From positions 1-64,000 of IMG/VR virus record IMGVR_UViG_3300042563_002299: a stretch of DNA of 64,000 nucleotides. The stretch is one strand, 5' to 3'. Position 1 is the first letter of the stretch. Each line of letters starts with the position of its first letter. Positions 1 through 64,000 of this stretch are shown piece after piece. The notes under the pieces are model-generated. The model ran no database searches. It saw nothing but the letters and a program-made list of their open reading frames with translations, and was not told the origin of the DNA. The translations under genes and the position numbers were made by a program. This DNA is from a virus.

Positions 1-31
1 GAAATTGTTCTTCTGTAATTATTATTTTCAT
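1..31 (-). CDS. 5' end of a gene running off the window; begins MKIIITEEQF, nearly identical to the N-terminus of the adjacent gene
   Basis: CAT at 29-31; manual translation; starts 2 nt after the stop of 34..411. Confidence 0.7.
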   Translation of the reverse strand, partial: MKIIITEEQF

Positions 32-33
32 AA

Positions 34-411
34 CTATACAATATTGGCACCATTCACCTCTTTTATTTCAAGATCAGGAAACAACCCTTTAAAATAATCA
101 TAAACAGCATTTTTTAAGTGTCTTGACATAATATGGGAAGGTATATAATCTTCCATTTCTCTATCTATTGAATAATCGTAGTATAATGTTTTAGATGGTC
201 TTCTATATACAAATAACGGGTTACCGTTTTCATCCATCAAGTATATTGATTCTCCAGCCCATTTACCCCAACTTTTAACATTTTTAGAAATGGTTTTTAT
301 AAACATCTTCTTATACTTTGGGTATTCGTCAGCGTATTCAGCATCAAAACGATCTCGTCTATAAGTTTCGTTCAATAGTTCAAGTTGTTCTTCGGTGATT
401 ATGATTTTCAT
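34..411 (-). CDS. hypothetical phage protein with MKIIITEEQL N-terminal motif
   Basis: 125 aa ORF; TATTTAT motif at 417-423 upstream. Confidence 0.8.
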   Translation of the reverse strand: MKIIITEEQLELLNETYRRDRFDAEYADEYPKYKKMFIKTISKNVKSWGKWAGESIYLMDENGNPLFVYRRPSKTLYYDYSIDREMEDYIPSHIMSRHLKNAVYDYFKGLFPDLEIKEVNGANIV

Positions 412-434
412 ATAAGATAAATACTTCGTTAAAT

Positions 435-459
435 AAAAAACCCTCCATAAAGGAGGGTT
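435..459 (-). terminator. intrinsic terminator
   Basis: AACCCTCC-ATAAA-GGAGGGTT hairpin, U-run on the minus strand, directly after 472..1848. Confidence 0.8.
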
Positions 460-471
460 ATGTTTTTAAAC

Positions 472-1848
472 TTAATCAAAGATGTGGAAATCATCATCTT
501 GTTCCGCTCTTGCGTAAACTGATTGAGGAATTATGTTTTTACCTTTAGCTCCAGGTATGTTAACAACCATAAGTTCCGGCATGTTACCGATACATTCAGG
601 TAATGGTTGTAAATTAGGGTTGTCAGGTAATGAAAGGTATTGTAATTTAGGTAAACTACAAATTGATTCAGGAATTGAGGCAACACATCCTACCAAATTC
701 AATGCTGCCAAATTTCTAAATCTAGAAATATCATCCGGAATATTCAAAGCAAAATTTGTATCCTTTTTAGTATTCTTGAATGTGAATCTTTCAAGATCTG
801 CCGGTAATGTTTCAAAAAACTCATCAAAACCATATAATGCAATGAACTTAGATGCTGAATCACTTGGGTAATCTACCTGTACTTTTTTACCTTTTTCACC
901 TGTCAATGCCTTCATAAATTCAGGTTTGAAGAATTGTTTTAACCCTTCTTCATTTGTATTTAAGAATTGAGTTAAGTCAATTTGTCTATCTGATGGATCC
1001 ATAAATTGATTAGATGGGAAGTGAAACTGATAACGAAGTGCTGGAAGACCAGATACATCACCAAATTCTTTACCACCTTGATGTTGAGCCCCTTTGTTTG
1101 GAATTACAACATACAAAGGCCCATCCTTAATATAACGATCAAACCAAGTAAGACCAGGTGATGATGTACACCATCTTGTTTCACCTTTAGATGGTTCTTG
1201 GTAGTTACCACCGTAGAAACATGCCGCGTTTTTACCTATTTGACCTGTGTCTGAGATTTTAGCCACAGTCCAATCTTGACCACGATAAACAACATCAGCA
1301 CCAGGGTGCTCATATGTTTTAGACGCTTCTTTTTTCTCTTCAGCAGTCGCTTTAGTTTTCTCTAAACTAAAGTCCTTAACTTGATCGTATAATGTATCAA
1401 CAGTCAACTTATTAATATCACGTAACTCTTGAGGTAATCTATTTTTGAATCTTTCAAATTTTTGTAAGTCACCAGTCACCTTATACAAATCCTCCATAAA
1501 AAGATCTCTATATTCTTTAAGTGCCGATTTATATTGACCTGATTGAGGATCCAAAATATTTAATGGGTGATTTGGTTCCAATTTAGGTTTGATAAAGTTT
1601 TTCAATAACCATTGGACGTATTTACCGATTTTAACACGGTCCATATCGTTAGGTGTGGCGTTGTCAGCATCCATTCCATCAGGAAACTTTGATGTTGGGT
1701 CAGCCGCGATCAACGCAAACAATGTTTCAAAAGGCAATAACCCTTTTTTACCTTTCTCTTTTGGTTTAACGAATTTGTCAAAAAGAACTTGGAATCTCGA
1801 ATTTTCGACGATAAGATCTTTCAATAAGTTTGTAAATAGCATTGACAT
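472..1848 (-). CDS. phage protein with central PcfJ-like (WCTS..Y) domain and C-terminal leucine-rich repeats
   Basis: ETRWCTSSPGLTWFDRY motif; LRR pattern IPESICSLPKLQYLSLPDNPNLQPLPECIGNMPEL. Confidence 0.6.
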   Translation of the reverse strand: MSMLFTNLLKDLIVENSRFQVLFDKFVKPKEKGKKGLLPFETLFALIAADPTSKFPDGMDADNATPNDMDRVKIGKYVQWLLKNFIKPKLEPNHPLNILDPQSGQYKSALKEYRDLFMEDLYKVTGDLQKFERFKNRLPQELRDINKLTVDTLYDQVKDFSLEKTKATAEEKKEASKTYEHPGADVVYRGQDWTVAKISDTGQIGKNAACFYGGNYQEPSKGETRWCTSSPGLTWFDRYIKDGPLYVVIPNKGAQHQGGKEFGDVSGLPALRYQFHFPSNQFMDPSDRQIDLTQFLNTNEEGLKQFFKPEFMKALTGEKGKKVQVDYPSDSASKFIALYGFDEFFETLPADLERFTFKNTKKDTNFALNIPDDISRFRNLAALNLVGCVASIPESICSLPKLQYLSLPDNPNLQPLPECIGNMPELMVVNIPGAKGKNIIPQSVYARAEQDDDFHIFD

Positions 1849-1886
1849 GATTTTTTTATTAATAAATATTTGTAATTAAGAAAAAA

Positions 1887-2726
1887 TTAGTAATTCATAA
1901 TAAGTAATTCCTCACCCATGTTTTGTTTTTCACCTTTCTTGGCTGAAGCCGCTTTAGCAAACTCCTTTTTAACCCAAGTATATTGGTCCTCAGGGAACCA
2001 TTCTTTAAGAATGTCAAAGTCATAATAAGATAAAGAGAACTTACCTTGTACGTTGTGTAATACGTTCGCCAAACGCTCGTGGTCTTCTCTATCAAAGTCG
2101 TGATTTGAATAGTAGTTCTCTGTTTTCCAATAAGGTGGATCCAAATAAATGTAGGTAGTTGGTGAGTCGTACTTTTCAATGACATCAGCGAAGTCCATAT
2201 TCTCTACTTCTGTAATCTTAAGGAAATGTTCAATCCAATCAGGTTTCATTAATTTGTCCCTAAAAGTAAGATATTTTGACTTATACTTCCCTTTTAGATC
2301 AATAAAATTTGATTTTTCAGGTTTTGAACCACTGAAAACCTGTGTAAGAATATAAACGTATTTAGCCGCAACTTCATAATTACCAGGTTCTACCCTGAAA
2401 TTTTCAGCGAATAATTCAGCCTGAAAGCTGATAAATTGTTCTTTATATATTGGTGGTGTTGGTGTCTCACCCAACTTTTGACAATCGATTGCGTTAATGG
2501 CTTTCAATAGTTCGGTTGGGTTTTGAACACACTTGAAGAGGTTGTAGTTCAGCGGGTTAAAGTCATTATACACAACTTTTTTTAGGTTTGGGAACTGTTT
2601 TAGGTCCATATTAAAAAAACACCAAAACATTCCGCCAAAGGTCTCTACATAAACCTCCATATCTTTATCGTAAAATGGAACAATCCATTTACCAATTTTA
2701 CTCTTACCTCCTATATAACTTAACAT
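1887..2726 (-). CDS. dam: DNA adenine methyltransferase, Dam/D12 class
   Basis: N-terminal YIGGKS, YVETFGG motif I, YND, catalytic YLDPPY. Confidence 0.9.
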   Translation of the reverse strand: MLSYIGGKSKIGKWIVPFYDKDMEVYVETFGGMFWCFFNMDLKQFPNLKKVVYNDFNPLNYNLFKCVQNPTELLKAINAIDCQKLGETPTPPIYKEQFISFQAELFAENFRVEPGNYEVAAKYVYILTQVFSGSKPEKSNFIDLKGKYKSKYLTFRDKLMKPDWIEHFLKITEVENMDFADVIEKYDSPTTYIYLDPPYWKTENYYSNHDFDREDHERLANVLHNVQGKFSLSYYDFDILKEWFPEDQYTWVKKEFAKAASAKKGEKQNMGEELLIMNY

Positions 2727-2730
2727 GATA

Positions 2731-2761
2731 CAAATATATATAAGAAACCCAAATTAATCAA
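2731..2761 (-). promoter_or_regulatory. host-type promoter for dam (TTGATT-N17-TATATTTG)
   Basis: minus-strand TATATTTG matches the Bacteroidota -7 element TAnnTTTG, 4 nt before the ATG. Confidence 0.55.
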
Positions 2762-2784
2762 CTTCAAATATTTTTTAAAAAAGT

Positions 2785-2815
2785 TTTGGCAAACTCAATA
2801 ATATACTTATCTTTG
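2785..2815 (+). promoter_or_regulatory. Bacteroidota sigma-A type promoter TTTG-N19-TATCTTTG driving ncRNA-1
   Basis: exact match to the -33/-7 consensus with canonical spacing. Confidence 0.7.
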
Positions 2816-2819
2816 TAGG

Positions 2820-2955
2820 GTGTTTAACACACAGGGAATGTCAGCCCTCCCACTCGAAAGCTGACCACAAGTATTTAGTGATGTAAATACAAGGTTGATC
2901 ACCTCAATTCAGTGAATGAAATAATCTTAACCCCACTCAAAAGGTGGGGTTTGTT
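2820..2955 (+). ncRNA. structured small RNA, copy 1 (unrecognised family)
   Basis: promoter upstream; hairpins GTCAGC/GCTGAC, GTATTTA/TAAATAC, AGGT/ACCT, ATTC/GAAT; terminator; paralog at 12670-12797. Confidence 0.7.
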
Positions 2956-2956
2956 G
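2929..2956 (+). terminator. intrinsic terminator ending ncRNA-1
   Basis: AACCCCAC-TCAAAAG-GTGGGGTT followed by a T-rich tail. Confidence 0.75.
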
Positions 2957-2968
2957 TATTTATATAAT

Positions 2969-3454
2969 ATGAAACTGTTAAGAGTATTAGAATCCATTCT
3001 TTTTGAATCCAAACGTATTAAATTGAGTTCTTTCCAAGATGACGATGGAGACGTATTTAATGTGATTGCAACCATACATACTCAAGATGGCGTAAATAAA
3101 AGTTCTGTCTCAGCAACAAGGGTTGATATTGATTTAATAAATGATGTGATTGATGAGTATCAAGATATATTTTCTCAACTTACTAAATCTATCGAGGAAG
3201 ACATTAATAAAGAATCTATTTTTGTTAGAGATTCTGGTAATCGATTTGATTTTATTATAAATCCAGAATATGTTAATGGTAAATATAATTTAATGATTAC
3301 GACATCAATGAATCACCCCGAAAAATTGAACGTAAAACCGGAAAATAAGTTTGTAATATTCACAAGTGGTGGTGATACCATAATAAAAGAACAAATAGAC
3401 TTCAATAACTTTACTAAAATAGTAAGAGGGGATATAATTATTTATATAATTTAA
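2969..3454 (+). CDS. hypothetical protein (start revised to ATG 2969)
   Basis: TATTTAT at 2957-2963 precedes MKLLRVLESILFE; the longer start at 2912 would run through the ncRNA terminator. Confidence 0.75.
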   Translation: MKLLRVLESILFESKRIKLSSFQDDDGDVFNVIATIHTQDGVNKSSVSATRVDIDLINDVIDEYQDIFSQLTKSIEEDINKESIFVRDSGNRFDFIINPEYVNGKYNLMITTSMNHPEKLNVKPENKFVIFTSGGDTIIKEQIDFNNFTKIVRGDIIIYII

Positions 3455-3457
3455 ATT

Positions 3458-3619
3458 ATGGAAAACCAAAAACCAACAGAAGTTAAATGTAGAGCTTGTG
3501 AAGAAAGTAAACAAGTTCAAAATACTCAAAAATTTGTCCTTATTGGTGGTGGTCTATTTTTCTTTTTTGGGGTATATGGTATTATTTCCGCAATTAGAGA
3601 CCTTCTTTCACTAATTTAA
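3458..3619 (+). CDS. 53-aa membrane protein with CxxC (not in ORF track)
   Basis: MENQKPTEVKCRACEESKQVQNTQKFVLIGGGLFFFFGVYGIISAIRDLLSLI; TATTTAT at 3439-3445. Confidence 0.7.
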   Translation: MENQKPTEVKCRACEESKQVQNTQKFVLIGGGLFFFFGVYGIISAIRDLLSLI

Positions 3620-4542
3620 TCCCTCTCAAATTTAACAAACTGATTGATCATTAGATCACCTATAGTTTCTAATCTAAACCCTTTAGACTTAACCCTTAAT
3701 GGAATTGATGTGTCAACTTTTTTAGGCATCTTAATAGTTAATTCACCATCAGGATGTGGGACAACTAAATTACCTTCCTTAAGGTCTTGAATGTTTAAAA
3801 ACGCATTATACACAAGGTGATTACCTATCTTGTCAAAATTATCTTGTGGTTTCAAACCAATTCTAACAACTAAGTCACCATATATTCCATTTCTAAAATC
3901 TCCCATTCCTTGAAGTCGTAAGAACTGCCCGTTATCCGCCCCGTGTGGTAATGATATATCAAGGCTCTTCATTTCAGGTTTTGATCCCGTACCACTACAC
4001 ATAAAACATGGGTTAATTAATTTATGTCCAGTACCACGACAAGTATCACAAGCCATCTGTATCAACTGAACGAACATTCCTGACCCCATTTGTCTAACAA
4101 CATTACCGGATCCACCACAAGTGTTACAGGTGGTCTTATCTCCACCACCACCATTACAAGGTTCACACATGACTTGTCTACGATATGATAACGTATGTTT
4201 GTTGGCTCTATAAGAATCTAAAACACCAATATTAACGGTGATGTTTGAGGTATGTACCGGTCTTTGATTGTTGGTTTGTTTTCTATTACCAAACATCTGT
4301 GAGAACATATCACCCATATCACCAAATCCACCAAACGGATTTTTTCTTTGGGTATCATACTGTTGTCTTTTTTGTTCGTCACCAATTGTATCGTAAGCCA
4401 CGGATATTTTCTTAAAAACTTCCTCATTACCTCCAGCATCAGGGTGGTTTTCTTTCGCCAACTTTCGATAAGCTTTTTTGATCTCATCTTGAGTGGCGGT
4501 TTCCGTTACCCCCAATACCTCGTAAAAATTTTCATTATTCAT
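3616..4542 (-). CDS. dnaJ: DnaJ (Hsp40) co-chaperone
   Basis: J-domain with HPD, G/F-rich linker, four CxxCxGxG repeats, C-terminal LRLQGMG/GDL domain. Confidence 0.93.
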   Translation of the reverse strand: MNNENFYEVLGVTETATQDEIKKAYRKLAKENHPDAGGNEEVFKKISVAYDTIGDEQKRQQYDTQRKNPFGGFGDMGDMFSQMFGNRKQTNNQRPVHTSNITVNIGVLDSYRANKHTLSYRRQVMCEPCNGGGGDKTTCNTCGGSGNVVRQMGSGMFVQLIQMACDTCRGTGHKLINPCFMCSGTGSKPEMKSLDISLPHGADNGQFLRLQGMGDFRNGIYGDLVVRIGLKPQDNFDKIGNHLVYNAFLNIQDLKEGNLVVPHPDGELTIKMPKKVDTSIPLRVKSKGFRLETIGDLMINQFVKFERD

Positions 4543-4571
4543 TTATTATGAGAAATTATTATTATTGTTTT

Positions 4572-5210
4572 ATGAATTACCTTGTGGTATTGTTTAAAAA
4601 TAAGGAAAGAAAGAAAATAATCAACCGATTTAAAACCTTTGATCGAGCTGATGCCTTTTATAATAAAATGGTGGAGGAAAATAAGTCGGTAATTTTTGAA
4701 ACAATGGTTGAAAATGCTAGACCTTGTGATTATGAACTTTGTTTAATTAAGAGACAAGACGATAACTTTGAAAAGTTATTTGTTAAAGATGATTTTGGTA
4801 GACAAATATTAGTAGATCTTGATGATCCCGAATATAAAATAATGAGGGTGTCCAAATATAAAGTCCCTGAAAAAATATTTGATGTTAACCAAAATAAGAA
4901 GATAACGACTGAGGAATTTATAAAAAAATATCTACCAAAAAACACAATAAAGTTAATATCGAGATTAAATAACAAAGTTGCCGTTCAAAACGACGATAAC
5001 GTTAAATTATTTTCATTAAAAGATGAGGATGAATCTCGTAGATTTTTAGAGAACCTTAATGATTATTTGATTGATAATGGGAGGGGTGATGCAATTATTG
5101 TTATTGAAACAAGTAAACCACAAAAAAAGTATCTGTATGATATTCTATCAGGAATGGGTTTTAGTAAACAATCACTTTACAGAAGGTCCACCACCTACAA
5201 ACCTAGATAA
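4572..5210 (+). CDS. hypothetical protein
   Basis: ORF divergent from dnaJ; start could be 4548 or 4572. Confidence 0.7.
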   Translation: MNYLVVLFKNKERKKIINRFKTFDRADAFYNKMVEENKSVIFETMVENARPCDYELCLIKRQDDNFEKLFVKDDFGRQILVDLDDPEYKIMRVSKYKVPEKIFDVNQNKKITTEEFIKKYLPKNTIKLISRLNNKVAVQNDDNVKLFSLKDEDESRRFLENLNDYLIDNGRGDAIIVIETSKPQKKYLYDILSGMGFSKQSLYRRSTTYKPR

Positions 5211-5492
5211 GAATCTTTTAAATAGGCTAACAGGTTTTTTTGGTTCTTCAAACTTATTGTAATCAATACTTTCTTCATGTATAAAGACGTGTTCAACACC
5301 TGACATGTCGATTGAAAACTTCTTATGTCCTCTATCTATTTTTCTAAAGTTACTTTGTACTTTTTTAAAGTCATCGTCATCCAATTCAAAGACACAAATC
5401 ATTTTTCCGTCAGGAAATAGGGTTTGCATAGCATCTGTTATCAATGCTAAATTTTCTAATACCCCATCAGTACTTTTTTTATCTTCTTCCAT
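5172..5492 (-). CDS. hypothetical protein
   Basis: 106 aa ORF in an overlapping operon. Confidence 0.7.
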   Translation of the reverse strand: MEEDKKSTDGVLENLALITDAMQTLFPDGKMICVFELDDDDFKKVQSNFRKIDRGHKKFSIDMSGVEHVFIHEESIDYNKFEEPKKPVSLFKRFLSRFVGGGPSVK

Positions 5493-5659
5493 AACGTTAG
5501 TTTTTCCTTAGGTTTTGCAATATCTTCTTTTCTGAAGTCTTTCAAAGATTCGATAATTCTTTGTTTCTCTTTGTTTAATTCCGATCTATCTTTTTCAATC
5601 TCGTTCTTCAACCAGTCTATCGCTTGTTCCTCTCGTGTTGATAACTTCTTCTCCATCAT
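5456..5659 (-). CDS. hypothetical coiled-coil protein
   Basis: 67 aa ORF overlapping its neighbours. Confidence 0.65.
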   Translation of the reverse strand: MMEKKLSTREEQAIDWLKNEIEKDRSELNKEKQRIIESLKDFRKEDIAKPKEKLTLWKKIKKVLMGY

Positions 5660-6029
5660 CTATTTTTTCTTCAAGTATGTCAAATTTTAAAGATTGTAAA
5701 TTATCAAGTTTTTCACTTTCAAATATTTTCTTTAATTCATCAATCTTTTGTTTTAATAATTTTTCTTTCATTTCAATCTCTTTGTTATAAGCGACTATGT
5801 TTTTAATATTCTCAACCGTATTATTTAGTTGTTTTTCGTCAAACTCACTAACAAATGAAAAAAATCTAAACCCATCATTTACCTTATCATTTTCAACAAT
5901 TTTGTCTTCTTGGACAAATCTTTTAGGTATTTTCCAATGATTAGGAAATTCTATGTCAATAGTAAGATAATGTTTCAATTTTCTTACTGAAACTAAAAAC
6001 TGAAATATATCTTTAAGTTCGTTATACAT
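5595..6029 (-). CDS. hypothetical protein
   Basis: 144 aa ORF. Confidence 0.7.
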   Translation of the reverse strand: MYNELKDIFQFLVSVRKLKHYLTIDIEFPNHWKIPKRFVQEDKIVENDKVNDGFRFFSFVSEFDEKQLNNTVENIKNIVAYNKEIEMKEKLLKQKIDELKKIFESEKLDNLQSLKFDILEEKIDDGEEVINTRGTSDRLVEERD

Positions 6030-6030
6030 A

Positions 6031-6225
6031 TTATATTATGTTTGTTATAAAATAAGTTATAAGATAAGAAATAAAGAAGTAATTGGATATTTTTTCGATT
6101 CTATTATAAATAATTTGTTTCGGGTCATCGCTAAATATACCGGCAATAACTTTAAAAAGTAAGTTTACCACGAATACACACGATAAAACAAATCCAAACA
6201 ATAGTAAAATATCCAATCCCTTCAT
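6031..6225 (-). CDS. small two-TM membrane protein
   Basis: two hydrophobic segments in 64 aa. Confidence 0.65.
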   Translation of the reverse strand: MKGLDILLLFGFVLSCVFVVNLLFKVIAGIFSDDPKQIIYNRIEKISNYFFISYLITYFITNII

Positions 6226-6231
6226 AGTTAA

Positions 6232-6402
6232 TTATTTTTTTCTTTCTTCAAGAATCTCACCTCTTAATTGTTGTATAAGATTTTTTAAATCTTGTGATGT
6301 TTTTCTAGCTCTTGTTCCGGCACTTTTATTACCAGCGTAAAACTTAGTAACATCTACACTCAATTGTTCAGTAAGGTCTTTAATTTTTTCTAAAGTTTCC
6401 AT
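6232..6402 (-). CDS. histone H1-like nucleoid protein, Hc1 family (not in ORF track)
   Basis: METLEKIKDLTEQLSVDVTKFYAGNKSAGTRARKTSQDLKNLIQQLRGEILEERKK; GNKxAGTRARK signature. Confidence 0.85.
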   Translation of the reverse strand: METLEKIKDLTEQLSVDVTKFYAGNKSAGTRARKTSQDLKNLIQQLRGEILEERKK

Positions 6403-6465
6403 GTTAACGTAAAAAATTAATGTTTATTAGGTATAAAATAATTACCCACATTGACTTTGTAAAGG

Positions 6466-6939
6466 TTATACGATTAGATTTTTATCCAAAGTTTTGTATA
6501 TGTTGTAGATTAAATCCAAGTCAACCTGAGTAAATGGTTTGTCTCTGTTAAATAAGTCATTGAAGAATACATCTATTGAGTTTCTAACGTCGTCTTTATT
6601 TTGGGTATAATAAATCTCCATAAAAAGATTAAGGAAGTACTCGTAGTGTTCCCCTTTGGGTTCGAATTTTATGTTTTCTTTTTGGAAATTTTCTATTGTT
6701 TTGTTCCAACACCAATCAAAATGGTTTTGATTGTCTTCTGATGTCATTTTAACTTTAGTTTCGTTAAAGTTGTCATCATAACCTAAATAAGTGGTTTTAA
6801 TCAACAGATATAAACTATAGGAGAGATCGTAATATAATTCCATCTTCTCCGGTATAATATTATTGATCCTGAACCAGATGTCAACTTGTTCAGGATCAAG
6901 ATTTTTTGTTATGTAATTAAGAAAGTTATCCATAGTCAA
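6466..6939 (-). CDS. hypothetical protein
   Basis: 157 aa ORF. Confidence 0.75.
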   Translation of the reverse strand: MTMDNFLNYITKNLDPEQVDIWFRINNIIPEKMELYYDLSYSLYLLIKTTYLGYDDNFNETKVKMTSEDNQNHFDWCWNKTIENFQKENIKFEPKGEHYEYFLNLFMEIYYTQNKDDVRNSIDVFFNDLFNRDKPFTQVDLDLIYNIYKTLDKNLIV

Positions 6940-6981
6940 TTTACTATGAACAAATTATAAATGAAGACCGGCTATTGTAAA

Positions 6982-8427
6982 TTATTGGGTCTTTCTATTA
7001 TAACCCATTAGCCCTTGAATTCTATCAAATTCTTCGTTTAGTTTTGTAACTTGTTTTTCATTTGTGCTCTCCTCTAACTTATTCAAAACTGATTGCGATG
7101 TCTTCTTTCCTCTTTTTGATTTTAAAGAACCTCTTTCAGTTTTTTCACCAGCTTGGTCAACCGGTTGAGGTTGTCTTTTGTAAGAAGCATCTTGTTGTTC
7201 TTGACCGTATAGATTGTCTTTAAAGTTTTTAAAGAATTTTTCTCCAACCTCACTTGGTACTACGTTACCTAAAGCGTTTCCGTCTTTATCTACTTGAGCA
7301 TTACCAGTTTTAGCCGAACCTTTTAAATTCGCTTCAATCCACTCATCGTTAGGTTTAATCTCATCATATACCAAGTTTGTTTGACCAGGATATGAGAACG
7401 CATCAATATACTCGTCAACAGCATCTGAAGGCGTATATTTCTTTCTATTACCTTTTTCTAACCCCCCATTTTCAGTTGGGAACTTTTGAGTTTCTTTCAT
7501 TTCGTACTTAGATGCTTTATCGGAAGCACCTTTAAGGTAGTCAGTCATTTTTTTAGCAACACTTTTTAGATAATCTTCATTTTCTTTTCCGTCTTGTTTG
7601 TAAGCTTTTTCATATTCTTTGTACCCTTTAGGTTCTTTCATTTTGAATGAGTTCTTTTCCTCATTTACCATTTTTTCAATAAATGAAATTAATTCATTTT
7701 CGGTGAATATTAAACTCTCACTAACTTTATCTTTACCTTTCAATCCTTGCTTTGATTTTTTAGCATCCTTGGCTGCGGATTTCATAGGTTCTTTTTTATT
7801 ACCATCTTTGTCCAAATCTAAAAAATCAGGTTTGCTACCTTCACTGAATTCATTTTTTTCAAATTCAACTTCATATAAAGGTTCGTCGTCTTCTTCTTTC
7901 ATATTACGTAATCTTTTGAAGTCGTCGGCGTCTAACCTACCGTTTTTGTTTTTATCTAGTTTGTTTTGTTTACCATAAAGTTTTTCATCAATCTCCTCTT
8001 CCTGTTCTTCCAATTTGTTCCAATCACTTTCACTATCTAAATCAATTTCCTCCCACTCATCATCATCATCTTCGGTTTCATCATCATAGTCTGCTCTTAA
8101 CAAATCTTCTAATTCGTCTTTAGACATTTTTTTAAGATTCATTTTACCAAATCTTGGGTGATCAGTATCCATACCACCAAGTTCCATAACTTCGTTTTTT
8201 GAACCACACTGTTCACAAACCTCACCATCACCTTCGGTCATTTCGTTACCACATTGTTCACAAACTTCACCATCACCTTCTTGTACATAATCTGTTGGTC
8301 CACCTGGCGGATCAAAAGGTACCTCTTTATCTAAATTAAGTTTAGTAAGGATCTCGTCTGCCTTTTCGTTAATATTTTCTAATAAGACCTTTTCAAATCT
8401 TGAGCGGATATATTCTGTTCTATTCAT
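6982..8427 (-). CDS. acidic late protein, possibly head internal/scaffold-like, with two CxxC knuckles and two EF-hand-like loops
   Basis: EGDGEVCEQCG twice; LDKNKNGRLDADDF and LDLDKDGNKKE; TATAAATA at 8441-8448. Confidence 0.6.
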   Translation of the reverse strand: MNRTEYIRSRFEKVLLENINEKADEILTKLNLDKEVPFDPPGGPTDYVQEGDGEVCEQCGNEMTEGDGEVCEQCGSKNEVMELGGMDTDHPRFGKMNLKKMSKDELEDLLRADYDDETEDDDDEWEEIDLDSESDWNKLEEQEEEIDEKLYGKQNKLDKNKNGRLDADDFKRLRNMKEEDDEPLYEVEFEKNEFSEGSKPDFLDLDKDGNKKEPMKSAAKDAKKSKQGLKGKDKVSESLIFTENELISFIEKMVNEEKNSFKMKEPKGYKEYEKAYKQDGKENEDYLKSVAKKMTDYLKGASDKASKYEMKETQKFPTENGGLEKGNRKKYTPSDAVDEYIDAFSYPGQTNLVYDEIKPNDEWIEANLKGSAKTGNAQVDKDGNALGNVVPSEVGEKFFKNFKDNLYGQEQQDASYKRQPQPVDQAGEKTERGSLKSKRGKKTSQSVLNKLEESTNEKQVTKLNEEFDRIQGLMGYNRKTQ

Positions 8428-8451
8428 TTCTAATTTTTATTATAAATATCT

Positions 8452-9216
8452 TTATTTTTGTCTTTTTCTAATTTCTTGAAGGACAATCTCTGAAATATAC
8501 TTTTTATCAATCCCAAACCTACCCGAGACACTGTCAATCGCATTTTGTACTGATTCATTTTCAAATATCTTCAGTGCTTTTATGTCTCCTTGATTACAGT
8601 ATGGGAATTTAGTACACTTTTTTTTGACTTGTACTCTTTTAGCTCCCGGCATATATTTTGTTGATGCTCCCTTCCAATTCTTTTTACTCATGGATTTCGC
8701 CCATATTGCTGGTTGACTATATTCTCCTGATGAAGATGCTCCCGTAGCCTCTTTAGTTTCAGCCTTTGTTGTTTCACCATCAGTTAGTCCTGTCTCACCA
8801 TCACTTTCTAATTGTTCTCTAACGGTTTTCACACCTTTTACTATATCACCCTTTGTTGTTGAGAATAACGGCATTGAGTATCCTCCGGCTGACGCGGCCC
8901 CCATAGCTTCGGTATTTTCTTCTTTTTTTGTTGTTTTATTATCAAGAATTGCGGTTAAAAACTCTCTTAATTCCTCAGAATTTTTAAGGTATTCTTTAAT
9001 CTTACTTCTTATCTGATTATTTGATAATTTTTTATTTTTTATCAATTTGTAGATTTCACCGATATCTTTTTTGTCTTTCAAAAAATCTAAATAATGTTTT
9101 GTTTCCTCATTGACATTAGCCTTATCAATTGCCTTGATAACATCTCTTCTTGCTTGAGGTTCTGAAGCCAAGTTACTTGTAACGGCATCCTTAAGTTTTG
9201 TGATTACATCTTCCAT
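8452..9216 (-). CDS. hypothetical protein
   Basis: 254 aa; repeated EAxGAxSxGxYSxP motif and CTKFPYC. Confidence 0.75.
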   Translation of the reverse strand: MEDVITKLKDAVTSNLASEPQARRDVIKAIDKANVNEETKHYLDFLKDKKDIGEIYKLIKNKKLSNNQIRSKIKEYLKNSEELREFLTAILDNKTTKKEENTEAMGAASAGGYSMPLFSTTKGDIVKGVKTVREQLESDGETGLTDGETTKAETKEATGASSSGEYSQPAIWAKSMSKKNWKGASTKYMPGAKRVQVKKKCTKFPYCNQGDIKALKIFENESVQNAIDSVSGRFGIDKKYISEIVLQEIRKRQK

Positions 9217-9461
9217 TACGCGTTTCTAAATTTTTGTTCCCAAAATCCTCTTTGTTGGTACATTACCGTAAAGTATTCTTGGAATGATTTTATTATTATA
9301 TCTTTAACGTTTTTTTTAAGCCCTCCTCTTTGCATTTCTTTTGAAATGGTATCCAATAATTTGGTTTCAAATTGTTTTGCGGTATTTGAACCCATAAAAT
9401 CTTTAATCTCTTTTCTTATTAAAGTTTCAATTTCCTTCTTGTCTGATGATGTAAGTGCCAT
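9216..9461 (-). CDS. hypothetical protein
   Basis: 81 aa, stop/start overlaps with neighbours. Confidence 0.7.
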   Translation of the reverse strand: MALTSSDKKEIETLIRKEIKDFMGSNTAKQFETKLLDTISKEMQRGGLKKNVKDIIIKSFQEYFTVMYQQRGFWEQKFRNA

Positions 9462-9874
9462 TATTTAAAAAAAACAATATACGTTAATGGTGCAACAATT
9501 GCTCCTGATATTATATTGAAGATCGTGTTTTTAGTTTTTAATCTTTTATTATCGTCAGCTAATCTTTCGTTTTCTTCTTTATAGATTTTTACTTTTTCTT
9601 CGGTTTCAGAAATAATTTCTTTACTCAAAGAATCTTTTTCAACCCATGTTTGATTTATTTTGTTTAAGTAATCAATCTTATTAGTTAATTCAACAATTTC
9701 TTTCTTATCTAATTTTGATATTTCTTTCAATCTATCATAATCATTTAGTTCCAATAACATTTTTTGGGCAACACTATAAGGGATACTCATTTCTGAAGTA
9801 TCCTTAATTCCTTTTTGAGCATTTAAGGTTAACGAAATAAAACCATAAACTAAAACTAAAAATATTTTTTTCAT
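9461..9874 (-). CDS. signal peptide + coiled coil + C-terminal TM protein (spanin-like candidate)
   Basis: MKKIFLVLVYGFISLTLNA signal, heptad-rich middle, hydrophobic C-terminus. Confidence 0.5.
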   Translation of the reverse strand: MKKIFLVLVYGFISLTLNAQKGIKDTSEMSIPYSVAQKMLLELNDYDRLKEISKLDKKEIVELTNKIDYLNKINQTWVEKDSLSKEIISETEEKVKIYKEENERLADDNKRLKTKNTIFNIISGAIVAPLTYIVFFK

Positions 9875-9875
9875 A

Positions 9876-10229
9876 TTAAAAATTGTATCTACTTCTTAGC
9901 AAACTATCGATTTGTTTTTTGTCCGCATTTTTTATTTCTTCTTTCTTCTGAGTGTAATAGTTGTTTACCTCTTTTCTTTCAACCTTGATTTTTGAAATTT
10001 TTTCGTCTATCTCAGTTATCTTGTTTTGGTAAGTTTGAATTGAATCACTTAAACTTATTTGAAGATTTTTCATTTCCTCAATATGTTTATCAATTTGTTC
10101 TAACTTATATTTGTTAAGTTCTGACATGTCTGGTGCAGGCGTTAAAACTCGAACCAATAAATAAACGAAAATCACCCCCAGTAACCCAAGAGTGATATTC
10201 TTCCAATTTTTTGTTATAAACTCTTTCAT
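9876..10229 (-). CDS. N-terminal TM + coiled-coil protein (i-spanin-like candidate; start revised to 10229)
   Basis: MKEFITKNWKNITLGLLGVIFVYLLVRVL then coiled coil; ATGA overlap with the upstream gene. Confidence 0.5.
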   Translation of the reverse strand: MKEFITKNWKNITLGLLGVIFVYLLVRVLTPAPDMSELNKYKLEQIDKHIEEMKNLQISLSDSIQTYQNKITEIDEKISKIKVERKEVNNYYTQKKEEIKNADKKQIDSLLRSRYNF

Positions 10230-10819
10230 TCTTCTACGTCTTCTTGTCTTGAAGCCACGACTTTGCTCCATTTAGTTTTAAATTTTTCGTAATACGATCG
10301 TAATTTACCAATCATACCCATATAATCTTGGTCAACCTTAACCATATCACCTTTAACGTATAAACCATTTGGTTCGTTGATTGAGAAAAAGAATTCTAAA
10401 TCCAACTCTAAAATCTTACCACTCCATTCAACGTTCTCAGGATAAACATTTAAATCACCAAAGTCGGTTAACTCAGCAACTTCATTTCTAAACTCATCAA
10501 CACTTGATGTTAACGCGTTTTTTTCGTCAGTAGTTAATTGTAAATCCGCTTTTGTTTTACCATGTAGAATAATAATATTATTAATGATCCTATATGCCTT
10601 TTGTTTGTCTTCCTTATTAACAATCCCATTAGTGTCTTTTTCAGGTTCCTCTGTTGTTTTAACGCCCTCAATGTCAATTTCTTTTGTGTCCACAACATTT
10701 TGTTCTGTAAGTAAACCATATTGTTTACGAATGTCAGTAGTATTACTTTCATTCATATTACCAGCCAAAGCTCTTCTTGATGCTTCAACTAACATTTTTA
10801 TTTCATCGTAATTATTCAT
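10226..10819 (-). CDS. hypothetical protein
   Basis: 197 aa ORF. Confidence 0.75.
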   Translation of the reverse strand: MNNYDEIKMLVEASRRALAGNMNESNTTDIRKQYGLLTEQNVVDTKEIDIEGVKTTEEPEKDTNGIVNKEDKQKAYRIINNIIILHGKTKADLQLTTDEKNALTSSVDEFRNEVAELTDFGDLNVYPENVEWSGKILELDLEFFFSINEPNGLYVKGDMVKVDQDYMGMIGKLRSYYEKFKTKWSKVVASRQEDVEE

Positions 10820-11405
10820 TATCTAATAATTTGTTAAATTTTTCAAAATCAAATGCCGGACTTACATCGGTGGCAAATTCGTCGAAGTTTGATCTTGTTA
10901 TGATTCCCAAAAAAGATTCAACACCCCTAACTTTGGTATTGTGTCCCACACATCTGAGTTTGATTCCATGTTTTTCTGACAATTCTTTACAAAGTTCCGC
11001 AGTTTTTTCTAACTGAATGTCTGTATAAGGATGCCAAAAAAAGTAATCTCTCCACTTACGATCAACAACTTTCTCTTTATAAATATTACCAATCCAGTTT
11101 ATGTGATGTAGTTTTAATGGTTCTTTTTCTAACCAACCCAAATTTTCTAAAGAAATAACAATTGCCTTCCCATTAATTCTATCACTATTGGTGAATCTAC
11201 CATTAGTTGTGTCATTTAAAAGGTTAATAACTTTACCATCTCTACCCACAATATAGTGTGGTAATCTCACTGGTTTACCACCAAATCTATACTTTACCGA
11301 TACCATGTAATCAAACAAGGTTCTTGATGTGTGCGTCAACACAATTTGTACCTTCTTAAGATCTGTCTCAAACTTGGTATCAATAACATTATCAATAATA
11401 TCCAT
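10812..11405 (-). CDS. N-acetylmuramoyl-L-alanine amidase (Amidase_2-like), endolysin candidate
   Basis: IVLTHT, PHYIVGRDG, ISLE, YTDIQ, VGHN, DVSPAF motifs. Confidence 0.75.
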   Translation of the reverse strand: MDIIDNVIDTKFETDLKKVQIVLTHTSRTLFDYMVSVKYRFGGKPVRLPHYIVGRDGKVINLLNDTTNGRFTNSDRINGKAIVISLENLGWLEKEPLKLHHINWIGNIYKEKVVDRKWRDYFFWHPYTDIQLEKTAELCKELSEKHGIKLRCVGHNTKVRGVESFLGIITRSNFDEFATDVSPAFDFEKFNKLLDNE

Positions 11406-11407
11406 AC

Positions 11408-12601
11408 TTATTTTTTATAAGTTAAAATTCTTTTTTCAATCTCTTCGAGTTTTATGTTAAAAATTCTTTCATCAACTTCGTTTCCTTGATCATCGAATAT
11501 TGTTCCGTTGTCATTAACGTAATACTTGAAGGGTATTTCAAGGGGTACCTCGACCTCTTTAATCACTTCTACAGGAATTTCCCTAACCACCTCAACTATT
11601 CTATCCACAGGGACTTCAACTATTCTATCCACAGGGACTTCAACAATCCTTTCGACCTCAACAATTTTTTCAATAATTTCAGGTTCGACTTGGGGGGTGA
11701 CTTGGGGGGTGACTTGGGGGGTGGAATTAGCAAAATAACTTTCAGGAATTTCTATTTCATCATAGAATGGGTGTTCTTCCTCGTCCTCTTCTTCTTCCTT
11801 TTTCCCAATGTTTTTAAACGCTTGATTTGTTGCAATAACCAAAGCAATTGCCAAAGGGTCAAATACAAAAATTAATGTTAATATAAAAAAGTTCGCAGTT
11901 TTTTTAATATCCCAACCAGTAATTTCGCTTAAGTATTTAATTGCTCCCAATTCACCTGATTCAATTTCGGTGGAGGTTAAATTTAAAACTTCTAAATCTA
12001 AACTTGTAATACTATCATTTAACGACTCAATTTTTTTAGATATTACGTCCCTATTTACTTGAGCAACTTTTAACTGATCTTCAAACGCTCTTCTATTACC
12101 CCCATTAGCTCTTGTAACGACCTGTCCTGTTGTTCTGTCGATAGATTGGGTAGTTGTGTTATTAGATAAGGCATTTCGTAAGTTAGTGATGTCTTTATCC
12201 AAACCTTCTTTCTCACCTTGATAGTCCAATTTGATTTCTTCAAATCTTTCTTTCTTTACTTCAATATTTTCTATCTTTTTATTGTTAATCTCAAGCCCAG
12301 CAATGTTCTGTTGGAAACCTGTAGATAATAATCCGTAAATACCTATAGATGTAAGAACTGATAACACAAATAATGCTGTTGTAAGGTAAATCTTGAGTAG
12401 TCCGTATATTTCCTTCCATTTATCATGGAGATATGTCGCTATAGCAATTTTAGAAATCTCTAAAAAAGATCCCATAATAATCACGGGTAATGCTACCGCC
12501 GAGAAAATAATGGATAGACCTACTACACTATAGTAGGCTGCGGTTCCTGATAAACCTATTGCACAAAAAAGTAAAAACCAGGGTAAAAATTTCTTATTCA
12601 T
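11408..12601 (-). CDS. multi-TM coiled-coil membrane protein with TPQV and EVPV-type repeats
   Basis: 3 N-terminal TMs, coiled coil, FVFDPLAIAL TM, repeat tail; TATAAATA at ~12619. Confidence 0.75.
   Translation of the reverse strand: MNKKFLPWFLLFCAIGLSGTAAYYSVVGLSIIFSAVALPVIIMGSFLEISKIAIATYLHDKWKEIYGLLKIYLTTALFVLSVLTSIGIYGLLSTGFQQNIAGLEINNKKIENIEVKKERFEEIKLDYQGEKEGLDKDITNLRNALSNNTTTQSIDRTTGQVVTRANGGNRRAFEDQLKVAQVNRDVISKKIESLNDSITSLDLEVLNLTSTEIESGELGAIKYLSEITGWDIKKTANFFILTLIFVFDPLAIALVIATNQAFKNIGKKEEEEDEEEHPFYDEIEIPESYFANSTPQVTPQVTPQVEPEIIEKIVEVERIVEVPVDRIVEVPVDRIVEVVREIPVEVIKEVEVPLEIPFKYYVNDNGTIFDDQGNEVDERIFNIKLEEIEKRILTYKK
11687..11722 (+). repeat. perfect 12-bp tandem repeat GACTTGGGGGGT x3
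   Basis: read directly; encodes TPQV x3 on the minus strand. Confidence 0.95.
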
Positions 12602-12664
12602 TTAAATTGTTTTTAATATATAAATATCAAAATAATCAAATGGGGCGATAATGGAAACCCTATA

Positions 12665-12696
12665 AAAAATAAAACCCCCACCGGTACCAGTGGGGG
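12665..12696 (-). terminator. intrinsic terminator ending ncRNA-2 / sigma transcript
   Basis: CCCCCACUGG...CCGGUGGGGG followed by UUUUAUUUUUU. Confidence 0.85.
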
Positions 12697-12797
12697 AGTG
12701 TAATTTCATTCTACCGTATAGATAGAATTGAGGAGTTTCACCCTGGTGACTTCAGGCACCTTCCGCCGAGTTGTATGGGTAATCTCGGTTCAACCCT
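12670..12797 (-). ncRNA. structured small RNA, copy 2 (unrecognised family)
   Basis: minus strand AGGGUUGAA CCGAG-loop-CUCGG CGGAA GGUG-loop-CACC AGGG-loop-UCCU CA AUUCUAUC-loop-GGUAGAAU GAAAU + terminator; same layout as copy 1. Confidence 0.7.
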
Positions 12798-12798
12798 T

Positions 12799-13599
12799 TT
12801 ATAAATAATCAAACAACTCTGAAGATTCATTTCGTAATCTACGAAGTGCCTTCTCTTTAATCTGACGAACACGTTCTTTAGTTAAACCAAAGTCAGATCC
12901 AATGTCTTCCAAAGTACGGGGTGTACCGGTAATCCCAAAATAATCACCAACAATTACTCGTTCTCTGTCATCCAAACCATTCAAAAGACCCATAAGTTTG
13001 TCTTTAAGAACATCTTTGGTATTGAACGCCGCGTCAGGAGCCAAGGCATCTTTATTTTCAATCATATCAACCAATGTATCACCTTCATCGTTAATATTCA
13101 TATCAAGGTCTATAATTGAGGGTAGTGTTGAGAATTTGTCATCCAATTTCTTACCTGTTTGTTCAACCTCTTTCTTCGCCTTATGTAAATCCTGAACCAC
13201 ATTAACTGGTAGACGGATTGTTCGTGAGTTGTCGTTCAGTGATTGAATAATTGATTGTTTAACCCACCACACAGCGTAAGAAATGAAACGTAGGTCTTTA
13301 TGCCAATCAAAGTTTTTAATTGCTTTCATCAAACCTAAATTACCTTCAGCAATAAGATCCGACAAGTCCAAACCTTGATTTTGGTATTGTTTTGCCACCG
13401 TAATAACAAAACGTAAGTTTCCTGTCAAAAGCTCTTCCTCAATTTGTTGTTTCTCAATCAAGGTAAGATCGTTTGACTTCATTCGTGTTGCCAACAGACG
13501 TTCGCGTTCTGCTGTCATTACCTTAATTTTTCTAATGTCTTTAAGGTAATGGTAAATCTCATCCTGATTAATAGGTGCTCCTGTGTTTTTGTCCTTCAT
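12799..13599 (-). CDS. rpoD: RNA polymerase sigma-70 factor, RpoD/SigA family (Bacteroidota-like, lacking region 1.1)
   Basis: NLRFVITVAKQY, DLIAEGNLGL, FISYAVWW, RTIRLPVN, region 4 HTH TLEDIG..LTKERVRQIKEKAL. Confidence 0.92.
   Translation of the reverse strand: MKDKNTGAPINQDEIYHYLKDIRKIKVMTAERERLLATRMKSNDLTLIEKQQIEEELLTGNLRFVITVAKQYQNQGLDLSDLIAEGNLGLMKAIKNFDWHKDLRFISYAVWWVKQSIIQSLNDNSRTIRLPVNVVQDLHKAKKEVEQTGKKLDDKFSTLPSIIDLDMNINDEGDTLVDMIENKDALAPDAAFNTKDVLKDKLMGLLNGLDDRERVIVGDYFGITGTPRTLEDIGSDFGLTKERVRQIKEKALRRLRNESSELFDYL
12800..12807 (-). promoter_or_regulatory. TATTTATA motif overlapping the sigma stop codon, positioned to drive ncRNA-2
   Basis: same motif found before many late genes; here no ORF follows, only the RNA. 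Confidence 0.55.
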
Positions 13600-13608
13600 A
13601 TATGTTTA

Positions 13609-14133
13609 TTAAAGTGATTTTGAATATTCGTCTAATTTCTTTTTTTCTAATTCCGATAATGACTCAATACCTTCGTTTCCAATCTTATCAAGTAACTCAT
13701 CGAGAGTTAAATCGCAAACTTCAGGTCTTTTAAAATTAAAGATTATGTCTGCCATATCCATGAATGTGTTTTCTTTATTAAGACCCTTTGTTCTTAATTT
13801 GGGTGTTACCGGTTTAAGCATGTCTTTTGGTTTATTCTTCAAAGATAATAAATGTCTCATATTATCCTCATCAAAATTTGAACCTATGTTTCTTGGTTTT
13901 GGAATTAAGATGTATTCAAATTGTTGAATGTCAACCGCAACAATATCCATGAAATCTTTCATTTCATCGAAGGATAGATCTGATGCAAAATTGAAGATGG
14001 AGTGTAAGTCCCCATACATAAACTTGATTTCTTTTGATGTCATTACATCGGAAATAAATCCTCCGATTTCTTGTGTTTTTTCTTCTGAGTTTTTTACGTC
14101 TGTATTGTAATAAACAAAAAGTAAGTAATTCAT
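13609..14133 (-). CDS. hypothetical protein with C-terminal DUF6576-like motif
   Basis: LDELLDKIGNEGIESLSELEKKKL resembles the Bacteroidota DUF6576 tail. Confidence 0.6.
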   Translation of the reverse strand: MNYLLFVYYNTDVKNSEEKTQEIGGFISDVMTSKEIKFMYGDLHSIFNFASDLSFDEMKDFMDIVAVDIQQFEYILIPKPRNIGSNFDEDNMRHLLSLKNKPKDMLKPVTPKLRTKGLNKENTFMDMADIIFNFKRPEVCDLTLDELLDKIGNEGIESLSELEKKKLDEYSKSL

Positions 14134-14155
14134 ATGGGGTTTTTAAAATGTTCTA

Positions 14156-14188
14156 CAAATATACGGATAAAATTGGGATTGGTTTCAA
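14156..14188 (-). promoter_or_regulatory. Bacteroidota-type promoter TTTG-N21-TATATTTG
   Basis: consensus -33/-7 elements upstream of 14133 and rpoD. Confidence 0.6.
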
Positions 14189-14203
14189 AAAAATCAAACT
14201 TTT

Positions 14204-15376
14204 TTAGTTATGAAGATAAATAAAGTCTTTTTCTAAGAAAATTGAGTTCAGTTTACCAATTAAAGTCTTCGGGTGTTTTACATTTTCCTGTAATTTACCC
14301 GCGTTTTTCTTATATACCTTATTCTCTATTTGACTTCTTTCAATCTCGGCAATAATCTCTTCATCAACCGAAACATCAATCCAAGGTAATGTTAATAAGG
14401 AGCCTTTGGTGAGTGACATTGAACTGTCGTTTGTTCTCCACCACCAGTACAAGTACGAACTATTCAACAATATCAATGCTTTATTATAAGATTCCAAGTC
14501 TTTCATGAATATTTCAATCTGACCTGTTCTATCTAATTTTTCTGTTGAGGCACTTATAAAATATCTTGGTGAGTTCGCAATATATAACGGATACTCAGAA
14601 TAATCACATAAATAATTCGACAATAGTTTAGTGGTTTGTATGTATTTGTTGGTATTTTTTGATGTCTTGTAAAATATGTTTTCAGTAAGAATAGCATCAT
14701 CAATGTTATCCTCAATATTATCCAACATTTTTTTTCGGTCAGAACTTTTCCATCTAATTATACCGGTAGTCCTTCTATCATCATTATTATTATGTGTGAT
14801 AATAATTGAGACCCTAACACTCGCATCGTAAAAAATACAACCAGGAATATTATCGAAATGATATAAGTTTATCGCACTAAAGGTAAGAAGGTTTTTTCTT
14901 GTCTCTTTAAACTTTTTACCATTTGTAAATGAGAGCGGATTAATACTTACAAACCCTTTAGTTGTTTTGGATGCCTTATCTAAGAAATACGCGTATATAT
15001 CACTATCCCTGTATTTGAAGTAAGGTGGATTCATAATGATGTAATCTTCACCGAAATTGTATTCTAAAAAGTCCTCGTTAAAACTTTTAGGTTCCACACC
15101 AAATTTCTCTCTAAAATTACCTAACGCGATCTGTAATTGATTATTGTCTCTTTCATTAATGATCAATCTGTTTTTTACGAAATCAACAGGATCATCTTGT
15201 ATTGACGCTAAACATATAGATAATATACCCAACCCACAACAAGGGTCTAACCATACGCCTTTACCATCGTCAAATAATTTTGTTTTTTCAGACATAAAAA
15301 TAGAAATATCTTCTGGCGTATAAAAAACACCATTTTCTTTTTTTTCTGTTTCGTTGTATGGATTTTTAAAATTCAT
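14204..15376 (-). CDS. N6-adenine DNA methyltransferase, gamma class (type II R-M/Eco57I-like)
   Basis: GVFYTP motif X, LDPCCGLG motif I, IMNPPY motif IV, C-terminal LLNS. Confidence 0.88.
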   Translation of the reverse strand: MNFKNPYNETEKKENGVFYTPEDISIFMSEKTKLFDDGKGVWLDPCCGLGILSICLASIQDDPVDFVKNRLIINERDNNQLQIALGNFREKFGVEPKSFNEDFLEYNFGEDYIIMNPPYFKYRDSDIYAYFLDKASKTTKGFVSINPLSFTNGKKFKETRKNLLTFSAINLYHFDNIPGCIFYDASVRVSIIITHNNNDDRRTTGIIRWKSSDRKKMLDNIEDNIDDAILTENIFYKTSKNTNKYIQTTKLLSNYLCDYSEYPLYIANSPRYFISASTEKLDRTGQIEIFMKDLESYNKALILLNSSYLYWWWRTNDSSMSLTKGSLLTLPWIDVSVDEEIIAEIERSQIENKVYKKNAGKLQENVKHPKTLIGKLNSIFLEKDFIYLHN

Positions 15377-15422
15377 ATTTGTGATTATTATAGTATGTTT
15401 GTAAAAATTGGTGTATAAAAAA

Positions 15423-16055
15423 TTAACAACTTCCTTTGTCTTTTAAATTTAATTCAACATTTTCATTTTTATACATTATCTCGTATTTTAAATTATATTT
15501 TTTAATTAAATCAAAATTAATGGTAACACTATCCATTGTTTGTGTATATCCAACCATTTTTGATTGTTTCTCCTGCCTGATAATATCGTACATGTTTTTA
15601 AAGTTATCATCACATTTTATTAATACAGATAATAATTTATTGTTATTACCATCATAAACCGTACATAACGTGTCTTTAAGATCCTCTGTTTTTATTTTAT
15701 CGACTCTACCAAATTGTCCTAATGAAGTACATAAAGTTATCGAATAATTTCCATTCTTTTTTTTCCTATTTAGCGAAGCACTTTTTAAAGAATAGTTTTG
15801 TGAATCAGGACCATGAGCTTTAAATCCTCTATCATCTTCTAACCCTAAGTCTTCAAGTTGGGCAATTTCTCTATATTTAAAATTCCTAAAATATTTTTCA
15901 GGGACAATTGAAAAAACGACTCTGATTTTATCTCGAAAACTTAAATTAACAACTAATTCATTGACTTTTTTAATTACGTCATCAATAGATTGTGTTTCTA
16001 ACATTTTTTTATTATTAAATTCTTCCATTAATATTTTTTTAATTAAATTTTGCAT
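15423..16055 (-). CDS. hypothetical protein, putative PD-(D/E)xK restriction-type endonuclease
   Basis: adjacent to the MTase; GPDSQNYSLKS (PD..SxK-like); N-terminal LIKKILMEE; TATTTAT at 16060-16066. Confidence 0.4.
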   Translation of the reverse strand: MQNLIKKILMEEFNNKKMLETQSIDDVIKKVNELVVNLSFRDKIRVVFSIVPEKYFRNFKYREIAQLEDLGLEDDRGFKAHGPDSQNYSLKSASLNRKKKNGNYSITLCTSLGQFGRVDKIKTEDLKDTLCTVYDGNNNKLLSVLIKCDDNFKNMYDIIRQEKQSKMVGYTQTMDSVTINFDLIKKYNLKYEIMYKNENVELNLKDKGSC

Positions 16056-16075
16056 ACTAATAAATACAAATTATT

Positions 16076-18448
16076 TCACAAAACTTTTGACAAATTATTT
16101 TCTTTTTTAATTTTTACAACGTGATCCCCCCAAGTTGACACAATACTATTATGACTAATAACAAAGACCTTTTCGAAGTAATCTTTAATCTTTGTGAAGA
16201 ACTCATAGACCATTTCTAAGTTGTCGTTGGCTATTTTACCGAACACCTCATCTAGTACAACCAGATTTGGTTTTGGCAAACTTGCGATCTTAGTAAGTAC
16301 GGATCTCAAAGCTAAAGACGAAATTGTCTTCTCAAATCCTGAACCTGAGGTCATTAGTTTCTCAACACCAGTTTCGTTATCTGTCATAATAAACTCAACT
16401 TCATTCTTATCATTAATACGAACCTCTAATTTGAAGTAACATGAGTCTTCCATTAATCGTTGTAGTTCGGAGTTGATGATAGGCATCATAGTTTTCATAA
16501 TCATTTTTGATATACCATTCTTACCATAAAGTTCCAAATATATCTTGTATATCTTTTCTTTCTCTTCTTCTTCCTTAATCGTAACGATTTTCTTTTGGTT
16601 GGTTTCAATTTTTTCCTCAAGTGATTTAATTGACCCTTCGTTTGTTGTGATTGAAGTATTAATTGTTCTTCTTTGATTCTCTAAATTATCCAACCTAACA
16701 TCAGCCTTGATTAGTTGAGCTTCAATCTTTTGATTTTCTTGGATCTTATCTTGGATTTCTTCCCACCTTTTGATCTTATCGTTCAATACTCCAATCTTCA
16801 AATCACAACTTTCAACTGAGATTTCATATTTTTCTTTAACCAACTTGTTTTTTTCGTATTCATCAAACTCTTTTTTGAGGTCAACGAAACCTTCTTCCGT
16901 GCGGGTTAAAACCGTCATAGCGGCTTCATTTGTGGTTTTCTGCCGGATATAACCATCAAGTTCGGCGATTTTGGCGTTTGTGATTGCCGCGTTCATCAAC
17001 TCAATTCCACAGTGTTCACATTTGATCCCACCTTCAACTGAAGATTTTAGTTTGTTAATTGACGCAATCTCTGTATCAATTTTAACGATCTCTTTGTAAA
17101 GATTGTTGATTTCTTCTTTAACCTTGTCGTGGATCCCTTCTTCATAGAATTGAGAAGGCTCAACAACTTTGATTTCGGATATTTTTGTAAGAAATCCAGA
17201 TTTCTCACGTTCAATTTCTTTGATTTCATCTTTTGTTTTTTCAGGATTTAACAAACTTAACTCTTGGTCAATGTTTGTGTGTTTTTTCTTTAACATATCA
17301 TCACGATATGTTTTACCTTTTGTAATTGCTTCATCAACCTCAACTAAAAATTGATTACTTTCTTTTATTTGAATTTGGAGTTCTGATATTGAATTTTGAT
17401 GTGTTTCAATATCACTCTTCAATTGTTCTGATGAGTATATGTTTGAGATCTTTTGTTTTGAGAACTCAGAGTAGATTTCTTTAGCAACCTCTTCTTTTCT
17501 TTTCAAGAATTCTAATCCCATGAAACGTGATAACACCTGACCTCTTGCTGTTGGTTTTGACTCCAATAAATCTTCAAGGTTTGATCCTGTTGTAAGTATT
17601 GTCATTAAGAAGTCTTCTTTGGTCCCAATTGAGTTTTTGATAAACGCTTCAGTTTCTCTTCTTTGTTCACCGGTAAAATTCAATAAAGTACCGTCCGATA
17701 GTTTCTTGAAGAAATCCAACTCTGTTTTAACGTTCCATTCACCTTTTTTGGATAACTTTCTTTCAATGTTTCTTACAATTACGTAATCCTCACCATCAAT
17801 GGTAATTTCACCTTTAACGTGGACTTTGTCTTTATTTGAAAATCGGTTGAAGATCTCCTCGGCTTTGGTCGTCTTTGTTGTTTCATTAAAGAACAAAAAC
17901 ATTAGGAGGTCAACGGTAAGAACCGTTTTCCCCCCAAAGTTAGGTGGATCGGATTCAACCACCACAATTCCATTTAACTTATCAAAATCTAATCTTTGAT
18001 TTTCACCGTATGATAAAAAGTTTGAGAACTCAATGTTTCGAATATACCACTTCTTAAACTGAGCTTGGTTTTCTTCATCACCAGACATTCTGTTTTCAAC
18101 CATTCTGTTGATACCTAACACATCTTCACTTTTATCCTCATAACCTTTTGATTTAAGATAGTTGGTGATGAGGTCAAGTTGGTATTGTGGGTCAGAGATA
18201 TTCACTGACACATCAATACTTTGCATGGATTCAGTTTCAACGTTCTTCGTTTTAGTGAGAACATTAACATTGGTGGTATTATACTTCTTCGAGAAGTAAT
18301 GTTTAACACTCTTGAGTTTGTCCTGTGTAAAGTTTTCCGGTAAATCTTCCCATACAACTTGTATGATTGGGTTTTCATACATAGAAAAGTCCAAATCTTT
18401 TATCATGATATTGTAATTAAATGTTTTTGGTGGATTGAATAAATCCAT
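16076..18448 (-). CDS. SbcC/Rad50 (gp46-like) recombination ATPase
   Basis: IEFSNFLSYG, Walker A NFGGKT, coiled coil with CEHC zinc hook, SGSGFE signature, VVLDE Walker B, VISH. Confidence 0.9.
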   Translation of the reverse strand: MDLFNPPKTFNYNIMIKDLDFSMYENPIIQVVWEDLPENFTQDKLKSVKHYFSKKYNTTNVNVLTKTKNVETESMQSIDVSVNISDPQYQLDLITNYLKSKGYEDKSEDVLGINRMVENRMSGDEENQAQFKKWYIRNIEFSNFLSYGENQRLDFDKLNGIVVVESDPPNFGGKTVLTVDLLMFLFFNETTKTTKAEEIFNRFSNKDKVHVKGEITIDGEDYVIVRNIERKLSKKGEWNVKTELDFFKKLSDGTLLNFTGEQRRETEAFIKNSIGTKEDFLMTILTTGSNLEDLLESKPTARGQVLSRFMGLEFLKRKEEVAKEIYSEFSKQKISNIYSSEQLKSDIETHQNSISELQIQIKESNQFLVEVDEAITKGKTYRDDMLKKKHTNIDQELSLLNPEKTKDEIKEIEREKSGFLTKISEIKVVEPSQFYEEGIHDKVKEEINNLYKEIVKIDTEIASINKLKSSVEGGIKCEHCGIELMNAAITNAKIAELDGYIRQKTTNEAAMTVLTRTEEGFVDLKKEFDEYEKNKLVKEKYEISVESCDLKIGVLNDKIKRWEEIQDKIQENQKIEAQLIKADVRLDNLENQRRTINTSITTNEGSIKSLEEKIETNQKKIVTIKEEEEKEKIYKIYLELYGKNGISKMIMKTMMPIINSELQRLMEDSCYFKLEVRINDKNEVEFIMTDNETGVEKLMTSGSGFEKTISSLALRSVLTKIASLPKPNLVVLDEVFGKIANDNLEMVYEFFTKIKDYFEKVFVISHNSIVSTWGDHVVKIKKENNLSKVL

Positions 18449-18451
18449 TTT

Positions 18452-18748
18452 TTATCCTTCTGTTTGTGGTTCTTCAACTACTTCAGATTCATCAAATTCT
18501 TTGTTAATTTTTGCGGATTCTTCAGGATTTGGCGTGAATTTGAACGCATGTTCAACAATCTTTTCTTCAACTACACTCATATCTAATTGTTGTTCACCAA
18601 CTTGAGCACTTAATTCTTCTTCTTTAAGTTTATTCAATTGTTCTTGGATCAACATATCAAATGCCTTTTGCATTCCTGATTTTTTTTGTGCCAAAACCGA
18701 ATTACGTTTCGCAACCTTTCTTCTGTGTTCTTTTGCTTTTTTACCCAT
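18452..18748 (-). CDS. hypothetical protein, basic N-terminus and acidic C-terminus
   Basis: 98 aa ORF. Confidence 0.7.
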   Translation of the reverse strand: MGKKAKEHRRKVAKRNSVLAQKKSGMQKAFDMLIQEQLNKLKEEELSAQVGEQQLDMSVVEEKIVEHAFKFTPNPEESAKINKEFDESEVVEEPQTEG

Positions 18749-18759
18749 TTTATTTGTTA

Positions 18760-19116
18760 TTAATTATTGTTATTTGGTCTATTTTCTTCAAACCACTCTA
18801 CTACACCATTGATTGCCCATACAGCACCTGCTGACAACATTCCATCAAAGAATATGGAAATATATCTATTAAGTCCAATAAATTCATGCCAAGGTGCGAA
18901 CAATGTTAAGGACATAAAAAATCCTACCCAAGTTGATGTACAAAGTATACATTGAATTAAACTATATATAAATTGAAATATCGATCTAAAAAGAACCCAC
19001 CCAACATTTGGTTGAGCATTTTTATGTATCCAATTTCTTAATCCGTTAAAAATTGATCCGTAAACAAGAATGTTCGTCATTCCGTAAGCGGTAATCATCC
19101 ACATTAAAACTATCAT
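18760..19116 (-). CDS. membrane protein, DUF1360-like
   Basis: LIQCILCTSTWVG motif, three hydrophobic segments. Confidence 0.6.
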   Translation of the reverse strand: MIVLMWMITAYGMTNILVYGSIFNGLRNWIHKNAQPNVGWVLFRSIFQFIYSLIQCILCTSTWVGFFMSLTLFAPWHEFIGLNRYISIFFDGMLSAGAVWAINGVVEWFEENRPNNNN

Positions 19117-19829
19117 ATTCGTCTATTTAAATTTGATCCCCTCATAAGATAACCCTGATTTTGATTACCATTAATAAGTTCTCGGTTTATTTTTTCCAAT
19201 TCTTTTATTTGTTCGTTCTTTTGTTGTAACTCACCTCTCAAGTTTTGGAGTGTTTCTTGTAACATATTTGTCTTATTATTTGTTACGAGAATGTCTAAAT
19301 TATGTCTAAGTTCATCTAACTCTTCATCCTTTTTAGACATTTTATTTTGGAAAATATTTTCCATTTCTTCCGTTTTAGTGGAAAATTCTTCTCTAATTCT
19401 GTCAATTTCAAGGGTCTTAGTGGAAATTTCTCCGTTTAACTGGTCTATTTTTAACAATAGTTCATTAACTTGAGTATCATCAGAGGTATAGATTATTTTC
19501 TCAACCTCTTTGATGACTTCAACAGGTACTTCCACCCGTATTTCTCGGATTACTTCAATTTCCACCCATTTTTCTTGGTCCCCACCCGTTTTTCTTGAAT
19601 CACTTAAGTCTTTTTCACCTTCATTGTCGGTTTTTAAGTCTTTTTCATCTTCATTAAGTGTTTTTCCCAAAAGACCGTACTTCTTAATATCAAAACCTTG
19701 CTTGAAGCATAGGTACATGAAATTATCCACATCCTTTATTCCTTTGGATTCACATAATGCAGACACTGCCTGCATTGTTTCTCTATTAAATATTTTGGAG
19801 TTTTTCGGTTCCATTCTCAATATCTTCAA
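19113..19829 (-). CDS. coiled-coil protein with VEVPVEVIKEVE repeat
   Basis: 238 aa ORF. Confidence 0.7.
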   Translation of the reverse strand: MKILRMEPKNSKIFNRETMQAVSALCESKGIKDVDNFMYLCFKQGFDIKKYGLLGKTLNEDEKDLKTDNEGEKDLSDSRKTGGDQEKWVEIEVIREIRVEVPVEVIKEVEKIIYTSDDTQVNELLLKIDQLNGEISTKTLEIDRIREEFSTKTEEMENIFQNKMSKKDEELDELRHNLDILVTNNKTNMLQETLQNLRGELQQKNEQIKELEKINRELINGNQNQGYLMRGSNLNRRI

Positions 19830-20565
19830 ATGATTTTATGGAGAACTTCATAAATGGTTTTGGGTTTGGTAAATCAACATAAGAATACTCTTTTGATTCA
19901 ACATCATATATCCCATATCCGTGTCTTCCAATACTCTCACCAATATTTTGTTGGATTGGACTTCCGATCATATATCCCTTACCGGTCTTGAACTTGAACT
20001 CTTGTCGTTTGTGGATATCCCCACACAATACGGCTTCCAACCCATTAAACTTTTCAACATCATATGCTTCCTCACCAAAATCAAAACCAAGATCAGTTTT
20101 CATCCCTTGAATTGCTCCGTGAAATAAACCAATTCTTTTACCTTTTGATTCGGTAATGTCGGGTGGAATATTTCCTTGATATTGTGAATACACACACCAA
20201 CTAATATTCTCATCCTCATACACACCTCTATCTCGGTAATACACAATATCCTCATTCCTCAAAGAATTAATAATAGGAGTAAGAGCATCTAATCTTTCGG
20301 TATTGTTTACCAAAAAGTCGTGGTTACCAGGTATAATAACGGTTTTAGCAATGAATGAACATTCAGTTAAAATCCAAGCAACAATCTCAATAAGTTCAGG
20401 TGTCATTTGATTTTTGGAATGAACAAGATCACCGGTGAACACAATTCGATCTGGTTCCAACTCTTTCCATTGATCAATGGCTGTTTCCAAAATTGATTTA
20501 TACAAATCGTGGTCTTTAAAAAGACGGATATGTAAGTCTGAAAAGTGTATAAGTTTCTTAATCAT
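19786..20565 (-). CDS. SbcD/Mre11 (gp47-like) metallophosphoesterase nuclease
   Basis: SDLH, TGDLVH, PGNHD, LFHG, GDIH, GSPIQQ motifs. Confidence 0.9.
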   Translation of the reverse strand: MIKKLIHFSDLHIRLFKDHDLYKSILETAIDQWKELEPDRIVFTGDLVHSKNQMTPELIEIVAWILTECSFIAKTVIIPGNHDFLVNNTERLDALTPIINSLRNEDIVYYRDRGVYEDENISWCVYSQYQGNIPPDITESKGKRIGLFHGAIQGMKTDLGFDFGEEAYDVEKFNGLEAVLCGDIHKRQEFKFKTGKGYMIGSPIQQNIGESIGRHGYGIYDVESKEYSYVDLPNPKPFMKFSIKSFEDIENGTEKLQNI

Positions 20566-20821
20566 TTAATTGTGTTTTGTCTCCGCAATATACTTCGTAT
20601 GGTGGTCTGTATGGATCATCTTTTACCGGAAATGGTGGATTTACAGGAAATGGGTTTACAGGGATTGGTATTATGGAAGGGTCAAACATACCATTTTTGT
20701 TTACTTCTTTAACCTCTTTCATCTTTTCTTGGATGGTCTCAATATCTACTTGTGTAAAGTCAGTCCAATTTCTGTTGGTCATAAAACCATCTAACCAAAA
20801 ATAAAATTCTTTGTGTGTCAT
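20558..20821 (-). CDS. hypothetical protein (start revised to MTHKEFYFWLDG)
   Basis: ATG at 20821 just after the upstream stop; Pro-rich tail. Confidence 0.7.
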   Translation of the reverse strand: MTHKEFYFWLDGFMTNRNWTDFTQVDIETIQEKMKEVKEVNKNGMFDPSIIPIPVNPFPVNPPFPVKDDPYRPPYEVYCGDKTQLND

Positions 20822-20825
20822 ATTT

Positions 20826-21044
20826 TTAGTCAATGAATAATTCAAAGTCAGCGTTAACGTGACCACACTCATTACACATATAAGTTGGGAATGGTACAAT
20901 CGTGTCTTCATGACTTCCTGTTAATAATGCCGGTACTTTTTTGATCATAGTTACTTCTTTGAAGAACTTTGAGTCACATTTTTCACACTTGATAGTTTGT
21001 TGTTCTTTCAAGTTAATTTTTGGTCTGATGATATCGTCGCTCAT
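20826..21044 (-). CDS. zinc-ribbon protein
   Basis: CEKC...CNECGH. Confidence 0.75.
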   Translation of the reverse strand: MSDDIIRPKINLKEQQTIKCEKCDSKFFKEVTMIKKVPALLTGSHEDTIVPFPTYMCNECGHVNADFELFID

Positions 21045-21130
21045 TTTATTATATAATTTACGTTTATTTTAATTGTTGTTGTGTCCCAACTGGTATTAGT
21101 ATACCAAATTGGCGTAATTGTTGCTTCCAT
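21041..21130 (-). CDS. 29-aa small protein (not in ORF track)
   Basis: MEATITPIWYTNTSWDTTTIKINVNYIIK fills the gap; ATGA overlap with the next gene. Confidence 0.5.
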   Translation of the reverse strand: MEATITPIWYTNTSWDTTTIKINVNYIIK

Positions 21131-21143
21131 ACTCAATAATAGT

Positions 21144-22007
21144 TTATTTCTTAAGTTTAGTCAAATATTGTTTTATATCCATATCTAAGATTGTGTTCAT
21201 AGTTTTTTTAGATACTCTATATTCGTGATACTCCCTTTCATCTGTAATCAAAACGACGATACACCCTAAAAGTTGTATATCCTCATATTTTGATCCCTCC
21301 AACATTTTTAAAAGTAACCTACCATAAAAAGGTAATTGAGTATTGTAGTGACCTAAAGCATTATCAGGTAAATCTTCAAATGGTTTTTTCATTTTTTTAG
21401 TATAACGAGTAACCGCAAAGTTCTTCGGCTTATTTGATTTCCAATCTGTTATAAGAATACCGATGTTACCATTTGTACCAATTACCAACCAAACCTTATC
21501 GGGTTGACCTGTATATTCAAGATCAGGATGCCCTAAAACCATCTCCGTATCAATCAGTTCACATCCTCTTTCTTTGAGAAGTTCAATGTAATGTTTACCA
21601 GCCATGATCATCGTATCACTTTTGATGATCTGTTCTGCGTCACAATCAAATATTGGTTGACGAACAACTTTATTGATCCCAAATTCTTTAAGTGTATGTT
21701 CTTCCAAAAAGAAGTGACAACGAGACCCCAAGTTTGTTGATTTCCTACCTAATTCCGCCCATTCTTCCATTAATCTTTCGGCTTCATCAGGATCACCACC
21801 AGCTTTACTATAGGCGGCTTGTTCGGTTGGGAAGTCATCGTAGAATATCTTCATCACTTTGGATACTGATGGGAAGTCCGATCGTAAATTACCGTTCTTA
21901 TCCAACATAGTATATTTATGACTTTCCTCCTCAAAGGTGAGTTGGAATTCTTTTTGTTTCTCAGAAATAATATCCCTTATTTCTTGTGCTATTTTTTTTA
22001 AATCCAT
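21144..22007 (-). CDS. PD-(D/E)xK superfamily exonuclease (RecB/Cas4-like fold)
   Basis: PSVS, GSRCH, GQPD, ITDWKS, QLPFY motifs. Confidence 0.8.
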   Translation of the reverse strand: MDLKKIAQEIRDIISEKQKEFQLTFEEESHKYTMLDKNGNLRSDFPSVSKVMKIFYDDFPTEQAAYSKAGGDPDEAERLMEEWAELGRKSTNLGSRCHFFLEEHTLKEFGINKVVRQPIFDCDAEQIIKSDTMIMAGKHYIELLKERGCELIDTEMVLGHPDLEYTGQPDKVWLVIGTNGNIGILITDWKSNKPKNFAVTRYTKKMKKPFEDLPDNALGHYNTQLPFYGRLLLKMLEGSKYEDIQLLGCIVVLITDEREYHEYRVSKKTMNTILDMDIKQYLTKLKK

Positions 22008-22906
22008 TATTTTATTATATGATAATATTCATCTTTTATTTCACCCCTTAGATCGGCAATATCTTTCTCGTCGGGTAATTTTATTAACTTTATTCTACCC
22101 CATAGTTCACCACCATTCAATTCGTGATAAAGTTTAACAGAGTTCCCCCAAGCATCGGCATCCAAACATATTATGATATTTCCTTTAGCGTTGCGATATA
22201 TTGTCTCAAACAAAAGTTCTGACATATGTTTACCTAACATTGGTATAGGATTATTTAAAAACAATCCATCAAAAGCACCTTCAACCAAATAAACATCTTT
22301 CTTCCAATCAATTAAATTTTCCCAAAATATAATTTTGTCTTTTTCGGCTTCAGGGTTCTTATATTTTGCTCGGGACATCGGGTTCCAACTCCTTGCAATA
22401 TAGTAGTTCAACTCACCTTTTTTATCGTATGATGGGATCACAATACGTCCAGCGTGGTCTCCTTTATCACAAAACCCAATCCCAAATCTTTCAATCATTT
22501 CATCGGTAATTCCACGACTTTTGAGGTAATTCATTGCCTGTCGTCTAACAGGATATACCGTACTTGAGTCCTTGAATAAGGTAAATCCTTCAGGTAATCT
22601 GAGTGTTTTTTTCTTTTTTTCTCGTTTTACAACTGTTTCTGGTTTGAAAACCTCATAAAGTTTCTTTTGTTTCTTGTTTCCGTATTTGTCAAATATCCTA
22701 CCCAAAGGTCCGTGTGTACCCTCACTATCACCGCAAGACCAACACTTATAAACATTGTCTATATAATTGACCTCCAAATTGTGTTTATCCCTCCCATCGT
22801 CACATACGGGGCAGTTGAAGGATATTTGTCCACGATTGGGGTAGTGAAGTCCGTGATCACCAAGAACATCTTCCAATAACTCAACTAAAGCATCATTTTC
22901 ATCCAT
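22007..22906 (-). CDS. DNA primase (Zn finger + TOPRIM)
   Basis: CPVC..CWSC, YLKSRGI, RIVIP, YKNP, VEGAFD, LDAD. Confidence 0.92.
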   Translation of the reverse strand: MDENDALVELLEDVLGDHGLHYPNRGQISFNCPVCDDGRDKHNLEVNYIDNVYKCWSCGDSEGTHGPLGRIFDKYGNKKQKKLYEVFKPETVVKREKKKKTLRLPEGFTLFKDSSTVYPVRRQAMNYLKSRGITDEMIERFGIGFCDKGDHAGRIVIPSYDKKGELNYYIARSWNPMSRAKYKNPEAEKDKIIFWENLIDWKKDVYLVEGAFDGLFLNNPIPMLGKHMSELLFETIYRNAKGNIIICLDADAWGNSVKLYHELNGGELWGRIKLIKLPDEKDIADLRGEIKDEYYHIIK

Positions 22907-22981
22907 CTCCTATAATATAAACATAAACTTTCAATACATCAACTACACAAACTTTTGAGTTCTTTTATATTTATTAATGAT

Positions 22982-23203
22982 ATGCCAACACAAATCACTA
23001 TTTCAACTTTAACAGGGGCTCAACCATTTGACGTTTATTCTTGCGATGACACATACGACAATTGTATATACGTAGCAACAATCACATCAGGTCAGGTTCC
23101 CTATAATTTTGATTTACCTTTTATTCAAGAAGGTATGTCTTCAGTTGGAATAAAAGTGGTCGATAATAATGGTTGTATTGAGGAGTCTAATGTTGTAATA
23201 TAA
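22982..23203 (+). CDS. small Cys-containing putative virion protein, paralog of 33046..33342 (start revised)
   Basis: TATTTAT at 22968-22974; PFDVYSCD..DNCIYV..VVDNNGC. Confidence 0.65.
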   Translation: MPTQITISTLTGAQPFDVYSCDDTYDNCIYVATITSGQVPYNFDLPFIQEGMSSVGIKVVDNNGCIEESNVVI

Positions 23204-23204
23204 T

Positions 23205-24491
23205 ATGTGTCTTAATTTAGGTCTTTGGGTTTATAGTGGTACTTCGGTTGGTTTATGTAATGAAACACCAAACTTAACTTTATACGGTAATAATGTATTT
23301 TCTGCAGAGCCGGTATTCAGTGGTTCAGGATGTAATAATCCTGCGGATTTGATTGCAACAGGATTTTATTCAAATGGTAATTTAACTTTTGAATTTTCAT
23401 TTTTATTCGGACAATATTATGTAAGTGGTATTTCAGGTTGTACGACTGGTGGTGATTTATATTGTATACAAAATGAACCAGGTTATAATGACACATATTT
23501 ACTAGTTGGTGTTCAGGATGATTACCCACTCTACACATCTGTAACCAATAATACGTGTATTTATTATTCAACAGTAGAAACAAGATGGTGTTTAGCAAGT
23601 AGTGTTGGATCTCCGTGTGTTCAATTTGGTCCTTTTGCAAGCACAAGTTCGGAGCCAGATTTTGATATAACTGTTGGGTATCCAGGTTTATGCGTAACAC
23701 CCCCAGCACCACCTGTAGACCCGTGTTTAACAATTGATTTTGATGCAATTTTTGATTGTTTAGTTCCAGTATCACCAACACCAACACCTACTATTTCAGT
23801 AACACCAACACCAACACCAACTCCATCAGCATCTAATCCATGTGGTGGTGTTTCAATGACTGTAACTTCGAGTGGTTACACTCCAACACCAACCCCAACA
23901 ATGACACCAACACCAACACCTTCACCACAGGTTACGAGACCTTGTAATTTTTCAGGTGAGGTAATATTCAACGCATTTACCGAATACTTACAATGTGGTA
24001 ATAGTAAAAAATTCAAAGATTGTTTTACGGGTATCGATTATTACACATCAGATGTTGTTTTAGTCTCAGGGACGACGTTACCGACAGAAGGTTATGTCTA
24101 TAATTCGGTGATTAACGGACAAGGTTATTGTGTTATATATGAAGGTACGGTTGATAATATAAGTGGTGTTGATAATATTACATTAACAAATGAGATCGGA
24201 TCTTACGTTGATGGAGCGTGTTTAGATTGTTTACCAAACCTAACCGCAACTCCTACCCCTACACCGACATCAACACCAACTCCAACTCCGAGTTTATCAC
24301 CTTGTGTTAGTTTATCATACAGAATAACTAATGAAAGCCCCGCACCAATTAAATTTGATTATACCAATTGTAATGGATCTCAATCTCAAAATTTACCTGG
24401 GTTCTCTTCAATCATTATTTGTGCTTCGGTTATACCAACAACAACATCACCTAACATACAGATAGATCCTTTAGGTTCAACTTGTCTATAA
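23205..24491 (+). CDS. Cys-rich putative fibre/virion protein with PT-rich mucin-like linkers
   Basis: three PTPTPT tracts, many Cys, S/T/G-rich. Confidence 0.65.
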   Translation: MCLNLGLWVYSGTSVGLCNETPNLTLYGNNVFSAEPVFSGSGCNNPADLIATGFYSNGNLTFEFSFLFGQYYVSGISGCTTGGDLYCIQNEPGYNDTYLLVGVQDDYPLYTSVTNNTCIYYSTVETRWCLASSVGSPCVQFGPFASTSSEPDFDITVGYPGLCVTPPAPPVDPCLTIDFDAIFDCLVPVSPTPTPTISVTPTPTPTPSASNPCGGVSMTVTSSGYTPTPTPTMTPTPTPSPQVTRPCNFSGEVIFNAFTEYLQCGNSKKFKDCFTGIDYYTSDVVLVSGTTLPTEGYVYNSVINGQGYCVIYEGTVDNISGVDNITLTNEIGSYVDGACLDCLPNLTATPTPTPTSTPTPTPSLSPCVSLSYRITNESPAPIKFDYTNCNGSQSQNLPGFSSIIICASVIPTTTSPNIQIDPLGSTCL

Positions 24492-24546
24492 AAAAAAATA
24501 TCACCTAAAAAGACGATATTTCCAATTATCGGTATTTTACCCGATA

Positions 24547-25155
24547 TTAACTCCAAATCTCTTTTAATCTCATAAATCCTAATACACAACTATAAGCATC
24601 TGTTTGATCGAAATTTTCTTTCTTAAGTGTGTTATTTTTGGTGTATAACCATTTAATTTGAGGTTCTCTTTTTGCGACTTTTTCCCAAATAACCATTTTC
24701 TTATCAATGTCTTTTGGTAGTCCACCAAACAATACAAATTTTTTCTTATCGTTCTCTTGTACCAAATCAGGAAAAGCAAACTTTCTTGAGTTATATGTTG
24801 AAATGAATTCAGGTACAATTCCTAATATATTATATATTTCTTTGAAGATAAAACTATTGAATCTTAATAATGTTTGGATTGTATATATATTATTAGAGTT
24901 AAGTAATGGTTCTTCAATTACAACTCTGACGATTCCAAGATCTTTGTATTCTTTTAATTTTTCGGCAAAAACTTCGGACTTTAGAATTAACTCTTTAAGT
25001 TTGTCATCTTCATTTTTATCCATCTTTGGTCTCGGTGAAATGTGAGTAAGTTCCAACAATTCTTGTGTCTTTATATCGAATAGTGCCCAACCGATTGTTC
25101 TTGTAGAAACGTCCAAACCTAACACTTTGGGTGAATTTTTTAAATTTTTTGCCAT
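24547..25155 (-). CDS. RuvC-like Holliday junction resolvase
   Basis: LGLDVS..IGWA, VVIEEP, FDQTDA acidic motifs. Confidence 0.8.
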   Translation of the reverse strand: MAKNLKNSPKVLGLDVSTRTIGWALFDIKTQELLELTHISPRPKMDKNEDDKLKELILKSEVFAEKLKEYKDLGIVRVVIEEPLLNSNNIYTIQTLLRFNSFIFKEIYNILGIVPEFISTYNSRKFAFPDLVQENDKKKFVLFGGLPKDIDKKMVIWEKVAKREPQIKWLYTKNNTLKKENFDQTDAYSCVLGFMRLKEIWS

Positions 25156-25208
25156 AAACAATAATGTTTTATATTATAATAAACTAAAACAATAAAAATT
25201 GTAGTTTT

Positions 25209-27710
25209 TTAGAAATCTAACTTAATAACATACTGTTGAATACCTTGTCTTAGTACCGGTGATTGTAATTTAGACATCACCAAAATATCTTGGTTTTCAT
25301 CTAGCAAAGCAATCTCCGTAACATATGATTGTGTACCAAATGTCCATGTTGGGTTCTGTGAAACTAAGAACTCGTTAAAACTTAAGTTGATCTTATACTT
25401 CATTTCGTAAATGGTTGCCTGAATATCAGTTTCCAAATTACCGTAGAAATAATACTCATCACCGAAATTAAGTTGTTGTCCTGTTGCTCCGTTTTGTACT
25501 AATTCAACATAGTTATTCAAATTATAGTATGGTGCCGAATTGTAATTTTCCGCAGTTACCGTAAACGTACTTGCGGTTAGTGATTGTTGTGTAACATATC
25601 CATTAAGGAATAAGTCACTAATTTGATCTGTAAAATCAATCAATCTCCATTGTGTTGGGTCTGGTCTCTGACCTGCAATTGTTCTCTGAGCCAACACTTG
25701 AAATTGTGTTGCGTAGAATCCAGCGGGAACAGTACAAGTAGGACAAGATGTTGTTGTAGTTGTTGTAAATGGACTAATAGTCGTTGTTGTCGTAGTACTT
25801 GGCGAAGTTGTTGTTGTTGTGGTTGTTGGATTAAATCCTGGTTGTACCAAACAATTAAATTCCGCACCAAATCTAACTGCCACATTCTGTGGAGTATCAG
25901 GAGTACAAACATTTGCCGTACCAACAACACTTGTATAGTAATTACTGTGTAACGAATTAGTAAATGTGTCAGTATTTGATAAACGATAAGTTACCCAAAG
26001 AGTTTCTCCACCACCAGTTAACACTCCCGTTGAACTTGAAACTCCGCAGGTGTTTGGTGTGATTAATGAAACTTGTGGAGCCGGTAACGTCCAGTTTCTA
26101 TTTGATTTATATGATAATGCCGCAACAATTTCTTCGTCATCAATAATAATCAATTTAGAATCAGGAAATACTTTACCAATTCTACTTGGTAATCCGTTAG
26201 GTTGTGCAAATGTATCCCAAAGGTTATAATACCTCAAACCCGGTTGGTTCATATTATCAGAAATACTTGATTTGATGTATTGTACTTGGAATAAGTTTTT
26301 ACCATCAAACCCTGGAGGATCAACCCAAAAAGTTTGTCCGAAACAACATTCAGGGTTTTTGTGCCACATCAAAGTTGGTATGTGTAATTTAAAGTTTCTT
26401 GCTTGTCCTTGAGTGTTATCAGGATTTTGAGTATCGTAAGGTTCTAAAGCAAATTTTTCTCCATAGAAAAAATCTATTGTTTGATTTGTATAGTGAATAA
26501 TCGCAATCGCTTTTTGTTCTTCCGGTGTTACAACAATTTTCTCACCAAATGAATTATAATAATAAACAGAATCTGTTGATGTCTGAGCATTTGAGTTGGT
26601 ATAACCAAAGTATTCTTTTTGACCTATATATTCAATAGATCCAAATTTAGTATAATCTTGGTATGTACTTGAATTTAATCCAGCAGGACTCTCAGTCCAA
26701 GGAATATTCATATTCCATATTTTAACATCAAATTGATCGGTATCACAAACCGATTCAAAATCAATAACACTTTGACTCCAATGTGGTTCAGGTGTAAAAC
26801 TATCATACAATGGAACCATTTGTGGTGGGTAGATCAAAGTTCTCGCAAGACAATCTGACGCTAAATTTGTAAAGTCAGGTGTTGGTCTATCTAATGTTAA
26901 TAAATCACCACAAACCGCAACAATTCTATAAGTTAGAATTGAGAAACAACTAATAACGTCTTTATTACAGTCAGGCGCCGGTGGTAATGGACACTGTGGT
27001 GTATTTGAAGGTGTTAAACACGGGGTATGTGTTGGTGTTGGTGTTGGGGTCGCCGAAGCACATGGGTTTGAACTTGTTGTGCTTGGTGTTGGTGTTGGAG
27101 TGGGTGTTTGACCTACTGATGCGGTTGGTGTTGGTGTTGGTAAATTACTACATGAACAATCAGTCGCTGCTCTACCATCATAATATATTGTAATAAAGTC
27201 ACCCACACTTGGTGTGTTATTATTTTGACTATTACAATCCATTCTTTGAACACTAATTTCGTTCGTACCATTTAAGGTAGACATATTAACAATATAATTA
27301 GGAGTGATAACATAATTGTTGTTAACAAGTGCTTTCCAATCTACTGTTGTTGCTGTTGTGTTTCCTGAGAAGAACCCTCTCATTGCAGCTCTATTATAAA
27401 CGGACTCAATACCCGAATCCATAAATGGAATACCATAAATATTTGTTTGACCTTCATCAACTAAGTAAGGATATTTTATATACTGTCTATTAGATTCAGG
27501 AACACCAGAACTATTCTGAGCGTTAAATTCAGGTTCTAAAATAACCGTATTTGCTTGATTGTAAGTGTTCGGTAATTCATTGTATGAAACCTCACTATCC
27601 CCTAAAGCAAAATATGATATCCTAAAATTACCCTCAGATAATCTTTGTCTACCTGTGTCAGTAACACGAGTGTTAACTAATCCTGACGTATTTTTAATTA
27701 TATATCCCAT
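25209..27710 (-). CDS. tail-collar/fibre-type virion protein with PT and poly-Thr linkers
   Basis: N-terminal TDTGRQRL..YFALGD, C-terminal YVTEIALLD..MSKLQSP; PT tract and T-runs. Confidence 0.6.
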   Translation of the reverse strand: MGYIIKNTSGLVNTRVTDTGRQRLSEGNFRISYFALGDSEVSYNELPNTYNQANTVILEPEFNAQNSSGVPESNRQYIKYPYLVDEGQTNIYGIPFMDSGIESVYNRAAMRGFFSGNTTATTVDWKALVNNNYVITPNYIVNMSTLNGTNEISVQRMDCNSQNNNTPSVGDFITIYYDGRAATDCSCSNLPTPTPTASVGQTPTPTPTPSTTSSNPCASATPTPTPTHTPCLTPSNTPQCPLPPAPDCNKDVISCFSILTYRIVAVCGDLLTLDRPTPDFTNLASDCLARTLIYPPQMVPLYDSFTPEPHWSQSVIDFESVCDTDQFDVKIWNMNIPWTESPAGLNSSTYQDYTKFGSIEYIGQKEYFGYTNSNAQTSTDSVYYYNSFGEKIVVTPEEQKAIAIIHYTNQTIDFFYGEKFALEPYDTQNPDNTQGQARNFKLHIPTLMWHKNPECCFGQTFWVDPPGFDGKNLFQVQYIKSSISDNMNQPGLRYYNLWDTFAQPNGLPSRIGKVFPDSKLIIIDDEEIVAALSYKSNRNWTLPAPQVSLITPNTCGVSSSTGVLTGGGETLWVTYRLSNTDTFTNSLHSNYYTSVVGTANVCTPDTPQNVAVRFGAEFNCLVQPGFNPTTTTTTTSPSTTTTTTISPFTTTTTTSCPTCTVPAGFYATQFQVLAQRTIAGQRPDPTQWRLIDFTDQISDLFLNGYVTQQSLTASTFTVTAENYNSAPYYNLNNYVELVQNGATGQQLNFGDEYYFYGNLETDIQATIYEMKYKINLSFNEFLVSQNPTWTFGTQSYVTEIALLDENQDILVMSKLQSPVLRQGIQQYVIKLDF

Positions 27711-27738
27711 CTAACTGATAAATATTCTGTTAATCATT

Positions 27739-29391
27739 TTATATTACAACAGGTTCGGGTGGTGTTGGATTTACAACATTTAACACACAACAACCACAAT
27801 TATTAATTGAGTTGTTTGTAATGGTCAGTTGATAGTATCCAGCAGCAAGTTCACAAGAACCTGTTGGGTTATTTATTACACTATTAGTAATGGTACCACT
27901 AACCGTTTGGTTACTACCCATAGTAATAGTGTTTGTGTAAATATTATTTTGTTGCGTTACCGTTATTGGATTATCAGCAGTACACGGACCTCCAAGTGGG
28001 TATGTATTTAACGACGTACTTGACAATGTCATTGGTCCAGTACCGGTGATCGTTGTAATATTATTATATGTAGGTAAAGGTGATAGAGTTGTTGGGTAAT
28101 AATTAAATGTTGATGACTGAACTAAATCGAATGTTACCGTAACCCCCGCAGGTAACACAGGTGTAGTGATTGAGAATGTATTCAACGAATAATTAACATT
28201 TAATGTCAAATTATATGTAACAGATGGTGTATTACCTACAATAACACTCGCAACTGTACCGATTGTTGTATTAACATCCCTCACAAAAATATCATAATTA
28301 CCATTTGTAAGTCCGTTGAATATTGGTGATGATTGGTAAGTTGCTCCCCCGTTTATTGAATATTCATATGGTACTTGTCCTCCTGATGCCGAAACAATAA
28401 TACTACCATTAGTACCACAAACTGCGTTATTTACATTAGCACTTACCGATATCGTATAAGCGGTCGAGCATTGTCCGTTGATAACATCCAAACTATAAAC
28501 CGATGGTGTTCCCAAAACTTGCCAGTTACTTATTGGTGGATCGGAAGGGTCGTTATTTATTAATAACACAGAAGGATTTGAATATCCTGTCATTGTCCAT
28601 TGGGACGGTGTTGATCCTGTATTCCAATAAATAACATATTGTCCTGTTGATGAACTCCAACTTGGTTGACCGTTTATTTCATTACTTGGGTCTAAATCAA
28701 TTTGTATTGCTTCCGTTACTTGACCTATCTTTGTACTTCTAACAACCAGTGTTGCACACAAAGGACCATTAACTTTAGGTATAGATGGTATGTTACAATT
28801 ACCGGGATATGATTCTTCAATAAAATAATTTGTACTACCACTAACAGTCCAAGTGTCCCCCGAAGGATATAGACCACTATTACTTAACGATTCATAAAAT
28901 GATCCTTGACAATCTAAACTTTCACAGAAAATCCAAACACCTTGTGATTGACTCCAAAATACATAACCTAACTCGGTAATACCGTACTGTAATTTGTAAT
29001 ATGGTTTACCATTTTTTAACCCTAAACTACTTGTTGAGATGTAAACCAAAGTATCTTCAACAACTCCCGATACAACAAAACAAACACCAGAAAAAGTAGT
29101 GGTTTCAGCCGTTAAAACACAAGTTGTAATTGCCGTAAAATCTTTATAGTAATCAGTAACAGTCGCTTGATATGCTCCAACACCTAAGTTAGTTAAAGCC
29201 GGAGCAAAACTACCTACCTCCCAAAAAATAGTATAAGGTGGTGTACCACCTGTTATAATTAAAGCGGTTGCACCATCGAAAGATATGTCACTTGAGGGTT
29301 GTAAAACCGAGCAACTTATTCCCAATGGGAATATTGTAATGACATCACATTCATTTGGTCGGTTAGTACTTTGTATTGTAGAATTTCCCAT
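27739..29391 (-). CDS. putative virion protein with SprB-like repeats
   Basis: GGTPPYTIFW..LGVGAYQATVTD; GGQVPYEYSING..FNGLTNGNYDIFVRD. Confidence 0.65.
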   Translation of the reverse strand: MGNSTIQSTNRPNECDVITIFPLGISCSVLQPSSDISFDGATALIITGGTPPYTIFWEVGSFAPALTNLGVGAYQATVTDYYKDFTAITTCVLTAETTTFSGVCFVVSGVVEDTLVYISTSSLGLKNGKPYYKLQYGITELGYVFWSQSQGVWIFCESLDCQGSFYESLSNSGLYPSGDTWTVSGSTNYFIEESYPGNCNIPSIPKVNGPLCATLVVRSTKIGQVTEAIQIDLDPSNEINGQPSWSSSTGQYVIYWNTGSTPSQWTMTGYSNPSVLLINNDPSDPPISNWQVLGTPSVYSLDVINGQCSTAYTISVSANVNNAVCGTNGSIIVSASGGQVPYEYSINGGATYQSSPIFNGLTNGNYDIFVRDVNTTIGTVASVIVGNTPSVTYNLTLNVNYSLNTFSITTPVLPAGVTVTFDLVQSSTFNYYPTTLSPLPTYNNITTITGTGPMTLSSTSLNTYPLGGPCTADNPITVTQQNNIYTNTITMGSNQTVSGTITNSVINNPTGSCELAAGYYQLTITNNSINNCGCCVLNVVNPTPPEPVVI

Positions 29392-29406
29392 TATCTATAT
29401 AAATAA

Positions 29407-30387
29407 TCAAATATTGTATTTTTGAATATAAGATTTCATATTCTCCATATATTTTATTGTTGAACTATCCTTATTTATATAATCAAAGTGATTGGGGTTC
29501 TCTCTCATTTTTAATATTGGATCAATATTAATATAGTCCCCTTTATAGAATTTTGTAGTTTTTAGATTATCAGTAACTCCCGCCATGTGTAATATTGGGT
29601 GTTGTTCGTATTTTTTAATGTCGTCAGTTGCCCAAGAAAAACTCATTTCATCTGTTATCTTTGTTTCAAATCCGTACATCCATAAGTTCCAAAGTAATGC
29701 CCACATTTCTGCCGTCCAAAACTGTATTTGACCCGGATTAATCGGAAATCTTTTTTGGTAATTTAACATTTGATCGTACAACTTAATTGAATCTTTATAG
29801 ATCTTATCCCAAAGTTCACAATTAGAATTCTTGATGAGGTATTGTCCTCCACCTGAATTTTTTTGATTAGTTTTAATTGTGTCGACATCAACACCAATCA
29901 CTTCAGACATTTCACTTATAAGTTGTCCCTTTTCGGTGTTTAGGTGTTTTTGTTCATATCTTCCACAACAATCCATTATGTAATCATACCCAATATACCC
30001 TATGGTATCGGATAAATAACAAGTATTGTCATTTAATAATTCTTCAAAATTTGGTAGTTCTCTAAAAATGATATCAGCGTCATGTAAGAAAAAAAGTTTA
30101 CCAAATTCAGGATTTGATTGTATCCACTTCGATATTAGGTATGGTTTTATACTCGGTATATAATGTTTCTTAACTCTCTCATCAACAAAGTAATGAACGT
30201 TAACACCTAACTCTTTTAATTCTTCAGATTGTTTGGATGGTTTGGTGTTCCCTTGAACTAAACCTAAAACCACGTGTATTTTATTTGGGTCAATACCTTT
30301 CTCAATAAAATTGTGAATGTACAATTTTATTTGCCAAATAAAATAGGGGACATCGGGTTGTGCTGAAACAAATAATATGTTTTCCAT
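29407..30387 (-). CDS. GT-A fold glycosyltransferase, SERGT1/HPAT (GT96/GT95)-like protein O-glycosyltransferase
   Basis: YIPSIKPYLISKW, LHDADII (DxD), GGGQYLI, WTAEMWA, ILH motifs in the order seen in plant SERGT1/HPAT. Confidence 0.6.
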   Translation of the reverse strand: MENILFVSAQPDVPYFIWQIKLYIHNFIEKGIDPNKIHVVLGLVQGNTKPSKQSEELKELGVNVHYFVDERVKKHYIPSIKPYLISKWIQSNPEFGKLFFLHDADIIFRELPNFEELLNDNTCYLSDTIGYIGYDYIMDCCGRYEQKHLNTEKGQLISEMSEVIGVDVDTIKTNQKNSGGGQYLIKNSNCELWDKIYKDSIKLYDQMLNYQKRFPINPGQIQFWTAEMWALLWNLWMYGFETKITDEMSFSWATDDIKKYEQHPILHMAGVTDNLKTTKFYKGDYINIDPILKMRENPNHFDYINKDSSTIKYMENMKSYIQKYNI

Positions 30388-30441
30388 AAAGGAAAATTAA
30401 ATTAAAATAAGGTAAAGTGAATTAATTTTAAATTTTAAACT

Positions 30442-33024
30442 CTATACGATTTCATAACTTCCGTTCCATAAAAATCTATCACCATTCGCCCAAGTAAATG
30501 GTTGAGTCGCGTTTACATCATTTGCAGTTCCATTTACAATATTTACATATTGCATAGGGGCTTTAGTGTTAAACCCTGCTCTTCCTCCAGCCATTATGGC
30601 ATTATACCAAGCACTACCATTATCTAATAAAGTTACCGTCATCAATATAGCGTCAGCATGAACTGCCGTAACTGGCATCGAGACATACCATTCTCCCGTA
30701 CCAAATGTTGTTGTTGATCCCATTGCGATATTTCCTCTAACAAAACATGTTTTACCAATTACTTTATACCAACCTTCTATAGTTCCATTACCAATTACTG
30801 GATTAGTACCTGACGATGTCCAAACAGGTGTGTAGGATGACCAAGCAGATTCTATTTGTGACCCAGAAAGGTTAAATGTTATTGTAGATAATGTTGTTGC
30901 CGATACCGTTGGTGAAGTTACAGTTGTTGCCGTCATACCGCTTGTATAAGTATTACCGCTAATTATAACAGAACTACCAGACATCCTAACTAAATCCGCA
31001 TCGTTTACTCTGAAGTTTATGTAGCTTGGTGGGTATGTATTGTTAGTTGCAAACATATCAATACCAACAGGTACGCTTGAATTGTCTGAAATCCCTAATT
31101 GGATTTTTCTATCAGAGCTTAACTCGTCACCACCGCTTGATGCTATAAATGGTCCTTCTTTATTAACACCACCTGTAGATGTAATTAATAATTCTCCGGT
31201 TTTTTGATAGATAGCCCCATAAACGTCTAAGTCATATTGAGGACTACTAACCCCAATTCCCAACCTTTTATTTACATTATCCCAAGTAAATCCAGTAGTT
31301 TGACTTACCGTACTTGCCGAACTTTGGAATAGGACTCCACCTGTAAATCCTGATTGAATCTGTGTTGAGTTAATAATTACTACATCACTTGGTAAATTTT
31401 GATAAGTTGTTGCTGATATTGTTATCGCACTTAAACCCGCATTAAATATTGTATTACCCGTAACCGTACCTCCTGATAACGGTAAAAATAACCCAATCCC
31501 ACTTTGACCACTTGTCCCTGACGATCCGTTTGATCCTGACGTACCGCTAGATCCTGAACTTCCTGAGGATCCTGAAGAACCAGAACTACCTGATGAACCC
31601 GATGAACCTACTTGAGCGCCTATTGTTGTTGTAACATATGAATAATGGGAAGTTCCTTGAGTATAAAACGATGCCGAACTTACCTGATTATCTTGATTTA
31701 CAACTTTAATAATCACCACCATTCTGTCTGTAGAATTAACCGATGATGTCGGTAATGTAATGTCAGTAATAACACTTACTGGTGTTGTATTATTATTATT
31801 CCATCCAATATTAACCGCTTGTGACGAACCAATAAATCCTTGAATAACTCCTAAACTGTTCGCTAAATAAAGCTCAACAAAAGCCTCTAAATCATCGTTT
31901 TCATCATCTTTTGTGAACCATAAATTAAATATTTGGACTCCACCAGGTATAATATTAAATCCAAATTGAGTTGATGCGTAACTACCAATTGTTGTACCTG
32001 TTGATAGTGCCGAAATACTTTGAGTTGTAACAGTTTGACCACTAGCCAATGGGTCAGTTGACAACTGTAAATAACTACCTACCTCAACTATGTCTGAATT
32101 AAAGAAATAATTAGTTCCACCACCGATACCATTTTGACCACTAGTCCCTGAAGATCCTGAAGAACCTGAGATACCGCTAGTTCCTGAACTTCCTGAGGAT
32201 CCTGAAGAACCAGAACTACCTGATGAACCTGAAGAACCGTCCGCACCATTATATACCCATGAAATTGTATATGTAAGTGTGTTTAGTGTACCACTACCGG
32301 CAATAAACGTTAAAGAAAAATCAAAATAACTTGTGTTGTCAGTACCACCACCAACTTCAAAAATACCAATTACGTTGTTATTCCCAAGTTCTGTTATTTG
32401 TAAATATGGTCTGCTAGAACCTGGTGTATTAATAATAGTTAATAAGGTATTTAACCAACTATAATAATCCGTTGAATAAGAATCGTCCTTACTAATACTA
32501 ATCTCAGTTATACTTGAGATGGTACTTGAATTTGTTACAAAAAATTTGCTATTAGGGTCATTTGGTGCCTGAGTACCACTATTAAAATCCCACCTACCTG
32601 AATTAGATCCATCATTACCTGTAATTCCATTAGACCCGCTAGTACCGCTTGATCCAGATGTACCTGAAGAACCGCTAGACCCTGTTGTACCTGAAGTTCC
32701 GCTAGACCCTGAAGTTCCATTAGCACCACTAGATCCTGATGTCCCTGATGTTCCGCTAGTTCCATTGGCACCACTAGATCCTGATGTTCCGCTAGTTCCA
32801 TTGGCACCACTAGATCCTGAAGTTCCATTAGACCCACTAGAACCGTTTGATCCTGATGTTCCATTAGTACCTGTGGCTCCACTTATTACTTGAGCAACCT
32901 GTTGGATTGTCGCCTTAAAAGAAGAACCGGCAGGATTTTGAGATGTGTTACCGGTGATGACTATGTGAATTAAGTCCGTTAAAGAAACTCCAGTTGCTTG
33001 TATTTGATCCGTTAATAATGCCAT
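30442..33024 (-). CDS. collagen-like (Gly-X-Ser) tail fibre with C-terminal receptor-binding-type domain
   Basis: three GSS/GTS/GxN triplet blocks; FLPLSGGTVTG; RLGIGVSSPQYDLDV; WSSYTPVWT..GWYKVIGK. Confidence 0.75.
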   Translation of the reverse strand: MALLTDQIQATGVSLTDLIHIVITGNTSQNPAGSSFKATIQQVAQVISGATGTNGTSGSNGSSGSNGTSGSSGANGTSGTSGSSGANGTSGTSGTSGSSGANGTSGSSGTSGTTGSSGSSGTSGSSGTSGSNGITGNDGSNSGRWDFNSGTQAPNDPNSKFFVTNSSTISSITEISISKDDSYSTDYYSWLNTLLTIINTPGSSRPYLQITELGNNNVIGIFEVGGGTDNTSYFDFSLTFIAGSGTLNTLTYTISWVYNGADGSSGSSGSSGSSGSSGSSGTSGISGSSGSSGTSGQNGIGGGTNYFFNSDIVEVGSYLQLSTDPLASGQTVTTQSISALSTGTTIGSYASTQFGFNIIPGGVQIFNLWFTKDDENDDLEAFVELYLANSLGVIQGFIGSSQAVNIGWNNNNTTPVSVITDITLPTSSVNSTDRMVVIIKVVNQDNQVSSASFYTQGTSHYSYVTTTIGAQVGSSGSSGSSGSSGSSGSSGSSGTSGSNGSSGTSGQSGIGLFLPLSGGTVTGNTIFNAGLSAITISATTYQNLPSDVVIINSTQIQSGFTGGVLFQSSASTVSQTTGFTWDNVNKRLGIGVSSPQYDLDVYGAIYQKTGELLITSTGGVNKEGPFIASSGGDELSSDRKIQLGISDNSSVPVGIDMFATNNTYPPSYINFRVNDADLVRMSGSSVIISGNTYTSGMTATTVTSPTVSATTLSTITFNLSGSQIESAWSSYTPVWTSSGTNPVIGNGTIEGWYKVIGKTCFVRGNIAMGSTTTFGTGEWYVSMPVTAVHADAILMTVTLLDNGSAWYNAIMAGGRAGFNTKAPMQYVNIVNGTANDVNATQPFTWANGDRFLWNGSYEIV
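31552..32229. repeat. 48-bp perfect direct repeat (31552-31599 and 32182-32229) inside the collagen blocks
   Basis: TCCTGAACTTCCTGAGGATCCTGAAGAACCAGAACTACCTGATGAACC twice, 630 bp apart. Confidence 0.9.
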
Positions 33025-33045
33025 ATCGTATAATAAATATTTTGG

Positions 33046-33342
33046 TTACTGAAAATTAAACTGCGTTCCATCCATAAAGAAGTAATATTGTAAATTTTGG
33101 AACTGTTTTGGCGCTCCTTCAACTGTACAATAAATTATTTCAGACACTGAACATCCGTTTGAATCGGTTAAAGTTAATTGTAGTGCGGGTGCGGTGTTGA
33201 ATTGAGATGGTAAAGTAAAAGTTACAGGAAAAGTGGTTCCACTACCAACATAAGAGCAATTATTTCCATAAACATCACATGCAACACCACTAAATGGTGG
33301 TGTAACACTTGTAGCACTATAAACTATTACTTGATTTGCCAC
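33046..33342 (-). CDS. small putative virion protein, paralog of 22982..23203
   Basis: GTG start; PFSGVACDVYGNNCSYV..LTDSNGC. Confidence 0.65.
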   Translation of the reverse strand: MANQVIVYSATSVTPPFSGVACDVYGNNCSYVGSGTTFPVTFTLPSQFNTAPALQLTLTDSNGCSVSEIIYCTVEGAPKQFQNLQYYFFMDGTQFNFQ

Positions 33343-33344
33343 GA

Positions 33345-35531
33345 CTAACTACAACTAACACAAGATATGTCATAATCAATCAACAAGTTGACTTTTATTT
33401 CAGTATCTTGTAATGGATTTATTTGTTGAACTGTACAGTTTTTAGTTGTATCCTCACATGCTGTTGTTATTGTAATCCTATTTGATATTACATCAACAGT
33501 AACACTTGATATACCTGAAAAACTTTCCAAAATATTTATAATGGCATCCGCCCAAACCGTATCACTTGGATAATCTGTGGTTCCTGTTGAAGTGTAGAAC
33601 TGTGTTTGTGCTGATACCCCACCAACCTCAGCGTAAATCGTAAAGTCAGCAGAATTAATAATACAATTTGTATCACCACTTGTAAGATCGTAAAAACCTT
33701 CTAAGTACATGGACCTTATCGTCTTTTTCTGTATTAAACCACTATCAAAGAATTGTTCCTCACAAACAGTATAGTATCTATAATCCACATATTTTTTAGT
33801 TCCAGTAAGAGTTACCGATTTTGTTAAAGAACACCCACTTACATCAGTACAAGTTAAACTATATGTCCCTGCGGTAAGACCACTAACCGTAGATCCTGTT
33901 TGCCCGTTAATACTTCCTCCACTCCATACTAAATTAAATGGTGGTTCCCCTGAAAAAATAAAAGTAGTGATTGACCCATCGTTACCATTAAATGGTTGTG
34001 AAGCAAATAAATCAAAATAAACCGATTCACTATAATCAACATAAACAGCAAAACTCTGAATACAATTTGGTGTACCAGAATCTTGTACCGTAAGCGTATA
34101 ATTACCCCATTTTAGGTTATTAAAAATACCAACAGGACTTGTTGTACTTGTTGGATTATAAGTTGGGCCTGTCAATGTAAATAAGTAAGGTAATGTACCT
34201 CCCGTCGAAACAACAACTTCAATTCTACCATTATCCCCCCCACATGTCGTTCCTGTAACTGCGGTTGTTGCACTATATAAATTAGTTGAGCTAATTGTTG
34301 TTGTTGCAGTATAAGTACAACCAGCGGATGTTACCGTTACTAAGTAATTACCATTAGGTAACCCATTAAATGTCTGATTTGGATTTCCTAACACACCAAC
34401 TTGTTGTATTCCTGAACTACCTGAAACTGAAATTAGTAAGTTAGCCTCGGTACTATTTCCATTATCAACCAAAACTTGTATTGATCCACTACTTGTAGAA
34501 CAAAATGAATTAGTTGTGTTAACAGCAACCGTACTAAATGAGTTTGGTGTTTGTAAAGTAACGCTATCAAATATCGTACATAAACCAGCATCAGTTACCA
34601 AGAAAGAGTATGCTCCCGATGATAAACCTGTAAATGTTAATGACGTATCAAACGTTATTCCAACTTGACCCGAAGATCCGCTGAAAAAATAAGGTGCGGT
34701 TCCATTTGCAACTATAAACTCAACTTCCCCGTCGTTCGCAAAACAACTTGGTTGCTGAATCGTTATAAAACCGGCAGATTGTAATGGTGCAACGGTATTA
34801 ACAAAATATGATTGTGAACTACTACAACCGGATGAGTTAGTTATATCAACAATGTAAGTACCACTTGTTAACCCTGTAACTGTTGTACCTGTTTGTCCGT
34901 TTACATTTGAACTCCAGTTTATCGTATAAGCAGAAATTGGAGGAGTTAAACCTGTAATAAATATTTTTCCACTTCCTCCACCAATACAACTAGCATCGTC
35001 AACAACATATCCACCAAATGTGAATCCTGTTGATGGTGTTAAAATAACTGAAGCCGTTATCCCTGTACATCCACCACCATCGTTAGCAACTATATAGTAC
35101 GTTCCCGCAGATAAGTTGGTGAACTCATAATAAGGTGTTGGTGTTATTGCTGATGTTATGTAATTATCACTACCATCGTAAAGAATAAATGACGCATTCC
35201 CATAAACTGTAGGTGTAAACCCTGTAATAACACCATTATCTAAACCACACGAAGGTGCTGTCGAATCAATAGTTACAGTTGTACCTGTTGAAATGTAAAA
35301 TGGTTGGACTATTTTGGTGGTCACGTTCGCAACATTAACATAATAAGTACCACCTGTCAGTCCCGTCACATAATAAAAAGTAGTACTTGCAGATGAAGGT
35401 AGATATAAACCGGCAGCATCCGCAACACTATATGTGGCAGTATCACCGGTTATGTTAAAAAACACCGCACCTGATCCTGTATTACTACAGTCACCAGTGA
35501 CGCTTAAATTATATACTTGAATGTACCCCAT
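33345..35531 (-). CDS. putative virion protein with multiple SprB-like repeats
   Basis: repeated C..xxG.I..G.PY..W..TGLxxGxY.V.D..GC units. Confidence 0.7.
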   Translation of the reverse strand: MGYIQVYNLSVTGDCSNTGSGAVFFNITGDTATYSVADAAGLYLPSSASTTFYYVTGLTGGTYYVNVANVTTKIVQPFYISTGTTVTIDSTAPSCGLDNGVITGFTPTVYGNASFILYDGSDNYITSAITPTPYYEFTNLSAGTYYIVANDGGGCTGITASVILTPSTGFTFGGYVVDDASCIGGGSGKIFITGLTPPISAYTINWSSNVNGQTGTTVTGLTSGTYIVDITNSSGCSSSQSYFVNTVAPLQSAGFITIQQPSCFANDGEVEFIVANGTAPYFFSGSSGQVGITFDTSLTFTGLSSGAYSFLVTDAGLCTIFDSVTLQTPNSFSTVAVNTTNSFCSTSSGSIQVLVDNGNSTEANLLISVSGSSGIQQVGVLGNPNQTFNGLPNGNYLVTVTSAGCTYTATTTISSTNLYSATTAVTGTTCGGDNGRIEVVVSTGGTLPYLFTLTGPTYNPTSTTSPVGIFNNLKWGNYTLTVQDSGTPNCIQSFAVYVDYSESVYFDLFASQPFNGNDGSITTFIFSGEPPFNLVWSGGSINGQTGSTVSGLTAGTYSLTCTDVSGCSLTKSVTLTGTKKYVDYRYYTVCEEQFFDSGLIQKKTIRSMYLEGFYDLTSGDTNCIINSADFTIYAEVGGVSAQTQFYTSTGTTDYPSDTVWADAIINILESFSGISSVTVDVISNRITITTACEDTTKNCTVQQINPLQDTEIKVNLLIDYDISCVSCS

Positions 35532-38518
35532 TATTGATTACAAAATATTTCAAATTCAATTCCTATGTTTATTTGGAAGTCGTCAAAATTAGGAATACAG
35601 TTATTGTTAAATACAACCACATTTTCATTGTCCACATCAATATTATAACTATAACCTGATGTTAGTAAATTATCTAAAGCGTCTCCCAAAGCATTAACCC
35701 ATTGAGTGTCGGTAGGATATTGACTTGGTCCAATTCCACTGAAGAATCCGTATTGTTGTATTAATACTCCGTTTTGTCTTATATCAACATACCAACTTGA
35801 TGAAACCGTATTTATCGAACACACGGTTGAGTTTAAACCATTTTGAGTAAAGAAGTTTTGTAATGTTTGAGTTAAAACAACACCAAAAGAACTAATTAAC
35901 GGATCACTATTCCAAGGATATAAACCACAAATAACTTCTTGTACAGGACAATCTAAAACATAAAGTTGTGTTGATAAAGTACAAGGTTTACAAGGTACCG
36001 GTATAAATCTACAACCTTCTTGTCTTCTCCAAACAAATTTTTGTCTGTGTAGAACAGAATTTTCTAACCTAACACCAGTGTTCCATATTGTTGTAGCAGG
36101 AACCATTTGTTCTACCATTCTAATCCAATAGTTACCCATACCATTCACATAATCAATCATCGTTTGATATGTGAAATTATCATTTTCAATACCCGCTAAT
36201 TTTTGTGATTCCAAGTATCTCCAATAAATTGATTGTAATGTGGGGTACCCACCTGTTTTACCATCAGTGATTGTTTGTCTATTTCGGACATTAATCATAT
36301 TCCTCCAAAACGTTTGAGCAAACTCAAAGAATGTTTTTTGTTTTGGTTTCGGAACAATTGTTGTCCAATCAATACCACCCAATTTAGGATATGGGTTTGG
36401 TATATCACAAGGTGTTGGTGGTGTATAGAATAACCCTTGTTCAGGTATTGGGAAGTTATATTGACGAGACATTGTCCATACATCATAAACCAAACCTTGA
36501 GCCGGGTTCATCATAATATCAACATTCTTAACATTCAATGTTAAACATTCTTCCCCCACCTCATAATAAGAATTAAATCCACCCTCAAAACTTGTTCTTA
36601 AAGTTGGGTCTGAATCAGTCCAACTCTTTTTATTATCGGCAACTCTTCTTAACTTAAACCCTAAGTTCAAATAAGGGAATTGTCTGTATCGTTGTAAATA
36701 TTCTTCACCGTAATTAAATGGTAATAGTTGAGTTTGATAATTTGGGTTATTACCTGTAAATAATAAATTTGTTGGTACCGCAAACTCAGGCATTCTGTGT
36801 TGTGGTGTGGACTCAAACCATCCCCCACCAATTTGGAAGTAATATGTTTCAGATGCGGTTGGCATTTGAGGACAACCGAACGCGTCAACAGGATAATCAC
36901 CTCTATCCGTTAAAACATTAGAATTAACCGAAAATGTTGTGAATCCCGTATATTGAACCCCTTGAATGTAGAATATATTATCACCTTGTAATACGGGTAA
37001 TTGTAAACTTATCGTACCACCTGTAATTTGGAAGTATTGTTTTTCAAACTCCCTCATGTTGATTCGTTGATCCGCAACATAGATGTATTCATTAAAATCA
37101 ATCAACGCTTCAGGTGCACCAACCATTCTTAATAAACACTCAATAGATTTTCTTGTACCTTTTGATTTAAAAAGGTAAGCTGAGTTTAATATTAAGTTCC
37201 TATAGAACTGATAGTTGATCTCTTCAGGTGTTGGTCCGATTTGTAAACCAGGGAATGTATTAGGTTGTGTTGAGAATACCGCCTGTAGTAACTCCTCATT
37301 GGATATTGGTGAGAAATTTGTGGTCCAACCCAAAGTTTGAGCCAAGTTTTTCAATAATTGTGATGGTATATCGTTCTGTACGGTATAATGAACACTATTA
37401 ATATTACCTAAAGCCGATATGAAAGATTTTGTCTCATCGAAACTTCTTCCATAAATCTGTAATAATTTTTCGAATTTTTGGTCAGGTGTATCAAACTCTT
37501 TTAATGCTCCTGTTGTAAAAAATCTTGAAATTAAGTTTGTATTATATTGATCTAAATTGATCGCAAAGTCATTAATCTGTGTTAAGTAGTTATCAAAACT
37601 TGATGTGATGATATCTAAGTTCCAAATACCCGCTTTAGGGAATGTTGCATACTCACTTGAGATCGCAAATGAACCATCTTCCAATTCTTTTGGTACAACA
37701 AACTTAGCTGTGTAAGCCGGTGTTATTTGTCTGTTAAGCAAAAAGTTCTCAACCGGATCAAACTTAAGATTAAACACTTTATTAACCTCAAAGTCATTTG
37801 GTCTAATTACCAAATAATCATAAGATATTTGATTACCACTAAATGGATTTCCATCAACAATGATTTTTAAACTAGTTGAACTACTATCGGTAGGGTATAA
37901 ATAATTAAGAGGGTATTGTTGTCCGTTAATGAATAGAATATATTTTTTATACTCTAATTTCATATTTCTTAATATTGAAACCTCATTTTCACTAAACCTC
38001 ATGTTGGTTTCAGCGTTTTGTGAGTAATCAATATCAAAAGGGTTTCTTATTGAAGATAATAAAATCTCTAATGTTGTATCATTTTCAATAGAATCATAAC
38101 TTATATTGAATGCGGTTTCTTGGTTAATGAATTTGTCCGTTTGTGGTGCAATTTCTAAACCAGCGGGAAAGAAGTTAATTATCTTTGTTATTGAGACCGA
38201 AAATCTTTTAACTAATGAACCATATTGGGTAAAGTTTGTTACCTGACTTAAATCGTAATTAGGATAAACTCGGTAGTTTGCCGCTAATATTTCTGCGGAC
38301 TCTACGTTTGTATCAATATTAATAGATTCTAAATTGATAGGATCAGAAAATGTACCTATCGTAAAAGTTCTATTCTGTTTTTCGGTAATGTTTGTTGTGA
38401 AATTAAAATTCGCTTGTGTCAAACCTCCGCCAGCAACAAGTTGTACCCCAACTAAATTGTTAGAGAATTGATTTGCTGCACTACTTTGAGGCGGACAAGT
38501 AAATTTCTGTGTTGCCAT
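35531..38518 (-). CDS. baseplate wedge/tail structural protein
   Basis: LAQTLGW..YRNLILN..LFKSKGTRKSIE motif typical of baseplate wedge proteins; context. Confidence 0.6.
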   Translation of the reverse strand: MATQKFTCPPQSSAANQFSNNLVGVQLVAGGGLTQANFNFTTNITEKQNRTFTIGTFSDPINLESINIDTNVESAEILAANYRVYPNYDLSQVTNFTQYGSLVKRFSVSITKIINFFPAGLEIAPQTDKFINQETAFNISYDSIENDTTLEILLSSIRNPFDIDYSQNAETNMRFSENEVSILRNMKLEYKKYILFINGQQYPLNYLYPTDSSSTSLKIIVDGNPFSGNQISYDYLVIRPNDFEVNKVFNLKFDPVENFLLNRQITPAYTAKFVVPKELEDGSFAISSEYATFPKAGIWNLDIITSSFDNYLTQINDFAINLDQYNTNLISRFFTTGALKEFDTPDQKFEKLLQIYGRSFDETKSFISALGNINSVHYTVQNDIPSQLLKNLAQTLGWTTNFSPISNEELLQAVFSTQPNTFPGLQIGPTPEEINYQFYRNLILNSAYLFKSKGTRKSIECLLRMVGAPEALIDFNEYIYVADQRINMREFEKQYFQITGGTISLQLPVLQGDNIFYIQGVQYTGFTTFSVNSNVLTDRGDYPVDAFGCPQMPTASETYYFQIGGGWFESTPQHRMPEFAVPTNLLFTGNNPNYQTQLLPFNYGEEYLQRYRQFPYLNLGFKLRRVADNKKSWTDSDPTLRTSFEGGFNSYYEVGEECLTLNVKNVDIMMNPAQGLVYDVWTMSRQYNFPIPEQGLFYTPPTPCDIPNPYPKLGGIDWTTIVPKPKQKTFFEFAQTFWRNMINVRNRQTITDGKTGGYPTLQSIYWRYLESQKLAGIENDNFTYQTMIDYVNGMGNYWIRMVEQMVPATTIWNTGVRLENSVLHRQKFVWRRQEGCRFIPVPCKPCTLSTQLYVLDCPVQEVICGLYPWNSDPLISSFGVVLTQTLQNFFTQNGLNSTVCSINTVSSSWYVDIRQNGVLIQQYGFFSGIGPSQYPTDTQWVNALGDALDNLLTSGYSYNIDVDNENVVVFNNNCIPNFDDFQINIGIEFEIFCNQ

Positions 38519-39423
38519 TAAGCTGTGATATTGTTAAATGCTTTAGAGAAGTCGATATTTTCACCACGATTTTGTCTAACCTCATAAAGAAGAGAGTTAA
38601 ACTGATCTTTAATTTCATACAAGTTGTATTGTTGATAGATGTTATTATCAGCATCGTAAATAGTGTAGATACCGTCCTCAATAGATTTAGTTTGATTACC
38701 GTAAAGTGCAATTGCAAGTGTTGAAATGTCTTGATCAACAATTTCAATTTCAGTACTTATAGGGTTGAAGTATGTATTTGAAATAATGATACTTTGGTTT
38801 GGTTGACCTATAAATGGTGTTGCACTTGGTTTGTTAGTAGGTGATGATGAAGGTGATAACGTACAAAATAGTAGGTTTGTTGCTCCCTCAACATAAGCAT
38901 ATCTAATAGATTTTTGAATTGTGTTTGTTAGGTTTTGTACCACAGGTTCACAATAGAACGATGAAGTAATGATCCTAAAAAAGTTAGGTATTTTAGTCCC
39001 ATCAGGATTTAAATATTCAACTCTAAAACCAACTAACCCCTGATTAACGAATTTGTTTCTATATTCAACTGGAACGTTATTAAGGTCAATCACAAGACCC
39101 TTTACATTTGGTAATGCCGATAAGACACCACAATCAGTAATTGTTGTTCTGATTTGTGCCGGTCTAATCATTAGAGTATAAATCCCTAATTTGTTAAATT
39201 GGTCTGCCGGTAGTTTAAGGTTATATAAACCACCTAATATTTCAACACTACTTCCACCTGTATTGGCGTTATTGAAGTATGGTCTCAACACATCTTGAGC
39301 ATTCAAAGTTGTTAGTGTGAAGTTCTGAGTATCGTCTCTTGATTCTGTATAAACCACTACGATCTCAACGTCTTCAGGACTAACGTCTGATGGTCTTATA
39401 GTTCCGTAATTACCTGTTGCCAT
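38518..39423 (-). CDS. putative structural protein
   Basis: 301 aa; TATAAATA at 39445-39452; context. Confidence 0.6.
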   Translation of the reverse strand: MATGNYGTIRPSDVSPEDVEIVVVYTESRDDTQNFTLTTLNAQDVLRPYFNNANTGGSSVEILGGLYNLKLPADQFNKLGIYTLMIRPAQIRTTITDCGVLSALPNVKGLVIDLNNVPVEYRNKFVNQGLVGFRVEYLNPDGTKIPNFFRIITSSFYCEPVVQNLTNTIQKSIRYAYVEGATNLLFCTLSPSSSPTNKPSATPFIGQPNQSIIISNTYFNPISTEIEIVDQDISTLAIALYGNQTKSIEDGIYTIYDADNNIYQQYNLYEIKDQFNSLLYEVRQNRGENIDFSKAFNNITA

Positions 39424-39453
39424 TTTTAATCTTTTTTCCTTTTTTATAAATAG

Positions 39454-40629
39454 TTATGTGGACACTTTTTCAACATTAAAATATTTGTATCCGTATTTTT
39501 CTAAATCACCCACATTATCGACTTCACCTAACCTCATCACATTTTCCAATGCAGTATATTTGCCTCGTTCAATAAAGACATTTGTTATAATTTCGGGTTC
39601 GTCAATAACATTTAATAATGCCTCATTCTTTGTTAGAGCACTTAAAACTAAATCACCTGGTACTAAACCATACGAATCAACTACATAAATTGTATAGTCC
39701 TCGTAATCAAAATAGTTTACACCATTGATCGTATAAGCCGAATACGACCCTGTTGGGTCAACACCCCAATATGTTCCTATCGAACCTGTGTTTCCTGTAA
39801 CCTGAATACCTAATTTATATTTCCCGCCAGCCAAGTTTATCTTTGGTCCGTATTGTGATAAATCATTAAGTGTTGATTCAGTAAATCCTGTAATAACAAA
39901 TGGTACCGAAGTATAGTTGTAAGAGTAATAATCAGTCACATCGGTATTTGAATCACCTGTGAATATATAGTCGTAACTTATTGGTGTTGCAGACCAACTA
40001 CCGCCAGCAGGATAAAACACAATATTACCCTGTGGATTTGTTATTGTTACATTTGAATATGGTACTGTTACGGGTTTCTCAACTTTAGATATACCCCAAG
40101 GCGAATTAGCCGTTAGAGTAATTGTGTAGTTGTTTGATGCCGTCGGGTAGATGTGAGTTAAAGGTGTAATACCAACAACCGATTGTTGTGGTGACCCATC
40201 ACCCCAATCCAAAGTATAGGTCGATAATTGTAAAAACTTAATAAACTCTAAATCGGAAGTATTATAAAAAGTATATGTATACGGATTTATAGTATTAGCC
40301 GTAGCGATAAAATTATTTAATACATCCGCCTGTAACATTAAACCATCAGTTGGGGTGTAATAACCCAAATCAACCGCAGATTCAGTTAACATAATATTAA
40401 CTGAAAGTCCTGTTAAGAACGATGTTCCACCTGTGTTACCCGATAAAATATAATCCATAGGTAGATAAACACCAGTTGTTCCTGTTGTAGTTGCACTTAT
40501 TGTTGTTTCGGTTAAACAACAAGGATCAATAATAGTGGTAATATCTGTTTCCCCTGTGTATGGAACAAATACAAGATCACTCTTGATGTTTTCGGGTGAA
40601 ATAATAAACTTATATTCTTGTAATTCCAT
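39454..40629 (-). CDS. putative structural protein with PKD-like domain
   Basis: YTLDWGDGS..THIY..NYTITLTA. Confidence 0.65.
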   Translation of the reverse strand: MELQEYKFIISPENIKSDLVFVPYTGETDITTIIDPCCLTETTISATTTGTTGVYLPMDYILSGNTGGTSFLTGLSVNIMLTESAVDLGYYTPTDGLMLQADVLNNFIATANTINPYTYTFYNTSDLEFIKFLQLSTYTLDWGDGSPQQSVVGITPLTHIYPTASNNYTITLTANSPWGISKVEKPVTVPYSNVTITNPQGNIVFYPAGGSWSATPISYDYIFTGDSNTDVTDYYSYNYTSVPFVITGFTESTLNDLSQYGPKINLAGGKYKLGIQVTGNTGSIGTYWGVDPTGSYSAYTINGVNYFDYEDYTIYVVDSYGLVPGDLVLSALTKNEALLNVIDEPEIITNVFIERGKYTALENVMRLGEVDNVGDLEKYGYKYFNVEKVST

Positions 40630-41432
40630 TATGGATTAACGTATTCGTACCATTTTATCGGTGTTAAAGAATCACCAACCCTTAAGTTGGTTGATGTTGA
40701 GAACACTTCGTATGTTTTGTTGTTATAATTTAAATCTACTCTATAATAGAAATATGTTGAGTTATCAAAAGTGAATTTATCAGGTATGATTAAATTTTGT
40801 CGGGTATTGGTCATTCTCTTAAAAACACCGGTTCTTGCATCAAAGAAACTTGCCGTCATATAAAATTCATCGATATTAATCACCTCACGACTTCTTAACC
40901 AATAAATGAAAAACCCTTCTTTATCACCAATATAATCTAAAACCATTTTTGGTTTCTTAATCTCAACAGGTGGAACCAAAGGTGATAAAACCACCGTTTC
41001 TGTTCTACCTTGTTGTACCGGTAAAATAATCGATAAATAAAGTTGTTGTGTCTTTTCGTTATCACTATCAAACAAATCCAACTTAAAAAACGATTTAATA
41101 AATGGTTTAGCGTAATAATATACTTGTTCTGTGGTAAATCCGAGATCTAAATATGAATTATCCCAAGACCCTACGGTTGTTGCCGTAATTGGTTGTGAGT
41201 AATCATAAAAGTAAAATTCGTAATCAATCGCCGAATCTAAATTAGGAAATACATTATGTGCAAACCTTGATATTTCAAAGTCGGTCGCGGTTCCAATAAC
41301 TTGTTTTAAGATAGTTGTCTCGTATTCTGTGATCGCTTCATCTCTACCAGTAAAATCCCATTGCATATTAATTGGGATATTAATAGATTGGTCTAAATCT
41401 GTTTTTAATATTTTTACTTTATTCGCATTCAT
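40629..41432 (-). CDS. putative structural protein
   Basis: 267 aa, coupled in the operon. Confidence 0.6.
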   Translation of the reverse strand: MNANKVKILKTDLDQSINIPINMQWDFTGRDEAITEYETTILKQVIGTATDFEISRFAHNVFPNLDSAIDYEFYFYDYSQPITATTVGSWDNSYLDLGFTTEQVYYYAKPFIKSFFKLDLFDSDNEKTQQLYLSIILPVQQGRTETVVLSPLVPPVEIKKPKMVLDYIGDKEGFFIYWLRSREVINIDEFYMTASFFDARTGVFKRMTNTRQNLIIPDKFTFDNSTYFYYRVDLNYNNKTYEVFSTSTNLRVGDSLTPIKWYEYVNP

Positions 41433-43212
41433 CTACTAATGGATCCTCAATTGTGTTTATGTTCTGTGGAACTTTACCTATTTGTGCGTAATCACTTGGT
41501 ATGTTAAAATCTTCAGGTGTTATCCTAAAAATCGTATTAACGTATGGATAATGACCCCCATTCATAAATGGAAAATCAATACCAATACCTTCATTATCTA
41601 TAAAACCATATGGATATAAATCCCTCCATCTAAACAATGCGTTTGTTGTGGAGTAATATGCGTAAGGTGGAATACCAACTACACTTGTTGAACTTCCTTC
41701 CTCAATATAATCGGAGAATGCTCCGATTTGAATTGGATTATGTGGTTGATAAAAATACCCTATTTGATTACTACTATTTAACCCATTATCAACGATTGCA
41801 AACCAATTTTGGTTGAATTTTATTTTGTGTTGATAAGTTGATATAACTCTTTCTAACTGATTGAAGTTATTCCATTCACAAAAATCTCCGTCGATTGTGT
41901 CACCTGATGATAATAATTGATTGTAAAAAAACGGTCCTGTCCCAACCAAAGAATTGTATTGTCCTTGTGGTATATTTGTATTTGAATTGGGGTTATTTTG
42001 ATCCCACCAAGTTTGGGGTTTTTTGTTCTGTAAAAACGTATTAAAGTCCCAACCTTGTTTCATATTTCTTGTCCACCCAAAATAACCTCTCCAAATTGTC
42101 GTAAAAAATAATTCAGTTAGTGGTCTGTTTTGATTATCTATTAATCCACTTATATTGATATCACAATTGAATGATAATGTGTAGGACCTACTACCTTCTT
42201 TAACAGATGTTCTTTGTTTTTCATTTGGTGTTAGAACTTTTATCTCACATTTCTTTTTATCACCATAGATGTTTCTTTCAAAACCGGCATTAACTAAAAC
42301 AGCACAATTAGGGTCAGTAATGATTTTGTGTTTACGAATATAATATTGACTTACCGTGTCCGCAGAATTAGCGGCATTTATTACCCTCCTAAATGTCCCT
42401 TGAGTGTTTGTTTGGAATGTCGTACCAGTATATCCAACATTTCGTATGTTGAAGATGTATTCATCAGATCCTGACCCTCCATCACCCAAACTAGTTACTT
42501 GGAACATTTGGTTTCCGTTGTAATTTACAGATAGATAAACATATTCTCCAACCGTTAACCCGTGTTTCATTGGTGTCTTGAATACTATATTATTACGTAA
42601 AGTATTTGATCCTACCACAATATAATATGGTATCCCATTCGATGCGACCCAACTCCAAGTTATATTTGTGTCCGGTTCTACGGTAAATAAAGTTTTGGTG
42701 AAATCATTTGCGTAAGCATAACTTATATAATGAGACCAGTTATAGGTCGTTGCACTTACACTTTTAAAGTTTAAGTGATTACTTGGTGGTTGAGTATAAC
42801 CCACAACACTATTATCCGTCCTGATGAAATCAAATTCAGAGTATTGTGGTAGACCTTCCCACGGCACACTTTGATCTGTCGCAAATGGGGGTTGATTACC
42901 TTGATAATAGTAGTTTTGAGCATTACCTACCGCGTTAGTATAATATAAGTTATCTCTATATGGAACATAAGTAGTTTCACCTGAAATTGCGTTCTCAAAT
43001 AAGATTGTGAACTTGGTGACCGGTCTAAATATGGTTGACGCTTGTCGTTCTTCTTCAAATACATTTACCAAATTTAAATCAACACTTCTGTCATATTCAA
43101 TTAAATCTTTACTTGTTTGACTGAACGGTATGTTTATAAACTGATCGGTTCTCGGTGCGGATTTATATCTCTGTGTTGACGATATTATTCTTTCTGTTGG
43201 ATCTACGGTCAT
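41419..43212 (-). CDS. putative structural protein
   Basis: 597 aa, coupled in the operon. Confidence 0.6.
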   Translation of the reverse strand: MTVDPTERIISSTQRYKSAPRTDQFINIPFSQTSKDLIEYDRSVDLNLVNVFEEERQASTIFRPVTKFTILFENAISGETTYVPYRDNLYYTNAVGNAQNYYYQGNQPPFATDQSVPWEGLPQYSEFDFIRTDNSVVGYTQPPSNHLNFKSVSATTYNWSHYISYAYANDFTKTLFTVEPDTNITWSWVASNGIPYYIVVGSNTLRNNIVFKTPMKHGLTVGEYVYLSVNYNGNQMFQVTSLGDGGSGSDEYIFNIRNVGYTGTTFQTNTQGTFRRVINAANSADTVSQYYIRKHKIITDPNCAVLVNAGFERNIYGDKKKCEIKVLTPNEKQRTSVKEGSRSYTLSFNCDINISGLIDNQNRPLTELFFTTIWRGYFGWTRNMKQGWDFNTFLQNKKPQTWWDQNNPNSNTNIPQGQYNSLVGTGPFFYNQLLSSGDTIDGDFCEWNNFNQLERVISTYQHKIKFNQNWFAIVDNGLNSSNQIGYFYQPHNPIQIGAFSDYIEEGSSTSVVGIPPYAYYSTTNALFRWRDLYPYGFIDNEGIGIDFPFMNGGHYPYVNTIFRITPEDFNIPSDYAQIGKVPQNINTIEDPLVDECE

Positions 43213-43214
43213 TA

Positions 43215-46200
43215 TTAATCAGTTGTTGCTACGTAAAGTTTATAGAACCTGTCTACCGCTGTTTTACCATTATTCAAACCAAAATAGAAGTGGTATGGTG
43301 CTCCAACAACAACTGCTTGTTGATTAGATCCGATTGGTTGTCCTTGTATAATACTATTAATTGATGGTTGAGCATCTGGCACGTTATTAACATAATTTGA
43401 AATGTAACCTAACTTAGTTGTTTGGGTAATGTATTTTTCTTGTAAAGTATTAAAGTCAAGATCTTGGTATTTCTTACTAAAGAACCCTCCACTATAAACA
43501 TTATCAGTAAGCCAGTTGTTATCTTCAGTTCCAAAGATGTTCATAGTAGGGTTACTTTGCTTTAAAGACCATTTGTAATGAGGAACAACTTGAGATTTAG
43601 AGTAACCAAATTTTTCCTGAATTAATGGGGAGTTACTGTATGTTTGAATACCCGGTGATTCAATTTTTCTGTAGTTTAAGTTTTGTAATGGTGTTTGGAA
43701 GAACACACCGAATACCGGTTTAATGTCCGCATTTGACGGATAAGAAGCCGGATAATAGTTATCACCGAAGAAAATATAATTATTACTTGGTACGTTCTCA
43801 CTAATGAATGGTAATACTTTCCACTCCGAATTAATTGATAACATCTGAGCCCAATCACCATCAATTCTATAACCACCTCTTGTACTGTTAAAGAACTGTA
43901 TAATACCTTTACCTTCACTTGAGTCACCACCAGTACTAACAGGTATCATTCTTTGTCTAACCCCTTCATTTAAAATTCTCGATAAGAACCCTAATTGGAT
44001 TAGATCAGAATTATCTTGGTATGATGTCGCTTTTAATTGATCCGCGTAGTAAGATCCAAAACCATCAATACCACTACAACAAATCTCATTAATAAAACTA
44101 TCTCTTGGCCCTAAATCAACTACCGTTGTTGGGAATTGAATTTGTTTTTTATTGTACCCAAAACCAGGAAAATCTTTAAGACTTTGTGGGGTAAAAGGAC
44201 TTATTGATGGTGAATTTTTACCAATAAAGTCATTACCATTCCATGGAGATGACCTATAATAGAAACTATTTGACAAATCATTAAATACAACAACATCTTC
44301 ACAGTAATTGTAATTTGGTTGTAGGTTAGGTCCGAATGTTGTACTCTTATTAAAGTTAAACATATATAAAGACCCATTTAACCAGTTGTTTTGGAACACC
44401 TGTGAAAACACTCCTCTACAAGCAGCAAAGTTCATTGTAAATCTAACTTTCCACTCTAAGAATAATCTAGCATCATCACCATATTGTGCTAAGTATGTTT
44501 TATTTAATAAACAATAACAACCATTAACCATTCTGTTAACAGGTATTGAACATTGATCAGGAGGAATAACCCCAACATTACTTCCTGATCCACTATAACA
44601 TTCCAAAGGAACCATACCTTCACAAGTTAAAGTATTTGTCAAACCTGAAACAAATGAATCCTCATCTTGTTGATCACCCGTTGGTAAATCCACACCTGCC
44701 GATATTGTAGGTTCCGTTTGAATACCTGAAGCATTATAAGCGGTAAAATTGTTATTTTGGTGTAAAGCATAACCAGTTCTATTCTGAACACCATTTTCAA
44801 TTTTAGTTGATGTTGGTAATCGGTCACTTCTCATTACGATATTTGTACTTTGGAATGTAACAGGTGTTAATCCGTATCTATAATAAGCTGGTGAATATAA
44901 AACTGATAGGTTACCTCCAACATTAACGTTATTAAACCAACCACTTTGAGTGTTGTAATATTGCCCTTTCTGACAATCTTGATTACATGAACCACCCGAA
45001 TTGGTGTATATTGTTTTTGTAAATGTTAATTGATCTAAATTCCAAGCTAAGAATGCATTACCACCAACATATTGAGTTGGCGCAGATTGTTGTTGTGGTA
45101 TCGTATAATTAGATGAACCCAAAACTTGATATAAATTACCACCTGTTGTTAGTTGTGATGTGTTCTGCCAAGTAGGAAATACTGGTGTGTAAGAACCAAT
45201 ATTAGTAACATTGGTATCGTCAGTACATAAATAATAATAAGGTAAGTTAGAGGTAAACGCCGTAAACTTAGTCGTATCAGGTGTGAACGCAAATGATGGG
45301 AAATATAAGTTAGAAACGTTATTGTTAGCACTTACGTGACTCACAGGTTTATTGCCTGAAGCAAAAGAACTATAACCCTGTATTGGTCTATTCAAATAAT
45401 ACGAACCTTCAATCTGAACCGACCCAAAAGATGAGAAACCAAATATTTTAGATACATCGTATTTAATAGTTTGTTTTGGTGTGAATGGGTCTACACCTCT
45501 AACAAAAATACAAATTTCATAACCTTCCCAACCTTGCATCAACGTAACTACGTTATTTACTGTCCAAGAACTAAATGCTGTCGGGTCACCTACCGGACAG
45601 TCAGGTGTTAAAATAGTAACATCATGTCTTAAGTAGTTGTTAGGATAATACCCAGTGGTTAACTGATCAATTCCGATGAATTCATTAACGGTAAGTCCTG
45701 TTATAAGTTGGAAGTACTCAATGTCGGTTGCAAACTGCAAATAAGCCTCCTCCAAATTTGGATTACCAACAACAGGTAATTGACTAACTTGTGGTAGATC
45801 AAGTACTATGTTCGCACTTAAGTTAACTTGTGGGTTTGCAGGATTAGCATATTGCACTAAAACCGGTACTGAATTTCCTATTAGTGTTGTTCCTGTAATT
45901 GAATTAGTGTTGAACTGATTAAGTGTTGCCCCTGTTAAATTAAGTAAACGATTTGAGGATTGTGCGTCGGTGTAATTTGGGTCTTGGAATGAACACACAT
46001 TTCCAATTCCGATTTGACCTATCGCACCAGGGCTCATTAAAACAACAACCACTTGATCCGTAAATGGTTGTGAGTTTAGAGAAGGATTCACCGTTGTTTG
46101 TATTTGATTATATGCTCCTCCTGTATTGAAATATTTATCTCTTGTATTGAAGTCGTTTAATTGTTGTGGGAATGTTTTTGAGGTTGGGTACGCAAAATAT

Positions 46201-48797
46201 CTTTCGTCAGCCCCCGAACTTTTATTAGCCGCCCATAAAAATGGTTGTGGAGCATGAAGTAAATATTGTTCGTTATCATATAATCTATTTGGATTAGTGG
46301 ATGAAAGTACATCATAACCAGAAATAACTCTAGTTAAATCCAAAGACGCCTGAACCGCTAAATCCGTAATAATATTATCATCGCCAATTTCAGAAGCAAA
46401 AGTTTTGTATGGTCCAATACCACCACATTGGAATGGATCACTATTTGGATCGTCGTCTGGTCCTGAAATATTAAGGTGTTGTATCTCATATGATCCTGCA
46501 GAGTTAACAGGTGCAATAATACTTAAAGACGGCACTAATGTTAGATCATAAAAACTACTTGACCCTCCTTGAGCGGAAGCTTCTATTTCATCATTAACAC
46601 TATTGAGGTCAAAATTATCATCCATTTCCGCAGTTTTACAATCACAATCACAACTCGTACAATCAGGATATGCAATCATAGGTAAAGATATTCTTGGGAA
46701 CCCTTTTACTTTAATTGCGGCAATAATAGTAAAGGCTAAAAATGCCGCGGCTAGTGCTACTTTAAATGCCGCTGCGGCTATTAAGAAAATACCAGCAAAT
46801 ATTAAACGAATACCCTCAAGTATCCACCCCACGTTAACGGTAACCCCAAGTCCAACTGAAATAACACCAGCACCCGCACTGATTAATTGTATACCACTCT
46901 GTATAGCATTAAACAACGAAACTGCCGCATCATAAGTTAAATAAAGACTTAAAACTATTAATACGTATTTGAGTATTGGCCATATGAATGAAATAAAGTG
47001 AGCAACAAATAGTAAAACTAAAAGTGGGAAAGTTAAAACGTTAATCAATATGTTAAACACAAAAAATATTGGGTCAAAGTTTCTAATTATATCATTTACA
47101 GGGAACGTATTTACCGTCGATTTACAAGATCTGTTATCAATTTCTTTTATCCCTAAATGTCTTGCCCTACCAATTCCATTCTTGTATCTATCCAAGAACA
47201 TTGCGGTCGTATAAACTTTATTATATTTAAACTCATAGAAAGTATCTTCACAATCGATCGCTTCTTGTGGGTTAACATAATCATCCCAATCTAAACTGAA
47301 CGCATATGACTTTAAAAGGTTGAATAGCGTTTCAGGGTAAACCTTGAATGTGAAATCTTGGGTAACGTTAGGGTTTACGGATGTACCGACTATTTGAATT
47401 GTGTCCCCGACATTAAATGGTATTGAATTTTGAGACCCCGTATATAGAACACCATTCAAATATATTTCATATGATGAATTATTAAGTGAAGTTTCAAATG
47501 AAATACCCGCATCAAAACCAAATGATTGTACTTCTGTTACACCTGTAACTAAACCTGGTTGAATTTGGTAAGTATAGGTTTGTGTCGCTTGATCAAATGG
47601 ATCATTACCTGATGTTGACCACCCGTATTCTTTAACGTTTGGTACTAAGAAATTGGCTCTTTGGAAACTATTCTGTAGTCCTTCCTCATTTTGCCACTTC
47701 ATTTTAAATCGGTACTTACCTTTTGTTGGTATACCTTTACTAGGATCATCGGACAATACTTGTTCTCCGAATTCATTTGTGAATACGTAATCCAAATTCA
47801 TTGGTACGTTAAGGACATATGTTCCATCAGGATCAATTACTTTACCCTCCTGTTCTACTTGATATACCTCTAATATCGGTAAACCTTGATCATCAGAATT
47901 AATTGTTTGTCGTATTGCTTGTATTTCACCAGGACCTGCAACCAACTCACATAAATTACCTGTATTGTTTTTTGGTTTACATCCAATCTTCAATGCATCG
48001 TCATTTGTTGTTGATATAATTGACCCCATAAATATGGAGGTTGGTTGGATACTGATATTCGCTTGTTTGGTCAAATCAAAATCAACTCGTGTAATACCAA
48101 CTTGACATAACTCTTGATCACCCCAAAAAGGAGCAACATCAACATCAAACACCAAATTTTTAATTTGTGGTAATTCTCTTAAGTTTGTTGATGATCTGAA
48201 GGTAGACCCGTTAACTTGTGTTTCAGTTGCTAACCCTTGTTGTATTAAATCTTGTGGTGATAAAGAAAAACAACCAATATCAGATAAATCGACATCCATT
48301 ACAATTGTTTGAGTTCCAGTGGGAACCCCAAAAATCATAAAGTCACCACTATCATTTGTTGTTACAGTAAATCTGTAGTATTTGTCGTAAACCTCAATAT
48401 ATGATTCATCCATTAACACATCTCCAACATTAGGAAATGTTCCTGTCGATTGGTGTCCTTTATATGATGGTAGTTTAGGTAATAAATTATACCTATAACC
48501 TTCTTCATTGGTATCGGTTATGGTTCTATAGGGATATAGTTCGGAAATTACAGGGTCAAATTCATCCGCATCATCCAATGGGATAAAAACCGATACTTTA
48601 GCATTTGGTAAACCAAATCCGTTATTAACAAAAACACGACCAACTACGACACCGTAATCCGCACACATTCTTGTGTATAAATCATTTGCAAGAATCTTTA
48701 AGGAAAGCACTTCCAAAGATTCCCAATCTTGTTCTAAATTGACATTAATATATTTGTCAACACCTACTTCGGTTCTTATTCTATATGATTTGGGCAT
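43215..48797 (-). CDS. 1860-aa putative baseplate-associated protein with prealbumin/carboxypeptidase-regulatory-like N-terminus and an internal multi-helix hydrophobic segment
   Basis: GVVVGRV..GLPNAKVS..TTNDSGDFMIFGVP; ~120-aa hydrophobic stretch; follows the gp6-like gene. Confidence 0.65.
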   Translation of the reverse strand: MPKSYRIRTEVGVDKYINVNLEQDWESLEVLSLKILANDLYTRMCADYGVVVGRVFVNNGFGLPNAKVSVFIPLDDADEFDPVISELYPYRTITDTNEEGYRYNLLPKLPSYKGHQSTGTFPNVGDVLMDESYIEVYDKYYRFTVTTNDSGDFMIFGVPTGTQTIVMDVDLSDIGCFSLSPQDLIQQGLATETQVNGSTFRSSTNLRELPQIKNLVFDVDVAPFWGDQELCQVGITRVDFDLTKQANISIQPTSIFMGSIISTTNDDALKIGCKPKNNTGNLCELVAGPGEIQAIRQTINSDDQGLPILEVYQVEQEGKVIDPDGTYVLNVPMNLDYVFTNEFGEQVLSDDPSKGIPTKGKYRFKMKWQNEEGLQNSFQRANFLVPNVKEYGWSTSGNDPFDQATQTYTYQIQPGLVTGVTEVQSFGFDAGISFETSLNNSSYEIYLNGVLYTGSQNSIPFNVGDTIQIVGTSVNPNVTQDFTFKVYPETLFNLLKSYAFSLDWDDYVNPQEAIDCEDTFYEFKYNKVYTTAMFLDRYKNGIGRARHLGIKEIDNRSCKSTVNTFPVNDIIRNFDPIFFVFNILINVLTFPLLVLLFVAHFISFIWPILKYVLIVLSLYLTYDAAVSLFNAIQSGIQLISAGAGVISVGLGVTVNVGWILEGIRLIFAGIFLIAAAAFKVALAAAFLAFTIIAAIKVKGFPRISLPMIAYPDCTSCDCDCKTAEMDDNFDLNSVNDEIEASAQGGSSSFYDLTLVPSLSIIAPVNSAGSYEIQHLNISGPDDDPNSDPFQCGGIGPYKTFASEIGDDNIITDLAVQASLDLTRVISGYDVLSSTNPNRLYDNEQYLLHAPQPFLWAANKSSGADERYFAYPTSKTFPQQLNDFNTRDKYFNTGGAYNQIQTTVNPSLNSQPFTDQVVVVLMSPGAIGQIGIGNVCSFQDPNYTDAQSSNRLLNLTGATLNQFNTNSITGTTLIGNSVPVLVQYANPANPQVNLSANIVLDLPQVSQLPVVGNPNLEEAYLQFATDIEYFQLITGLTVNEFIGIDQLTTGYYPNNYLRHDVTILTPDCPVGDPTAFSSWTVNNVVTLMQGWEGYEICIFVRGVDPFTPKQTIKYDVSKIFGFSSFGSVQIEGSYYLNRPIQGYSSFASGNKPVSHVSANNNVSNLYFPSFAFTPDTTKFTAFTSNLPYYYLCTDDTNVTNIGSYTPVFPTWQNTSQLTTGGNLYQVLGSSNYTIPQQQSAPTQYVGGNAFLAWNLDQLTFTKTIYTNSGGSCNQDCQKGQYYNTQSGWFNNVNVGGNLSVLYSPAYYRYGLTPVTFQSTNIVMRSDRLPTSTKIENGVQNRTGYALHQNNNFTAYNASGIQTEPTISAGVDLPTGDQQDEDSFVSGLTNTLTCEGMVPLECYSGSGSNVGVIPPDQCSIPVNRMVNGCYCLLNKTYLAQYGDDARLFLEWKVRFTMNFAACRGVFSQVFQNNWLNGSLYMFNFNKSTTFGPNLQPNYNYCEDVVVFNDLSNSFYYRSSPWNGNDFIGKNSPSISPFTPQSLKDFPGFGYNKKQIQFPTTVVDLGPRDSFINEICCSGIDGFGSYYADQLKATSYQDNSDLIQLGFLSRILNEGVRQRMIPVSTGGDSSEGKGIIQFFNSTRGGYRIDGDWAQMLSINSEWKVLPFISENVPSNNYIFFGDNYYPASYPSNADIKPVFGVFFQTPLQNLNYRKIESPGIQTYSNSPLIQEKFGYSKSQVVPHYKWSLKQSNPTMNIFGTEDNNWLTDNVYSGGFFSKKYQDLDFNTLQEKYITQTTKLGYISNYVNNVPDAQPSINSIIQGQPIGSNQQAVVVGAPYHFYFGLNNGKTAVDRFYKLYVATTD

Positions 48798-48873
48798 TAA
48801 AGATTTCGTTTTTTCATAAATAGTTTATTTCCTATTTTAAAAAAAATAATCTTATTCTTGGAAAAATAAATCG

Positions 48874-50715
48874 CTACGAGAAGTTTACCGCTTTTAAGTT
48901 CAATACCCTTACATTAATGTCCTTATTTGGGTATCTAATTTGGTAAGTTTGTGTTGGTGTTGCAAAGATAGTATCTGCCGTTGGTTGTATCTGTCTTGTT
49001 AAAGGATCCGCATATGGCATCGATGTTTGAGCCGATGAATATTGACCACCAACTTGATTAAAGAATAGAACATCAGAAATACTCACAATACCATTTTCGG
49101 ACTGTAGTATTCGTCTTAATTCAGAGATATTAACGTTTTGACCTAATTCTCTAACTAAGGGGTTAAAGAACTCTGACACCAACTGTATTACTTTGGCAAT
49201 AACCGCACCTTGATTTTGACTATTATCTAAAACAACATCAACCGTAACTGAAAGATCTATCGTTTCTGCTGCTTCTATTGAAATGTAGTCATTTATCATA
49301 CGATAATTTGATAGGTAATTTGCGACGTTTTGTTTTAATGTGTTTGAAACTACGTTCGTTAAACTACCACTTGTATCGTAAGATAACATTTTAATTTTTA
49401 TTTTATTATTCTCTTCAGTGATCGCAACTTTAGCAGGTGCACCAAATTGAGAAGGCATTGTTCTTATAATTGAGTTGTAGTCATTCACCGTAACCGCTCT
49501 ATTTTGAGCCGCGAAGTTAAATGCGACCATGTTTCTCACGTCTTCAGTTGTTGGTAGGTTAGCACCTCCAATAGCCGCAGTCACATTATTACATTGTAAA
49601 CTATTAATAACACTTCTGTTGACAGAATCTGATGGACCATTAACCGCAAATGATACAGTACCAATCTGGTTGATTGTATTTATACCTAAGTTACTTGATA
49701 ATCCACCACCAATCCTATATTGAACGAATAGAGTTGTGTTTGGTGTCAAAGCAGCACCCATAGCAAAGTTATTAGTATATCTACTTAAATCAAAACCTTT
49801 ACCGTCACGGGCAAATTCTCTTAATTGTTGTTCTGCGGATATATTACCACCACCAAAGGTCATTTTACAGAAACCTTCAGGTGTATACTCACTAATAAAT
49901 TTGTTTGATGTTGTTATATATCTACCTACTTTAATACCAGGTTGATCAGATACTTTAGTAGGGTCTTCAATGAAAACTCTATCTTGTACCAAAGCATCCA
50001 CCTCAAACCATCTCTCAGGACCTACGGTGATAAAATCTTGTGGTTGTGGTATTGTTGAGTATTGTGTTCCCGATTTAAGTAAAACACTTGTAATACCCAA
50101 AACATTTTTTTCAGGTAAGAATAATTCTAAATAAGGTCTAGCGTCGTTAGCGGTAATTACTCTCTTATAAACTTTTGTAATACCATTAACAACAACTTCT
50201 CGTTTAAGAATCGTATAATTAATAAGTTTACCACTTGAGTCAAAGTTTGGTATTTTAACTCGGTTTGGTGAACCCTCAGCATTTATTGGTGAAGCAAAAT
50301 CAATATCATACACTGTTTCAAAAGGTTGTCCAGCACCATTAACTTGAGATCCTCGTCTTAAGACACCACAATATCTTAAATCTTCCCTATCTCCAAAAGC
50401 AGGTACTGTAATTGAAAAATCAACTAAGGCAACTGACGGTCTTTGACCCGGTACTTTTAAACCATAAGTTCTTGCAATATTATAAACGGAGTTCTTTTGT
50501 TGAGCAAACTGTAATACAGTTTCTTGGATGCTTCTATCTATTTGAAAGTTAAGGTTATCCGTAACCGCCGCATTCAAATCTAACATAACAGAGAAAATAC
50601 CCGCATCGTTAAAATTTTGAACGAGATCAGGGTAATACGTTCTAGTGAAGTTAATTAACTCAGTTCTTACTCCTTGAAAATCTCGGACTGTATAAGATAT
50701 ATTCTTTTCTGCCAT
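48874..50715 (-). CDS. baseplate wedge subunit (T4 gp6 / baseplate J-like)
   Basis: RDFQGVRTEL, NFND, ARTYG, FGGG, YRIGGG, AQNRAVTVNDY. Confidence 0.88.
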   Translation of the reverse strand: MAEKNISYTVRDFQGVRTELINFTRTYYPDLVQNFNDAGIFSVMLDLNAAVTDNLNFQIDRSIQETVLQFAQQKNSVYNIARTYGLKVPGQRPSVALVDFSITVPAFGDREDLRYCGVLRRGSQVNGAGQPFETVYDIDFASPINAEGSPNRVKIPNFDSSGKLINYTILKREVVVNGITKVYKRVITANDARPYLELFLPEKNVLGITSVLLKSGTQYSTIPQPQDFITVGPERWFEVDALVQDRVFIEDPTKVSDQPGIKVGRYITTSNKFISEYTPEGFCKMTFGGGNISAEQQLREFARDGKGFDLSRYTNNFAMGAALTPNTTLFVQYRIGGGLSSNLGINTINQIGTVSFAVNGPSDSVNRSVINSLQCNNVTAAIGGANLPTTEDVRNMVAFNFAAQNRAVTVNDYNSIIRTMPSQFGAPAKVAITEENNKIKIKMLSYDTSGSLTNVVSNTLKQNVANYLSNYRMINDYISIEAAETIDLSVTVDVVLDNSQNQGAVIAKVIQLVSEFFNPLVRELGQNVNISELRRILQSENGIVSISDVLFFNQVGGQYSSAQTSMPYADPLTRQIQPTADTIFATPTQTYQIRYPNKDINVRVLNLKAVNFS

Positions 50716-50721
50716 ATACTA

Positions 50722-51180
50722 TTAAATATTGATAATGATAAAATCGCTAGATTCAAAAGCAGAATCCGTTATTCTGTAATCTATTTTAATTCTTGCTGTG
50801 TGTTCTAATTCTGCAATGTTGGTAACTTTAAATTCTCGTTCACCATCTTGATTTACCGTGAATCCTTTATCTTCTAATCCCGCAGATGCCGGTTCAACAG
50901 TGATATTGGTTACCTGTAGGTTTGGCATGTAGTTACCAATTGTATCTCTAATTTCAGATTCAATATCCGAAAACGTTGGTCCATCTAAAGGTTCAAAAAT
51001 ATACTCATAAAGACGAGTACCAAAATTGGGTAAGAAATACCTTGACCCTTTTCTTGTTAAAAGTAAGTGAACTAAGTCAGATCTAATTTCAGCTTCGGTA
51101 GAATTTGTCACATCCAAATATCTACCTGTAAATGAATCCACAAAAGGAAAAGAAATACCGTATGTAATGCCATTTGCCAT
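50722..51180 (-). CDS. baseplate wedge / sheath initiator (gp25-like)
   Basis: GISFPF, IRSDLVHLLLTRKGSRYFLPNFGTRLYEYIFEP. Confidence 0.9.
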   Translation of the reverse strand: MANGITYGISFPFVDSFTGRYLDVTNSTEAEIRSDLVHLLLTRKGSRYFLPNFGTRLYEYIFEPLDGPTFSDIESEIRDTIGNYMPNLQVTNITVEPASAGLEDKGFTVNQDGEREFKVTNIAELEHTARIKIDYRITDSAFESSDFIIINI

Positions 51181-51194
51181 ATCTAATAAATATA

Positions 51195-51280
51195 TGTCGT
51201 GATTATTTCTAATAAATAGATATAAAATAAAAATCCCGACAATGTGTCGGGATTAATGTCGTGATTAATGTCGCAATTAA
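51195..51280. repeat. TGTCG(T/G/C)(G/A)ATTA(A) repeats: one isolated, three tandem 12-mers
   Basis: 51195-51205, 51245-51256, 51257-51268, 51269-51280. Confidence 0.8.
51226..51254 (-). terminator. intrinsic terminator after 51286..51792
   Basis: AATCCCGACA-ATG-TGTCGGGATT with U-run on the minus strand. Confidence 0.7.
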
Positions 51281-51285
51281 TCTTA

Positions 51286-51792
51286 TTAAGCCTCTTCTGT
51301 TTCGTTATCGGGATCCAATACTTTAGCAAGTCCTAATAATAAACCTGTCACACCCCAACTAATCGCAAGTCCTGCAGGAAATCCTGTCATTGACGCGATT
51401 AAGATAGCCGCGGGTACTCCACCCCAATTTCCGATATTTGCCGCTCCAATGTCTCTCATGATTCTACCTAATTTTTCTTTAGGTGTTTCATTTTCTTCTT
51501 CTTCACTCATTTCACCATCCATAGCTTCACTCGCAAGATCTTTAACCGCATCATGAGCATCTTTTGCCGATGAATACTGATCAATACCCAAATTATCTAA
51601 AACGTTTTTGATTTGATTTTTTTCACGATCAGATAGATTTGATACAATATCTTCTAATTTCATTTGAACTTTAGATGAGTCAACAATTCTTTCTACTTTT
51701 TTAGATGCCATGGAATCCTCAGCATCTTCTTTTATAATTCGTTTAACAATATTTGCTAAATCATTTTCATTAAGTCGTACTATTTTTTTCAT
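51286..51792 (-). CDS. hypothetical protein with RLNENDL..IVKRIIKE N-terminal motif and C-terminal hydrophobic hairpin
   Basis: 168 aa; TATAAATA at 51806-51813. Confidence 0.75.
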   Translation of the reverse strand: MKKIVRLNENDLANIVKRIIKEDAEDSMASKKVERIVDSSKVQMKLEDIVSNLSDREKNQIKNVLDNLGIDQYSSAKDAHDAVKDLASEAMDGEMSEEEENETPKEKLGRIMRDIGAANIGNWGGVPAAILIASMTGFPAGLAISWGVTGLLLGLAKVLDPDNETEEA

Positions 51793-51821
51793 GGTAATTT
51801 TTATTTATAAATATCTCATAT

Positions 51822-51851
51822 AAAAAAAAATCACGACCGAAATCGTGATTT
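51822..51851 (-). terminator. intrinsic terminator after nrdA
   Basis: AAATCACGA-CCGAAA-TCGTGATTT with U-run on the minus strand. Confidence 0.7.
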
Positions 51852-51860
51852 ATTGTTTTT

Positions 51861-54290
51861 TTAGGAAGAACATCCAAAACATTCAAAATCTGAATTTTCA
51901 GGTTTTGACGGTAAATTTAGATTACTATATTCAACTTTCGGTGGTTCAGGTGTTGCTTTTGGTTTTTGTTTTTTTGAAATGTCCATTGCCAAATGTTTTG
52001 CTCCTGTTGAAATCGCTTTGGTTCTCACATAATAACAAAGTGTTTTCAATCCACTTTCCCAAGAGTGGAAGTGTGATGAGGTAATCTTTGATAATGTTGG
52101 ATTAGACATATAGATGTTCATTGATTGTGATTGATCAATGAATGGTGCTCTATCTGCCGCCATATCAATAAGTTGTTTTTGTGATATCTCCCAAATTGTT
52201 TTGTATTTAGGAATCAAATGTTCAATTCGTTTAACTTTCTTATTGTAATTTTTATCTTCAGGATCTAAGTAGTTATTGAAATTAATGTTCTGAATTGATC
52301 CTTCATTCATAATAATTTCATTCTTCAAATCCTCAGACCATATACCTATTTTTTCAAAGTCCGTGATTAAATATTTGTTCACAATCATAATCTCACCACC
52401 AACAACTCGTCTGTTAAAGATTGCTGAGTGTGCCGGTTCTGTCATTTCATAAGATCCTGTGATCTTCGCTGAAGACGCAACTGGCATTTGTGCTGTGAAT
52501 AATGAGTTACAAACACCATACGATTTAACACTTTCTTTCAATTTGTCCCAATCCCACATTCCTGATAGTTGTGTCTCATCAATATTCCACATATCAAATT
52601 GGAATACTCCTTGAGACATTGGTGACCCCTTGAAGAATTTGTATTGTTCGTATTTTCCATTCATACACAACTGATTACTTTCGTAGATCGATGCGTAATA
52701 GATTGTTTCAAAAATGTCTCTATTTAATTTTTTTGCTTCATCAGACGTGAAGATATAATCCATTAAATAAAATACATCTGCTAAACCTTGTGTTCCAATA
52801 GCAATTGCTCTTTGTTCTAAACCACCTTTTCTACCTTTTTCAGTTGAGTAGTTGTTAATATCCACAACTTTATTGAGTGATCTTACAACTTTTCTAACCT
52901 CATTAAATAAAAGTTCAAAATCAAACTTTCCTGACTTAATAAAGTTTTTCAATACCATAGATGATAAGGTACAGATTGCGGTCGTTTCTTCATCAGTATA
53001 CTGATAGATCTCATTACAAAGATTTGATTGTTTAATCACACCGATGTTTTGGTGATTAGTTTTCTTATTCGCATTATCTTTAGAACATAAGTAAGGAACA
53101 CCAGTTTCAACTTGTGATTCAATAACTTTAGTCCAAATGTCTTGAGCCTTAACTTTTTTACCAAGACCCATAGAGACCGCTTTGTTATAAACTTCCTCAT
53201 ATTCGTCACCAAAACACTCTTGTAATGGTTTTAATCCTGATTTCTCAATATCGTTAGGACAGAATAAATACCAATCACCATTTTCTTTAACTGACCTCAT
53301 AAAGTTGTCAGGTATCCAAAGTGCGGTAAATAAATCACGAGCTCTCAATTCTTCAGCACCTGTATTCTTTTTAATGTCTAACAAATCAAAGATATCTTTA
53401 TGCCAAGGCTCAATATAGATTGCTGCTGAACCTGGTCTACGACCTTGTTGATTAAAGAATCTAAGTGATTCATTAACAATCTTAAGGTATTTTAACAAAC
53501 CACCAGCATATCCACCTGAACTAGAAATTCTACTTTCTTTACTACGAATGTTAGACATTGATAGTCCAATACCAGCGGCATCAGATGAGAACGTAGATAT
53601 ATCAGTCAATGTATCTAACAAACCTTTTCTTGAGTCAGAATCATTATAATGAAGTACACAAGACGCTAATTGAGGAACTCTAGTTCCTGAATTAATCATA
53701 ATAGGTGTTGCCTTTGAAATTAATTGTTCTGATAAAGATCTATAGTATTCAAATGCATCGGTGATGTTTGATGTAACCCATAATGCAACTCTCATATACA
53801 TATGTTGTGGTCTTTCAATAACTTTACCATTTGGTCGTTTCAATAGGTACATTTCCTGTAATGATCTCCAAGCGAAGTAATCAAAGTTGTAATCATTTTC
53901 GTGATTAATAACCGCATCGATAGTATCTTCACCATACTCTTTAATGGTCTCAATAAGTTTTTCATTAATAATCCCATCCTCATAAAGTTGCATCATAGTT
54001 TGTGAAAAACTATCATTTGTTTCTTTATGGTATGAAGAAATTGCAACAGACGAAGCCAATCTTGAGTAATCGTGATGACTACCGGTGTAAGATGCCGCGA
54101 TCTCATAAACTAACTTATCAAGTTCTTTTGTGGTTACTTCACCTTCAGTTGGCACTGATGTGATAACCTTAATAAAAATCTCGTCTGAGTTTACATTCAA
54201 ACCTTTTGACGATCGTTTTACTCTGTTGTAAATTTTTTGTGGGTTAAATGAGACTACCTCACCACCTCTTTTAATTATTTTTAATGACAT
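51861..54290 (-). CDS. nrdA: ribonucleotide reductase class Ia alpha subunit with ATP cone
   Basis: IKRGG ATP cone, QLASC, SNLCNE, MPVASS, KTLCYY, C-terminal CFGC. Confidence 0.96.
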   Translation of the reverse strand: MSLKIIKRGGEVVSFNPQKIYNRVKRSSKGLNVNSDEIFIKVITSVPTEGEVTTKELDKLVYEIAASYTGSHHDYSRLASSVAISSYHKETNDSFSQTMMQLYEDGIINEKLIETIKEYGEDTIDAVINHENDYNFDYFAWRSLQEMYLLKRPNGKVIERPQHMYMRVALWVTSNITDAFEYYRSLSEQLISKATPIMINSGTRVPQLASCVLHYNDSDSRKGLLDTLTDISTFSSDAAGIGLSMSNIRSKESRISSSGGYAGGLLKYLKIVNESLRFFNQQGRRPGSAAIYIEPWHKDIFDLLDIKKNTGAEELRARDLFTALWIPDNFMRSVKENGDWYLFCPNDIEKSGLKPLQECFGDEYEEVYNKAVSMGLGKKVKAQDIWTKVIESQVETGVPYLCSKDNANKKTNHQNIGVIKQSNLCNEIYQYTDEETTAICTLSSMVLKNFIKSGKFDFELLFNEVRKVVRSLNKVVDINNYSTEKGRKGGLEQRAIAIGTQGLADVFYLMDYIFTSDEAKKLNRDIFETIYYASIYESNQLCMNGKYEQYKFFKGSPMSQGVFQFDMWNIDETQLSGMWDWDKLKESVKSYGVCNSLFTAQMPVASSAKITGSYEMTEPAHSAIFNRRVVGGEIMIVNKYLITDFEKIGIWSEDLKNEIIMNEGSIQNINFNNYLDPEDKNYNKKVKRIEHLIPKYKTIWEISQKQLIDMAADRAPFIDQSQSMNIYMSNPTLSKITSSHFHSWESGLKTLCYYVRTKAISTGAKHLAMDISKKQKPKATPEPPKVEYSNLNLPSKPENSDFECFGCSS

Positions 54291-54300
54291 GTTATAAAAT

Positions 54301-55248
54301 TTAAAAATCGTCTGTGAATGCTATAGTTTCGTTTAATTTCGCTTTTTGATATTCCATTGTTCTTGATTCAAAGAAGTTACCTTTAGTTTCAACCGCAATT
54401 TGTTCCATGAACTTGAATGGTTGTTCTACGTTAAATTCTTTACTACAACCCATTTTAACCAGTAATCCATCAACAACAAACTCAAGATATTGTTTCATTA
54501 AGTTTGAGTTCATACCGATCAAAGAAACAGGAAGTGATTCAGTAATAAACTCTTTTTCAATCTCAAGAGCCGACAACACAATTTCTTTAATTCGTTTATC
54601 AGAAGGTTTATCCTCTAAATGATTATTCAATAAATGAATTGCAAAATCACAATGTAAGTTCTCATCTTTAAAGATAAGTGTGTTAGCGTTACATAAACCT
54701 TGCATTATTCCTCTTGATTTCATCCAGAAAATAGAACAGAATGAACCTGAGAAAAAGATACCTTCAACCGCAGCAAACGCAACTAATCTTTCAGCGAATG
54801 ATGCGTTGTCAATCCATTCTAATGCCCACTTCGCTTTTTTCTGTACAGCCGGTAATCTATCAATTGCATTGAAACATTCATCTTTTTCTTTCGGATTTGA
54901 GATGTACGTATCAATTAATAGTGAATACATAAGTGAGTGGATGTTTTCCATCGCCAATTGGATTCCATAAAAGAACTTCGCCTCAGGGTATTGTACTTCT
55001 CGGTAGAAGTTTTCTGCCAAGTTTTCGTTCACAATTCCGTCCGATGCTGCGAAGAATGATAATACGTTTTTAATAAAGTATTTCTCATTTTCTGTTAATG
55101 TTTCCCAATCTCTGATGTCATTTGTTAAATCCACCTCTTCTGCCGTCCAAAAAGCCGCTTGGTGTTGTTTGTAATATTCCCATATATCATTGTGTTCAAT
55201 AGGGAATATGACGAACCGACCAGGATTTTCTACTAGTATTTTTTCCAT
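54301..55248 (-). CDS. nrdB: ribonucleotide reductase class Ia beta subunit
   Basis: [42 protein letters not shown]. Confidence 0.96.
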
Positions 55249-55270
55249 TTATTCTAAATTTTTTTATTTG

Positions 55271-56653
55271 TTAATTTGACTGTGTTTCTCTTTGTTTTCT
55301 CTTTTCCAAGAGTTCTTTAACTCGTTGTCTTTGTCTTTCTTCTTTTTGTTCTTCAAGACCCAAGAACGTTGTTGTACTTTCAGTGTCAATTTCAATCATT
55401 GCATTGTCGAATTTACAATTCTCAAATATAACCCCATCATCACCAATTCGGGACTTAGTTATTGCAATGGTTGCTAATTTCATTTCTTTTTGTTGTAATG
55501 TCTTAGCCACCGATATGATAACGTGTCCTACTTGTGCCTTTTTAATTGATCCCCCCATTTGATCTGTTGTCACAACCTCTGAAGATATTGATGATCGGTT
55601 ACCTTGCGTTGCGGTCCAACCAACAAGATTCATCTCGTGACACATTGCTTCAAATGCTCTCATCACTGACCCTTCACTCTTCCATTCATCACCTAAGTTC
55701 TTATCAGGAACCACACAATCAATATAATCTAAAATAATCATATCAACTTTAATTCCGTCAGAAACCATTTTCCTAATTTGATTTTTGATTTGTAACATCG
55801 TCATAGTATCTGATGGTAACTTTTTCATAATCAACTTGTTTGGCATTGATTCCTCAATTTCTCTAACTTTAGTCACCACTTCTTCTCTTTTTTCTGACAA
55901 ATCGTCAGGATGGATTTTAGTCCATAAAGTGAAGTGTTTTCTTTGAATTACCTTTGGGTTGTCCTCAAAAAAGATCTGAAGAACATTGAACCCTAAGTTA
56001 AACGCGTGGTTTGCCATCTTAGTTAAAATGGTTGATTTACCCACACCTGTTGGTGCTAAAATAACACCAATTTCTCCTTTTGCCAAACCACCTTTTAATA
56101 ATCTATCAATACCAGGTATTCCCATTGGGATCGGGTGTCTGTAATCATCTTCAAGAACCTGCTCTAAGTTTGAAAACACATCTAACATTGTTGTATCTTT
56201 TGCCCCAACTTGTAGTGCCGACTTAACCAATTCCTCAAGGGTATCGTAGTTCTCAAATTCACCTCCATCGATGATCTTTTGAGCTTTACCCATTACCTTT
56301 TGGAGTTCTTGTTGTTTACAGAATTTCAAAGCCTTTTCTTGTACAAAAGCTACTCCATCGATAGGTGCATCTTTAATTTTCTTAATTGTGTCTAATACAA
56401 TCTTAGATGCGATCTCTTGTTGGAGTTCTGATTTTGTAATCTGATCAAGGGTTTCAAATGACGGGGTATGGTCGTATTTTACATAATACTCTCTAATCAT
56501 CTGAATAATGATTTTGAAGTATTTATTTTCAAAATAATTGTTCTCAATCACATCAATAATTGAATGTGAAAAGTCCTTATCTACGATGATTTGATTTAAT
56601 AATTGTAATTGAAAAGTATTACCTAAATACTCAAAATTCTTACCTGTCGCCAT
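55271..56653 (-). CDS. replicative DNA helicase (DnaB/gp41-like)
   Basis: GIPGIDRLLKGG, Walker A APTGVGKS, ILDYID, WTATQGNR, KSR. Confidence 0.92.
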   Translation of the reverse strand: MATGKNFEYLGNTFQLQLLNQIIVDKDFSHSIIDVIENNYFENKYFKIIIQMIREYYVKYDHTPSFETLDQITKSELQQEIASKIVLDTIKKIKDAPIDGVAFVQEKALKFCKQQELQKVMGKAQKIIDGGEFENYDTLEELVKSALQVGAKDTTMLDVFSNLEQVLEDDYRHPIPMGIPGIDRLLKGGLAKGEIGVILAPTGVGKSTILTKMANHAFNLGFNVLQIFFEDNPKVIQRKHFTLWTKIHPDDLSEKREEVVTKVREIEESMPNKLIMKKLPSDTMTMLQIKNQIRKMVSDGIKVDMIILDYIDCVVPDKNLGDEWKSEGSVMRAFEAMCHEMNLVGWTATQGNRSSISSEVVTTDQMGGSIKKAQVGHVIISVAKTLQQKEMKLATIAITKSRIGDDGVIFENCKFDNAMIEIDTESTTTFLGLEEQKEERQRQRVKELLEKRKQRETQSN

Positions 56654-56686
56654 ATAGTTTTTTTCCGTTAGTAAAAATAAATAGTA

Positions 56687-57136
56687 TTAGTTTTTGATAA
56701 ATTCAGGGTATGCGAAATTAAATTTTCCACCTGAAAAAATGTCAGTAAGGATACCGAGTATGTTTTTTAGTTTTGGGCGTAGGTCTACGGTATATCTGAC
56801 CTTTGGCGGGTAGGGTTTAGCGTCGAATACCCTCTGACAAATTGTCATATCTCCGAGCTTAATAATTAAATTAAAATTTTCAGGACCATCTGTGATTGAC
56901 GTATTTAGAACGTCAGGGTTCTCTGAAATTTCATACTGATTGTCCAACATATAGGTCACAGTTCTCATCTTCAAATCATATTGTAACTCTCTACATAGAT
57001 TATCAATATAGTCGTAAAACTCTTCTGATTTGTGAGCATTTCTGTTAAAACCTCTCACATTGAAGAATCGTTGAACCACGATGTTGTCATTACACATTAA
57101 CAAAAATTCAACTTTTGTTATTTCTTGTTCTTTCAT
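56687..57136 (-). CDS. hypothetical protein
   Basis: 149 aa in the replication operon. Confidence 0.75.
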   Translation of the reverse strand: MKEQEITKVEFLLMCNDNIVVQRFFNVRGFNRNAHKSEEFYDYIDNLCRELQYDLKMRTVTYMLDNQYEISENPDVLNTSITDGPENFNLIIKLGDMTICQRVFDAKPYPPKVRYTVDLRPKLKNILGILTDIFSGGKFNFAYPEFIKN

Positions 57137-57151
57137 AGTTTTTTTTGTTTT

Positions 57152-58189
57152 CTACTTTTTGTTTCTAAACTTACTTTTTTCTTTTCTTGTTAACTTAAGA
57201 AATGGTTTCAAAAAACTCACCCAAGCGTCGTCACCTTTTGGTAGGTATTTGAAGAATCCGTCTTCCATCATCATTCTAATTAGATTTCTATGTCCTCTTC
57301 CGTCGGGATCCATCGACTCAGTATAATATAATCTAACCAATTCTTTGTCCTCATCACTTAATAGTGGTTCATCTAAGTCGACAAGTTTTTGGTTGATCAC
57401 AAAAAATTCATCACCAAAAATACCTTCTTTAGTTTTACCACTTAATAGGTTCTGAAGAGCTACGTTCCCCTTTTCCTCTTTAAGTAAATTAGTACTTGTA
57501 CTCAAAATATAGGGTATTTGTACTAATTCTTCAAGTAGCTCAGGAAATAATTTAATTAAAGTTTTCTCACCAAGATAAAAGATCCCGTCAATGTTGTCGG
57601 AACTATCACCAGTGAGTATCTTTACGGTTTTAACATTAAAGTGGGGAACTTCAATATCATGTAATTTAATCTTGTCCCCCAACTTGTAATATTGTTTTGT
57701 GGATGGCGAATAAATTGAGACCTTCTCAGAGATAAGTTGGGTTAAGTCCCTATCACTCGAGAATATGGTTTTTGTCTCATCTAATGACACTTGACAGTAA
57801 TAAGCTATCAAGTCATCAGCCTCTGAGTTCTCCGTCTCCAATTGTCTTACAAACATCTCCTCGAGGTATTGTCTAACCCTCTGTTTTTGTTCCAAGAAAG
57901 CATCTTCTTTTTGTTCTGATTCGGAAGGTCTCCGATTCAATTTGTACTTTGGGTAAATCAATCTTCTTTGTGAAGATGAGGTTTTAGAATCCCAAAATAC
58001 CACAACCTTATCATAGTTGTGTTCTTCCAAGAATTTACGAAGAGTATTTAGAAAGTGCCAAACACCACCAACGTGTTTCCCATTGTGATAGAAATCTCTA
58101 ACACCATGAAACCCAATTTTCAATAAATTATTCCCGTCTACTAATAATGTTTTGGACACTTCCTTTAATCTTGAATGATTTCTACTCAA
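57152..58189 (-). CDS. 5'-3' exonuclease / flap endonuclease (PolA 5'-exo / T4 RNase H-like); true start may be GTG at 58159
   Basis: LLVDGN, YKLNR, EADD, SSDRDL, GDSSDNIDG. Confidence 0.92.
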   Translation of the reverse strand: MSRNHSRLKEVSKTLLVDGNNLLKIGFHGVRDFYHNGKHVGGVWHFLNTLRKFLEEHNYDKVVVFWDSKTSSSQRRLIYPKYKLNRRPSESEQKEDAFLEQKQRVRQYLEEMFVRQLETENSEADDLIAYYCQVSLDETKTIFSSDRDLTQLISEKVSIYSPSTKQYYKLGDKIKLHDIEVPHFNVKTVKILTGDSSDNIDGIFYLGEKTLIKLFPELLEELVQIPYILSTSTNLLKEEKGNVALQNLLSGKTKEGIFGDEFFVINQKLVDLDEPLLSDEDKELVRLYYTESMDPDGRGHRNLIRMMMEDGFFKYLPKGDDAWVSFLKPFLKLTRKEKSKFRNKK

Positions 58190-59189
58190 CCTCTTCCTTT
58201 TCCGCTTTCAAATCAAAGTCACCATCAACTCCGATTATGTCTTTCCAATAGTCAGCATATTCTTTCTTATACTTTTCTATTGATGCCTTTTCTTCTGTGG
58301 TGTCTTTACCCGGTAAGAAACCGTGTGGTGTTACAATAATTTTCCCATCTTCAAAACCAAGTCCATTAATGTGGTTTTTCATAACCGACACTTTTGTTCT
58401 TGAAGCAAACTTTACAGTTCTCTTATCTTTTGTTGCCGTGATCTTTGTTGTTCCCGCACCTTTTTGATTACCAAACAAAAATACTAAAGAAGAGTTCAAC
58501 CAAATTGCTTCACCACCTTTTGCTTTAATCTTTGGTTGTCCAAATGGATTGTCAGGTAATTCAACCCAAGGCTGATTAACAATGATTAAAGTATTCTCGT
58601 ATTTAGAATCAGCTTTACGAGATCCTGAAATACGTTGGTTAATACCCATACCAATTTTATCCGCCAATGTGGAAGCGTTGTGTTGTTTACCTCCTTTACC
58701 TTCGTAAGTCATTTTACAAGGAACTGATCCAACTGAATCCCACATAATACAAAGTGAATAATCTAATTCACCTTTTTCTTGTGCATCCAATAGTCCATTA
58801 ATGTAATCTGTAATTTGTTCAATATAACTGAAGTTGTTATTAAACAAGAAGAATCCGTCCCAAGTTAATTCACCTGTTTCTTCATCAACTACTTCCTCAC
58901 ATTCAAACCCCATTATTTTTGAGTGTTCAAAAGACCATTTTTGTTCGGTAATAATGAAAACAGGAAGTATTTCTTTCTTTTGAGCATCGACCGCAGTTTT
59001 AATAAGTGCTGTTGTTTTACCAGTATCGGAGTGACCCAATAACATATTAAGGTGTCCAATTGCGGGACCAGGTAAACCTACCGCATCCAAGAATTCGGAA
59101 CCAAGATCAAAAAATCTTTGTGGTTTATATTTTGCGTCTGAAGAGAATTTTTTCTTCAACGCACTAAAATCGTTTTTTTTCAGTGCCAT
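58182..59189 (-). CDS. RecA/UvsX-like recombinase
   Basis: Walker A GHSDTGKT, MWDSV, IVNQ, KGGEA, KNH. Confidence 0.88.
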   Translation of the reverse strand: MALKKNDFSALKKKFSSDAKYKPQRFFDLGSEFLDAVGLPGPAIGHLNMLLGHSDTGKTTALIKTAVDAQKKEILPVFIITEQKWSFEHSKIMGFECEEVVDEETGELTWDGFFLFNNNFSYIEQITDYINGLLDAQEKGELDYSLCIMWDSVGSVPCKMTYEGKGGKQHNASTLADKIGMGINQRISGSRKADSKYENTLIIVNQPWVELPDNPFGQPKIKAKGGEAIWLNSSLVFLFGNQKGAGTTKITATKDKRTVKFASRTKVSVMKNHINGLGFEDGKIIVTPHGFLPGKDTTEEKASIEKYKKEYADYWKDIIGVDGDFDLKAEKEEVE

Positions 59190-59218
59190 ATTTTTTGTTT
59201 TTCTATATAAAATATAAA

Positions 59219-59250
59219 CAAAAAAACGGGAACAATAAACTGCTCCCGTT
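59219..59250 (-). terminator. intrinsic terminator after ssb
   Basis: AACGGGA..TCCCGTT hairpin with U-run on the minus strand. Confidence 0.65.
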
Positions 59251-59269
59251 CATATAATTTGTTAATAAA

Positions 59270-60136
59270 TTAGAATGGTAAATCTTCATCAATCTCATCC
59301 TCAACCTGTGGGTCATCAACCTCATTGATTGATTTTGGTGCCGGTGTTCCTCCCATAGAAACTTCTGAAGTTTCGTTGTTAGAATAAACATATCCGCCTT
59401 TTTCAGAGTCCCAACGTGGAGTTTCACCACGAGCGATTGCCTCAAGATACTCAACTGCTTTTTTAGAATATACATCCTCCCAAGTCAATTCATCACCAAC
59501 CCACTCTGACATCTGTGTTTCGTCTTCTGAAATTGGGGATGGGTCATCATACATTACAGTTTGAATTACTGTGTAGAATGCTCCTTTTGGTGTTTTTGAT
59601 TTAGTTAACTCAAGGATCAAGTCACGTCCTTTATCAGGATCGGTTACATCTCCTTTAGCTTTCCAAATTGGAATAATTTTATCAAGGATTCCTTCTTGTT
59701 TGTAATTGTGTTTAAATCTCCAAAATTTAACACCGTCTTGTTCGTTGTCACGATCAATAACTTTAACAATGTAAAATTTACGTGATCTGTATTGTGTCGC
59801 CAATTGTTTGTCCGCTTCTTTACCTGTTGACATAAGTTCTTCATAAACTTCAGTCAAAGGTGAACGCTCATTGTCGTTTTTTCCTGGATCATAAAATTTT
59901 TGCCATTTACCGTCCACATTAATCTCGTGAAACCATACTTCTTTGAACGGTGAAGATCCGTCTGTTGTAGGAAGAATACGTACTCGTTTCTGTCCTTGTT
60001 TTTCGTTGTCTTTTAAGATTGCCGCGAAATATTTTTTCATTCGGTCTTCAGAAGACATTTTTGAGCCGCTATTTGTGCTGCTCTGTGTTGATTGTTCGTA
60101 CTGTGCAAGTACTGCGTCTAAAACATTTGTCGCCAT
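59270..60136 (-). CDS. single-stranded DNA-binding protein (gp32-like)
   Basis: VRILP, PFKEVWFH, DPDKGRDL, acidic tail ending DEDLPF. Confidence 0.82.
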   Translation of the reverse strand: MATNVLDAVLAQYEQSTQSSTNSGSKMSSEDRMKKYFAAILKDNEKQGQKRVRILPTTDGSSPFKEVWFHEINVDGKWQKFYDPGKNDNERSPLTEVYEELMSTGKEADKQLATQYRSRKFYIVKVIDRDNEQDGVKFWRFKHNYKQEGILDKIIPIWKAKGDVTDPDKGRDLILELTKSKTPKGAFYTVIQTVMYDDPSPISEDETQMSEWVGDELTWEDVYSKKAVEYLEAIARGETPRWDSEKGGYVYSNNETSEVSMGGTPAPKSINEVDDPQVEDEIDEDLPF

Positions 60137-60167
60137 GTGTAAATAAAAATTAAAGGTTTATATTAAA

Positions 60168-60196
60168 ATTATAGTTGTATAAAAAGTTATAGTCAA
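60168..60196 (-). promoter_or_regulatory. canonical sigma-70-like promoter TTGACT-N17-TATAAT for ssb
   Basis: read directly on the minus strand, ~30 nt upstream of the ssb ATG. Confidence 0.65.
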
Positions 60197-60216
60197 ATAG
60201 TGTCGCCAAAAAAAGT

Positions 60217-60241
60217 TTAAGGTCGAGATTTTCGACCTTAA
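60217..60241. terminator. hairpin, probable terminator after 60245..60922
   Basis: TTAAGGTCGA-GATTT-TCGACCTTAA; U-run follows on the minus strand. Confidence 0.7.
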
Positions 60242-60244
60242 AAC

Positions 60245-60922
60245 TTATGAATTATATCTGTTTAATAAAATGTCGTCTTCGTCTTCCATCGGTTCGTTGA
60301 ATGTTTGTTCAATTTCGGATGGACTAAAGTTTTCCACGTCGTCTCTCGTTAGAACGTACTCATTCTTACCTGTTTTTTCCATTTCATCTTCTTTATCTTT
60401 AAAGAAGTCAGCCAAATTTTGTTTAAATGGACCAGAATCAAGTGATCTTAATTCTAATTTTTCTTGAGCCGTTTTAGGTCTGTATTTTTCAATCTTAGTT
60501 TCTAAACTATCTAACTTAGATACTAAACTATCCATTTCAGATAATTTTTCTTCCATATTTTTAATTTGATTAAACAAGTTTTCAAAATATTCTTCTTGTT
60601 TATCAACCATAGTTTTTTGACTATCAACTAAGTCAGTAATATCTATTTCCTCAACCTCACCTTCGCCTTCACCTTCGTCACCAACTACTTCAACATCAGG
60701 ATCTGTTGCAACATCAATAGGTGTTGTATCAGATTCAGGTGCTGCCGGTGGTGCCGGTGCTGCGGGATCGGCAGGTGCTGCTGCCGGATCTTCGGGTAAT
60801 GGTGGAACAGCACCAGCCGCAGGATCCAGCGCCGGATCGGCAGGTACTTCTTGTTCCATAATGTATTTGTTAATAGAATTATATCTTGATAGTTCTTTTA
60901 ATATTTTTTCGTCTAAAGCCAT
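60245..60922 (-). CDS. acidic Pro/Ala-rich coiled-coil late protein
   Basis: 225 aa; PADPA repeats. Confidence 0.75.
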   Translation of the reverse strand: MALDEKILKELSRYNSINKYIMEQEVPADPALDPAAGAVPPLPEDPAAAPADPAAPAPPAAPESDTTPIDVATDPDVEVVGDEGEGEGEVEEIDITDLVDSQKTMVDKQEEYFENLFNQIKNMEEKLSEMDSLVSKLDSLETKIEKYRPKTAQEKLELRSLDSGPFKQNLADFFKDKEDEMEKTGKNEYVLTRDDVENFSPSEIEQTFNEPMEDEDDILLNRYNS

Positions 60923-60923
60923 C

Positions 60924-61148
60924 TTATCCGTTTAATAATGTTTTTATACCTCTATTGGTCTCTACTTGTATTTTTTTAAATGTTTTCATTGTGTTGTCAA
61001 CTCTTTCAATTAGACCGTCTTTCATTCTAACTGTATAACAATCACCAGTGTCAAGGTCACAAACTTGTTTTGTGCCATCACCCATATCTTTTTCAGAAAC
61101 TCTTGTATTTTTACCCAAGTAGTTATCTAATATTAATTTTGTGTTCAT
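60924..61148 (-). CDS. hypothetical protein
   Basis: 74 aa; VCDLDTGDC; TATAAATA at 61162-61169. Confidence 0.75.
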   Translation of the reverse strand: MNTKLILDNYLGKNTRVSEKDMGDGTKQVCDLDTGDCYTVRMKDGLIERVDNTMKTFKKIQVETNRGIKTLLNG

Positions 61149-61169
61149 AGTTGTTTTTTATTATAAATA

Positions 61170-64000
61170 TCAATTAGTTGTGAAAGTTTGTACCGACTTG
61201 AATACATTAATCGCTTTTACAAATTCGGACTCAATCAATTTAATTTCATTCGTCTCAACTAAACTTGTGTAAACATTAGGAGGTTGGTTAATTGGGTAGT
61301 TCAATACATATTGTTTAGCGTATGTTTGTTCCGTACTCAAACCTAACTTAATATCAGATTCAATACTTCCTAATATATTAGCAATCCTATTAAATGCGAA
61401 CTCAACAAAACTTCTGAAAGAAGTGAAACTAGCAACAGGTAAATTATTATCATTACCTCTTTTGACACAGTAAAATTTCTTATTAATATATGTAACAAAA
61501 GAAGGACCATATAATTCTTTTAGATTAATTGTTGAGTAATTGTTTTCATAACCTGTTATTTTTGATGAGTTTCCTGTGTCAACATATATAAATGTGAATA
61601 ATATATTCGCATAAATTTGGAATGTCGTACCTGTAATATCGCCAACATTATTACTTTTTAAGACATCCACAATTGTATTAAACAATTCTTTTGTTGTTTG
61701 ACTTGTTTCGGTAGGATTATCAATTGCAGTATATTGGAAATAGTTAGGATTAACGTTAGTTTGACAATCCTGATTCTTGGTTAATGTTTCTTGTGATTGA
61801 ATATTCGCTAAAACATTATTTCTTTGAAATTGTATATTGTCAGACCCTTCTCTTAATTTTGTTTCTCTTTCTTGAATTTTACTTTGAATTGTAGATAAAA
61901 TCTGCACATTCAATGTTTGCACAAAGTTGTCTATTCGTGGTAAACTATAAAATGGTTGTCTTGTTCCCTCAAATTGTGTTTCAAATCCATTTTCACTAAC
62001 ACTATGACTTACCTTTGTAATCATGTAAGGTCCTGAGAACATAGGTATATTTCTAATATTGAAGTACATCATGGGTTGTATCAAAGCATCCCCCATCATA
62101 TCAACAGAACAAGTATAACTTCTATTTTTATATAAGTTATAAAGTGAAACTGATTGTGTTGTGGATCGTCTGTTCTGACCTAAGTTCGCCATTTGATTTA
62201 ACATTTCAAGCGACTCCGATGTTGGTTTACCCGGATCTTGGGCAACACTAAAAGATTTAAAGATTTGTTGGTTTTGTCTTGTCATATCAACATTAAATCC
62301 AACAACTTTATTTGATTTAGCCCAATCTTGTTTATCAATTTGGTTTTCAATTAAAGGATTATCACTTGCTCTTCTTAAGTCAAATGCATCATCTCTATAT
62401 CTATAATCAATATTATCTTTCATATCCAAGTGCTCACTTGGTTTATTAACATAATAACAAAGGAACTTCGGTGAACTATTTCTATAATCAACATTAAGGA
62501 ACGTACCAAATAATGTGTTACCAAACTCTAAACTTCCATCAGGTCTTGGTGTTGGGTTCTTCTGTGCGTCTTGAACATTATAAAAATTAACATACGCCGG
62601 TAACATAAAGTGTTGGAAGTTATTCTGAACCAATATTGTTGTTACCATATCAAGTAGAGTGTTCTTGTATTGTGCCCCATCTATAAGGTCCATTATTTGG
62701 AATATGTCTACTAACACTTTATCACCAACGTTTCGGCTAGCCCTATCAACCAACATCACGTCCTCAAATAGTGTTTTACTTTCGAAATCAAATCCCGCAA
62801 TCCAACTATCGTTTAACGCTTTAAATGTTTCCCAAAGTTCAGTTCTTGTTTGTTCTGTAAAACCAGCCTCTAAAGGTGCTCTGTTCGCAGCATCATCACC
62901 TGTAATAAACACATTTGGTATTTGTTTTCTAACTGACGGTAACATTACATTTAATACATTATTAATGTAGTTGTCCGACTCAGTTATATAATCATCCATT
63001 AAACCATAAAAAGTGGTAAGATTTAAATTGGGGTTCGCTAACTTTTGAGTTGCATATATTTTAATAAGTGGTGCAAATTCTTCAACGTTTTTTTCATTAA
63101 ATAGAACATTTAAGTCAACGAAGAAATCCGTAATGTATGATCCATTATCAGTATAAACCAATTTTGGTATACTTGATTTACCAACATAAAATTCTAACGC
63201 TTCCCAAGTTTTCGGGTTTTGTTGTTTAGATTGAGCCAATGTTACTCCACCACCTTGTGTTGGTAAAGAACCAGGAAAATACGACCCATAAATAATTGGG
63301 TCTTCAATAAATCTAGTTGAGAATGTATAAAACAATCTTTTATTAAACTCTGATGGATTACCGTATTTAAACACAACATCATAATTCATAAAAGACGATA
63401 AGATGTTTTGGAACGTTTCATTTTGATTGGTTATCAAACTTGACAATTTTGTTTCTGGCGATGTACCCGTTGGTACACTAACCTTAAATAATTGTCTCGC
63501 TAGTGTTTGGAAGTTCTTAAATGTTTGTTCACTCAACTCACTTTCAATTGTGTCATTCACAGACGCACCTTGAGGGTCTTTTTTAGAAATACTTAAGTCA
63601 GTTGTAGATTGAGAAGTTGGTAAAGTATCAACAAAATCATAAATTGATCTACCAAAGTTTAAAAACTCGGACTCAAAATAATCTAATGTTTTAATATTAA
63701 ATGTCGTAAATAGTTCTTGGAAATTAGTGTAGTCACTTTTTTCACCACTTATAATAAAGTTTTGTTGATCTTTTTGTTCGTTCAATATCTTTTTAAGATA
63801 TGTTTCGGGATCATTCTTAACAACTTTTGAGTTATCGAACCATCCGTATTGAGGTGCGTTCCAGAATAATCTAACAGATCCGTTAAACATCGCGTTATTG
63901 CCCGAAAGTTCGTCACGCATAGTTCCATTTTTAAATGCCTCGTCTTTAGTTTGATTGATATTTGTACCGAATGACGGCATAACATAACAGAAATTAGGTT
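61170..64000 (-). CDS. large structural protein (baseplate hub-like), 5'-truncated by the window edge
   Basis: frame open to the window end; YTCSVDMMGDALIQPMMYF..GPYMITKVSHSV resembles hub-protein C-termini. Confidence 0.6.
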   Translation of the reverse strand, partial: PNFCYVMPSFGTNINQTKDEAFKNGTMRDELSGNNAMFNGSVRLFWNAPQYGWFDNSKVVKNDPETYLKKILNEQKDQQNFIISGEKSDYTNFQELFTTFNIKTLDYFESEFLNFGRSIYDFVDTLPTSQSTTDLSISKKDPQGASVNDTIESELSEQTFKNFQTLARQLFKVSVPTGTSPETKLSSLITNQNETFQNILSSFMNYDVVFKYGNPSEFNKRLFYTFSTRFIEDPIIYGSYFPGSLPTQGGGVTLAQSKQQNPKTWEALEFYVGKSSIPKLVYTDNGSYITDFFVDLNVLFNEKNVEEFAPLIKIYATQKLANPNLNLTTFYGLMDDYITESDNYINNVLNVMLPSVRKQIPNVFITGDDAANRAPLEAGFTEQTRTELWETFKALNDSWIAGFDFESKTLFEDVMLVDRASRNVGDKVLVDIFQIMDLIDGAQYKNTLLDMVTTILVQNNFQHFMLPAYVNFYNVQDAQKNPTPRPDGSLEFGNTLFGTFLNVDYRNSSPKFLCYYVNKPSEHLDMKDNIDYRYRDDAFDLRRASDNPLIENQIDKQDWAKSNKVVGFNVDMTRQNQQIFKSFSVAQDPGKPTSESLEMLNQMANLGQNRRSTTQSVSLYNLYKNRSYTCSVDMMGDALIQPMMYFNIRNIPMFSGPYMITKVSHSVSENGFETQFEGTRQPFYSLPRIDNFVQTLNVQILSTIQSKIQERETKLREGSDNIQFQRNNVLANIQSQETLTKNQDCQTNVNPNYFQYTAIDNPTETSQTTKELFNTIVDVLKSNNVGDITGTTFQIYANILFTFIYVDTGNSSKITGYENNYSTINLKELYGPSFVTYINKKFYCVKRGNDNNLPVASFTSFRSFVEFAFNRIANILGSIESDIKLGLSTEQTYAKQYVLNYPINQPPNVYTSLVETNEIKLIESEFVKAINVFKSVQTFTTN

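What the first reader, a model, noticed from the sequence alone, without database searches (positions are those of the whole stretch)
2785..12807. Two paralogous structured small RNAs of an unrecognised family (2820-2955 + and 12670-12797 -)
Seen directly: two intergenic segments 10 kb apart on opposite strands share one layout. Copy 1: AGGGAAU GUCAGC[CCUCCCACUCGAAA]GCUGAC CACAA GUAUUUA[GUGAUG]UAAAUAC A AGGU[UGAUC]ACCU CA AUUC[AGU]GAAU GAAAU n6 terminator. Copy 2: AGGGUUGAA CCGAG[AUUACCCAUACAA]CUCGG CGGAA GGUG[CCUGAAGU]CACC AGGG[UGAAAC]UCCU CA AUUCUAUC[UAUAC]GGUAGAAU GAAAU n6 terminator. The first two stems differ almost completely in sequence yet still pair. Loop and linker motifs are kept (AGGG, CCCA, UGA in two loops, CCUCAAUUC, GAAUGAAAU). 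The 5' GGGA/GGGU can pair with loop UCCC/ACCC, a covarying pseudoknot. Each copy has its own promoter (host-type for copy 1, TATTTATA for copy 2) and terminator, and the downstream genes have separate promoters. Inference: a trans-acting phage ncRNA family, possibly expressed as early and late versions (protein sponge, RNAP/sigma modulator, anti-defence decoy or ribozyme). I do not recognise it as a known family.
Basis: partly seen in the sequence, partly recalled or inferred. Interest (0 to 1): 0.9.

Follow-up and report, generated by a model that had tools for sequence, protein, structure and literature searches.

The report
Phage knotted RNA paired with a protein
The two flagged stretches are real, related small folded RNAs of a family absent from Rfam; one always sits just upstream of a small, possibly RNA-cutting, protein gene in giant lake-water phages, so it is probably that protein's RNA partner, though this is untested.

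Summary
Both RNAs exist as described: a 5' pseudoknot and four helices, followed by a terminator. Rfam 15 gives no match. Relatives are common in about 290-kb freshwater Bacteroidota-type jumbo phages. Base pairing is kept by compensatory changes in both subfamilies: 26 distinct "type 2" sequences near the phage sigma gene, and 11 "type 1" sequences.

Copy 1 (type 1) is half of a conserved cassette: host-type promoter, 5' hairpin, RNA unit(s), terminator, TATTTAT, then a 161-aa gene (window 2969-3454). In a protein-anchored search, 12 of 12 full-length homologues of that gene had the RNA directly upstream. The RNA occurs without the gene, but the gene was never found without the RNA. The protein model gives weak, repeated RelE/ParE/RegB-like matches.

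Best reading (about 0.4): an antidote or regulator RNA for a small putative ribonuclease, laid out like a type III toxin-antitoxin locus. It is not a member of the known type III families.

Copy 2 follows the sigma stop codon with no partner gene beside it. Its proposed TATTTATA promoter is simply the last sigma codons.

This scan had already flagged the family on other genomes.

The parts
2785..2815 (+). Host-type (Bacteroidota sigma-A-like) promoter of copy 1: TTTG-N19-TATCTTTG
   Evidence: Pattern match. The extended motif GTTTTGGCA...TATCTTTGTA is conserved upstream of type-1 RNAs in relatives.
2820..2830 (+). 5'-terminal hairpin GUGU-UUA-ACAC at the predicted transcript start
   Evidence: Folded. 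Relatives have different but still pairing hairpins at the same place, for example GUGAU/AUCAC and GUGUG/CACAC.
2833..2922 (+). Copy 1 (type-1 unit). Pseudoknot 2834-2837 with 2848-2851; P1 2840-2845/2860-2865; P2 2871-2877/2884-2890; P3 2892-2895/2901-2904; P4 2907-2910/2914-2917; tail GAAAU 2918-2922.
   Evidence: Sequence read. Model R2, built without window sequences, gives 52 bits, E 1.6e-9. Covariation of the subfamily.
2929..2958 (+). Intrinsic terminator of copy 1 (AACCCCAC...GUGGGGUU plus a U-rich tail)
   Evidence: A hairpin followed by a U-rich tract is read after the last unit of the type-1 arrays and after most variant-type loci; in a few of them the script scored no stable hairpin.
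2957..2964 (+). TATTTATA motif 4 nt before the start codon of the partner gene
   Evidence: Sequence. The motif is kept between terminator and ATG in the relatives whose downstream sequence was read. Whether it is a promoter was not tested.
2969..3454 (+). Partner gene, 161 aa (P0006). No Pfam, NCBIfam or PADLOC family. Invariant E13, H37, R51, D66, S83, D88, T112, G135, D136, E141, N147-K150.
   Evidence: RNA linkage. AlphaFold2 model pLDDT 76, with weak RelE/ParE/RegB-like matches.
12703..12798 (-). Copy 2 (type-2 unit), starting 1 nt after the sigma stop codon (12801-12799). Pseudoknot 12796-12793 with 12780-12777; P1 12788-12784/12770-12766; P2 12760-12757/12748-12745; P3 12743-12741/12733-12731; P4 12728-12721/12715-12708; tail GAAAU 12707-12703.
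   Evidence: Sequence. Model R1 gives 114 bits (the window copy was one of the 26 training rows). Covariation.
12665..12696 (-). Intrinsic terminator of copy 2 (CCCCCACUGGUACCGGUGGGGG plus a U tract)
   Evidence: A terminator follows within about 7 nt in all 26 distinct type-2 sequences.
12799..13599 (-). Phage sigma-70-family gene whose 3' untranslated region is copy 2
   Evidence: Pfam Sigma70_r2, r4 and r1_2. About half of the 80 related sigma loci hold a type-2 unit within 1.5 kb downstream.

Best explanation
Shown: the two RNAs belong to one family of about 90-100-nt RNAs. The fold is an H-type pseudoknot (the 5' tail pairs with the P1 loop), three further hairpins, and conserved CAA and UGAAAY joints.

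Shown: copy 1 is the RNA half of a conserved two-part cassette. The order is host-type promoter, stabilising 5' hairpin, one or more RNA units, intrinsic terminator, then a small protein gene (P0006 family).

Inferred: host RNA polymerase makes the RNA from the moment of infection. The terminator keeps RNA in large excess over any read-through protein message.

Inferred: the folded RNA binds the protein and neutralises or times it. The protein is probably a RelE/RegB-like endoribonuclease. This is how the RNA antitoxin of a type III toxin-antitoxin locus acts on its nuclease.

Inferred: copy 2 is a diverged paralogue made as the 3' end of the phage sigma-factor message. It is either a second, sigma-coupled supply of the same kind of RNA or an orphan antidote-like RNA with another partner.
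For: 1. The family and fold are real.
2. Every P0006-family gene found by HMM at E<=1e-3 among the roughly 310 loci then held lies next to a type-1-family RNA, and in nearly all of them the RNA is directly upstream.
3. Protein-anchored test: 12 of 12 full-length homologues fetched from IMG/VR have the RNA on the same strand (R2 E from 5e-20 to 1e-3), in most ending some 35-55 nt before the start codon. The 13th is a C-terminal gene remnant.
4. In five near-complete genomes the RNA and the gene are present together in three and absent together in two.
5. Asymmetry expected of an antidote: RNA without the gene exists. L062 keeps the RNA beside a 25-aa deletion remnant, L269 has no gene nearby, and no type-2 unit has a recognised family member beside it. 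No intact gene without the RNA was seen.
6. The RNA subtype tracks the protein subfamily.
7. The gene order promoter-RNA-terminator-protein, the pseudoknot, and tandem whole or half units in relatives (L297, L278, L172, L213, L241) match the type III layout described in PMC5086642.
8. The protein model gives repeated weak RelE, ParE, BrnT, HigB, YoeB, YafQ and RegB matches: Z 2.8-4.1 in PDB, and a RegB-named phage protein in BFVD at probability 0.93.
Against: - No binding, toxicity or nuclease activity is shown.
- The fold matches are all below the level at which a shared fold can be trusted (Z under 5). Foldseek against PDB found nothing.
- The window copy is a single unit of about 90 nt, not a 34-45-nt tandem array.
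- A TATTTAT motif sits between the terminator and the gene. It may be a separate promoter, unlike the single-promoter operon of type III systems.
- Copy 2 has no partner gene beside it, and one near-complete genome (G004) has type 2 but no P0006 homologue.
- One type-1 unit (L269) has no P0006-like neighbour.
- The linkage could reflect cis regulation rather than binding.
Confidence: 0.4

Rival explanations
1. Cis-acting leader. The RNA plus terminator is a transcription attenuator. It sets how much transcription from the early host-type promoter reads into the P0006 gene, possibly through the protein binding its own leader. It has no antidote role.
For: The RNA is nearly always on the same strand directly upstream of the gene, with a terminator between them. 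The distance from terminator to start codon is short.
Against: No conserved alternative (antiterminator) pairing with the terminator was seen by eye. There are 6-12 unpaired nucleotides between P4 and the terminator. The RNA persists where the gene is deleted (L062) or absent (L269, type 2). Type-2 units lie behind stop codons, upstream of unrelated or convergent genes.
Confidence: 0.2
2. Independent trans-acting small RNA. This would be an early, nuclease-resistant structured RNA that acts on a host or phage target, for example as a decoy or sponge for a host defence or RNA-binding protein. Its linkage with P0006 would then be synteny only.
For: It has its own host-type promoter, a 5' hairpin and a terminator, which together make a compact stable transcript. 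Its distribution is sporadic: 0 to 2 copies per related genome. Units and half-units are duplicated in tandem. Type 2 occurs without the protein. One type-2-like copy lies in a bacterial-looking contig of a Crocinitomicaceae MAG.
Against: Synteny alone does not explain 12 of 12 linkage across proteins only 27-55% identical, while the neighbouring genes vary. It also does not explain why the RNA subtype tracks the protein subfamily.
Confidence: 0.2
3. RNA-processing or stability element. This could be a self-cleaving ribozyme or a nuclease-blocking fold that cuts transcripts or protects their ends at gene boundaries.
For: Units start 1-6 nt after stop codons in many loci. Head-to-tail units occur without an intervening terminator (L297, L278). 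Junction nucleotides are highly conserved.
Against: No match to any ribozyme family in Rfam, even at E up to 10. This idea does not explain the strict coupling to one protein family.
Confidence: 0.08
4. Small-molecule riboswitch that controls the terminator directly behind it.
For: The fold is compact and pseudoknotted with conserved joints, and a terminator follows directly. Tandem arrangements are known for riboswitches (general knowledge).
Against: There is no expression-platform overlap. The downstream genes are unrelated to metabolism or transport and differ between the two types. Many copies sit in 3' untranslated regions. No Rfam riboswitch matched.
Confidence: 0.05

Closest known systems
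Type III toxin-antitoxin systems (ToxIN, CptIN, TenpIN, AbiQ/antiQ)
   Same: The gene order is promoter, structured RNA, Rho-independent terminator, small protein gene. The RNA is pseudoknotted, and relatives carry tandem RNA units. The RNA can survive without the protein, but the reverse was not seen (PMC5086642).
   Different: The RNA unit is about 90-100 nt with four helices, and in this window it is a single copy, not a 34-45-nt repeat array. The protein matches no ToxN, CptN or TenpN model, and its weak fold matches point to RelE/ParE/RegB instead. The cassette is phage-borne with an early host-type promoter. A possible second promoter (TATTTAT) lies before the protein gene.
Phage pseudo-ToxI RNA mimicry (phage PhiTE, PMC3475682)
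   Same: A phage carries a pseudoknot-type RNA, and its repeat number varies between isolates.
   Different: PhiTE's RNA mimics a host antitoxin and has no phage-encoded toxin beside it. Here the partner gene is in the phage. The family was not found in 151 Flavobacteriales or 151 Crocinitomicaceae genomes sampled, apart from one MAG contig.
RelE/ParE-superfamily toxins and T4 RegB endoribonuclease
   Same: The partner protein's model aligns weakly to many members over residues of about 28-120. RegB is a phage nuclease with this fold that acts on mRNAs.
   Different: The scores are too low to assign the fold. The known members are neutralised by protein antitoxins or have none, not by an RNA. 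P0006 is about 70 residues longer than these toxins.
Stand-alone phage or Bacteroidota sRNA genes (promoter, structured RNA, terminator)
   Same: A compact transcription unit with a host-type promoter and an intrinsic terminator.
   Different: The strict coupling to one protein family, and the 3'-UTR placement of the second subfamily.

Membership tests
Any Rfam 15 family | Score at or above the family's gathering threshold | tested here: not met
   There were 0 matches in the whole window. E-value scans of both segments gave only noise at 9-17 bits against thresholds of 35-100 bits.
Type III toxin-antitoxin system | [quoted passage not shown] | tested here: met
   Window layout: 2833-2922 RNA, 2929-2958 terminator, 2969-3454 gene. 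The same order holds in 12 of 12 protein-anchored loci.
Type III toxin-antitoxin system | Antitoxin is a tandem array of short (34-45 nt) direct repeats | tested here: not met
   The window has a single unit of about 90 nt. Relatives have 2 full units or 1.5-2.5 units of about 57-92 nt.
Type III toxin-antitoxin system | Single promoter drives RNA and toxin as one operon | tested here: inconclusive
   A host-type promoter lies upstream of the RNA. A conserved TATTTAT motif lies between the terminator and the ATG, and its role is unknown.
Type III toxin-antitoxin system | Toxin belongs to the ToxN/AbiQ, CptN or TenpN endoribonuclease families | tested here: not met
   No Pfam, NCBIfam or PADLOC family matched. 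No PDB sequence match. No ToxN-like chain appeared among the listed fold matches, which is itself inconclusive.
Type III toxin-antitoxin system | RNA binds, is processed by, and neutralises the toxin | not testable with these tools
   This needs co-expression, pull-down and cleavage assays.
RelE/ParE superfamily (including RegB) | Shared fold at a trustworthy score | tested here: inconclusive
   VIA-align Z 2.8-4.1 for at least 15 RelE/ParE/BrnT/HigB/YoeB/YafQ entries and RegB. BFVD row 'site-specific RNA endonuclease': probability 0.93, TM 0.43-0.49. Foldseek against PDB found nothing at E<=0.001.
Riboswitch / transcription attenuator | Mutually exclusive pairing between the sensor and the terminator | tested here: inconclusive
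   No conserved competitor helix was seen by eye in the sequences. No formal search was run.
tRNA / tmRNA | Detected by ARAGORN | tested here: not met
   0 genes in the window.

The most novel reading that the evidence does not exclude
A new class of RNA-antidote and nuclease pair. Jumbo phages would carry a RelE/RegB-like ribonuclease made from a late-type TATTTAT signal and bearing the shared N-terminal tag, so it might be packaged and injected. It would be held in check or timed by a four-helix pseudoknotted RNA made early by host polymerase. A second RNA paralogue, co-transcribed with the phage sigma factor, would couple antidote supply to the switch to late transcription.
Probability: 0.2. 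Interest if true: 0.8.

Novelty: new variant of a known kind. Interest (0 to 1): 0.66.

Why it matters
If the RNA does neutralise or time a phage ribonuclease, three things follow. RNA-antitoxin logic, so far known from three bacterial defence families, would extend to a different protein fold and a much larger RNA. It would show the logic being used by the virus rather than against it. It would also give a tractable handle on host shut-off in uncultured freshwater jumbo phages. Independently of function, this is a well-supported structured RNA family that could be added to Rfam, with more than 40 distinct sequences, covariation in every helix that varies, and clear subfamilies.

Tried and rejected
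- **Spurious model hits.** Hits at 37957-38045 (-), 58536-58629 (-) and 53981-54041 (+) lie inside long ORFs or lack P1 and the pseudoknot. They are not further copies.
- **Downstream protein as a search anchor.** A first scan with the single 161-aa sequence found no loci in viral contigs. It worked later with an alignment.
- **Joint alignment of both types.** The MAFFT alignment of types 1 and 2 (A3) misaligned P1, P2 and P4. No joint model was built, and the third model slot is unused.
- **Host homologues.** Models R1 and R2 were run over 151 Flavobacteriales genomes and R1 over 151 Crocinitomicaceae genomes. Only the one MAG contig matched. The other hits (23-25 bits) lack the pseudoknot or helices.
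- **Idea that the MAG copy belongs to a host RNA-protein system.** The 256-aa gene behind it has 5 homologue clusters. It was not found in the other 400 Bacteroidota genomes sampled. Its only fetched homologue locus (L309) has no RNA. The idea was dropped.
- **Expression.** One freshwater metatranscriptome (contigs only, 8% of words) holds parts of the region. It includes a contig that joins two RNA units head to tail, and a variant-type end. This shows presence in an RNA library, not a discrete transcript.
- **No cultured relative.** Nothing matched in the phage collection by DNA. The sigma protein is below 60% identical to any record.
- **Fremin et al. 2023 (PMC10690425)** screened viral sequence collections for structured RNAs, but no supplement is held, so overlap with this family could not be checked.
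- **Protein Atlas.** No usable hit.
- **Stop-codon read-through or frameshift signal.** Rejected by reading the sequence: the frame after the sigma stop closes again after two codons.

Full report
**Observation.**
- Copy 1 is 2833-2922 (+). Copy 2 is 12798-12703 (-) and begins one base after the stop codon of a sigma-70-family gene (12799-13599; Pfam regions 1.2, 2 and 4).
- Each is followed by one of the two strongest intrinsic terminators in the 11-kb region.
- The paired motif CCTCAATTC...GAATGAAAT occurs only at these two sites in the window and in the whole 81.5-kb virus record. It occurred in none of 100 shuffles.
- CheckV rates the record 28% complete, so the phage is of jumbo size.
- Single-sequence folding is no better than shuffled sequence for the cores (z -0.86 and -1.08). 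The structure therefore had to be tested by comparison.

**Not a known family.** Rfam 15 gave no match at gathering thresholds in the window. E-value scans of the two segments gave only noise. ARAGORN finds no tRNA or tmRNA.

**Relatives and covariation, type 2.**
- A pattern scan of IMG/VR returned mostly chance or coding matches, plus four true relatives.
- Anchoring on the sigma protein gave 80 loci from phages of roughly 270-300 kb. About half hold a copy-2-like ('type 2') unit within 1.5 kb downstream.
- There are 26 distinct type-2 sequences. On their alignment the pseudoknot plus four helices are 96.8% paired, and nine pairs change on both sides. No shuffle out of 500 does as well, and slid registers drop to 32-51% paired.

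**Relatives and covariation, type 1.**
- Anchoring on the Dam-type methylase next to copy 1, plus a P1-based pattern scan, gave copy-1-like ('type 1') units.
- Eleven non-window sequences are 94.9% paired, and all six P2 pairs covary.
- A model built from those eleven finds copy 1 at 2832-2922 with 52 bits, E 1.6e-9.

**Are the two copies kin?**
- Each subfamily model finds the other window copy at exactly the right coordinates, but only at 11-12 bits (E 0.39 and 1.5).
- The type-2 model aligns all four helices of a type-1 unit at E 0.007.
- Between types, P1 (CCGAG/CUCGG against GUCAG/CUGAC) and the pseudoknot (GGGU/ACCC, GGGA/UCCC, AGGA/UCCU, AAUGG/CCAUU) differ on both strands and still pair.
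- I read them as two subfamilies of one architecture. This rests on shared layout and motifs more than on score.

**Anatomy and variation.**
- Type-1 arrays usually have a Bacteroidota-type promoter (TTTG-N19-TAnnTTTG; window 2785-2815). A short 5' hairpin follows, and its sequence varies while its pairing is kept.
- Relatives show two full units head to tail (L297, L278) and one or two extra pseudoknot-P1-P2 half-units (L172, L213, L241).
- Variant 3' domains occur (L150, L314-L317; L181, L199, L214).
- One type-1 unit lies directly behind a stop codon without a promoter (L269).
- Of the 26 type-2 sequences, 17 follow the sigma stop codon directly. Four follow the stop codon of another inserted gene. 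Four have a host-type promoter 11 nt upstream and one has it 69 nt upstream.
- All 26 type-2 units are followed by a terminator, and a hairpin with a U-rich tract is read after the last unit of the type-1 arrays and most variant-type loci.
It is not kept in relatives that keep the RNA.

**Distribution.**
- The window and the rest of its record hold exactly these two copies.
- In five near-complete relatives, the models find one type-1 copy in one genome and one type-2 copy in another. Two further genomes carry only the divergent variant type, which the models miss.
- At least one sigma locus has a plain terminator in place of the RNA (L070). The element is therefore accessory.

**The link that changes the reading.** Earlier notes of this scan on other genomes said the same RNA sits beside small RNase-like genes. 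I tested that here.
- The gene behind copy 1 (2969-3454, 161 aa, P0006) has 41 homologue clusters and no named family.
- An HMM of the family was run against six-frame ORFs of the roughly 310 loci then held. It hit only genes lying next to a type-1-family RNA, nearly always with the RNA directly upstream. One hit is a 25-aa deletion remnant in L062, where the RNA is intact. The variant-type loci hit weakly (E 0.003-0.009).
- In the five near-complete genomes, RNA and gene are present together three times and absent together twice.
- In an unbiased, protein-anchored scan of IMG/VR, 12 of 12 full-length homologues (27-55% identical) have the RNA on the same strand, in most ending some 35-55 nt upstream. 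Each has the promoter, a terminator and a TATTTAT-type motif. The thirteenth locus is a C-terminal remnant.
- The RNA subtype tracks the protein subfamily.
- The RNA occurs without the protein (L062, L269, every type-2 unit). An intact protein gene without the RNA was not seen.

**The protein.**
- The AlphaFold2 model has mean pLDDT 76.
- Foldseek against PDB finds nothing.
- The wide structural search gives only Z up to 4.4. However, at least 15 of the 50 listed rows are RelE, ParE, BrnT, HigB, YoeB or YafQ toxins or T4 RegB, aligned over residues of about 28-120.
- In the viral library a protein named 'site-specific RNA endonuclease' matches at probability 0.93.
- This is a hint, not an assignment.
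- A 189-aa gene that precedes type-2 units in two relatives is a possible distant relative. The hhalign probability is 83%, but the match covers only the N-terminal 65 columns, which include a tag shared by many proteins of this phage (scan note e1-6107073).

**Mechanism.**
- The layout, the pseudoknot, the tandem units in relatives and the antidote-like asymmetry resemble type III toxin-antitoxin loci as reviewed in PMC5086642.
- Membership fails on two defining features: the RNA is not a short-repeat array, and the protein is not a ToxN, CptN or TenpN.
- My reading is therefore 'works like', not 'is a member of', at about 0.4.
- Rivals are a cis attenuator of the gene (0.2), an independent trans-acting RNA or decoy (0.2), a processing or stability element or ribozyme (0.08), and a riboswitch (0.05).
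- Copy 2 has no partner beside it, and one genome has type 2 without any P0006 homologue. Its role is the least settled part.

**Other checks.**
- One type-2-like copy (66.7 bits) lies in a bacterial-looking contig of a Lake Mendota Crocinitomicaceae MAG. This hints at the host group.
- The family was otherwise not found in the sampled Flavobacteriales and Crocinitomicaceae genomes.
- One freshwater metatranscriptome holds the RNA in contigs, including a two-unit form. This is weak evidence of expression.

Noticed in passing
L304:3020-3128 (MAG contig JBILIY010000085.1, Crocinitomicaceae): A type-2-like RNA whose first 37 nt (pseudoknot strand through P1 and CG) are identical to copy 2, but whose P4 differs and which has no obvious terminator. 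It lies in a contig with bacterial genes (T9SS PETase-like hydrolase, TonB-receptor-like, comM/Mg-chelatase), upstream of two unknown ORFs. This hints at the host group or at transfer of the element.
   Followed up: partly
L062:1433-1803 (-): A close relative keeps copy-1 RNA, promoter and terminator intact. The partner gene is reduced to a 25-aa ORF that joins its N- and C-terminal ends (internal deletion).
   Followed up: partly
L096, L098, L099, L101 from about 3799; L103, L128, L147 downstream of sigma: The sigma-downstream hotspot of relatives holds other promoter-driven, ORF-free structured segments. They begin ...CACAAACAACGGGUAAAGGUCAGAAUGAUAUC... or ...AAACGACGAnAGAUAU...GUUUGUCGGG.... 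One lies next to a 150-aa or 189-aa small gene. These look like further RNA-protein cassettes.
   Followed up: no
L079:3799-3870 and L109 about 3990-4060: A short conserved element, ...GUCAGAAUACAUUUAGAACAACCACGGUCAGAAUACCGUGGUUUUUUU, behind sigma or behind a host-type promoter. It is a possible separate small RNA.
   Followed up: no
window 2957-2964 and relatives: A TATTTAT(A) motif lies 4-8 nt before the start codon of the partner gene in the relatives read. If it is a -10-like promoter element, the message would be nearly leaderless.
   Followed up: no
window 2969-3010; L269 11372-12805: Many small genes near these RNAs start with a similar amphipathic peptide (MKLLxVLKxII.E or MNLKESIKRILKEE), although the rest of each protein differs. 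L269 has an array of such genes around its RNA unit.
   Followed up: no
window 2828-2926, RNA-seq run X1: A metatranscriptome contig (depth 9) joins position 2926 back to 2828 with one extra G. That is a two-unit tandem form of the RNA from a related phage. Another contig switches at 2866 to the variant 3' domain.
   Followed up: partly
window 1887-2726 (-) and 3616-4542 (-): Copy 1 lies between a D12-class N6-adenine DNA methyltransferase gene and, beyond the partner gene, a full DnaJ-like chaperone gene (J domain, zinc-finger domain, C-terminal domain).
   Followed up: no
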